In this document: positions 1 to 20,000 of the stretch, in pieces
How positions within the stretch are numbered: position 1 is the first letter of the stretch
How the letters are laid out: each line of letters starts with the position of its first letter
Source of the DNA: an uncultured virus (IMG/VR IMGVR_UViG_3300020050_010858)
Taxonomy: Duplodnaviria; Heunggongvirae; Uroviricota; Caudoviricetes
Length of the DNA: 20,000 nucleotides
Direction: 5' to 3' (one strand)
IMG/VR virus record: IMGVR_UViG_3300020050_010858
Notes under the pieces: generated by a model
Seen by the model: the letters and a program-made list of their open reading frames with translations, nothing else
What the model was told of the DNA's origin: nothing
Database searches by the model: none
Translations under genes and position numbers: made by a program

Positions 1-338
1 TTCACTTAGCGGTGCACGCACAGAAGCGCGGCAACTCCCGAGTCATGATTGTGCGTAAGTCGCGCCTACTCGGATTTCCAGACGGAGAGACTATGCCTCT
101 CGACTTCCTCGACTTTGCAAAGCGCTACGGCCGCGACGTTATCAACAAGGATGCGGCAATGATCGTGCTGGCTTCTACAGAACAGGTCTCAGAAATCCAA
201 CGCCTAGTGTCGGTGCTCAAGGTTGCGGACGACGAAATTCAAAAAATCTTCACAAAAGCCGGCGTCGATTCATGGCACGAGCTGACGCGAGATCAGGCTG
301 AAAAGTCAATCTCATGGCTTAAATCCAAACTTAACTAA
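1..338 (+). CDS. 5'-truncated phage protein, probably the C-terminus of an AAA-family NTP-binding recombination protein
   Basis: Frame open from the window edge; lies directly upstream of a DUF669/SSB-like gene, a common pairing. No Walker motif in the visible part. Confidence 0.45.
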   Translation, partial: HLAVHAQKRGNSRVMIVRKSRLLGFPDGETMPLDFLDFAKRYGRDVINKDAAMIVLASTEQVSEIQRLVSVLKVADDEIQKIFTKAGVDSWHELTRDQAEKSISWLKSKLN

Positions 339-342
339 TTCA

Positions 343-816
343 ATGAAATTCACACCTAAAACCCAGGAACAAATCGACACGGAAAATCTACTGCCAGAGG
401 GCGCATACGATGCTGAAATCACGAGCGCGGAGGAGAAGACCAGCAAGAAGGGAAATCCAATGATCGAGGTCAATCTTAAGGTCTATGGCGCTAATGGAGG
501 GTTCCGCATCGTTCGCGATTGGCTGATGGAGGCGGTTCCTCACAAGCTTCTTCACTGCGCTGAAAGCCTTAACCTGCGCGCTGAATACGACGCAGGGGAA
601 ATAACATCTGTTCTATTACAAGGCAAAAGCACTGCCGTCCTAATTGGCCAGAATGCAGCAATCGGCGACTTTCGTGCGTCGAACAAGGTTATCGACTACC
701 TAACCGCCACGCAACTCGCGGACCATCGATCGCGCCCGCCAAAGGCAACAAAGCCTTCGGTAACATCGGCGGGCAATTCGCTTCCTACGTCCGAGGACGA
801 CGACATTCCATTTTGA
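343..816 (+). CDS. DUF669-like single-stranded DNA-binding protein
   Basis: N-terminal LLPEGAYDAEITSAEEKTSKKGNPMI motif; acidic SSB-type tail EDDDIPF. Confidence 0.8.
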   Translation: MKFTPKTQEQIDTENLLPEGAYDAEITSAEEKTSKKGNPMIEVNLKVYGANGGFRIVRDWLMEAVPHKLLHCAESLNLRAEYDAGEITSVLLQGKSTAVLIGQNAAIGDFRASNKVIDYLTATQLADHRSRPPKATKPSVTSAGNSLPTSEDDDIPF

Positions 817-827
817 GGGTCTAAGCC

Positions 828-1298
828 ATGCGTCGCAAATCCAAATTATCAGGCAAGCTCAGGAAGTCCTCAGGTTGGGACAGGCATAGCGAACAGCGAA
901 AGGCGGTGCGCTGCCTCTGCATTCGGAAATATTGCCGACGAACACCCAGGCGAAACCGGCGGGTTTGCGACACTTGCGACTCGCGAGAGAAGTTTGCGAA
1001 GCACCCAATCTTGCGACTTTTCCACAACCTAAAGACTCACGCAAAGATGCGAAAGAAGCCCTTCGCTCTGAAATACGAATGGTTCAAAAAGTGGGCGATC
1101 CGCTGCGGATACGATCGCCTACACGGCACGTCGGCAAGCTCCCTTACTGTAGATCGTCGCGACCACAAAAAAGGCTATGTCGTCGGAAATATCCGGCCTC
1201 TTTCTCATTCGGAAAACTCGCGCAAAGGATATTTCGAGCGCTTCGAGAAACCCTGGGAAGTCGCTTCCTCACCATCAGATTATCCACACCCATTCTAA
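828..1298 (+). CDS. HNH-like endonuclease
   Basis: LTVDRRDHKKGYVVGNIRPLSHSENSRKG resembles the DR.D..KGY..GN beta-beta-alpha-metal motif; Cys pairs near the N-terminus. Confidence 0.65.
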   Translation: MRRKSKLSGKLRKSSGWDRHSEQRKAVRCLCIRKYCRRTPRRNRRVCDTCDSREKFAKHPILRLFHNLKTHAKMRKKPFALKYEWFKKWAIRCGYDRLHGTSASSLTVDRRDHKKGYVVGNIRPLSHSENSRKGYFERFEKPWEVASSPSDYPHPF

Positions 1299-1302
1299 AC
1301 CT

Positions 1303-1515
1303 ATGTTCAAAATCACTATCACGGAAATCCCTAGTCCAATCGCCCCTCGTCCAATCGCCCCTCGTCAGCTCGAAATCGGAGAGGTTGCCGAATTGCCACT
1401 AATTCAGCCGGTCGAGCGGTATTCGCAAACCGTCGATGCAATCAACCTTCCCGCTGTCATGGCGGCCGTAAATCGGCAGCCGAGGCGGAAGCGCTCTCCA
1501 AATATAAAAGCATGA
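1303..1515 (+). CDS. hypothetical protein (70 aa)
   Basis: ATG at 1303, just after the stop at 1298; stop overlaps the next ATG (ATGA). Confidence 0.6.
   Translation: MFKITITEIPSPIAPRPIAPRQLEIGEVAELPLIQPVERYSQTVDAINLPAVMAAVNRQPRRKRSPNIKA
1334..1366. repeat. 15-bp tandem duplication (GTCCAATCGCCCCTC x2), in frame
   Basis: Exact copies at 1334-1348 and 1349-1363; encodes PIAPR twice. Confidence 0.9.
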
Positions 1516-1685
1516 AATACGAGGACATGAGCCCGCCTGAAACATTCGTCTTTTTCAGAGAAGGATTCTTTTATCCCGTGGAAATTCCTGTCGAATCCAT
1601 CGCCGATAACGCCGCTCTGAATCCCGGAACGCTGCGGGTTGAAGATTTGTGCGGTCGTGTCATGTGGTCACATGCGCAGGTCTAG
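1512..1685 (+). CDS. hypothetical protein (57 aa, not in the ORF track): MKYEDMSPPETFVFFREGFFYPVEIP...NPGTLRVEDLCGRVMWSHAQV
   Basis: Translated by hand; ATGA overlap with the upstream gene; fills the 1515-1672 gap. Confidence 0.6.
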   Translation: MKYEDMSPPETFVFFREGFFYPVEIPVESIADNAALNPGTLRVEDLCGRVMWSHAQV

Positions 1686-1878
1686 GACAGTAGGGCGACC
1701 GGAACTAATCGATGAGCTCCATTTTCTCTACGGATCAACAAGCGCAAACGACCTGATGAATATTCTAACCGACCTCGCCCAAATATCCGATTTAGCCGTC
1801 GATCTATCCGACGTGCCGGATTCGGATTTGATGCGGGCTAGAAATCGCGCGCTTAACTCTGAAAGGAAGGCGGCATGA
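1672..1878 (+). CDS. hypothetical protein (68 aa)
   Basis: In-frame ATG at 1672; stop overlaps the next ATG. Confidence 0.55.
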   Translation: MRRSRTVGRPELIDELHFLYGSTSANDLMNILTDLAQISDLAVDLSDVPDSDLMRARNRALNSERKAA

Positions 1879-2204
1879 AAGTTTATGCAAAAAATCAACC
1901 TTCACCTGTGGCTTCCGCTCTACCGTACACCCAGCCTCAACGAATACAGAGTCGGACACTTCCGCCGCCGTATGAAGCTGAAAGAGGAGGCGAGGTGCGC
2001 ATTGACGTCGTCATTACTCGACGCTCTTGCCGACTACTCGACGACGACAATCTGTACGGAGGAGCGAAGCCGCTTATTGATAGCCTGCGCGAGCTTGGCC
2101 TCATCCCGGACGACGACACGAAAACGATCAAGCTTGAATGCCGGCAGGTCCGGGTCTCGAGTCGTGCACAAGAAGGTGTTGAGCTTGAAATAAAGCATCC
2201 ATAG
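1875..2204 (+). CDS. RusA-like Holliday junction resolvase, catalytic half
   Basis: VVITRRSCRLLDDDNLYGGAKPLIDSLRELGLIPDD matches D-x-D-N...K...D.L...G.I.DD; GGAAGG RBS-like sequence upstream. Confidence 0.7.
   Translation: MKVYAKNQPSPVASALPYTQPQRIQSRTLPPPYEAERGGEVRIDVVITRRSCRLLDDDNLYGGAKPLIDSLRELGLIPDDDTKTIKLECRQVRVSSRAQEGVELEIKHP
1885..2193 (+). CDS. overlapping ORF carrying the RusA-like N-terminal motif
   Basis: LWLPLYRTPSLNEYRVGHFRRRMKLK resembles the RusA L.LP..PS.N...H..R N-terminus; different frame from 1875..2204. Confidence 0.5.
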   Translation: MQKINLHLWLPLYRTPSLNEYRVGHFRRRMKLKEEARCALTSSLLDALADYSTTTICTEERSRLLIACASLASSRTTTRKRSSLNAGRSGSRVVHKKVLSLK

Positions 2205-2206
2205 TA

Positions 2207-3130
2207 ATGGCCTCACTGCCCTATATGCAGTTTTTCCCCTCCGATTGGATGGCAGATTGCCAAGTTCTGTCGTTGGCTGCGCGCGGGGCATGGCAGACGA
2301 TTATTTGTAAGGCATGGCACCCTTCCACAAGGGGTGTAATCACCATGAAATTACCGGCTATAGCCAGGCTATTAGGGGCTACCGTGGAAGAGGCGGAAAA
2401 AGCAATATGTGAGATTTCAGAAACGCAGATCGGCGACGTCAAAAACAACGAAGACGGAACGATTACCATCATTTGTCGCCGTGCAAAACGCGACTGGGAG
2501 AGTGCCGAAACTCGTCATTCTTCTCTGTCGGAGGCCGGATCTAAGGGCGCGGCAAAACGTTGGAAAAAGCCCGATAGCCAGGCCAATAGCCACCCCATCG
2601 AAAGGCCAATGGCAATCCAGAAGCTAGAAGCTAGAAGCCATATTATACCCCCAACCCCCAAAGCGAAGACGCCGAAACCCGATCGAATCCCAACCACTGA
2701 GTCAGCCAAGCGAATCGCTTCGCTCTTCGCGCGCCGTCTGACGACGGCTTGGAGCGAGAAAGAGGTCAAGGCTTTCAAGTCTCTCGGAGATGTGGTTCCA
2801 GACGACCTGGCTGCAATTGAACGCTACTATGCCGTAGAGCGCGCCAAGGGACCTGACGCCGGCCGACATCGGAGGGACCTACTAACGTTTCTGAATAACT
2901 TTCCTGGCGAAGTTGATAGGGCGAGAGCAAAACAGCCGCGCCCATGCACAGGAGCCACCTCGACGCTCGAGCTTGTTCGCCAGCGCGCCCTGGTCTTCGG
3001 GCTTGTAGCCTTCCGCGAGTGGATGCGGATTGAGTACGGCGACAGAGCTGAAGGCGAGGACGATCTACACACTGTCACTCGCGAAGGACTGATCGTCGAT
3101 TTTCTACGTTCAAAAGGAGCATTAGCATGA
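2207..3130 (+). CDS. phage replication initiator (YdaU/DUF1376-like N-terminus)
   Basis: LPYMQFFPSDWMAD...LSLAARGAW..II.KAW N-terminus; GSKGAAKRW motif; low-complexity linker with short repeats. Confidence 0.75.
   Translation: MASLPYMQFFPSDWMADCQVLSLAARGAWQTIICKAWHPSTRGVITMKLPAIARLLGATVEEAEKAICEISETQIGDVKNNEDGTITIICRRAKRDWESAETRHSSLSEAGSKGAAKRWKKPDSQANSHPIERPMAIQKLEARSHIIPPTPKAKTPKPDRIPTTESAKRIASLFARRLTTAWSEKEVKAFKSLGDVVPDDLAAIERYYAVERAKGPDAGRHRRDLLTFLNNFPGEVDRARAKQPRPCTGATSTLELVRQRALVFGLVAFREWMRIEYGDRAEGEDDLHTVTREGLIVDFLRSKGALA
2571..2640. repeat. short imperfect repeats in the initiator linker (candidate origin iterons)
   Basis: ATAGCCA x2, AGGCCAAT x2, then AGAAGCT-AGAAGCT-AGAAGCC at 2619-2639. 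Confidence 0.4.
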
Positions 3131-3155
3131 ACCCATCCGACCCTATTACAATTAT

Positions 3156-3671
3156 ATGAAAGCTCATCAAAGCAGTACTGGAAAAAACGACGAGTGGTTA
3201 ACGCCGCGATGGATATTGGAACCGCTTGGTGCGTTCGATCTCGATCCTGCCTCACCCGTGAGGCGGCCATGGCCTACCGCTCGCCATCACATGACCGTTG
3301 AGGATGATGGTCTGGCTAGCAAGTGGTTTGGTCGCGTATGGCTAAATCCTCCGTTCAACCGCTATCAACGGCCTAAGTGGATGCAGGCAATGGCGGGGCA
3401 TGGTAATGGGATCATGCTGATTCCTGCTGCCACAGAGACCGCGGCCTTTACGAAATGGGTCTGGAAAGAAGCGAATGCAGTTTGCTTTGTGGCAACCCGG
3501 CCACACTTTCACTTAGTCACCGGCGAGCGAGCAAAGGCCAACTGCGGCTGCTCAATCGCGCTAGCGGCCTATGGCGAGGACAACGCACGAATCTTAGAGC
3601 GTAGCAGGCTCGGAGCCACACTCCGCCTGCGCGCCCACCACCCAACCCATCAACCGAGTGAGCGAAAATGA
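3156..3671 (+). CDS. phage DNA N6-adenine methyltransferase (small Dam-like family)
   Basis: DEWLTP, FDLDPAS, DDGL..KW.GRVWLNPPF motifs. Confidence 0.85.
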   Translation: MKAHQSSTGKNDEWLTPRWILEPLGAFDLDPASPVRRPWPTARHHMTVEDDGLASKWFGRVWLNPPFNRYQRPKWMQAMAGHGNGIMLIPAATETAAFTKWVWKEANAVCFVATRPHFHLVTGERAKANCGCSIALAAYGEDNARILERSRLGATLRLRAHHPTHQPSERK

Positions 3672-3684
3672 GTGATGCGCAAAC

Positions 3685-3945
3685 TTGTGTTTGTCGAAAC
3701 GAGACACGCTCTGGACGCTCGCCGTGTGCGCGTTCGCTGGATGGTGGGTGTGGTGGGTGCCGCTGGCACTCTTCGCAACGCACTTCGCGCAGGATCGAAC
3801 GAACATCATCATGTGGTGGATGAAGCTGCCGTGGAAGGATCAAACCGCCTTTACAACTGGACCTTGCTCGCCGTGGTCGATCATCGTGGTCGATAACGTC
3901 TGGCACATCGTGACCCTCTACGTGGTGGCGTATGTATTGGTCTAA
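3685..3945 (+). pseudogene. 5'-truncated membrane protein, DUF3307-like C-terminal half
   Basis: THFAQDR and VDNVWH motifs in hydrophobic helices; in-frame TGA at 3673 and no good start; stop TAA lies in the first attC-like core. Confidence 0.5.
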
Positions 3946-4069
3946 CGCAGAGGTCAGGAATCCTCACCCAGAAAAACCATGAATATGAATAAAGCAATCA
4001 AAACAAAATCGGCCTCATCGAAGCCCCAAGTCGCGGCGGGTGGGGATTCCCTGGACCGCCTTGTTCGCC
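3940..4069 (-). repeat. attC-like site 1 (130 bp)
   Basis: + strand: GTCTAAC GCAGA GGTCAGGAATCCTCACCC ... GGGTGGGGATTC[C]CTG[G]ACC GCCTT GTTCGCC. Confidence 0.85.
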
Positions 4070-4386
4070 TGCGTTTGGCGATGTGGGCGGAGGGGTGGAC
4101 ATCCGAGGATCAACTCACGACAAACGGATGGGGAAGCGGACTTGGATACTCTATCTGGTTCAACCGATGGGACTGGCACGGCAAAAGGCTGACGGCCTTC
4201 CGCGCAACCTACCACGCGCACGGGCTGGCCAGGGATGGAATCCTGAGCGTCGCAGAAAAAGCGGCGGCACTGGCGCGGGAGGCGTGGGAGAGGTTCCCAG
4301 ACGAACCACCAAATCAGATGGCTCATTACGTGCTGCAATCGCCGGGGGATTATGTCTTGGCGAACGATCAGTTATGCCAGCCATGA
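3979..4386 (+). CDS. hypothetical cassette protein (135 aa)
   Basis: Start in the loop of site 1; stop in site 2, overlapping the next ATG. Confidence 0.65.
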   Translation: MNMNKAIKTKSASSKPQVAAGGDSLDRLVRLRLAMWAEGWTSEDQLTTNGWGSGLGYSIWFNRWDWHGKRLTAFRATYHAHGLARDGILSVAEKAAALAREAWERFPDEPPNQMAHYVLQSPGDYVLANDQLCQP

Positions 4387-4453
4387 GCGCCAACGACGAT
4401 CTTTTCACGCTAGAGCCAGCCGCGAAGGGCTTGGCATCAGCGTCTTGTTCAGC
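4359..4453 (-). repeat. attC-like site 2 (95 bp)
   Basis: GGCGAAC GATCA GTTATGCCAGCC ... GGCT[T]GGCAT[C]AGC GTCTT GTTCAGC. Confidence 0.85.
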
Positions 4454-4952
4454 GGTTCTTTCGAGCTGCGGACAGTATCGCTACGAGCTTTGGAGGCGAT
4501 GGGCAGAGGGGCCGCATGTGCTCTTCATAATGCTCAATCCATCGACCGCCGACGCCACGAATGACGACGCCACAATCCGCAAGTGCGTGGCTTACGCGAA
4601 GCGGTGGGGTTTCGGGGCGCTGTGCGTTGGGAACCTCTTCGCCTTCCGTGCGACTGACCCGAAGGACATGAAAGCCGCTGCCGATCCAATTGGGCCGGAG
4701 AACAACGCCACACTCGCAAGGCTGGCAAGCGAGGCAGGTGTGATCGTGGCTGCTTGGGGAGCGCATGGCACGCACATGAGCCGCGACAAGTCAGTGATGA
4801 AGATGCTGCCGACAATCAACGCCCTGCACGTCACGAAAGACGGCTCGCCGGGGCATCCGCTCTACCTCAAAGGTGACGCCACGCCCTTTCCGCTGAACGC
4901 AGAGTTAACGCGCGGCGTAGCCGTCGCGTTGAACGCCGGGTTAGAGCCATGA
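4383..4952 (+). CDS. DUF1643 family protein (189 aa)
   Basis: YRYELWRRW, FIMLNPSTAD..DD.TIRKC, NLFAFRATDP, AAWG, GHPLY motifs; ATG 4383 preferred over the track start at 4083. Confidence 0.9.
   Translation: MSANDDLFTLEPAAKGLASASCSAVLSSCGQYRYELWRRWAEGPHVLFIMLNPSTADATNDDATIRKCVAYAKRWGFGALCVGNLFAFRATDPKDMKAAADPIGPENNATLARLASEAGVIVAAWGAHGTHMSRDKSVMKMLPTINALHVTKDGSPGHPLYLKGDATPFPLNAELTRGVAVALNAGLEP
4892..4946 (-). repeat. attC-like site 3 (55 bp, minimal)
   Basis: GCTGAAC GCAGA GTTAACGCGCGGC GTA GCCG[T]CGCGTT[G]AAC GCCGG GTTAGAG; G and T extrahelical bases. Confidence 0.9.
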
Positions 4953-5362
4953 CGCACCACCGCGTGACGCCGATGGGCCAGGCGATGGGGAAGAGCGCCG
5001 CGCGACTGGCGCAGCTTGGCCGCCTACGGCTCGAAGCCGCTGGGCTGACGAACCTGAAGCTGCCCGCGATGCGCGACGAGATGTGCAAAACCTGCGCTGG
5101 TCGAGAGGGAACCGTGCCGAACGGCTGCCTGCAAACGCAGCTCGATTTTCTGAAAGCGGTGGTTGATGGTCAGAGATTTTTATGTCATTCGCCAAAAGAT
5201 GGCCGGATGTGCGCTGGTTGGGTGGCCGCACGCGCTGAGCATGTGGCAAACCCGCTGCCGAGCGAGGCTCAGGAGTTTTTAGCGCGCTGGGAATATTCAC
5301 CGCCCGATGCCGATGGCTCTAACACCACGATGAGCTGCACAGCCCCGAAGGAGGACGCATGA
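4949..5362 (+). CDS. hypothetical Cys/His-rich cassette protein (137 aa)
   Basis: CKTCA, FLCH and MCAGW motifs suggest Zn binding; ATGA overlaps at both ends. Confidence 0.7.
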   Translation: MTHHRVTPMGQAMGKSAARLAQLGRLRLEAAGLTNLKLPAMRDEMCKTCAGREGTVPNGCLQTQLDFLKAVVDGQRFLCHSPKDGRMCAGWVAARAEHVANPLPSEAQEFLARWEYSPPDADGSNTTMSCTAPKEDA

Positions 5363-5413
5363 ATCCAGAGCAAAGCGTGGACGGGGCTGTGTTAGCTCCA
5401 TCGACTGTTCGGC
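5317..5413 (-). repeat. attC-like site 4 (97 bp)
   Basis: CTCTAAC ACCAC GATGAGCTGCACAGCCCCG ... CGGGGCTGTGT[T]AGCT[C]CATC GACT GTTCGGC; loop holds AAGGAGG and an ATG. Confidence 0.85.
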
Positions 5414-5607
5414 CTATGCCGATAGAAATGAGGCGATGGCTGAAATATCAACTCGAAAAAGCAAGGCAGCCGATTCCGGAATCTGATCGCAAATATCCAC
5501 TCAGGGTCATGCTGTATGAGTCCAATCGTGAAATGATGGAGGAGTGGGATAAATGGATCGAATCGCTGCCCTCTTTTGATCAGCCGAACGATAAAATCCT
5601 GCCATGA
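5359..5607 (+). CDS. hypothetical cassette protein (82 aa)
   Basis: AAGGAGG RBS before ATG 5359; ATGA overlaps at both ends. Confidence 0.7.
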   Translation: MNPEQSVDGAVLAPSTVRPMPIEMRRWLKYQLEKARQPIPESDRKYPLRVMLYESNREMMEEWDKWIESLPSFDQPNDKILP

Positions 5608-5680
5608 CTCCCGCGCCCTTCCAGCTCGATTCTGAACCGACTCCCTCGCGGGAGTCATTGGCAGCGATGCCTTGTTGTGG
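5583..5680 (-). repeat. attC-like site 5 (98 bp)
   Basis: GCCGAAC GATAA AATCCTGCCATGACTCCCGCG ... CGCGGGAGTCAT[T]GGCAG[C]GAT GCCTT GTTGTGG. Confidence 0.9.
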
Positions 5681-6377
5681 ATCTTTGGATCTGCGCTTGG
5701 CTGACTGCATGGAGGTGATGAAAACCTTCCCGGATGGCCACTTCGACCTTGCGATAGTCGACCCGCCTTACGGACTCGGTGACGCTCTGGTCGCTGGTGG
5801 AACATGGTCGGTTAAGTATCAAGCCAAGGGGGCGAAATGGGACGTGAAGCCGGAGGCTGAATACTTCGAAGAACTCCAGCGCGTGGCGAAAAACTGGATC
5901 ATATGGGGCGCGAACTACTACTCGCAACACCTCCCGCCAACGCGGGGCTTCGTCGTCTGGCACAAGCCGAACATGGAAGGAATGCACACGATGGCGAACT
6001 GTGAGCTGGCATGGACGAGCTTCGACCGGAATGCCAAGACGGTATCAATCACGCGGCCAAACGAAGACAGAATCCACGTCTGCCAGAAGCCGGTGAAGCT
6101 CTATGACTGGCTCCTGGCAAACTTCTCGAAACCGGGCGAGCGGGTGCTGGATACGCACATGGGAAGCGGAAGCATCGCCATTGCGGCTCACTACGCCGGG
6201 GTGCATCTGACGGCCTGCGAGATCGACCCGGAATACTTCCACGCGGCCAAGGCGCGAATCGAAAAGGAGACGCGCCAAATGGACTTCTTCAATCTCCACA
6301 ACGACGGAACTCAGCGACCCGGCTCACCGGACGGGTCGCTTGCAACTGAAACGCGAAAGCCGGGTTCGCTGAAGTGA
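5604..6377 (+). CDS. N6-adenine/N4-cytosine DNA methyltransferase (beta-type motif order)
   Basis: DLAIVDPPYG catalytic motif, IIWGANYY, H..QKPVKLY, VLDTHMGSGS SAM-binding motif, EIDPEYF. Confidence 0.92.
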   Translation: MTPAPFQLDSEPTPSRESLAAMPCCGSLDLRLADCMEVMKTFPDGHFDLAIVDPPYGLGDALVAGGTWSVKYQAKGAKWDVKPEAEYFEELQRVAKNWIIWGANYYSQHLPPTRGFVVWHKPNMEGMHTMANCELAWTSFDRNAKTVSITRPNEDRIHVCQKPVKLYDWLLANFSKPGERVLDTHMGSGSIAIAAHYAGVHLTACEIDPEYFHAAKARIEKETRQMDFFNLHNDGTQRPGSPDGSLATETRKPGSLK

Positions 6378-6387
6378 CTGGTTAGAC
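6296..6387 (-). repeat. attC-like site 6 (92 bp)
   Basis: CCACAAC GACGG AACTCAGCGACCCGGCT ... AGCCGGGT[T]CGCTG[A]AGT GACTG GTTAGAC. Confidence 0.85.
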
Positions 6388-6408
6388 CACGGCAACAACA
6401 CCAAAAAT

Positions 6409-6729
6409 ATGACAAACCAAAGACTAAGAAACCTGACTACTGGCCGACTCCACACGGAAATGGGCCACATCTACGAAGACCTCGGAATCATCACCGGCGA
6501 GGAAGGGCTGATGACTCACATGCTACCGAGAGCAATGCGCGCCTGTGAACCGTGGCTGCGCGAGCACGTCACCGACCCGCGCTTCTGGGATGGCGAATAC
6601 GATACAACGCACACCGGAGAAACCGAACTCCCGACGCCAAGCGAGGCCGACCGCAAGGCGATGTTCGAGCGATACGCGGAACAACCGAATCCACTCGCTG
6701 GCAAAGAGGTCATAGGCGTAGTGGTCTAA
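6409..6729 (+). CDS. hypothetical cassette protein (106 aa)
   Basis: ATG after an A-rich leader; stop TAA lies in the GTCTAAC core at 6724-6730. Confidence 0.75.
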   Translation: MTNQRLRNLTTGRLHTEMGHIYEDLGIITGEEGLMTHMLPRAMRACEPWLREHVTDPRFWDGEYDTTHTGETELPTPSEADRKAMFERYAEQPNPLAGKEVIGVVV

Positions 6730-6786
6730 CAGGTAGAAAACCAAAGAAACTTCGTATAAACGAAAAATCACTCTGTTAAATAACCA

Positions 6787-6814
6787 TAGACATACGCGCA
6801 TGTCGTGATAGATT
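6787..6814 (+). promoter_or_regulatory. candidate sigma70-type promoter with an overlapping palindromic operator
   Basis: TAGACA (6787-6792), 16-nt spacer, TAGATT (6809-6814) preceded by TG; near-palindrome GACATACGCGCATGTC at 6789-6804; ATG at 6822. Confidence 0.4.
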
Positions 6815-6821
6815 GAATGAA

Positions 6822-7076
6822 ATGAAAGTAACAATTTGGAAAAATTTTGGAAAACGGAAAGGGCTATCTATCTCAAAAGATTGCTCGCCGATTGGACTTG
6901 TTGAAATTTGGAACAGTATTTCCAATATGGGAAATCTCAAATCTGATGCCGTATCAGATCTAATGTTCATGCGAGCCAGTAGGATGCTTCGTCTATCTAT
7001 CGAGGCTGGGGCAACTCCATTCAATCTTACTGAAAGAAAAGGATACCAAATCATCCAGGCGGAGGTTGAGTTATGA
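6822..7076 (+). CDS. hypothetical protein in AT-rich segment
   Basis: In-frame ATG at 6822 (track start is TTG 6813); ATGA overlap with the next gene. Confidence 0.6.
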   Translation: MKVTIWKNFGKRKGLSISKDCSPIGLVEIWNSISNMGNLKSDAVSDLMFMRASRMLRLSIEAGATPFNLTERKGYQIIQAEVEL

Positions 7077-7459
7077 GTGTTTATCCTGACTGTCCTCACG
7101 GGGAAGAGCAGCTTGAATCTGGTGTTCTTAACGACCCTACTCCCAAATCTATCGAGTGGGGCGATCTCGCGGATTTCGACGAAATGTTCAAGCATATTTG
7201 CGAACACTCTGACGGATTTACATATGCTCAAATGGAAACAGTTCGAGCGTGGATGCATGCGGGGATTTCGTGGAAACAAATGCAACATGTTAACGAAATT
7301 CATGATTTCAAATCCATCTTGTTAAGATGTTACAATAACGGAATTGATTCTGTAAATTTCGATGGTCGTCTTGCTTCTGAAAATAAACTAGCGACCGAAG
7401 AAATTCTGAAATTCCCAATATCCGATTGTTCGTTAAATAATAACGAGGCCTACAGATGA
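7073..7459 (+). CDS. hypothetical acidic protein (128 aa)
   Basis: GGAGG RBS upstream; ATGA overlaps at both ends. Confidence 0.65.
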   Translation: MSVYPDCPHGEEQLESGVLNDPTPKSIEWGDLADFDEMFKHICEHSDGFTYAQMETVRAWMHAGISWKQMQHVNEIHDFKSILLRCYNNGIDSVNFDGRLASENKLATEEILKFPISDCSLNNNEAYR

Positions 7460-7698
7460 AATGCCCTCAATGCGGCTACGAAATCGAGTCCCAGCAAAGG
7501 CGAGCTGCAAATTCTCGCTGGTCAAAAATGACCCCCGAACAGAAATCCGCCCAAATGTCCAAAATCCGCAAAAAGGGGATTAAGAAAAAGAAGAAACCCC
7601 TTAGCAAGAATGGATACGACAACACAGACCCCTTCCGTTGCCACCAGTGCCTTGTTAGGATGCCCGTTCTGCGGTGGCGAAGCGAGCGCAACCGGTGA
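7456..7698 (+). CDS. small basic protein with N-terminal CPQC, possibly DNA-binding
   Basis: MKCPQCG...SRWSKMTPEQKSAQMSKIRKK; the C-terminus runs into the next cassette. Confidence 0.55.
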   Translation: MKCPQCGYEIESQQRRAANSRWSKMTPEQKSAQMSKIRKKGIKKKKKPLSKNGYDNTDPFRCHQCLVRMPVLRWRSERNR

Positions 7699-7921
7699 AG
7701 TGAAATACTCCGAAACCCATGAAGCGTGGTGGAAGGATGGAACACGCATCCGTAAATCCTACTTCTGCAACTGCATGAAGTGCGGAGTAACCAACAAGGG
7801 TCTGTGCGGACATCAGACGCCTGCGCTGGCTGTCAGACATTGGAACACCCGCAGTCAGGCTAACGCAATAGGTGAGGCACGGGCGGACACCGACACCTCG
7901 CCGCAAGATCAAACTCTCTAG
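7610..7921 (+). CDS. Lar-like (restriction alleviation) Zn-ribbon protein
   Basis: LLGCPFCGGEA ... CMKCG ... AVRHWNTR pattern. Confidence 0.75.
   Translation: MDTTTQTPSVATSALLGCPFCGGEASATGEVKYSETHEAWWKDGTRIRKSYFCNCMKCGVTNKGLCGHQTPALAVRHWNTRSQANAIGEARADTDTSPQDQTL
7635..7660 (-). repeat. attC-like half-site (right arm only)
   Basis: CCGTTGCCACCAGT GCCTT GTTAGGA resembles the right arms of sites 1, 5 and 7; no complementary left arm upstream. Confidence 0.55.
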
Positions 7922-7981
7922 CCACCATGCCACTCCGAAACAACACCGCCCCGCCCGTTGCTCTCGACCGACTTGTTCGGG
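7858..7981 (-). repeat. attC-like site 7 (124 bp)
   Basis: GGCTAAC GCAAT AGGTGAGGCACGGGCGG ... CCGCCCG[T]TGC[T]CTC[G]ACC GACTT GTTCGGG; three extra bases (T,T,G). Confidence 0.85.
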
Positions 7982-8238
7982 ATCTCATTTCGCGGGCGAG
8001 AGATCAGAAACGCCGCACCCGCCAACGACTGCGTGACATGGAGGGAGATTTCATCGCGGAGCCGACTCGCGGCCCCATCCAACGCAATGGCAGGCGGTGC
8101 ATCCGCTGGCACTTCTGGCAGGCATCCCGCGCCAAACATCAGGCCATCACCGACCAAATCACGGCGGTCAAATCATGTATCCCGAACACCGTAACGGTGT
8201 GGGACACGAAGGCGGACAAAGAAGTCTATCGCGCATGA
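7927..8238 (+). CDS. hypothetical Arg-rich cassette protein (103 aa)
   Basis: Start in the loop of site 7; stop overlaps the HTH gene ATG. Confidence 0.6.
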   Translation: MPLRNNTAPPVALDRLVRDLISRARDQKRRTRQRLRDMEGDFIAEPTRGPIQRNGRRCIRWHFWQASRAKHQAITDQITAVKSCIPNTVTVWDTKADKEVYRA

Positions 8239-8450
8239 ACTGGGCTGCACAATTCGTCGAAGCACGCGGCAGCCTCACTCAAGCGGAGGCTGCCGCTTCC
8301 ATTTCCGCGCTCCTCTCTGTGCGCACCGTTGAAGATTGGGAACTCGGTCGCAGGCAACCTCCAGCTTGGGTGCAAGCTCTCGTGCTCGCTGTTCTTCGGC
8401 GGGCGGCGGGGAGGAAAACCGCTCGCGCGAAAACCGGAGCAAGGAAATGA
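8235..8450 (+). CDS. XRE/Cro-like helix-turn-helix protein (71 aa)
   Basis: LTQAEAAASI...SVRTVEDWELGRRQPP; ATG 8235 preferred over the track start at 8097. Confidence 0.85.
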   Translation: MNWAAQFVEARGSLTQAEAAASISALLSVRTVEDWELGRRQPPAWVQALVLAVLRRAAGRKTARAKTGARK

Positions 8451-8559
8451 ACGACGACATGAGCCACTGCGAAGCCAGCCCCGCCGCAAAATGACCGCCC
8501 AAGCCACATCCCGGCCCGAGTCCAACCGCGTAGCGGTTGGCTCGATGGGCTTGTTGGGC
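8446..8559 (-). repeat. attC-like site 8 (114 bp)
   Basis: AATGAAC GACGA CATGAGCCACTGC ... GCGGT[T]GGCTC[G]ATG GGCTT GTTGGGC. Confidence 0.8.
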
Positions 8560-8829
8560 GATGTCCTCCCTGGTCAAAAATTCCGCTTCCCTCACAGGAA
8601 AGAAGGCGCGCCGGTCTATGAAATGCTATCGCGCGGAAGCTGGAAGGCTGGAATGCAGGTCCGCAGAACGTGGCCGGATGGATGCTCTGACGAGGTGACG
8701 CTCTCAAAGAAATACCTGCGCGAGGAAGTTATATTTATTCAGCCCAACGATAAGGTCAGCGACGGCGGGCCGCTGACTCCCGAATCCAAACAAGACGCGA
8801 ACCCGCCGTTCGCTGCACCGCTTGGTTAG
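8491..8829 (+). CDS. hypothetical cassette protein (112 aa)
   Basis: ATG 8491 in the loop of site 8; reads through site 9. Confidence 0.6.
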   Translation: MTAQATSRPESNRVAVGSMGLLGDVLPGQKFRFPHRKEGAPVYEMLSRGSWKAGMQVRRTWPDGCSDEVTLSKKYLREEVIFIQPNDKVSDGGPLTPESKQDANPPFAAPLG

Positions 8830-8831
8830 CC
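8742..8831 (-). repeat. attC-like site 9 (90 bp)
   Basis: GCCCAAC GATAA GGTCAGCGACGGCGGG ... CCCGCCGT[T]CGCTG[C]ACC GCTTG GTTAGCC. Confidence 0.9.
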
Positions 8832-8834
8832 CTT

Positions 8835-9080
8835 ATGACACTACAACGCAAACTCACTCAATGGACGGAATGTGTGCCGGAAGAAATGGCGAAGATGTCG
8901 CCAGCGGCAATCCAATACGCACTGGCCGACGCCAAGGCGGACATAATCACAATGGCGAAACTCCTGTGCGAAGCCGGATACCCGCGCCGTGGAACGCCGG
9001 AAGAATCCCAAACCATCTATGACTACGCCGAGAAGGTGCAAACGCTCATCCCGCACGCCGATGCCGTCGAGTTGGGCTAA
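8835..9080 (+). CDS. hypothetical cassette protein (81 aa)
   Basis: ATG just after site 9; stop TAA lies in the GGCTAAC core. Confidence 0.7.
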   Translation: MTLQRKLTQWTECVPEEMAKMSPAAIQYALADAKADIITMAKLLCEAGYPRRGTPEESQTIYDYAEKVQTLIPHADAVELG

Positions 9081-9106
9081 CGCAATAGGTGAGGCGCACG
9101 GGCGGA
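9075..9106 (-). repeat. attC-like half-site (left arm only), near-copy of 7858-7887
   Basis: GGCTAACGCAATAGGTGAGGC[GC]ACGGGCGGA; no right arm downstream. Confidence 0.75.
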
Positions 9107-9139
9107 AAGCGCCACGTCGCCACGCCAGAAAGGAATGAA

Positions 9140-9370
9140 ATGACTCCTGAACATCTGACGCGATTGCAGTTCCAGTTCGCGTCGATAAAATCATGGATAG
9201 AAATAAAGCCAAAAGAAGCTCAAGCAGCGCTACTAGCATTAATTCCTAAGCGCAACGATTATCGAATTTGGGCCATACTTGAAATGGTCTGTTTATATGA
9301 CTCAGAAGATAGCGCCGAGAAGAAAAATATTGAGCGCACAATTTTGGAGATTTTAAGAAATAAATTATGA
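9140..9370 (+). CDS. hypothetical protein
   Basis: AAAGGA RBS before ATG 9140; ATGA overlap downstream. Confidence 0.55.
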   Translation: MTPEHLTRLQFQFASIKSWIEIKPKEAQAALLALIPKRNDYRIWAILEMVCLYDSEDSAEKKNIERTILEILRNKL

Positions 9371-9606
9371 GTGAAGAATCGAAATGCGAATCTATGTGCG
9401 AGGGGAGATATACAGCCACTGGGCATTGCTTGTGTCACGCCACACATAGCGAAGATGTAGTGCCTAGAGAGCTTGCCATAAGGCTCGAAAAAGAAGTCCA
9501 CATTCTAGAGGCGGCATTAAAGGCGACTAAAGGTAAACGCATGGGGCATGTTGAGGATATTGTAAAAAAGGCCCTCCGTGAAGTAGAGAGGATGAGGAAA
9601 TTATGA
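9367..9606 (+). CDS. hypothetical protein (79 aa)
   Basis: ATGA overlaps at both ends; C-terminal coiled-coil character. Confidence 0.55.
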   Translation: MSEESKCESMCEGRYTATGHCLCHATHSEDVVPRELAIRLEKEVHILEAALKATKGKRMGHVEDIVKKALREVERMRKL

Positions 9607-10043
9607 GTGTTTGCAGAAATCACAATCCCTACGACAGATGGACGTATGACCACCAATGCCCTGTTTGTTTATCAAAGACCATTGACGAGAAAGACGCGAC
9701 CATCGCCGAGCTGAATGCGCGGGTTAAGGAGCTGGAGGAGAATGTGCGGGAATCTCAAAAACAAGACCAGAGCACTCTCTCCGAGTCTAACGAGCGGCTG
9801 AGAGAACATATAACCTCCCTAAATTGTGGTGGCCGCGATGGAATTGATGTTTGCACGGAAGATAGTGCATGTTTTGTCCACTCAGCACTCTCCGACACGC
9901 CATCCGGCCAGCGGTTTGTTAAGAGGGAGGTTTTGGAGGGCGTTATGGCAGTTGCCAGATTTGGAAGTATGGAGCAGTCGCCACCCGGATTTTCGGACGA
10001 TCAAATTGATGCAGCCCAGGCCGAGCTGGATAGGACGAGGTGA
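9603..10043 (+). CDS. hypothetical coiled-coil protein with Cys pairs (146 aa)
   Basis: CPVC; heptads KDATIAELNARVKELEE. Confidence 0.6.
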   Translation: MSVCRNHNPYDRWTYDHQCPVCLSKTIDEKDATIAELNARVKELEENVRESQKQDQSTLSESNERLREHITSLNCGGRDGIDVCTEDSACFVHSALSDTPSGQRFVKREVLEGVMAVARFGSMEQSPPGFSDDQIDAAQAELDRTR

Positions 10044-10131
10044 GTTAAACCCGAATCCTTAATTGGTAATACAGGGGATTGATAAGGGGTTCTTGACGAA
10101 GTATGTCAAGCCTGAAATGCTATCTACACTT

Positions 10132-10542
10132 ATGGGCCGCCCTTCAAAATATACTCAATCTCTTGCTGATGAGATTTGCGAGCGACTTTCTAAATGTGAG
10201 CCCCTGGCTGGGATATGCAGGGGGGAAGGGAAGCCAACAACTCAAACAGTCAATGCTTGGGTTCGTGATAATGAATCTTTCGCCATCGCATACGCGCGCG
10301 CGAGAGAGGAAGGGTTTGACGAAATAGCAATGGATTGTCTACATATCGCTGACGAGACAGGGCAGGATACTAAATACACTGACTCAGGCGAACAGGCAGA
10401 TAGCGAATGGATCACTCGCAGCCGACTACGTGTTGAGACGCGCCTGAAACTTTTGGCTAAATGGTCTCCCAAGAAATACGGTGACAAAATTGAGCACGAT
10501 CACCAAGGCGGCATCAAGGTTGAGGTGCTTAAAAATTGGTGA
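10132..10542 (+). CDS. terS: terminase small subunit
   Basis: GRPSKYT..LADEICERL, YARARE, RLRVETRLKLLAKWSPKKYGDK; directly upstream of terL. Confidence 0.88.
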   Translation: MGRPSKYTQSLADEICERLSKCEPLAGICRGEGKPTTQTVNAWVRDNESFAIAYARAREEGFDEIAMDCLHIADETGQDTKYTDSGEQADSEWITRSRLRVETRLKLLAKWSPKKYGDKIEHDHQGGIKVEVLKNW

Positions 10543-11861
10543 CTGTTCATCTCCCGTACAAGTTTACGCCTCGCGACTACCAGAAGCCGCTTTTCAAGGC
10601 TATCGTTGAGGACGGGGTTAAGAGAGCCGCTTGTGTTTGGCATCGACGAGCAGGAAAGGACAAAACCTTTCTGAATATCCTTGCGATCATGGGCATGTTG
10701 ACCAAGGCGAACTACGCCTATTATTTTCCAACTGCTGTTCTTGGCCGGAAAGCTCTTTGGGATAATATTGATGCTCGCACAGGAATGAAGGTTATTGACC
10801 ATCTCCCTTCCGATATCGTCGAAAAAAAGAATGAGCAGCAAATGAAGATCACGCTTGTGAATGGCTCGATTATCCAGGTGCTTGGAACCGACTCTTTAGA
10901 CGTGGTTGGAGGAAATTATTATGGCGTTATCTTTTCGGAAGCAGCACAGCAAAACCCGTTAGCTTGGGATTACACACGGCCAATTTTGAGAGAGAACGGC
11001 GGTTGGGCGCTTTTAAATGGCACTCCGAGAGGAAAGAATTGGTGGTACAAGCTTTTCACCAAGAATATCACAAACCCCGCATGGTTTTGTCAGTATCTCA
11101 CCATCGACGATACGAAGGCGTTAACCGAGGTTGATATTAACGAAGAGCGCAAGGCAGGAATGAGTGAGGATCTTATAAAGCAGGAATATTATTGCGACTG
11201 GACCATTGGAATGCCTGGCGCCATTTATGCACAACAGATCGAAAGAGCGCGTTTGGAAAAACGAATTTGCGACAACGTAATGTGGTTTAAGGAGTTGCCT
11301 GTTTACACTGTTTTTGACGTGGGAGCACCACTGAATCAAAAGTGTTGGGTATTTCAAATGGTGGGAGATCGTATTAATTATCTTGAATTCCTATCTGGGG
11401 ACAACGATTGCAAAACGCCTGCTGATTGGTCCGGAAGGCTGCGACTAAGGCCCTATAGCTACGGCTCGCATTTCATCCCGCACGACGCCTGTACTGAGAA
11501 CGGTGGATTGTGGCAGGGCGGATTTGAAACAGCGGGACTATCTCATGTTGTGGGAGTCCCTCGTCAAGTATCTGTATGGGATGGGATCAATCTTGCGCAA
11601 GACGCGTTCCCCCGAATATTTATGAACGCCAGTGGATGCGAAAAGGGAATCGAGGGACTAGCGGCCTACCACTCCAAAGAAGAAAAAGACGGGGCAACTA
11701 TCAGTAATGTGCCGGTCCATGATTGGGCGAGTCATGCCGCTGATCCTTTCAGTCTTTCTCATCAAGCCATTCACAAAGGACTTGTTCTGGATCGCACATC
11801 AGTAGCCCGCAAGCCTCGCAATCGTATGGCCGGAAAAGTCCTCTCAGGATATCGCGGATAA
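10536..11861 (+). CDS. terL: terminase large subunit
   Basis: PRDYQ, Walker A HRRAGKD, Walker B-like VIFSEAA, GTPRG, nuclease VFDVG and HDWASHAAD. Confidence 0.95.
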   Translation: MVTVHLPYKFTPRDYQKPLFKAIVEDGVKRAACVWHRRAGKDKTFLNILAIMGMLTKANYAYYFPTAVLGRKALWDNIDARTGMKVIDHLPSDIVEKKNEQQMKITLVNGSIIQVLGTDSLDVVGGNYYGVIFSEAAQQNPLAWDYTRPILRENGGWALLNGTPRGKNWWYKLFTKNITNPAWFCQYLTIDDTKALTEVDINEERKAGMSEDLIKQEYYCDWTIGMPGAIYAQQIERARLEKRICDNVMWFKELPVYTVFDVGAPLNQKCWVFQMVGDRINYLEFLSGDNDCKTPADWSGRLRLRPYSYGSHFIPHDACTENGGLWQGGFETAGLSHVVGVPRQVSVWDGINLAQDAFPRIFMNASGCEKGIEGLAAYHSKEEKDGATISNVPVHDWASHAADPFSLSHQAIHKGLVLDRTSVARKPRNRMAGKVLSGYRG

Positions 11862-11878
11862 TTTTTTTGCCCTATATG

Positions 11879-11892
11879 TCAGATTCACTTGC
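11879..11892 (+). promoter_or_regulatory. 14-bp motif TCAGATTCACTTGC, copy 1
   Basis: Intergenic; identical copy at 15739-15752. Confidence 0.55.
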
Positions 11893-11922
11893 AAAAGTAA
11901 TTCACTCTCGTTTATCGTTTCA

Positions 11923-12366
11923 GTGGCTCCAATGTATAACGTAAATTCTTCAGGAAATAGCCTGAGCACATCCATTTTGGCGGGCAAGAATTCGGGCGGC
12001 TCTCCCTCTCCGAATCTCACCGGCTTGTCGCCTATTGATTCGCTGATAACGACCCTTACTCAATCCATTGCGCAGCAGGGAACGCTTGCTCGGAAGTCGC
12101 TCTTGCAGTCCCGGAAAGCCCTTAAGCAGCAGCGCAAACTCGGTAAAGCCGAGCTCGCATTTTATCAGAAACAAGCCGCGCAGATGCAGGTTCAACCAGC
12201 GCCGGAAGTTTCTAGCCTTTCGAGCGCAGAAGTTTTGCAAGCACAACGCCAGGTTTCGATCGATGCCTCACGGAAGAAGGGCCTTAGAAAATCCATAATG
12301 GCAGGGGACACAGGGGCTTCACCGCGGTTTCAAGGATCAGGAGCGTCGGCTCCTATTTTAGCATGA
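11923..12366 (+). CDS. hypothetical protein preceding the portal
   Basis: Ser/Gln/Ala-rich with RKKGLRKSIMAG; ATGA overlap with the portal; start could be ATG 11932. Confidence 0.65.
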   Translation: MAPMYNVNSSGNSLSTSILAGKNSGGSPSPNLTGLSPIDSLITTLTQSIAQQGTLARKSLLQSRKALKQQRKLGKAELAFYQKQAAQMQVQPAPEVSSLSSAEVLQAQRQVSIDASRKKGLRKSIMAGDTGASPRFQGSGASAPILA

Positions 12367-14042
12367 CGCGCAAATCCCCGATAGACATTGCTCAAGGCGT
12401 TCTGGATAGATGGGATGCATTGTCGACGGAGCTAGGAATTTGGCGAACAAACTGGCAAGACATCGCCACATATATTCAGCCTCGCAAGGCTAGCATTCAG
12501 ATATCGCGTTCATACCCTGACACCAATACTCAGGCACAACTTTTCACATCGACGGCCATCCGGGCCAATCAGACGTTAGCAAATGGCATGGTGTCGATGA
12601 TGACACCAGTAGAGTCGCCCTGGTTTGCCTTCGATGCGCCCGCGAGCCAGAAGACATCTGGGCCTGTAAAGGCGTGGTATTCAGAATGCACAGAGATCAT
12701 TCAAGCGCTTTTAGCGGCTTCGAATTTCTACACCGAAGTGCATGAAATGTTTTTGGATCGTGGCGGGTTCGGCACGGCTGCAATGCATATCGAGGTCGGC
12801 AAGAAAAACCTCTTTAACTTTACCAATCTAGGCATTGGATCTTACGCGCTCTCTGAAAACGACGAGGGGTATGTAGACAGTGTCATTCGTGAAATGCCGA
12901 TGACGATTAAGCAGGCCGTTCAAAAATTCGGTATCGATAACGTCAGTGAGAAGACCCGCAAAAAATTCAACGACCCAGGAAACAAAAAGGGCCGTGAAGA
13001 AAAGATCACAATCATTCATGCGATTTATCCTCGTGCTGATGGTGAATATGAGGCCGGCAAGATAGGTCCAGAAAACATGCCGATCGCCTCTTGCTACGTG
13101 GAAAAAGAGGGCCCACATCTCATTGAAGAAGGCGGCTACCAAGAGATGCCGACACTTGCGACTCGTTACCTCAAGTGGGGCGATGGGTTTGTTTACGGAT
13201 GGTGCCCTTCCTGGTTTGCGCTACCGGATGCCCGGCAATTGAATTTCTTGGAAAAGATGATGGATGCTCTCGCTGAGAAAGCCGCATTCCCTCCGATGAT
13301 TGCGCCGGCCTCTATGGAGGGTGTAACGACGGTGGATGTTCGCGCCAACGGGGTAACGTACGTTGAAGGCGACGAGCAGGCGACGTTGCGCGAGTGGCAG
13401 ACTCAAGGAAGATACGATATCGGCAAGGATCGAGTACTGCTCAAAGAGCAGGCTATCAAAGAAGCTTACCACAATGACCTGTTTCGCATGTTCAGCGAAT
13501 ACGAGGGCCCGCAGATTACAGCGTACGAGGCCAGTCTGAAGCAGGGAGAGAAGCTTATTCAGTTCTCCCCTACGAACACCCGACTTACTACTGAGTTTTT
13601 CAATCCTCTCTTGCAGCGCCTTTGGGGGATTGCTATTCGCGCAGGAGTACTTCCGCCACCACCGGAAGAGGCTGTTCAAATTGGAGCCGATCAGAAGGGT
13701 TATATCCCTGAGCCCGAGATCACCTATACCTCTCGAATCGCACTGGCGATCAAGTCTATAGAGACAGATGCATTTCTTAAGACGATTCAAATTTTGTTGC
13801 CTATATCGGAACTAAGGCCGGAAGTTTTTGACTACCTCAACTTCGACCAGGCGACTCCGGACATCGCTCGTAACAACGGGACCCCGTCGCGGTGGATAAC
13901 ATCGGACGAGGAAGTTCAAGCCATTCGCCAGGGACGAGCGGCGGCCGCGGAACAGGCACAAGCGATGGAGGCGCAGTCTATGGCAGCCAATACCATTAAA
14001 ACGGCTGCGCAGGCGCAATCTGAGACCCTCAAAGCAGCATGA
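12363..14042 (+). CDS. portal (head-tail connector) protein, podovirus T7/BPP-1-like type
   Basis: 559 aa; A...LANGMVSMMTP...PWF, SNFY.EVHE...D.GGFGTA, YGWCP, ITAYE motifs; follows the terminase. Confidence 0.93.
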   Translation: MTRKSPIDIAQGVLDRWDALSTELGIWRTNWQDIATYIQPRKASIQISRSYPDTNTQAQLFTSTAIRANQTLANGMVSMMTPVESPWFAFDAPASQKTSGPVKAWYSECTEIIQALLAASNFYTEVHEMFLDRGGFGTAAMHIEVGKKNLFNFTNLGIGSYALSENDEGYVDSVIREMPMTIKQAVQKFGIDNVSEKTRKKFNDPGNKKGREEKITIIHAIYPRADGEYEAGKIGPENMPIASCYVEKEGPHLIEEGGYQEMPTLATRYLKWGDGFVYGWCPSWFALPDARQLNFLEKMMDALAEKAAFPPMIAPASMEGVTTVDVRANGVTYVEGDEQATLREWQTQGRYDIGKDRVLLKEQAIKEAYHNDLFRMFSEYEGPQITAYEASLKQGEKLIQFSPTNTRLTTEFFNPLLQRLWGIAIRAGVLPPPPEEAVQIGADQKGYIPEPEITYTSRIALAIKSIETDAFLKTIQILLPISELRPEVFDYLNFDQATPDIARNNGTPSRWITSDEEVQAIRQGRAAAAEQAQAMEAQSMAANTIKTAAQAQSETLKAA

Positions 14043-14335
14043 TTGAAGACGTAAAACTCGCCGTTGAGAAGCGTCGGCGCAAGCAGATTCAAATCAATGC
14101 TTATCACAGGACATTCGGGACGCCTGACGGCAAGATAGTTCTTGCGCAGCTTTTAGAGCAGTTCCGATTTGATCGGCCGACATTCGTAAAAGTCGCCGGG
14201 AAATACTGCCCTATTGAAGCCGCAATTCGTGACGGAAACAGGGAAATTTATCTACACATATTGGAATTCCTCAAATTACCCGTCGATGGCGACGCGAATA
14301 TCAATACCGCAAAACCAGCAGTGAAAGCAGAATGA
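14039..14335 (+). CDS. Bbp19-like small protein following the portal
   Basis: YHRTFGTPDGKIVLAQL ... AIRDGNREIYLHI. Confidence 0.7.
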   Translation: MIEDVKLAVEKRRRKQIQINAYHRTFGTPDGKIVLAQLLEQFRFDRPTFVKVAGKYCPIEAAIRDGNREIYLHILEFLKLPVDGDANINTAKPAVKAE

Positions 14336-14724
14336 AAATTACTCTAGAAAACAATCAATTGTTCAATGAAGGAGAGCTCATTGGCACCTATGACCCAGAT
14401 CGAAATGTCCTGCATATGCCTAAACGCTTTTCTCCTAAACTTTACAAGCCCATTGAGGCCGCGGTCGGCAGGAAGCCGGAATATGATTTTGGCGCACCAA
14501 ATCCCCTAACAGAAATTCACAATCAGCAGGGTCGACAAGTGGTAAGTCAGGAGGTCCATAACCTCCCACGCGCGGGTTCGAATCCCGCCCCTGCAACCAT
14601 TTTGGAGCCGCCCCAAGATCCGCGTTACGGCGACAAAACTATTGAGTGGGCGCAATGGCTTAAGGACACAGATCCAAAAGCTTTCGAGGCCCGGTTCAAG
14701 GGCCGCAATATCACTCTCGAATAA
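14332..14724 (+). CDS. hypothetical protein (130 aa) containing a tRNA-like sequence
   Basis: ATGA overlap upstream; fills the gap before the scaffold gene. Confidence 0.7.
   Translation: MKITLENNQLFNEGELIGTYDPDRNVLHMPKRFSPKLYKPIEAAVGRKPEYDFGAPNPLTEIHNQQGRQVVSQEVHNLPRAGSNPAPATILEPPQDPRYGDKTIEWAQWLKDTDPKAFEARFKGRNITLE
14525..14599 (+). tRNA. tRNA(CAT)-like cloverleaf (Met/fMet-like, possibly degenerate)
   Basis: Acceptor AGCAGGG/CCCTGCA, D stem GAC/GTC with TGG loop, anticodon stem GGAGG/CCTCC with loop TCCATAA, T stem GCGGG/CCCGC with TTCGAAT, 3' ACCA. Confidence 0.8.
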
Positions 14725-14757
14725 ATCAACAATCAAATAGCCCGAAAGGACACCTAT

Positions 14758-15654
14758 ATGCCTGAACTAGCAGAACAACCCGCCGCATCACAACCCTCAA
14801 CACCAGCCGCCGAGATAGCCCCTCAAAGTCCGGCTGCTGCATCATCCGAATTCATCTGGTCCGGCAAGGAAGGAAAACTCTCTGATGGATGGGCCGACCA
14901 TTTGCCGGCGGAAATGAAGCCTCAAGCCTCTGCCATCGCTGCATTGGTGGACAAATACCAGGGAAACATCCCGCAGCTTCTCAAGGGCGCCTTGAACCTT
15001 CAGACGGTTGCCGGCCGGAAGATGGGCGCGCCGCAAGCAGACTGGACGCCGGAGCAGGTTTCGGAATATCGCCTCGCTCATGAAGTGCCAGAGAGTGCGG
15101 ATAAGTATGACTTGACTCCTGCGGAAGGCGCATTGCCTGAAGGCGTGACGTGGAATCCGGAGGTATTCGCACCAATTAAAAATTGGGCGCACAAAAACCA
15201 CGTATCTGCTGCGGCGCTTAAGGAGTGGACAGGCATCCAGGCAAGCGTCGATCGAGCCCGTCAGCAGGCGGCCATCGACATGGTCAACGAGGCAGACACG
15301 AAAACCATCGCTGATCTTAAGAAGGAGTTCGGAGAATCACAATTTGATAAGTCTGTGCAAGACGGATTTCGCGCGGCGAAATTCTTCGGTGTAGAAACCG
15401 ATCCAAACAAAAACCCCATTGCGAACCATCCGGAGTTTATCAAGTTCGCTGCCCGCGTTGCTAAGCAAATGGGCGAGAGCAAGCTTGCCACAATCACAAG
15501 TGGCGCCTCTGAGCAGCCCGGAAAACTTCGCGCAACAGAGATCATGAATCCGAATGGGCAAGATCCGTTGACCGCCGATTATCATGGCAAAAATGGCTAC
15601 GAAAAACAGGCAGCCGCTCAAAGGGTTCTGCATGACCTAATGGCAACTGGTTAA
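14758..15654 (+). CDS. capsid scaffolding/assembly protein
   Basis: Pro/Ala-rich N-terminus, VPESADKYDL, LKKEFG..FD, NHPEFIKF; lies between portal and capsid; AAGGA RBS. Confidence 0.8.
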   Translation: MPELAEQPAASQPSTPAAEIAPQSPAAASSEFIWSGKEGKLSDGWADHLPAEMKPQASAIAALVDKYQGNIPQLLKGALNLQTVAGRKMGAPQADWTPEQVSEYRLAHEVPESADKYDLTPAEGALPEGVTWNPEVFAPIKNWAHKNHVSAAALKEWTGIQASVDRARQQAAIDMVNEADTKTIADLKKEFGESQFDKSVQDGFRAAKFFGVETDPNKNPIANHPEFIKFAARVAKQMGESKLATITSGASEQPGKLRATEIMNPNGQDPLTADYHGKNGYEKQAAAQRVLHDLMATG

Positions 15655-15681
15655 AAATTTCGGCAGTCTTCGACGCCGATC

Positions 15682-15730
15682 GCGCCCTCTCAGGTTTTGC
15701 TTTTTTTCCCTGAGAGGGCGCTCTTTTTCT
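15682..15730 (+). terminator. intrinsic terminator after the scaffold gene
   Basis: 13-bp perfect stem GCGCCCTCTCAGG / CCTGAGAGGGCGC followed by TCTTTTTCT. Confidence 0.7.
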
Positions 15731-15738
15731 CTTAAAAA

Positions 15739-15752
15739 TCAGATTCACTTGC
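15739..15752 (+). promoter_or_regulatory. 14-bp motif TCAGATTCACTTGC, copy 2
   Basis: Intergenic, just after the terminator and upstream of the capsid gene. Confidence 0.55.
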
Positions 15753-15929
15753 GTTAGATAGTAAATCTTATTGACGACGTAATTTCTGGCACAAATCAAA
15801 TTATACCAAGGCAGACACCTTCTTTTTGAAGCCTGCTCCCGGTTCAAACCTAAGCCGAAGACCCCCACAGGGACACTCGGGAGGCATGGGAGCAGTTCAA
15901 CTTCAAAAATTTAACCAGAAGGAAATCTA

Positions 15930-16835
15930 ATGCCCGCAATTACAACGATTCCTGCGTTTTATCCAACGCAGTTCGAAACAAACTGGATGACTCTCGCCCA
16001 GCAAAAAGAGTCTCGCCTGATGTCCACTGTTACCCAACAGCGCGTCAACGGCAAAGAAAAGCGCATGAACCAGCTCGGTCAGCGCACCATGCAGCAGATC
16101 ACTGGCCGCGCTCAAGCGACCCGTATCAGCGATCAAACTACAGCCGCCCGTTGGCTCTCGCCTTATCCGTTCGACGACGCATCGTTGTTCGATCGTTGGG
16201 ATGAAGAATTCCTCGGAGAAATCGTGCTTCCTCAAAGCGATATCATATCGCAGATGGTCGCCGGTTATAATCGGTCGGTCGATCAAACAATCCTTACTGC
16301 GGCAGTCGCATCGTCCCGCACTGGAACGGACGGACTCACGCTCACAGCCCTTCCGGCTGGTCAGCTTGTAGCCGTTGATTTCGTGGAGCAAGGCACGGCT
16401 GCAAACAGCGGCATGACCATCGCGAAGCTTCGCCAGGCGAAGTATATCATGGATGTTGCCGATGTGGACGACGAGGAACGATACCTCGCCTATTCCGCAA
16501 AGCAGGTTCAGGACCTTCTTCGGACAACCGAAATCACGAACTCCGACTATAACACCATTAAGGCACTGGTCACTGGCCAGATCGACACCTACATGGGGTT
16601 CAAGTTCAAGCGCGTATCGGCGGCTCTGCTGCCTTATGTGACGGCAACGGACGTTCGTGCGTGTGTGGCTTATGCCAAGTCCGGCATCGCTCTCACCGAC
16701 ACCGGCGTAAAGGCCAGCATCGTGGTTCGCCACGACCTGTCTGATGCGCTTCAGGTTCGCGTGGAAGCCGCTTACGGCGCAACCCGCCTCGAAGAGGTCA
16801 AGGTTGTGGAAATCTTCTGTGACGAATCGCCATAG
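15930..16835 (+). CDS. major capsid protein
   Basis: 301 aa after the scaffold; LAQQKESRL, ITNSDYNTIKALVTGQIDTYMGFKF, GATRLEEVKVVEI; AAGGA RBS. Confidence 0.9.
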   Translation: MPAITTIPAFYPTQFETNWMTLAQQKESRLMSTVTQQRVNGKEKRMNQLGQRTMQQITGRAQATRISDQTTAARWLSPYPFDDASLFDRWDEEFLGEIVLPQSDIISQMVAGYNRSVDQTILTAAVASSRTGTDGLTLTALPAGQLVAVDFVEQGTAANSGMTIAKLRQAKYIMDVADVDDEERYLAYSAKQVQDLLRTTEITNSDYNTIKALVTGQIDTYMGFKFKRVSAALLPYVTATDVRACVAYAKSGIALTDTGVKASIVVRHDLSDALQVRVEAAYGATRLEEVKVVEIFCDESP

Positions 16836-16844
16836 AATCATCCG

Positions 16845-17075
16845 ATGGCCCAAACAATCTCATACAAGTTCGCAATTGATCCGGTTTCCTCTGGAGCAAC
16901 CGTCGCGCGCGACACTCTTAAAAAGGGTGTCGCGAAGAGCGAGGGCACGCATCACGAAATCATCATCAGTCCGACTTCGGCCCAGATTCAGGGCGTGTAT
17001 GGCTACCTCGGCTTAATTGCTGCAGGTAGCGATACGTCCAGTGTCGAAACCGCGATTACAGCACTCACACCATAA
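16845..17075 (+). CDS. hypothetical protein (76 aa)
   Basis: Co-oriented, 9 bp after the capsid stop. Confidence 0.65.
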   Translation: MAQTISYKFAIDPVSSGATVARDTLKKGVAKSEGTHHEIIISPTSAQIQGVYGYLGLIAAGSDTSSVETAITALTP

Positions 17076-17095
17076 CTTAGAACCACTTAAATATC

Positions 17096-17551
17096 ATGGC
17101 TACACTTCTCACTAATGTTTCCACGCAACAGGACGCTAATACCGGACCTGCAAATCGATTGGAAGGAAATCTCCTAACGGGACGGCTCGTTACCGAGATT
17201 ATAACTTACACATGCACGGCCGCTGAGGTCACCGCCGACATCATCAAGCTTACCACGCTTCCAGCAGGGGCGCGCTTGCTTGTTGATCAATGGCGCGTCG
17301 CCTGTGCGGCCCTCGGTGGCACATCGGTCGTTATCGACTCGATCGGAACTACTACCACGGCAAACGAGCTGTCTACTACGGACATCGCGGTAACCGCGGC
17401 AGCGGATTCGGCTGTGACTCCGATTGCCGGGGCGCCGTCATGGTCAGCCAAGCTTGCGGCCAACACCGCAATCTATGCAAAGCTCGGACTGTCTGTGGCA
17501 CCAACCGCAGGCGGACTGCTCTACTTCCGGATCGTCTACATACTGCCTTAA
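17096..17551 (+). CDS. putative capsid decoration/cement protein
   Basis: Ala/Thr-rich beta protein with DIIKLTTLPAGARLL; position after the capsid gene. Confidence 0.6.
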   Translation: MATLLTNVSTQQDANTGPANRLEGNLLTGRLVTEIITYTCTAAEVTADIIKLTTLPAGARLLVDQWRVACAALGGTSVVIDSIGTTTTANELSTTDIAVTAAADSAVTPIAGAPSWSAKLAANTAIYAKLGLSVAPTAGGLLYFRIVYILP

Positions 17552-17571
17552 ACGGCTCCCAACCCGACAAT

Positions 17572-17602
17572 GGCCCGCTCTCTGGGAGGGGGCGGGCCTT
17601 GT
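17572..17602 (+). terminator. GC-rich hairpin, possible weak terminator
   Basis: GGCCCGCTCTCT-GGG-AGGGGGCGGGCC followed by TTGT (short U tract). Confidence 0.45.
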
Positions 17603-17614
17603 CCATATACGAAC

Positions 17615-18016
17615 ATGAGAAAAATCTTACTCGCGGTCGCGGTTATCGGTTTCTTCGGATCGGCTTATTGCGCTGATAACCCGAATGACAACTACCTGTT
17701 CAACAGGATGCTAGAAAAGCTCACAGCCGGCGTTCCTACTTCAGGAAGTCCAGGCGCCGCAAATCAAGCGACGGCCCAGGTAGCGCTAACAACCACCGCA
17801 GCACAAGTAGTAGCTGCTCGGGCGACACGCAGAAACGTACTGATCGTCAATACAGACACAGCGATCACTGTTTACGTTGGCAATACAGGCGTCACAAGTG
17901 CCACTGGATTACCTATTCTACCGGGTCAAGGTATCACAATCCCGTCTGTTGCCGCACAGTTCGCGGTGGCAGCATCCGGAACTCCAACGGTCGCATATTT
18001 TGAGACCTATGATTAA
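17615..18016 (+). CDS. Ala/Thr-rich protein with signal-peptide-like N-terminus
   Basis: MRKILLAVAVIGFFGSAYC/AD; ATG 17615; C-terminal beta domain RRNVLIVN...VYVG. Confidence 0.7.
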   Translation: MRKILLAVAVIGFFGSAYCADNPNDNYLFNRMLEKLTAGVPTSGSPGAANQATAQVALTTTAAQVVAARATRRNVLIVNTDTAITVYVGNTGVTSATGLPILPGQGITIPSVAAQFAVAASGTPTVAYFETYD

Positions 18017-18638
18017 GCACGCCATATTTTCTCTGTTACTGGCGGGTTCTGTCTTTTCGCAGACAATTTCTAATCGCCCATTCAATCCAGCTATTCCAGG
18101 AGCCATTGGAGCAACTACGCCGGCTACTGTCGCAGCCACGACGCTATCAACGTCGTCTAACACTGTTAGTTCACTAGCATTGGGATCCGGATCTAACTCC
18201 GTGGTCGGAATCACTTTTCAAGGTGCCCGCGGCTCCATGGGGTACGATGGTGCCCAAACTTTCATCAGAGGTGGAGCTGGGAAAGGGGTGCAAATCGTAG
18301 TGGCTGACAATGTGACTGGAATGTTCATCACTGCCGCGGCAGATATCCAGATCAGCAAGACCATCACTGCGGCAGGCACCACGGGCGCCAGAACGATCAA
18401 TGGGGCCAGTGGAAGTGTGAATTTTGCAGCGGCAGCAACAAGCCTTGTGGTGACTAATTCGCTTGCGATTGCGCCGACAAGCGGCGCGACGGGGAGCATC
18501 ATAAATTGCACCGTGAATAGTAACGATTCAACTATGAAATCAGTGCAGGCCGTATGCAAGACTAATGGATCATTTACTCTTTACCCTGATGTAGCGCCCA
18601 CCGCCGAAACGCGCGTTTCCTTTTTCATCACGAACTAA
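18009..18638 (+). CDS. Gly/Ala/Thr-rich fibre-like protein with signal-peptide-like N-terminus
   Basis: MIKHAIFSLLLAGSVFS/Q; ATG 18009 overlaps the upstream gene end. Confidence 0.7.
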   Translation: MIKHAIFSLLLAGSVFSQTISNRPFNPAIPGAIGATTPATVAATTLSTSSNTVSSLALGSGSNSVVGITFQGARGSMGYDGAQTFIRGGAGKGVQIVVADNVTGMFITAAADIQISKTITAAGTTGARTINGASGSVNFAAAATSLVVTNSLAIAPTSGATGSIINCTVNSNDSTMKSVQAVCKTNGSFTLYPDVAPTAETRVSFFITN

Positions 18639-18652
18639 CGGAAGTTAATACT

Positions 18653-18967
18653 ATGCCGCCGACATCGCAAATCTTGGATCGAAGAACACACACATCTACA
18701 GACCCGGCCCCGTGGTGGATCAAGGAACTAAGGCCCTATGGATTAGCCGGCCTCTTGCTGACCGCCTCCTGCTGGTACGTGTATGTCAATGACGGAAACC
18801 AGAAGGATGCCATTAAAGCTAAAGATATCGTCATATTAGAGCAAACGGACAAAATGATTTCTGCCTATAATGGCAACTCTCAGGCCACTCTTGAGCAATC
18901 AAAGTCCACCTGGCAACTCACGTCTGCGGTGGATGAGCTTAGGAAGGAGATTCAGAACAACAAATGA
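18653..18967 (+). CDS. single-TM protein with coiled-coil C-terminus (holin or i-spanin candidate)
   Basis: TM segment YGLAGLLLTASCWYVYV followed by a helical region. Confidence 0.55.
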   Translation: MPPTSQILDRRTHTSTDPAPWWIKELRPYGLAGLLLTASCWYVYVNDGNQKDAIKAKDIVILEQTDKMISAYNGNSQATLEQSKSTWQLTSAVDELRKEIQNNK

Positions 18968-19149
18968 AAACTGCCATTCTTCTCCTAATCCTGCTCTTGA
19001 CTGGGTGCGCGGTGAATAACGAGGGCAGTGCTTACTTACAGACTCCAAAGATCAGCGCGCGCATTCCGCATCTAAATGTAATTCTTTGGGGATATGGAGT
19101 AGTTGGATTTTCAAGAATAGATCCGGACCACGAAACCTTGGCTAAATAA
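18964..19149 (+). CDS. small lipoprotein (o-spanin candidate)
   Basis: MKTAILLLILLLTG/C lipobox; ATGA overlap. Confidence 0.6.
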   Translation: MKTAILLLILLLTGCAVNNEGSAYLQTPKISARIPHLNVILWGYGVVGFSRIDPDHETLAK

Positions 19150-19150
19150 A

Positions 19151-19774
19151 ATGCCTGTCTCTGTATCGGAAACCACAATTGCAAACCTCGCGCTTGCTGA
19201 AATAAGCTCTCACGAGATTACAAATATTGCAGATGCGACCGCTCCCGCTCGATGGTGCCGTCGATTTTATTCGCAAAGTCGGGATGAAATGCTGCGGGCT
19301 CATCCGTGGAATTTTGCAATGAAGCGCATGGAACTCAGCGAGTTATCAACTACGCCTGTCAATGAGTGGGCGCATCAATACGCGCTGCCGGACGACTACA
19401 TTTCTATTTATCAGCTCAACGAATTCAATTGTTGGAATTACAGCTATGTGCCCGGCGGCGATAAGTTGTTTCAAATCGAGGGCGGCGCTCTTCTTACGAA
19501 TGCCGAGATTGCGAGTATCCGGTACGTCTTCCAGCAAACGGACACGACCAAGTTCGATCCCCTGTTTGTCACAGCCATTTCGCTGCTGCTCGCCTCCAAG
19601 ATAGCCAAGCCGATTACAGGAAACGATGGCACTGCGCTGATTCAGCGCTATGAGCAAATCGCCCTTCCTCGAGCAATGAAATACGATGCCAGGGAAGACA
19701 AGCCGCATGTGATTTCCCCGATTGAAACGAGCGAACTTGTGCGCTCAAGGTATTATTCGACCATCAGCTACTAA
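19151..19774 (+). CDS. tail tubular protein A / adaptor (T7 gp11-like)
   Basis: IANLAL.EI, RDEMLRAHPWNFA, YALPDD, FDPLF..AI..LLA. Confidence 0.85.
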   Translation: MPVSVSETTIANLALAEISSHEITNIADATAPARWCRRFYSQSRDEMLRAHPWNFAMKRMELSELSTTPVNEWAHQYALPDDYISIYQLNEFNCWNYSYVPGGDKLFQIEGGALLTNAEIASIRYVFQQTDTTKFDPLFVTAISLLLASKIAKPITGNDGTALIQRYEQIALPRAMKYDAREDKPHVISPIETSELVRSRYYSTISY

Positions 19775-20000
19775 TGCCAATCGCCCAATTGCTTCCAGCT
19801 TTCAATGCGGGCGAGTTGTCGCCCCTGCTCGACGCTCGTGTCGACATCGAGAAGTATGTGTCAGGTTGTCGGGAGTTGGAAAATTTTATCACTACGCCTT
19901 ATGGCCCGAATATGCGGCGCCCAGGAACGGAGTTGGCGGGTGAAGTAAAAGACTCCACCCAAAAACCCCGCCTAATTCCTTTCGTTTTTTCTGATGCTAC
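19774..20000 (+). CDS. tail tubular protein B / nozzle (T7 gp12-like), 3'-truncated; not in the ORF track
   Basis: Hand translation MPIAQLLPAFNAGELSPLLDARVDIEKYVSGCRELENFITTPYGPNMRRPGT; TAATG overlap with the upstream stop. Confidence 0.85.
   Translation, partial: MPIAQLLPAFNAGELSPLLDARVDIEKYVSGCRELENFITTPYGPNMRRPGTELAGEVKDSTQKPRLIPFVFSDA

What the first reader, a model, noticed from the sequence alone, without database searches (positions are those of the whole stretch)
4063..9081. Each cassette's two ends are complementary to each other, not to the partner core of the same hairpin
Seen: the GTT core entering each ORF body is the reverse complement of the AAC core leaving it. Pairs: 4063 GTTCGCC/4359 GGCGAAC (7 bp); 4447 GTTCAGCGG/4890 CCGCTGAAC (9); 4940 GTTAGAGCCAT/5313 ATGGCTCTAAC (11); 5407 GTTCGGC/5583 GCCGAAC (7); 5674 GTTGTGGA/6295 TCCACAAC (8); 6381 GTTAGACCAC/6721 GTGGTCTAAC (10); 7975 GTTCGGGAT/8179 ATCCCGAAC (9); 8553 GTTGGGC/8742 GCCCAAC (7); 8825 GTTAGCCC/9074 GGGCTAAC (8). 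Within any one integrated hairpin the two cores pair contiguously over only 3-4 bp. Established: integrated cassettes look like this because crossover at G|TT splits the R' box, which is restored on circularisation. Inference: the mobile units are 3946-4364, 4365-4897, 4898-5322, 5323-5588, 5589-6301, 6302-6729, 7864-8186, 8452-8747 and 8748-9080. Terminators or REP elements would not produce this pattern.
Basis: partly seen in the sequence, partly recalled or inferred. Interest (0 to 1): 0.86.

Follow-up and report, generated by a model that had tools for sequence, protein, structure and literature searches.

The report
Integron-type gene cassettes inside a phage
A stretch of a bacteriophage genome is built from about ten swappable one-gene modules of the kind bacteria keep in integrons, but each gene faces the opposite way to the textbook layout, which suggests that some phages run their own version of this gene-shuffling system.

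Summary
All 9 core pairs are exact. Cognate cores pair over 7-11 nt, against 3-4 nt within one hairpin. No shuffle out of 200,000 reached the observed total.

The hairpins are structurally canonical integron attC sites: a 5-6 nt unpaired spacer, then 3 bp, an extrahelical base, 6 bp and an extrahelical T. They lie in the accessory region of a podovirus-like phage.

New points:
- The extrahelical bases sit opposite the AAC triplet on the + strand. The coding strand is therefore the attC bottom strand, each cassette is a left hairpin plus an ORF, and the crossover is AA|C on + (G|TT on -).
- Three metagenome contigs carry the DUF1643 unit at 91-94% identity, spanning 4370-4898 exactly, next to different neighbours.
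- The window has no integrase. Related phage contigs carry an integron integrase directly right of such arrays.
- 44 IMG/VR contigs encode TIGR02249-type integrases. Their arrays lie upstream, and where the ORF strand could be called it was the same reversed one.
- Two canonical controls gave the opposite ORF strand.

Verdict: genuine integron cassettes, in a new phage-borne variant with reversed ORFs.

The parts
3946..4364 (+). Cassette C0. Contains attC S0 (AAC 3944 to GTT 4065, 122 nt) and an ORF from 3979 (alternative ATG 4081) to 4386, of unknown function.
   Evidence: The hairpin has 17 bp and 2 bulges on the 3' arm. The flanking cores GTTCGCC/GGCGAAC match over 7 nt. No Pfam or PHROG family was found.
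4365..4897 (+). Cassette C1. Contains attC S1 (4363-4449) and a DUF1643 ORF at 4383-4952.
   Evidence: PF07799 scores E 9e-45. There is no in-frame ATG/GTG/TTG between the GTT core at 4447 and the start of the domain (sequence). The ATG at 4383 is invariant in 3 of 3 copies, and there are two compensatory stem changes. The homologous unit spans 4370-4898 in L016, L021 and L027. The cores match over 9 nt.
4898..5322 (+). Cassette C2. Contains attC S2 (4896-4942, 47 nt) and an ORF at 4949-5362.
   Evidence: The helix reads 3 bp-[G]-6 bp-[T]-4 bp with a 5/5 nt spacer. A hairpin identical at 48 of 50 positions occurs in L017 between different bodies. The cores match over 11 nt.
5323..5588 (+). Cassette C3. 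Contains attC S3 (5321-5409) and an ORF from 5359 (alternative ATG 5416) to 5607.
   Evidence: The fold is -21.3 kcal/mol, with bulges on the 3' arm. The cores match over 7 nt.
5589..6301 (+). Cassette C4. Contains attC S4 (5587-5676) and an N6/N4 DNA methyltransferase ORF from 5604 (alternative TTG 5685) to 6377.
   Evidence: The helix reads 3-[C]-6-[T]-11 with score 16. PF01555 scores 1.5e-14 and phrog_67 scores 3.5e-44. Homologues at 54-55% identity lie just upstream of intI in L040 and L042. The cores match over 8 nt.
6302..6729 (+). Cassette C5. Contains attC S5 (6300-6383) and a DUF7736 ORF at 6409-6729, whose TAA stop lies in the AAC core.
   Evidence: The helix reads 3-[A]-6-[T]-7. PF24875 scores 2.6e-17. 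The S5 hairpin recurs with 1 difference at the end of a 32-kb contig in run X4. The cores match over 10 nt.
6730..7863 (+). Atypical block. Low-GC DNA (35-48% GC) with ORFs 6813-7076, 7073-7459 and 7456-7698, plus a Lar-like restriction-alleviation gene at 7610-7921. It ends in an AAC core.
   Evidence: The candidate hairpins S6 (6728-6777, -3.1 kcal/mol) and S7 (0.1 kcal/mol) are unconvincing. The Lar assignment rests on PF14354 and phrog_599. Related phage contigs give no depth over 6671-7337 in runs X1, X2 and X4.
7864..8186 (+). Cassette C8. Contains attC S8 (7862-7977, 116 nt) and an ORF at 7927-8238.
   Evidence: The helix reads 3-[G]-3-[T]-3-[T]-7, which gives three extrahelical bases. 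The cores match over 9 nt.
8187..8451 (+). Atypical unit. A 7-bp mini-palindrome lies right after the AAC core (about 8186-8200), followed by a small ORF at 8235-8450. The unit ends in an AAC core.
   Evidence: The fold is shown (S9) and the sequence. There is no GTT core and no end complementarity, so this is not a standard cassette.
8452..8747 (+). Cassette C10. Contains attC S10 (8450-8555) and an ORF at 8491-8829.
   Evidence: The helix reads 3-[G]-6 with a 5/5 nt spacer. The cores match over 7 nt. In-silico circularisation did not favour the cognate end here: it ranked 7 of 9.
8748..9080 (+). Cassette C11. Contains attC S11 (8746-8827) and an ORF at 8835-9080, whose TAA stop lies in the AAC core.
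   Evidence: The helix reads 3-[C]-6-[T]-7. The cores match over 8 nt.
9081..9128 (+). Right end of the array. This is the 5' half of an S8-type attC, followed by unrelated low-GC DNA. There is no integrase.
   Evidence: The alignment of the S8 and S12 regions is near-identical for about 47 nt from the AAC core, after which similarity is lost. tblastn with a phage IntI against the window gave nothing below E 1.5.

Best explanation
Window 3946-9081 is an array of integron-type gene cassettes in the accessory region of a podovirus-like phage, between the replication module and the terminase genes. No integrase is visible in the window, so as far as it shows the array is a CALIN (a cluster of attC sites lacking an integrase).

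Each cassette is an attC hairpin followed by one ORF. The + strand, which is the coding strand, is the attC bottom strand, the one that integron integrases fold and cut.

The crossover lies between the second A and the C of each + strand AAC core (G|TT on the - strand). In a free circular cassette, the ...RYYYAA end meets C-spacer-hairpin-GTTRRRY, and the two boxes pair over 7-11 bp. Integration cuts at AA|C and carries the RYYYAA half to the far end of the cassette. That is why the GTT core after a hairpin matches the AAC core at the end of the same body and not its hairpin partner.

Unlike textbook cassettes, the ORFs are read from the bottom strand. The attC therefore lies 5' of the gene, and for DUF1643 it contains the start codon. 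Phage read-through transcription runs towards the place where attI and intI sit in related phages.

Shown here: the complementarity, the attC anatomy, the strand asymmetry, the boundaries of one unit in other contigs, and integron integrases next to such arrays in relatives.

Inferred: that an IntI, supplied by a co-infecting relative or by the host, moved these cassettes; that this phage lost its own intI; and that the cargo (two DNA methyltransferase types, a Lar-like protein, DUF1643, DUF7736) serves counter-defence.
For: (1) Complementarity. All 9 of 9 pairs are exact. Cognate pairs span 7-11 nt, against a mean of 3.6 nt for 123 non-cognate pairs, and 0 of 200,000 permutations reached the observed sum.

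(2) Anatomy. My hairpin detector found 10 asymmetric AAC...GTT hairpins with score >=7, all with the + strand as the bulged-3'-arm strand, and 9 of them lie in the array. Six score >=9, and 5 of those show 3 bp-EHB-6 bp-T. Thirty dinucleotide shuffles gave a mean of 0.03 hits >=9 and none with the canonical pattern. S2 carries G and T, and S8 carries G, T, T spaced 3+3.

This matches the passages read in Nivina 2016 (PMC5027507). They describe G16 and T23/24 on the bottom strand, a 6-bp stem between the first and last EHB, a 5-6 nt UCS, and EHBs opposite the AAC triplet on the bottom strand.

(3) Which hairpin goes with which body. L016, L021 and L027 share 4370-4898, 4370-4616 and 4774-4899 at 91-94% identity. 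Upstream cores differ in 3 of 3 copies and downstream hairpins differ in 3 of 3. The S1 stem shows two compensatory changes.

(4) Integrase geometry. L027 carries the DUF1643 cassette, then two more cassettes (end matches of 8 and 8 nt), then an IntI-like gene whose ATG lies 31 nt after the last AAC core, on the same strand.

G001 is a phage contig whose primosomal protein is 49% identical to the window's. It has an IntI-like gene (TIGR02249 249.9 bits; best PDB hit VchIntIA 2a3v, E 2e-45) right of an array.

L013 has intI about 4 kb upstream of TerL and a portal 48% identical to the window's.

(5) Controls for my strand calls. In a bacterial integron (L029) the bottom strand is the intI sense strand, and 3 of 3 bodies have the longer open frame on the other strand. 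In the published phage CALIN of TJE1, the bottom strand is opposite to the annotated ORFs.

(6) ORF strand in the window. DUF1643, the N6_N4 methyltransferase, DUF7736 and the Lar-like gene all match families on the + strand.
Against: No integrase lies in the 20-kb window, and the rest of the genome is not held. Present-day mobility in this phage is therefore not shown.

No circular junction or precise excision was seen. The four runs laid were assembled contigs, and their three joints (4449>6150, 5773>6148, 6229>6300) are not cassette excisions.

Homology of the DUF1643 unit begins at 4370, not 4365. The three central spacer bases after AAC-G differ in all three copies (ATC/TCT/CAG) although the rest is 91-94% identical. 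An exact AA|C crossover does not predict this.

In L017 an S2-type hairpin (48 of 50 identical) again follows a DUF1643 gene that is only 70% identical, with a different body to its right. By itself, that would fit the opposite linkage.

Only 1 of 9 units could be tested against close homologues. Three junctions (6730, 8187, 9081) lack a proper attC. C10 does not gain from cognate circularisation.

The attC calls rest on my own detector, not on IntegronFinder or HattCI.
Confidence: 0.85

Rival explanations
1. These are cassettes in the textbook orientation. Each unit would be an ORF followed by its own attC on the right, with the + strand as top strand and the crossover at the + strand G|TT. 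The units would then be 4064-4447, 4448-4940, and so on.
For: End complementarity and the in-silico junction stems are identical under this model. Many ORFs have a possible start 9-18 nt after a GTT core, as textbook cassettes do (sequence; L017 and L018). In L017 the S2-type hairpin again follows a DUF1643 gene.
Against: The extrahelical bases lie opposite the AAC triplet on the + strand, and the inner one is T. This is the bottom-strand signature. The DUF1643 homology includes the left hairpin and stops at the AAC core before the right hairpin in 3 of 3 contigs. DUF1643 would have no start codon inside its own unit. In L027 and G001 the integrase would sit at the far end of the array instead of beside attI. 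Two canonical controls gave the opposite strand call with the same detector.
Confidence: 0.04
2. The array is a fossil. A piece of an integron array was captured once by illegitimate or homologous recombination and is now fixed phage DNA that no longer recombines. The end complementarity would be an inherited footprint.
For: There is no intI in the window. The right end is half of an attC joined to unrelated low-GC DNA. Two internal junctions are degenerate. No excision joints were seen.
Against: Nine sites keep full attC anatomy, including spacer and EHB spacing, and stems are kept through compensatory change. The same DUF1643 cassette sits beside different neighbours in 3 other contigs, one of them next to an IntI gene. 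Related phages carry intI at the corresponding place. This rival concerns present activity only. It accepts the same origin as the best explanation.
Confidence: 0.08
3. The hairpins are not integrase sites. They would be transcription terminators, REP-like elements, or phage intergenic stem-loops that promote gene shuffling by homologous recombination or template switching. This would resemble the promoter-stem-loops I recall from T4-like phages.
For: The hairpins lie at gene boundaries in a hyperplastic phage region, and hairpin types (S1 3' arm, S2, S5) recur next to unrelated bodies in other metagenomes.
Against: None of the terminator-like + strand sites coincides with S0-S11, and the hairpins lack T tails. 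Rfam gives no family there. Terminators or REPs do not explain the AAC/GTT triplets, the 5-6 nt unpaired spacer, the fixed 3 bp-EHB-6 bp-T pattern, the cassette-specific end complementarity, or the TIGR02249 integrases next to such arrays.
Confidence: 0.03

Closest known systems
Bacterial integron cassette arrays and attC sites (class 1 attC such as attCaadA7; Vibrio VCR)
   Same: They share RYYYAAC/GTTRRRY cores and L-box stems. They share a 5-6 nt unpaired central spacer. They share extrahelical bases at 3 bp, and 6 bp further in, with the inner one a T. Site lengths are 47-122 nt. The array is co-oriented, and the R box is split between the two ends of an integrated cassette (passages of PMC5027507 read). 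The bacterial control L029 shows the same attC-to-intI geometry.
   Different: Here the ORFs lie on the bottom strand. The attC is therefore 5' of the gene, and transcription runs towards the attI side. The host is a phage, and no intI lies in the window. In L029, 3 of 3 bodies are on the opposite strand.
Integrons and CALINs reported in phage genomes (Qi et al. 2023, PMC9892861; abstract, section 3.4 and found passages read)
   Same: These are clusters of attC sites without an integrase in virulent phages, and they carry DNA methyltransferases as cargo. Their attC sites were recombined by IntI1 in assays.
   Different: That survey of 10,705 NCBI phage genomes found 17 CALINs, each with at least 2 attC sites, and 3 complete integrons. 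The complete ones were described as pieces of host integrons or class 1 mosaics. In TJE1 (3 sites) my detector puts the bottom strand opposite to the ORFs, which is the textbook orientation. The window has 9 good sites with reversed ORFs, and its relatives have their own IntI.
Treponema-type 'atypical' integrons (PMC3607928, passages read)
   Same: intI and the cassette genes are transcribed in the same direction.
   Different: In Treponema, intI is transcribed towards attI and the cassettes follow it. In the phage contigs L027 and G001 the cassettes come first, are transcribed towards attI, and intI follows and is transcribed away from attI. The attC-attI-intI geometry is the typical one, and only the ORF strand is flipped.

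Membership tests
Integron attC recombination site | Inverted R cores: RYYYAAC at one end and GTTRRRY at the other | tested here: met
   All 9 good sites start with an AAC core and end with a GTT core. Examples are GTCTAAC..GTTCGCC and GCTGAAC..GTTAGAG.
Integron attC recombination site | L-box stem separated from the R boxes by an unpaired central spacer of about 5-6 nt per arm | tested here: met
   The spacer is 5-6/5 nt in S0, S2, S4, S5, S8, S10 and S11. S1 fits 5/5 if one G-T pair is allowed, as in L016. S3 is irregular at 4/3.
Integron attC recombination site | Extrahelical bases on one arm, with a 6-bp stem between the first and last, and the last a conserved T on the bottom strand | tested here: met
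   The pattern 3-[N]-6-[T] occurs in S2, S4, S5 and S11, and also in L016's S1. S8 reads 3-[G]-3-[T]-3-[T]. No shuffle out of 30 gave this pattern. The rule itself comes from PMC5027507.
Integron attC recombination site | Recombined by an integron integrase at AA|C of the bottom strand | not testable with these tools
   The evidence is indirect only. Homologous unit boundaries fall at AAC cores, and the R box is split.
Complete integron (intI + attI + array) | An integron integrase gene next to the array | tested here: not met
   tblastn of a phage IntI against the window gave nothing better than E 1.5. The feature is met in relatives L027 and G001.
CALIN (cluster of attC sites lacking an integrase) | Two or more co-oriented attC sites with no intI nearby | tested here: met
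   There are 9 sites on one strand within 3944-8827, and no intI in 1-20000. The rest of the genome was not seen.
Textbook cassette organisation | ORF on the top strand with the attC at its 3' end | tested here: not met
   Four family-supported ORFs lie on the + strand, and the + strand is the bottom strand. The controls L029 and TJE1 behave as textbook.
Integron integrase (for the relatives' proteins) | Best family is TIGR02249, and alignment to VchIntIA runs through the IntI-specific extra segment | tested here: met
   G001 scores 249.9 bits and L027 240.3 bits, both just under the 265 cut-off. 44 of 44 further viral proteins have TIGR02249 as best family, 40 of 44 above the cut-off. The 2a3v alignment is continuous over query residues 25-315.
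Intrinsic terminator / REP element | GC-rich stem followed by a T run on the transcribed strand, or a repeated palindromic unit | tested here: not met
   No + strand terminator-like site coincides with S0-S11, and there is no Rfam family there.

The most novel reading that the evidence does not exclude
Phages have integrons of their own, as a distinct and widespread class. An IntI gene sits at the downstream end of an array whose cassettes carry the attC 5' of the gene, on the coding strand. The whole array and intI are therefore read in one direction by phage transcription, and the cassette pool (methyltransferases, Lar-like, DUF1643 and many unknowns) is a phage-specific, exchangeable counter-defence kit. 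The window would be a member of this class that has lost its integrase.

Support so far is a rough survey of IMG/VR contigs that encode an IntI:
- 44 of the 44 proteins I could submit have TIGR02249 as best family.
- Hairpin calls upstream of intI are 68 with the bottom strand on the intI strand, against 1 on the other strand.
- Of the bodies between consecutive sites, 17 have the longer open frame on that same strand, 0 on the other, and 17 are undecided.
Probability: 0.55. Interest if true: 0.85.

Novelty: new variant of a known kind. Interest (0 to 1): 0.72.

Why it matters
Integrons are the textbook bacterial device for capturing and reshuffling genes. In phages they have been reported only as rare captured fragments or as small attC clusters (PMC9892861).

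This window shows a long, well-formed cassette array inside a phage. Its genes are read from the strand that the integrase cuts. Relatives show the matching integrase at the end of such arrays.

If this holds, phages shuffle early accessory and anti-restriction genes with the same single-strand recombination chemistry as bacteria, but with an expression logic of their own: read-through towards attI instead of a promoter at attI. That would give a defined mechanism for part of the 'hyperplastic region' mosaicism of phage genomes. It would also provide a new cassette pool to mine for counter-defence genes, and natural examples of attC sites embedded at the 5' end of coding sequences.

Tried and rejected
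- **Whole genome.** None is held for this window, so an integrase elsewhere in this phage cannot be excluded.
- **Covariance model of the sites.** The MAFFT alignment A1 put S5's 5' arm out of register, and spacer lengths vary. I wrote a banded helix detector instead and did not build a model.
- **Close phage relatives.** There was no megablast match in 50,697 phage records. The best portal identity was 31%, to Pelagibacter podophages. The 98%-identical contig L001/L008 starts too far right to cover the array. A scan with the Dam protein found no relative.
- **Doubtful hairpins.** A hairpin left of the Lar-like gene (S7) folds at +0.1 kcal/mol and was rejected. S6 folds at -3.1 kcal/mol and is doubtful.
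- **Reads.** Only assembled contigs with small shares (0.06-0.13 of sampled words) were available. They gave no circular junctions or clean excisions. They do show a break right at 4899 (X3), breaks just after GTT cores at 4450 and 6391, and an S5 copy at the end of a 32-kb contig. Breaks at both kinds of core are expected if attC types are shared between unrelated bodies, so these data do not settle orientation.
- **ATGA overlaps.** Stop/start overlaps occur at 6 of about 10 junctions (read). I considered them a designed coupling signal, but with 1 in 3 expected by chance I make no claim.
- **Earlier notes.** A look-up of this scan's earlier notes returned nothing.
- **Literature.** Searches for phage-native integrons or reversed cassette ORFs found only PMC9892861 on the topic. 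Subscription journals are not in the library, and I did not open that paper's supplementary tables.

Full report
**1. The observation**

I compared every GTT core with every AAC core: 11 x 12, or 132 combinations.
- The nine pairs that flank a body average 8.4 nt.
- The eleven pairs within one hairpin are 3-4 nt.
- The 123 non-cognate combinations average 3.6 nt. Only two reach 7 or more, and both come from near-duplicate R boxes.
- No permutation out of 200,000 reached the observed total, and the observed pairing is the optimal assignment.

A 7-nt GTT/AAC match between arbitrary sites is common, with 37 in the window. The evidence therefore lies in the position of the pairs, not their length.

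Joining each unit's ends in silico made the cognate junction the most stable of nine possible partners for 7 of 9 units.

**2. What the hairpins are**

Folding and a purpose-written helix detector show long imperfect hairpins between each AAC and the next GTT. From the outside in they have:
- a 3-4 bp R stem;
- an unpaired spacer of 5-6 nt on each arm;
- 3 bp, a bulged base, 6 bp, a bulged T, then a further stem and a variable loop.

S2, S4, S5 and S11 have this form. S8 has three bulges, G, T, T, spaced 3 and 3.

Six asymmetric hits score 9 or more, and five of them have the canonical pattern. Thirty dinucleotide shuffles gave a mean of 0.03 such hits and none canonical.

This is the anatomy of integron attC sites as given in the passages of Nivina et al. 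2016 that I read (PMC5027507): RYYYAAC and GTTRRRY boxes, a 5-6 nt unpaired central spacer, and extrahelical bases G16 and T23/24 with a 6-bp stem between them.

The hairpins carry no T tails and match no + strand terminator-like site. They match no Rfam family.

**3. Which hairpin belongs to which body**

The complementarity cannot answer this. Cutting at the + strand G|TT or at the + strand AA|C predicts the same matches. Four independent lines point to AA|C.

(a) The bulges are on the arm opposite the AAC triplet on the + strand, and the inner one is T. One search gives this as the mark of the bottom strand, the one that is cut.

(b) A metagenome scan with the DUF1643 protein returned three contigs with 91-94% identical DNA. 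The shared stretches are window 4370-4898 (L016), 4370-4616 to a contig end (L021), and 4774-4899 from a contig end (L027).
- The left hairpin S1 travels with the gene.
- The AAC-core prefix to its left differs in all three copies.
- The hairpin to the right differs in all three.
- The S1 stem keeps pairing through two compensatory changes, and the ATG at 4383 is invariant.

(c) DUF1643 has no in-frame start codon between the GTT core and its conserved domain (sequence; domain limits). Its start must therefore lie in the hairpin to its left.

(d) In relatives the integrase sits where this orientation predicts (section 4).

The same detector called the textbook orientation in two controls:
- A bacterial integron, L029, has its attC bottom strand on the intI strand, and 3 of 3 bodies have the longer open frame on the other strand.
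- The published CALIN of phage TJE1 has its bottom strand opposite to the annotated genes.

They are structurally consistent for the rest.

**4. Context**

The window is a phage. Family hits are:
- SSB-like, endonuclease VII-like, RusA-like, primosomal and Dam genes on the left;
- small and large terminase, a T7-type portal (PF12236, E 5e-114), capsid and tail tubular genes on the right.

It has no close cultured relative.

The cassettes are GC-richer (about 55-68%) than the backbone. Two low-GC blocks interrupt or end the array.

There is no integrase in the window. Three relatives bear on this:
- G001 is a 40-kb viral contig whose primosomal protein is 49% identical to the window's. It encodes a 338-aa protein whose best family is the integron integrase TIGR02249 (249.9 bits, cut-off 265). 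Its best solved relative is VchIntIA (E 2e-45). attC-like sites and end-matched bodies lie to its left on the same strand.
- L027 holds the window's DUF1643 cassette at 93% identity, then two more cassettes, then an IntI-like gene. That gene starts 31 nt after the last AAC core.
- L013 has intI about 4 kb upstream of a terminase, and a portal 48% identical to the window's.

The right end of the window's array is half of an S8-type attC joined to unrelated DNA. This fits loss of the attI-intI end.

**5. A wider look (rough)**

An alignment of three phage IntIs found 52 IMG/VR loci. L034 repeats L013's contig and L033 is G001. Three partial matches (L082-L084) were set aside.

I submitted the 44 of 47 remaining proteins that had no stops in the matched stretch. 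All 44 have TIGR02249 as best family, and 40 are above the cut-off.

In 48 loci (those 47 plus L033), my detector found 68 asymmetric hairpins upstream of intI with the bottom strand on the intI strand, 1 with it on the other strand, and 7 downstream.

Of the bodies lying strictly between two consecutive sites, 17 have the clearly longer open frame on the intI strand, 0 on the other, and 17 are undecided.

Several of these contigs carry identical integrases, so they are not independent. The detector and the open-frame criterion are also crude. Still, the reversed layout is not peculiar to this window.

**6. Mechanism**

A free cassette is a circle in which ...RYYYAA meets C-spacer-L'-loop-L''-spacer-GTTRRRY. 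The two R boxes then pair over 7-11 bp.

An integron integrase binds the folded bottom strand and cuts between A and C. It joins the strand to attI or to another attC, and replication resolves the junction. This mechanism is described in the passages of PMC5027507 read.

In the array, the RYYYAA half therefore ends up at the far end of the body, next to the C and hairpin of the neighbouring cassette. Hence each hairpin's own boxes match over only 3-4 bp, while the two ends of a body match fully.

The chemistry is established for integrons, and the footprint is shown here. That an IntI acted on these particular sites is inferred.

Because the genes lie on the bottom strand, the phage's own transcription reads hairpin, gene, hairpin, gene towards attI. 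The start codon lies inside the hairpin (DUF1643), or a candidate start lies 9-28 nt behind it (several others).

**7. Comparison with what is known**

The sites pass every structural membership test for attC that I could run. The window fails the test for a complete integron but fits a CALIN. It fails the textbook cassette layout.

Phage CALINs and a few captured integrons are in print (PMC9892861; abstract, section 3.4 and passages read). The TJE1 example has the textbook orientation in my hands.

Treponema-type integrons also have intI and the cassettes co-directional, but with intI pointing at attI (PMC3607928). That is a different geometry.

My six searches found no description of phage-native integrons with reversed ORFs. 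The library lacks subscription journals.

**8. What remains unexplained**

- Homology of the DUF1643 unit starts 5 nt inside the predicted crossover. The three central spacer bases differ in all three copies.
- An S2-type hairpin follows a distant DUF1643 gene in L017 as well.
- attC types recur next to unrelated bodies, as in chromosomal integrons. The origin of such cassettes is unknown.
- Three junctions are degenerate.

**9. Verdict**

The finding is confirmed, and its interpretation is supported and sharpened. The phenomenon it rests on is textbook. The phage setting with reversed genes, and the integrase-bearing relatives, make it a new variant worth following up.

Noticed in passing
window 14525-14596 (+): A tRNA gene (Rfam RF00005, 48.4 bits) lies inside the head-gene region and overlaps the ORF 14332-14724. 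Its anticodon was not determined.
   Followed up: no
window 1320-1350: There is a 15-nt direct tandem repeat inside a small ORF. Contigs in 3 of the 4 runs laid lack one 15-nt copy at 1334 (table 4), so the copy number varies among relatives.
   Followed up: no
window 4366-4370, L016 84-88, L021 2799-2803: The three central bases of the 5' unpaired spacer of the S1 attC differ in all three copies of the DUF1643 cassette (ATC/TCT/CAG). Yet the 3' spacer and the rest are 91-94% identical. The spacer GCAGAG recurs in S0, S2 and L021's S1. This may hint that spacer bases are exchanged or are hypervariable during recombination.
   Followed up: partly
window 4383, 4949, 5359, 5604, 8235, 8447, 8491: ATGA start/stop overlaps couple consecutive ORFs even though the two ORFs belong to different cassettes. 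Several upstream ORFs run 19-76 nt into the next cassette's attC before stopping (read).
   Followed up: partly
L006 4167-4195, 4931-4960, 5204-5232 (= phage contig G001): Three consecutive cassettes share an 18-nt stretch directly after their GTT cores. It encodes a common N-terminal peptide (about AAVTGSA). Two cassettes also share a roughly 55-nt leader that includes the start codon. Function unknown.
   Followed up: no
L027 913-920 and L006 7500-7507: The same 8-mer, ending in the AAC core, lies 31 nt and 23 nt before the start codons of two IntI genes that are only 41% identical. It may be a conserved attI R box of this integrase group.
   Followed up: partly
window 3644-3678 and L015 4221-4255: A 35-nt stretch around the stop of the Dam gene and the start of the next ORF is 91% identical to the leader of a cassette in G001. 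Dam homologues lie just upstream of intI in L039 and L064. The array may once have extended further left than 3946.
   Followed up: partly
window 5337-6670: In the contig runs laid, depth over the methyltransferase cassette and the S5 hairpin is 25-52 in X1 and X2, against 1-6 over the phage backbone. Relatives of this cassette therefore sit in other, more abundant genomes in those samples.
   Followed up: no

Follow-up and report, generated by a model that had tools for sequence, protein, structure and literature searches.

Integron theory places cassettes on the top strand, for expression from the promoter Pc, and regards attC as a non-coding tail. In the available sections of Nivina et al., 2016 (PMC5027507), cassettes facing the promoter are absent from sequenced integrons, and RYYYAAC is found in R' of the attC bottom strand, with cleavage within the AAC. 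For phages, the accessible parts of Qi, Rajabal, Ghaly, Tetu, and Gillings, 2023 (PMC9892861) describe 17 CALINs (attC clusters without an integrase) with two or more attC sites apiece, and suggest that the cassettes help phages overcome host defence. At a single class 1 site, ORF-11 and ORF-18 of attI1 are short top-strand leader peptides; ORF-11 crosses the attI1 crossover and takes an in-phase stop from the cassette core, short attC ORFs relieve hairpin blocks, and termination-reinitiation has been proposed to help the next gene (PMC8876359, in the part of that article available).

We analysed a 20,000 nt stretch of DNA from an uncultured virus (the window), in which positions 3940-9121 contain attC sites of integron type: nine form proper hairpins, a further one is atypical, and two more survive as remnants. 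The genome carrying them is that of a podovirus-like phage, and the phage hosts are Verrucomicrobia-type. Since no integrase lies within the 20 kb, this integron cassette array lacking intI is classed as a CALIN. Neither an IntI gene beside the array nor an attI between the two, as in a complete integron, was found in the window: tblastn for intI gave no match (best E 1.1), and the attI motif of the clade was not found at up to 3 mismatches.

The locus is like the phage CALINs of Qi et al., 2023 in its attC array, in the missing integrase, which some of those share, and in its DNA methyltransferase cassettes. Two of the published phages have the typical cassette direction, whereas the genes here are on the bottom strand, and the array, with ten sites and two remnants, belongs to a family of dozens of viral contigs; in its accessible parts that paper does not analyse reading frame, bottom-strand genes, attC starts or attI stops (PMC9892861). 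Shared with classical integrons (class 1 and sedentary chromosomal) are an IntI-type integrase in relatives, an attI adjoining intI, the same polarity towards intI, and an attC with the R box AAC/GTT, unpaired spacer, extrahelical bases and variable loop. Unlike in those integrons, the genes are read from the bottom strand in the direction of intI, and therefore cannot use a Pc promoter located in either attI or intI; each attC sits at the 5' end of its gene and contributes some of the coding sequence, and the crossover falls within ORFs. The classical arrangement, promoterless top-strand genes read away from intI from Pc, is not the one present in the window. As for ORF-11, ORF-18 and the short attC ORFs, an ORF crosses the crossover and its partner supplies the in-phase stop (PMC8876359, same part), but here the ORFs that cross are the cassette genes themselves; they are on the opposite strand, and almost all junctions are crossed, in a single phase. 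Phage integrons have already been published; we found this bottom-strand, frame-locked layout described in no paper of the literature searched, supplements aside.

Sites, strand and genes of the array

Sites were called with a hairpin scanner blind to reading frame, which looks for an AAC and a GTT separated by spacers (4-6 nt) from a bulged stem between them. It found nine matches, whose length from core to core is 47-122 nt; attC sites in general total about 50-150 nt. Each has 2-3 bulged bases, which are confined to the 3' arm on the + strand. Scores range from 16.8 to 31.5, and ten shuffles yielded 4-11 matches at a score of at least 14. The sites, with the span of each scanner match in brackets, are as follows.

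attC 1, 3940..4069, + strand: AAC 3944, GTT 4063 (3944-4065; score 26.3, bulges 0/2); start codon 3979 in the loop; arriving ORF ends TAA-C
attC 2, 4359..4453, + strand: AAC 4363, GTT 4447 (4363-4449; score 16.8, the weakest of the nine); hairpin absent from the unconstrained RNA fold; ATGA overlap at 4383, with ORF 3979-4386 reading through
attC 3, 4892..4946, + strand: AAC 4896, GTT 4940 (4896-4942; 47 nt core to core, score 19.0); read through end to end by the DUF1643 ORF
attC 4, 5317..5413, + strand: AAC 5321, GTT 5407 (5321-5409; score 28.3, fold z -2.9); loop holds AAGGAGG and start codon 5359
attC 5, 5583..5680, + strand: AAC 5587, GTT 5674 (5587-5676; score 31.5, fold z -5.2); start codon 5604 within the stem's 5' arm
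attC 6, 6296..6387, + strand: AAC 6300, GTT 6381 (6300-6383; score 24.5); methyltransferase tail stops at 6377, following start 6409 outside the site
Remnant core GTCTAAC, 6724..6730, + strand: TAA-C; no hairpin (-3.1 kcal/mol); AT-rich DNA starts immediately 3'
attC 7, 7858..7981, + strand: AAC 7862, GTT 7975 (7862-7977; score 23.0); Lar-like ORF tail ends at 7921, following start 7927
Atypical site, 8181..8332, + strand: AAC 8185; fold without unpaired spacer
attC 9, 8446..8559, + strand: AAC 8450, GTT 8553 (8450-8555; score 18.8); arriving ORF ends TGA-AC; start codon 8491 within the site
attC 10, 8742..8831, + strand: AAC 8746, GTT 8825 (8746-8827; score 28.0, fold z -2.9); read-through tail ends at a TAG inside the GTT box
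Half site, 9075..9121, + strand: AAC 9079; only the 5' arm is left, copying that of attC 7, with AT-rich DNA in place of the 3' part

At the atypical site, the minimum-energy fold pairs another AAC, 8193, which would be in phase 2; 8185 is nevertheless a real junction, because a contig from another sample (X1 record 5) is 100% identical up to 8184/8185 and unlike the window beyond it. Whole-site fold z-scores were mixed, from -5.2 to +0.3, and insignificant at five of the nine well-formed sites; with its large loops, attC is poorly tested by such a score.

The identical pattern was present in all three attCs of a class 1 integron used as control, where it marks the strand opposite the cassette genes, that is, the intI1-coding strand. 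The gene strand (+) in the window is thus the attC bottom strand, in agreement with the RYYYAAC anatomy given above, and gene orientation is the reverse of that in normal cassettes. Every array gene supported by Pfam or PHROG is on the + strand. We assigned the coding strand from these matches and the phase test rather than from longest-ORF cover between sites, which does not discriminate in this G+C-rich DNA (0.41-0.98 on the + strand versus 0.36-1.00 on the - strand). The ORFs meeting a core are:

ORF 3685-3945, + strand: stop TAA at 3943 abuts the core (TAA-C)
ORF 3979-4386, + strand: AAC 4363 read in phase 0 as Asn
ORF 4383-4952, + strand: DUF1643; AAC 4896 read in phase 0
ORF 4949-5362, + strand: AAC 5321 read in phase 0
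ORF 5359-5607, + strand: AAC 5587 read in phase 0
ORF 5604-6377, + strand: N6/N4 DNA methyltransferase; AAC 6300 read in phase 0
ORF 6409-6729, + strand: DUF7736; stop TAA at 6727 abuts the core
ORF 7610-7921, + strand: Lar-like; AAC 7862 read in phase 0
ORF 7927-8238, + strand: AAC 8185 read in phase 0
ORF 8235-8450, + strand: stop TGA at 8448 abuts the core (TGA-AC)
ORF 8491-8829, + strand: AAC 8746 read in phase 0
ORF 8835-9080, + strand: stop TAA at 9078 abuts the core

The DNA methyltransferases, Lar-like proteins and one Acb2/Tad1-like protein among the cargo suggest that phages use integrons for shuffling counter-defence genes. Against named phages, blastn of the array returned short matches to single genes only, and the sole close relative by portal protein (L001) begins downstream of the array.

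Reading frame at the AAC core

A preliminary description of this DNA had proposed that AAC is a frame-locked crossover core, and phase tabulation, homologue alignment and contig breakpoints all agree with that proposal. Its coordinates were borne out by the sequence: all eight core-crossing ORFs read the AAC as an in-frame Asn, and the other four stop against the core, with TAA at 3943, 6727 and 9078 and TGA at 8448. ATGA overlaps are present at 4383, 4949, 5359, 5604 and 8235, and the starts 7927 and 8835 follow the stops at 7919-7921 and 8827-8829 at a distance of 5 nt. As had also been claimed, the phase of GTT in the downstream ORF varies (0, 1, 0, 1, 0 and 2 at 4063, 4447, 5407, 5674, 7975 and 8553). 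For the window alone, 8/8 in phase 0 compares with a null of 0.41-0.51 (p ~0.001-0.005).

We extended the tabulation to 30 loci around related integron integrases; the virus Rctr41k (KX853513), which has an IntI-like gene with attC-like sites downstream whose polarity is unclear, was left out of the analysis. Frames were assigned by open-frame length rather than by a gene finder, and 42 of the 151 array sites were dropped because the arriving frame was not clear. At the other 109, we counted 80 phase-0 read-throughs, 14 stops of the form TAA-C, 5 of the form TGA-AC, and 10 read-throughs in another phase. Of the 90 ORFs that read through, 80 thus do so in phase 0, and the phase is not random, as other AAC triplets in the same ORFs gave 39-51% phase 0 (p 3e-14 or lower). 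Clustering of the genes at the 109 sites gave 104 unrelated clusters, with phase 0 in 75 of 85 read-through clusters (p 5.6e-13), and the rule spans integrases of 32-100% identity. Against it stand the 10/90 read-through ORFs in phase 1 or 2, six of which run >200 nt past the site and may reflect false sites inside genes. Where the upstream gene has already terminated at the core, 17/19 attCs still contain a frame-0 stop. Stops inside the attC are nearly as frequent in frame 2 (16/19 of these and 50/80 of the phase-0 read-throughs), so the availability of stops in attC cannot by itself explain the use of phase 0.

Homology breaks at the same position. In 13 of 14 homologues the DUF1643 protein is alike up to LN and the tails beyond are unrelated, and the 24-residue tail of the methyltransferase is found in 0/15 homologues. 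Contigs from other samples lose identity at four cores, 8184/8185, 8449/8450 (X1 record 6), 9079 (where X1 record 8 starts) and 4899; the comparison runs X1-X4 each cover 0.08-0.13 of the stretch, and uncovered parts carry no meaning. The DUF1643 alignment and the contig breakpoints uphold the idea that the post-Asn tail belongs to the neighbour and changes with context, the stop being inherited from the next element. With the similarity edge at attI described below, homologues and contigs place cassette boundaries at the AAC/GTT crossover. Nearly all cassettes differ between related arrays, with breakpoints at cores, indirect evidence that IntI may have excised and inserted them. The linkage of attC and gene is not always as simple as a cassette model predicts: in two other samples the DNA that follows attC 6300-6383 is not the same, and the attC-encoded N-terminus differs in one of the close DUF1643 homologues.

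Integrase-bearing relatives and the attI stop

At the position matching half site 9079, relatives have attI and intI. Carriers of such an array include prophages of Luteolibacter or Haloferula (L076, L078). In one relative (L007), the bit score of ORF 6964-8004 is 260 for TIGR02249 (cut-off 265) versus 118 for XerD; aligned with IntI1 it shows 38% identity across 289 residues and 9 gaps, a near gap-free alignment that presumably passes through the IntI-specific domain segment. This intI, on the + strand, comes after the array in the downstream direction, and the Pfam- or PHROG-supported genes read towards it. Compared with one another, five loci show similarity upstream of intI that begins exactly at an AAC. 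The preliminary description had cassettes inserted upstream; this must be revised, as integron polarity has incoming cassettes join at attI, and attI in relatives is at the downstream end of the array. It also missed the bottom-strand placement of the genes and the phase-0 stop within attI.

The attI motif was found in 9 distinct related loci, and 10 attI sites in these 9 loci carry a phase-0 stop at +6, as does the L045/L046 clade. In the closest integrase-bearing relatives, attI provides a TGA two codons after the Asn. Counting against the reading proposed below, another phase runs on into intI at just 4 of these 9 loci. Each clade may have its frame convention set by the attI stop.

Proposed mechanism and alternatives

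We consider it probable that the locus is an integron array with bottom-strand genes and a fixed-phase AAC junction kept by selection so that termination survives shuffling. In the scheme that we propose, attC anatomy and polarity towards intI would be normal, with every gene on the attC bottom strand, so that each cassette would begin with its own attC (often including the start and first codons), followed by the gene body and then a crossover between AA and C. A gene would either stop inside its own cassette, as TAA-C or TGA-AC, or cross the junction, in which case the AAC would be an Asn codon and the next element would end the ORF a few codons later. The TGA of attI and the stops of nearly all attCs in that phase would let a cassette end properly wherever it is recombined, and shuffling would alter only a short C-terminal tail. 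We infer that selection maintains the use of one phase as a convention. It is an evenly balanced question whether the locus represents a widespread family of reverse-running phage integrons, with recombining-strand cassettes in an operon ending in intI, a universal frame standard (AAC as Asn, or TAA-C), and attI and attCs giving the stop and often the next start.

The preliminary description had gone further, presenting attC sites as translation-coupling modules whose hairpins hide the next start. Its frame-locked crossover holds, but the coupling function is supported only in part. As a selected function, coupling would mean that phase 0 carries the ribosome through the 5' arm to the next start, opening the hairpin for reinitiation, whereas stops in the other frames at the hairpin base would leave it closed; this we regard as possible but rather doubtful. 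Window junctions with an ATGA overlap (five) or a 5-nt gap (two) fit it, as do start 5604, inside a stem with z -5.2, and the early frame-1 and frame-2 stops at +5 to +11 in several attCs. The median end point of phase-0 stops is 43% of the way along attC, 52/56 end within 1.1x attC length, and 15/56 phase-0 junctions are -4 overlaps by crude start calls; the class 1 ORFs introduced above provide a precedent. However, ATGA overlaps are equally common away from attC junctions (7073, 7456, 9367, 9603, 12363, 14039 and 14332), and Shine-Dalgarno-like motifs, scarce across the whole window, are missing as often at its non-attC junctions; this is the general gene packing of the phage rather than something specific to attC. 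Only 5604 is in a stem and most starts are in loops, including 5359 with its AAGGAGG, so the idea of hidden starts lacks specific support, given also the mixed z-scores; and the attI stop at +6 has no adjoining gene start.

We know of no established origin for cassettes, and the phase could be historical rather than currently selected, a by-product of genes having been joined at an Asn codon or of an ancestral in-frame junction having been copied. The span of the rule across integrases of 32-100% identity is compatible with such a legacy, which is nonetheless unlikely given that the phase is common to 104 unrelated gene clusters, that attI and attCs keep matching stops even in a currently unused frame, and that a clade with a phase-1 attI stop has phase-1 cassette ends (5 TAA-C and 1 read-through; small numbers). 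Chance, codon bias or shared ancestry, with in-frame triplets having been picked, is extremely improbable: other AACs in the same ORFs do exceed one third in phase 0 (41%, and at most 51% when context-matched), but the 80/90 were observed at sites defined by structure alone, and the clusters are nearly as numerous as the sites. That the hairpins are terminators, REP-like repeats or sites of another recombinase is also very unlikely. The window has no integrase and whole-site z-scores are weak at several sites, yet the geometry agrees with the class 1 control, relatives carry an integron-type integrase and attI in the correct polarity, and mosaic breakpoints fall at the AAC.

The phage integron family described here runs opposite to integron theory, and a fixed frame across the recombination point would solve its translation problem. 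Being stated at the level of sequence, the rule lends itself to testing in thousands of arrays. It accounts for the C-terminal variation of cassette proteins between close homologues and bears on how cassettes are made. If true, it would constitute a natural plug-and-play standard for swapping coding modules, largely anti-restriction and anti-defence, with translation intact.

attC sites, polarity and gene content of the window

Because in-frame AAC triplets might have been chosen by eye, we defined attC sites (integron cassette hairpins running from an AAC core to a GTT) without reference to frame, using constrained DNA folds and a custom scanner for an AAC, a 4-6 nt spacer, a bulge-tolerant stem, a spacer and a GTT. 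Nine sites were found, all on the + strand and with scores of 16.8-31.5; shuffled controls gave 4-11 matches scoring at least 14 (n = 10 shuffles). Every coordinate in the preliminary description was correct on recheck against the sequence.

attC sites and related cores in the window
3944-4065, +, attC site (folds, scanner)
4363-4449, +, attC site (folds, scanner)
4896-4942, +, attC site (folds, scanner)
5321-5409, +, attC site (folds, scanner)
5587-5676, +, attC site (folds, scanner)
6300-6383, +, attC site (folds, scanner)
7862-7977, +, attC site (folds, scanner)
8450-8555, +, attC site (folds, scanner)
8746-8827, +, attC site (folds, scanner)
6728, +, remnant with the core alone kept, followed by AT-rich DNA
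8185, +, atypical site; the minimum-energy fold takes another AAC, 8193, and is without an unpaired spacer
9079, +, half site with the 5´ arm kept, a copy of the 5´ arm of 7862

In eight of the nine sites, every bulged base (2-3 per site) was on the 3´ arm; site 8746, the exception, had one on the 5´ arm and three on the 3´ arm. As a polarity control, the same scanner was run on the class 1 integron of plasmid pJB35, where the bulges of the attCs (n = 3) fell on the 5´ arm of the gene strand, equivalent to the 3´ arm of the intI1-coding strand. Integrases are described as acting on the bottom strand of attC, which they recombine within the R' box at its AAC (PMC5027507). The bulge pattern of the control identifies the + strand of the window as the attC bottom strand, and the genes of the window are therefore inverted relative to classical cassettes: those of pJB35 lie on the strand opposite intI1, whereas those of the window lie on the attC bottom strand. 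On the + strand, a cassette comprises the C, the remainder of its own attC, the gene body and a terminal AA; each attC goes with the gene behind it, and any tail read past the AA-C crossover is part of the next cassette. Phage integrons and phage CALINs (attC clusters without an integrase) have been published (PMC9892861); the literature searched yielded no description of bottom-strand cassettes, of the frame rule or of the attI stop set out below.

All supported genes of the window are on the + strand.

Genes preceding and following the small genes of the window
343-816, +, SSB-like (replication module)
828-1298, +, endonuclease VII-like (replication module)
1875-2204, +, RusA-like (replication module)
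2207-3130, +, primosomal (replication module)
3156-3671, +, Dam methyltransferase, after the replication module
last in order, +, small and large terminase, T7-type head-tail connector, capsid protein, tail tubular protein

Past the Dam gene comes a run of small genes and then the structural and packaging genes. Given its replication, terminase, connector, capsid and tail genes, the window is a phage or prophage. Two gene blocks are AT-rich (6731-7609 and 9122-10043; 38-45% G+C versus ~60% around them). The AAC core at 6728 immediately precedes the first and the half site at 9079-9121 precedes the second, and both blocks have the look of foreign modules acquired at attC junctions. In another sample, two contigs adjoin at 7609/7610, and a spacer and GTT at 7649-7660 of the window resemble, by eye, a broken attC of which the 3´ end is left.

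Reading frame at the AAC core

The preliminary description held that the reading frame is locked at the crossover point. With the frame-blind sites, 8185 and the incomplete sites 6728 and 9079 taken together, all eight ORFs crossing a core did read the AAC in frame as Asn (phase 0), while four others stopped at the core, three at TAA-C and one at TGA-AC. We tabulated the phase across 30 related loci (five duplicates dropped), in which 151 + strand sites scored at least 18, had the more bulged 3´ arm and lay within 1.5 kb of another site. To be called, an arriving frame had to be open upstream for at least 60 codons and for at least 1.3 times the length of the runner-up frame, which left 109 sites, with 42 ambiguous sites set aside.

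Arriving frame at the 109 called sites
phase-0 read-through, 80
stop at TAA-C, 14
stop at TGA-AC, 5
phase-1 read-through, 6
phase-2 read-through, 4

Of the 90 read-throughs, 80 were in phase 0, compared with 41% of the remaining AAC triplets of these ORFs and 39-51% of context-matched triplets (p of 3e-14 or lower). The arriving proteins of the 109 sites formed 104 clusters, and 75 of the 85 read-through clusters were in phase 0 (p = 5.6e-13 against 0.514). Codon bias and shared ancestry therefore fail to account for the rule. Six of the 10 phase-1 and phase-2 exceptions extend >200 nt beyond the site and may reflect false sites within genes. In the downstream gene, the phase of the GTT varied, as had been seen in the window, with 18, 32 and 24 cases across the three phases in the 30-locus set.

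Protein similarity was expected to end at the Asn, and the alignments agreed. Among 14 DUF1643 homologues (64-95% identity), 13 were alike up to the LN whose Asn is encoded at 4896, followed by unrelated tails of varied length. The attC-encoded N-terminus was common to most close DUF1643 homologues, and one with 92% identity in the body had a different one. The 24-residue methyltransferase tail after Asn 233 was present in none of 15 homologues, and Pfam and PHROG matches ended at the Asn or before. Four of the AAC cores were also breakpoints or starting points of identity in contigs of four other runs (8184/8185, 8449/8450, 9079 and 4899). Since a contig from another sample was identical down to 8184/8185 and diverged beyond, 8185, though atypical in fold, is a real junction. 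A strong 11-bp G+C-rich hairpin (8266-8296) lies inside this site, within ORF 8235-8450. Different DNA was found behind attC 6300-6383 in two samples, which counts against a simple cassette model in which each attC is tied to the gene behind it.

The proposal that the sites double as translation-coupling modules fared less well. ATGA overlaps were present at five attC junctions but also elsewhere in the window (7073, 7456, 9367, 9603, 12363, 14039 and 14332), and Shine-Dalgarno-like motifs were rare throughout. Of 74 predicted downstream starts in the 30-locus set, 41 fell within the attC. As for starts hidden in the hairpin, only 5604 lies in a stem, while 5359 and its AAGGAGG are in a loop. 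Coupling is plausible, ORF-11 of attI1 offering a precedent (PMC8876359), but would not be specific to these sites.

Integrase-bearing relatives and attI

A search with 20 bases from the repeated attC arm retrieved two viral contigs, one of which (L007) is 59.6 kb with terminal repeats and carries six attCs of the same polarity as those of the window. Downstream of its array, on the + strand, is a tyrosine recombinase (260 bits on TIGR02249, cut-off 265; 118 on XerD) with 38% identity to IntI1 (289 residues aligned, 9 gaps); gene position and strand are as the attC polarity predicts. An alignment of four L007-like integrases retrieved 53 viral loci (32-100% integrase identity), 11 metagenome loci and three loci in Luteolibacter and Haloferula genomes, the last suggesting hosts in Verrucomicrobia. 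The portal of the window shows 50% and 36% identity to those of two intI-bearing contigs, in which intI sits between the array and the terminase. In the window, we found neither intI (tblastn, best E 1.1) nor the attI motif (integration site beside intI) of the clade, and beyond the half site that closes the array come AT-rich genes. This makes the window a CALIN, which probably arose when attI and intI were lost.

The cargo of the cassettes resembles counter-defence genes both in the window (Dam, 3156-3671; an N6/N4 DNA methyltransferase, 5604-6377; a Lar-like protein, 7610-7921) and in L007 (a Lar-like restriction-alleviation protein and an Acb2/Tad1 hairpin-domain protein; 3599-4027, 5627-5962). 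Methyltransferase homologues also sit within the arrays of L029, L032, L050 and L075. Virus Rctr41k (KX853513.1, L016; 4680-10097) has an IntI-like gene annotated xerD, 39% identical to that of L007, with about six attC-like sites of unclear polarity downstream, and may represent a different integron layout.

Upstream of intI, five loci were unrelated up to an AAC and alike after it. In phase 0, this attI reads AAC, one codon, TGA (10 sites in nine distinct loci), and a second clade (L045/L046) also has TGA at +6. In most loci, phase 0 was the longest open frame arriving at attI (208, 176, 168, 108, 98, 93 and 91 codons); at three sites the arriving frame was short or ambiguous, and in four loci another phase was open on into the intI frame. 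In L007, a conserved G+C-rich palindrome with a run of T behind it (6990-7012), directly past the attI crossover and TGA and just upstream of the likely intI start (7030), could be a terminator or attenuator separating the operon from intI, or an integrase-binding site. Another relative, L014, has a second attI-like motif at 13380, ~5 kb downstream of intI, with an attC-like site nearby at 13094.

Stops are also available within attCs: after genes stopping at the core (n = 19), the site contained a stop in frame 0 in 17 cases, frame 1 in nine and frame 2 in 16. With frames 0 and 2 closed at similar rates, the presence of stops in attCs is not enough by itself to single out phase 0. A third clade with more distant integrases has a different attI (L063 7824, L066 7821, L068 2811), in which reading on from the AAC meets its first stop at +11, in phase 1. 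The few cassettes of this clade also end in that phase, most of them at TAA-C. This match between attI stop and cassette frame, in small numbers, hints that attI sets the frame convention of its own clade.

Follow-up and report, generated by a model that had tools for sequence, protein, structure and literature searches.

An initiator-like tRNA gene in frame within a head-module gene of an uncultured tailed phage

The window, a stretch of 20,000 nucleotides from an uncultured virus of the Caudoviricetes, contains a complete tRNA(CAU) gene with initiator-like features that lies in frame inside a protein gene of the head module. We think that this tRNA gene is probably functional, yielding an initiator-like tRNA of the phage, and that its bases are translated as well, forming the disordered linker of a head-module protein. 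The tRNA, its conservation and covariation, the surrounding gene, the in-frame layout and its recurrence in relatives are all evident from the sequences compared. The following features of the window are referred to below.

12363..14042, + strand: portal (head-to-tail connecting protein); Pfam PF12236, E 5.4e-114; PHROG 332
14039..14335, + strand: Bbp19-like small phage protein, the upstream neighbour; Pfam PF25181, E 2.4e-12
14332..14724, + strand: 130-aa head-module gene (P0001) of an unannotated family; 46 homologues, alignment A2
14332..14490, + strand: predicted N domain, aa 1-53; AlphaFold2 model, conserved in full-length homologues
14491..14616, + strand: predicted linker, aa 54-95; AlphaFold2 model, variable in length and sequence among homologues
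14525..14599, + strand: tRNA(CAU), initiator-like; ARAGORN, Rfam, fold, parse and covariation
14617..14724, + strand: predicted C domain, an EPPxDPxxGDKT..W motif and then two helices; A2 and AlphaFold2 model
14758..15654, + strand: scaffold-position gene, the downstream neighbour; PHROG 3742, E 1.6e-18; PHROG 458, E 2.1e-8
15681..15722, + strand: G+C-rich hairpin and then a T run in the scaffold-capsid spacer; direct sequence reading
15930..16835, + strand: major capsid protein; Pfam PF19821, E 7.2e-66

The scaffold-position gene has a weak match to a PHROG labelled protease, and in relatives the homologous position precedes the tRNA. The spacer element at 15681..15722 occupies the slot that holds the tRNA in 61 related loci; the slot of the window has no tRNA. 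Against GenBank phages, blastn gave a 107-nt capsid match and otherwise no relative for the region, and tblastn with P0001 found no match. The early region of the window is temperate-looking, with RusA-like and Lar-like genes.

The tRNA gene and its initiator character

ARAGORN calls a single tRNA in the 20 kb window, a tRNA-Met (cat) at 14525..14599 on the + strand. Rfam RF00005 matches 14525..14596 over model positions 1-71 of 71 at 48.4 bits (E 8.5e-8; the gathering cut-off is 29 bits), and the isolated 75 nt, equal to 25 codons, fold into a cloverleaf of -30.1 kcal/mol (z -3.12) that none of 200 shuffles equals. The 75-nt tRNA(CAT) cloverleaf noticed in a preliminary description of this DNA, which had named ARAGORN as a check and a very low covariance score as a reason for doubt, is borne out by these results. 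A permissive Rfam scan of 14000..16100 returned nothing besides the tRNA. No promoter- or terminator-like sites were found beside it, their counts being no higher than in shuffled controls.

The acceptor strands of the window tRNA are AGCAGGG/CCCTGCA, with A.A at 1:72 followed by G2:C71 and C3:G70; the discriminator is A73 and the CCA is encoded. The D stem (GACA/AGTC) has A11:U24 paired and A.A at 13:22, the anticodon stem GGAGG/CCTCC ends in A29:U41/G30:C40/G31:C39, the variable loop has 5 nt, and the T stem GCGGG/CCCGC closes the T loop TTCGAAT. The anticodon loop is TCCATAA (UCCAUAA), with U32 and with C at position 33. This parse recovers the details listed in the preliminary description, i.e., perfect anticodon and T stems, the TTCGAAT loop, the encoded CCA, A:A at 1:72, the discriminator A, C33 and the AGG/CCT end of the anticodon stem.

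U33 is near-universal in tRNAs. The window tRNA departs from it, as do five more of the 26 distinct tRNAs of its family, and C33 is present in four distinct copies from the non-coding downstream slot. We considered whether the reading frame forces C33 and rejected this, since the canonical loop would likewise leave the phase free of stops and non-coding copies have C33 too. C33, U32, the A.A at 13:22 and the A.A instead of the usual C.A at 1:72 could each impair tRNA function.

A73 and A11:U24 are features of bacterial initiator tRNAs, and the window tRNA has both, together with an unpaired 1:72, G2:C71 and C3:G70. According to passages of PMC5389676, the 1:72 mismatch and the pairs 2:71 and 3:70 form the formylase determinant. 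The unpaired 1:72, A73, G2:C71, C3:G70 and the anticodon CAT are each found in 26/26 distinct family tRNAs, A29:U41 and G30:C40 each in 25/26, and the 11:24 pair is A:U in 12/26 and U:A in 14/26. Position 31:39 is U.U in 13 distinct tRNAs with a CCAGT/TCTGG anticodon stem, all in the downstream position. Neither the window tRNA (A-U/G-C/G-C) nor the family as a whole follows the rule of three G-C pairs in the anticodon stem. The preliminary description had counted the AGG/CCT stem against an initiator, an objection that fails: the same passages of PMC5389676 describe au/GC/GC as a variant that initiators of alphaproteobacteria and some mycoplasmas have naturally, and single out G30 as the base that matters most.

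Seven contigs from three runs match 14571..14603 only and then continue as other tRNA(CAU) sequences; their unmatched upstream letters include a CAT anticodon loop, in some cases flanked by GGG and CCC. The metagenome-assembled genome G001, which carries family locus L323 with its tRNA, yielded no host initiator among the 30 of 44 tRNA matches examined; two other CAT tRNAs among these both have a paired 1:72.

Across the family's 26 distinct tRNAs, 91.4% of cells pair, and both sides have changed in 14/21 pairs, including all five of the anticodon arm (5/5 covarying). This covariation is reached in 0/500 shuffles, with slid controls at 35-49%. The three embedded copies alone differ in 18% of columns and have 92.1% of cells paired, with 8/21 pairs changed on both sides, no pair changed on one side only, and 0/500 shuffles as good. 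We interpret these compensatory changes, which answer the earlier suggestion of a covariation check among relatives, as an indication that the tRNA fold is under selection.

The surrounding gene and its recurrence

The ATG of ORF 14332..14724 overlaps the stop of the upstream gene (ATGA). The ORF continues stop-free across the tRNA, whose first base falls at the second position of codon 65, and codons 65-89 are translated as QQGRQVVSQEVHNLPRAGSNPAPAT, confirming the uninterrupted reading reported before. An exhaustive HMMER search of 1.84 billion representatives returned 46 homologues of P0001 at E <= 0.001; a word-index protein search with P0001 gave no match. The aligned homologues (A2) consist of a folded N domain and a GDKTP..W C domain with a variable linker between them, and G100, D101, T103 and W109 are invariant. 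AlphaFold2, run with 26 sequences, predicts four strands, a helix and a strand for the N domain (pLDDT about 96) and confidently predicts the C-terminal helices. The linker has no predicted secondary structure (pLDDT 51-69); its residues 65-89 derive from the tRNA, and in the window it is nearly all tRNA. For 26 members no Pfam or PHROG family was found, bar one chance-level match, and a Foldseek search of the PDB returned nothing at E <= 0.001.

The stretch from the tRNA to the GD motif contains neither an ATG nor a GTG in frame, and its one TTG has no Shine-Dalgarno sequence; with no usable start after the tRNA, the C domain would therefore require read-through. Homologues that lack the tRNA (P0002, P0003, P0005 and others) have N and C domains in one chain. 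The preliminary description had left room for the ORF not being a real gene, and the 46 homologues with conserved N and C domains show that it is a real gene of two domains. The alignment of homologues, also proposed there, places the tRNA codons in the variable linker, and two close relatives, P0015 and P0020, are 53% identical with one 26-residue gap that coincides with the tRNA peptide. Frames that stay open across a tRNA are not rare, as unrelated tRNA translations in the protein searches illustrate (P0018, P0046, P0074). The finding is significant because conserved protein domains flank the tRNA, not because the frame is open.

DNA searches keyed only on the C-domain motif (among them a metagenome search with alignment A4) gave 155 loci including the window. 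All tRNAs that ARAGORN finds in them are on the + strand, have the anticodon CAT and occur at two positions only: in frame within the gene (5 loci, of which 3 are distinct), or between the scaffold and capsid genes, 0.98-1.12 kb further downstream (61 loci, of which 29 are distinct). None among the 155 loci is out of frame or at another position, and in 66/66 loci with a tRNA it lies sense-strand inside the head operon, before or just after the scaffold gene. These sequences suggest that a large group of uncultured podophage-like viruses has this tRNA family as a regular component of its head module.

The embedded in-frame tRNA is also present at DNA loci L008 and L140, where its site and frame match those of the window. 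L140 encodes a complete protein of N domain, tRNA and C domain, and in L008 a start codon lies 19 nt upstream of the tRNA; P0013, P0052, P0053 and P0054 likewise have a start codon upstream of it. Across 14039..14760, L001 and L006 do not differ from the window (100% identity) and so add nothing to the comparison. A tRNA-type peptide stands 9-35 residues before the motif in 17/76 motif-bearing proteins, and in at least 17 distinct protein clusters a peptide derived from a tRNA occupies the corresponding site, with the frame unchanged. The embedded DNA copies are three distinct ones, the other embedded cases being metagenome protein predictions, and the embedded frequency is biased upward because the protein queries contained the tRNA peptide. 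In P0058 and P0059 the segments at the same position lack the His (CAT) codon. A viral scan with the tRNA-bearing alignment A3 mostly returned unrelated phage tRNAs read as protein; the motif occurred there only in L086, L087 and L124, none of them with an embedded tRNA. A loose DNA pattern, "T loop then GD motif", gave at least 119 stretches, with the motif in none among the matches listed. As an observation beyond the preliminary description, the same tRNA family is a fixture of the head module, usually between the scaffold and capsid genes.

Interpretation and alternatives

Transcription, processing, charging, an initiator role and an effect on the mRNA are what we infer from this arrangement. 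Since neither a promoter nor a terminator of its own accompanies it, the tRNA would be transcribed as part of a late polycistronic RNA. In the lineage of the window it sits just upstream of the C domain of the GDKTP-motif protein with the frame running through, and a given transcript may be translated through the tRNA into the 130-aa protein. Alternatively or afterwards, the tRNA-maturation enzymes of the host may release it, RNase P forming the 5' end and 3' trimming proceeding to the encoded CCA. Such a release would separate the portal/Bbp19 section of the message from its scaffold/capsid section. Once free, the tRNA could receive methionine, undergo formylation and serve in initiation during late infection. 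That tRNA processing and ORF translation compete for one RNA counts against this explanation.

Three options had been put forward in the preliminary description. Dual coding gains support from the two-domain ORF and from compensatory changes in diverged tRNA copies, and the tRNA as linker from its place in a predicted disordered linker and from the clean in-frame gap between relatives; the two are mutually compatible. Excision of the tRNA, severing the late mRNA between portal and scaffold, would follow from the release outlined above. A decoy against anticodon nucleases fits loosely with the variable flanks of the anticodon loop. The five runs in which the sequence occurs have it as assembled contigs (shares 0.07-0.12), which cannot show RNA ends; the contigs of four runs have no joints and no end pile-ups. 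A 222 nt contig from an RNA library (X4) covers 14512..14719 unbroken; because DNA may have been carried over, we do not count it towards transcription.

It is rather improbable that the tRNA is an ordinary intergenic gene between two separate small genes, whose N and C parts are made independently and whose open frame is incidental. A public gene call of 40 aa (P0004) is identical to residues 91-130, relatives have proteins of about 58-65 aa with the C domain alone (L052, P0020, P0022, P0023), and tRNA sequences often lack stops in this frame (P0018, P0046, P0074). However, the N domain runs to the tRNA without a stop, a C-domain start after the tRNA would have neither ATG, GTG nor Shine-Dalgarno sequence, and the tRNA-free homologues join both domains. 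The three distinct embedded DNA loci are all continuous and in the same phase (3/3), start codons precede the tRNA in L008, P0013, P0052, P0053 and P0054, and P0015 and P0020 are alike before as well as after the gap. About equally unlikely is that the cloverleaf serves mainly as an RNase P and 3'-processing signal which punctuates the late operon RNA, the cut setting the relative stability of portal-side and capsid-side messages, rather than as a translating tRNA. The sense-strand location in the head operon at 66/66 loci, the lack of an own promoter or terminator, and the hairpin and T run in the alternative slot of the window agree with it, and C33 and the frequent U.U at 31:39 would then matter less. 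Against it, CAT, A73, G2:C71, C3:G70 and the unpaired 1:72 are invariant (26/26) and matter for charging or formylation, not for RNase P, and the anticodon arm is kept by 5/5 covarying pairs. A processing signal is compatible with a working tRNA that is also translated, and both roles could hold.

A decaying captured tRNA, nonfunctional as RNA and now mere spacer codons in the linker, would account for C33 and for the A.A at 13:22 and at 1:72, for a linker that tolerates almost any sequence in relatives, and for the loss of the His (CAT) codon in P0058 and P0059. We find it very improbable, as the three embedded copies remain 92.1% paired with eight compensated pairs despite differing in 18% of columns, and the score is well above the Rfam cut-off. 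The non-Watson-Crick 1:72 is universal in the family, hence a kept feature and not damage, and C33 recurs in four distinct downstream, non-coding copies. There is slighter chance still that the region is the relic of an attachment site, with 14571..14603 as the attP core through which the phage would integrate into a tRNA gene of its host. The seven contigs from three runs that match only this stretch before continuing as other tRNA(CAU), and the temperate-looking early region (RusA-like and Lar-like genes), would suit such a relic. Yet the cloverleaf is full, with its own covarying 5' half and not just the 3' part, integration in the middle of the head operon would split it, and none of the 38 window ORFs scanned matches an integrase. 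What is shared corresponds to the conserved T arm and acceptor strand, in which likeness is expected within one tRNA type, and no prophage junctions at 14571..14603 were found in a bacterial genome.

Returning to a working tRNA within a translated gene, we tentatively raise a stronger version, which we think possible, though less likely than not: the 75 bases may be an obligatory dual-use element, translated first and then cut, the cut freeing the initiator tRNA and uncoupling the low-copy portal from the high-copy scaffold/capsid message. The unusual anticodon loop of the freed tRNA might protect it from initiator-tRNA nucleases of the host. Protein output, tRNA supply and operon stoichiometry would then all be governed by one sequence, and with its slots before and after the scaffold gene this phage group would have answered one problem in two ways.

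Significance and comparison with known systems

Annotation rules usually hold tRNA and protein-coding genes to be mutually exclusive, and gene callers mask tRNAs, which explains the truncated 40-aa call P0004. The literature searched, with few subscription journals covered, describes neither an in-frame tRNA gene inside a phage CDS nor a tRNA-Met between scaffold and capsid genes. The locus offers a conserved phage counter-example, in which a whole tRNA gene is read in frame to give a protein linker. Two families come to light with it: a sizeable one of unannotated proteins with the GDKTP..W motif, and a distinctive one of phage tRNAs in which 1:72 is always unpaired. Should both products be made, the locus would be a compact natural system for translation versus tRNA maturation on one RNA, would show how far coding constrains tRNA sequence and the reverse, and would bear on why a large group of uncultured phages keeps an initiator-type tRNA in the head operon.

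The window tRNA resembles bacterial tRNAfMet in CAU, the unpaired 1:72, A73, G2:C71, C3:G70 and A11:U24, and its stem A29:U41/G30:C40/G31:C39 resembles the alphaproteobacterial and mycoplasmal variant in the passages of PMC5389676. Its T arm and 3' acceptor strand are near-identical to those of other CAT-anticodon tRNAs in the runs, some of which have the GGG...CCC stem. It differs from bacterial tRNAfMet in A.A instead of C.A, C33 instead of U33, its being encoded by a phage and its place inside a CDS. As with the tRNA genes of the T4 cluster and of mycobacteriophages, in the sections of PMC10264068 that treat them, it is phage-carried with variable anticodon-loop flanks, which that source proposes to be an evasion of host anticodon nucleases. 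In contrast to the tRNAs treated there, which lie between CDSs and are usually clustered, and to phages of that data set, which by the same sections generally avoid tRNA-fMet, the window has a single initiator-like tRNA inside a gene of the head operon. With tRNA-dependent lysogeny (PMC10865867), the likeness is a single tRNA in a temperate-looking phage that could replace a host tRNA disrupted by integration; the differences are that no integrase or attachment site is seen in the window, that the tRNA is in the late operon and that its type is kept across many phages.

Spurious ORFs across tRNAs (P0018, P0046, P0074) share the ...AGSNPAPAT ending, the usual translation of T arm and acceptor strand; unlike these, the stretch in the window is flanked by conserved foldable domains that form one chain in tRNA-free homologues. 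In mixed tRNA-protein operons of E. coli and in mitochondrial "tRNA punctuation", tRNAs are co-transcribed with mRNA and released by RNase P. The window tRNA would likewise be sense-strand in a polycistronic transcript, without its own promoter; there, however, the tRNA lies between coding regions, whereas here it is in frame and its release would destroy the message. Compact animal mitochondrial genomes have overlaps of tRNA and protein genes that are mostly partial, with tRNAs that are often degenerate. The same bases serve tRNA and CDS in both cases, but the cloverleaf of the window is complete and canonical, includes the CCA, belongs to a phage and is conserved among diverged homologues.

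The embedded tRNA and its genomic setting

ARAGORN calls a single tRNA in the window, and the Rfam tRNA model aligns over its full length with 14525..14596 at 48.4 bits (cut-off 29, E 8.5e-8), which is not a very low covariance score. A rescan of 14000..16100 with permissive Rfam filters gave no match besides this tRNA. Folded in isolation, the 75 nt form a cloverleaf of -30.1 kcal/mol (z -3.12), equalled by none of 200 shuffles. The acceptor stem AGCAGGG/CCCTGCA has A.A at 1:72 and is followed by A73 and an encoded CCA. The D stem GACA/AGTC holds an A11:U24 pair and A.A at 13:22, the anticodon stem GGAGG/CCTCC closes the loop TCCATAA with C at position 33, and a variable loop of five bases precedes the T stem GCGGG/CCCGC with its loop TTCGAAT. 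The surrounding ORF 14332..14724 is open across the tRNA, from which its codons 65-89 are derived (QQGRQVVSQEVHNLPRAGSNPAPAT). The preliminary description, which had reported a complete tRNA(CAT)-like cloverleaf translated without a stop, was correct in all its descriptive statements on 14525..14599 (ARAGORN, Rfam, fold, parse and ORF reading).

Features of the head region in the window
12363..14042, plus strand: portal gene (PF12236)
14039..14335, plus strand: Bbp19-like gene (PF25181)
14332..14724, plus strand: motif ORF, between the Bbp19-like and scaffold-position genes
14525..14599, plus strand: tRNA-Met (cat)
14758..15654, plus strand: scaffold-position gene
15681..15722: 13-bp G+C-rich hairpin, then a T run, in the spacer 15655..15929
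15930..16835, plus strand: major capsid gene (PF19821)

All clear window genes lie on the plus strand, and the DNA is that of a phage. The early genes are SSB-like, endonuclease VII-like and primosomal, together with two for DNA methyltransferases (3156..3671 and 5604..6377), a Lar-like one for restriction alleviation (7610..7921) and one for a RusA-like resolvase (1875..2204). This lambdoid-style early region suggests that the phage is, or once was, temperate. Small terminase, large terminase, portal, Bbp19-like gene, motif ORF, scaffold-position gene and major capsid gene then follow in this order, the ATG of the motif ORF overlapping the stop of the Bbp19-like gene (ATGA). No relatives of the region were found among GenBank phages.

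The surrounding protein and recurrence of the in-frame layout

HMMER, run exhaustively against 1.84 billion representatives, matches 46 proteins to P0001, the 130-aa product of the motif ORF, at E <= 0.001, and 8 of them at <= 1e-10. An alignment of 26 family sequences (A2) displays a common architecture of an N-terminal domain, a variable middle and a C-terminal domain, in which G100, D101, T103 and W109 of the motif EPPxDPxxGDKTP....W are invariant. AlphaFold2 on this alignment predicts four strands, a helix and a strand in residues 1-53 (pLDDT ~96) and two helices in residues 104-122, while residues 54-95 (pLDDT 51-69) are without secondary structure. The tRNA-coded residues 65-89 lie entirely within this linker, and in the closest tRNA-free homologues, P0002 (48% identity) and P0003 (45%), the linker at this site is unrelated and differs in length. 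As judged from the alignment and the model, a real two-domain gene surrounds the tRNA, which lies in frame in a predicted disordered linker. The family has neither a Pfam nor a PHROG model, nor a fold match in the PDB, and its gene has a fixed place between the Bbp19-like and scaffold genes. A public gene call of 40 aa (P0004) covers the C part of the window protein alone, the product expected of a gene caller that masks tRNAs. The refuting case named in the preliminary description, that the ORF is not a real gene, is countered by the 46 homologues with their conserved N and C domains: ORF 14332..14724 is a real gene.

We collected 155 loci, of which 79 viral, 61 metagenome and 8 metagenome-assembled or draft-genome loci were baited with the C-domain motif only; 6 earlier loci (portal and P0001 queries) and the window complete the set. 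Loci were classed by scripted ARAGORN, and counted as distinct when different in the 91 nt starting at the motif.

Position of the tRNA in the 155 loci
Within the motif-gene open frame: 5 loci, 3 distinct (window = L001 = L006; L008; L140)
0.98-1.12 kb downstream of the motif: 61 loci, 29 distinct
No tRNA, downstream sequence of 1250 nt or more: 62 loci, 42 distinct
Locus too short to classify: 27 loci, 21 distinct

Every tRNA that ARAGORN found in these loci has the anticodon CAT, lies on the plus strand and occupies one of the two positions; none is out of frame, on the opposite strand or of another anticodon. L140 encodes the full protein of N domain, tRNA peptide and C domain. The motif gene of L008 is without the N domain, its ATG lying 19 nt ahead of the tRNA and overlapping the end of the Bbp19-like gene. 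In all three distinct embedded loci, the tRNA begins at the second base of a codon. By sequence comparison, the embedding recurs with fold and frame both kept. The contigs that carry family loci L319-L326 were binned as Verrucomicrobia (4), Caulobacter, Gemmatimonadaceae, Myxococcales and Geminisphaera; bins are an unreliable guide for phage contigs, and no hosts are assigned from them.

A protein profile search with the tRNA-bearing members gave 53 matches at E <= 1e-5 among 6401 candidates. The GD..W motif is present in 76 of the 87 collected proteins, and 17 of these 76 have a tRNA-type peptide (His at the codon of the anticodon, followed by G-S/T-x-P..A-T) that lies 9-35 residues ahead of it, a count of recurrence and not of frequency because the queries contained the tRNA peptide and the pattern demands His. 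Partial or altered cases are P0050, P0058 and P0059. The latter two, seen as proteins only, have a tRNA-like peptide at the same site without the His (CAT) codon and may be altered or decaying copies; P0059 has the TEIH-x-Q junction of the window and a segment as long as the window's tRNA peptide. P0015 and P0020 are 53% identical over their full length with a single gap of 26 residues, exactly the tRNA peptide, and share the residues ahead of it; therefore translation begins upstream of the tRNA and runs through. Of all single comparisons, this pair is the cleanest.

Selection on the fold, initiator-like character and the downstream copies

The other position is typified by the following tRNA:
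L052 3524..3594: tRNA(CAT), 6 nt past the scaffold stop and 184 nt ahead of the capsid start; same slot in 60 other loci (e.g., L191, L184, L173)

This downstream phage tRNA(CAT) family seems to be undescribed. In the window, the corresponding slot is the spacer 15655..15929, where the hairpin and T run are followed by an A+T-rich stretch ahead of the capsid gene. The hairpin escaped the consensus terminator scan, its loop being longer than the 8 bases that the scan allows. A strong hairpin in the alternative slot fits some RNA-level punctuation being wanted near the scaffold gene, which is only a hint.

Across 26 distinct tRNA(CAT) sequences (A5; 65 instances, the later-found L323 not in the set), 91.4% of cells in the cloverleaf are paired and 14 of 21 pairs have changed on both sides. 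Covariation scores 0.323 versus 0.124 in shuffles (none of 500 as high), and only 35-49% of cells are paired when partners are slid by 1-3 columns. The three embedded copies (A6; mean column identity 82%) are 92.1% paired, with changes on both sides in 8 of 21 pairs and on one side in none; none of 500 shuffles was as good, and slid partners were 43-52% paired. Stem covariation, proposed in the preliminary description as a check, is thus present in both sets. Judged by it, the tRNA family is selected as tRNA. That the embedded copy is a decaying relic is very unlikely, since compensated pairs are not the pattern expected of decay.

The embedded copies all have a five-base variable loop and an encoded CCA, which together bring the gene to exactly 75 nt (25 codons). 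Neither trait occurs in any of the 23 distinct downstream copies, which have a variable loop of 4 nt and no encoded CCA. These common traits point to one embedded lineage. The acceptor-stem types TGCGGGG and CGCAGGG occur across both positions, so exchange between positions is possible.

The window tRNA has A11:U24, an initiator trait, but differs from the bacterial initiator by A.A instead of C.A at 1:72 and by U32 and C33, the usual loop residues being C32 and U33. C33 is not a by-product of coding, because it is found in four distinct downstream, non-coding copies. Positions 32, 33 and 38 vary across the family, and PMC10264068 links such loop variation to evasion of anticodon nucleases. 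It also states that tRNA-fMet is generally avoided by the phages of its data set. All 26 distinct tRNAs have a non-standard 1:72 (U.U 15, C.A 5, C.U 4, A.A 1, C.C 1) together with A73, G2:C71 and C3:G70; A29:U41 and G30:C40 are each present in 25 of 26, while 31:39 is variable (U.U mismatch in 13 of 26). According to PMC5389676, bacterial initiators are marked by a 1:72 mismatch, the main formylase determinant together with 2:71 and 3:70, and by three G-C pairs at 29-31:39-41, with natural au/GC/GC exceptions in alphaproteobacteria and some mycoplasmas; of these positions, it ranks G30 as the most crucial. The anticodon stem in the window is exactly the au/GC/GC exception.

Seven contigs in three wastewater runs match 14571..14603 only (T arm and 3' acceptor strand; 1-2 differences, depths ~7 to 300), which implies that the 3' third of the phage tRNA is common with other tRNA(CAU)s in the samples. 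Upstream of the match, these contigs include an anticodon loop with CAT, which in some of them lies between GGG and CCC as in the standard initiator stem, and these other tRNAs apparently include standard initiators.

Proposed expression, alternatives and comparison with known systems

The comparisons establish a canonical tRNA gene that belongs to a family of phage tRNAs linked with the head operon. Because a scan of its flanks in the window revealed no promoter-like or terminator-like sites, we infer that the tRNA is co-transcribed with the late operon. Each transcript would then be either read through by ribosomes or cut by tRNA-maturation enzymes, a cut that would part the portal-side cistrons from the scaffold and capsid cistrons. 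The released tRNA would be charged, formylated and used in initiation.

The run data are assembled contigs. X4, a 222-nt contig of an RNA library in which DNA carry-over is possible, spans 14512..14719 unbroken. Contigs of three runs break just 5' of the tRNA (14506..14513): X3 ends at 14506, X2 starts at 14513, and X4 starts at 14512 after 14 unmatched letters. Assembly may have broken here, the tRNA part being common with abundant bacterial tRNAs, or the place may be the mosaic junction of a unit of tRNA and C domain.

The open frame across the tRNA might be incidental to two separate genes, which we regard as unlikely: there is no stop ahead of the tRNA and no start after it, homologues have N and C domains in a single chain, and the P0015/P0020 pair argues likewise. 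A cloverleaf serving only as a processing signal is about equally improbable, given that neither the anticodon nor the determinants of charging and formylation vary, although processing is compatible with our preferred reading, a probable working initiator-like tRNA gene that is also translated as a linker, and both could hold. Least probable of all is the core of a phage attachment site (attP), at odds with the full cloverleaf, the position in mid-operon and the lack of an integrase match among the 38 window ORFs scanned.

In the literature searched (most subscription journals being outside its scope), neither an in-frame tRNA gene inside a phage coding sequence nor this head-module tRNA family is described. 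Overlaps of tRNA and protein genes occur in compact animal mitochondria, and co-transcription of tRNAs with mRNA is textbook knowledge. The layout of the window would surprise specialists in phages or tRNA; the comparative evidence behind it is solid, and it can be tested directly.
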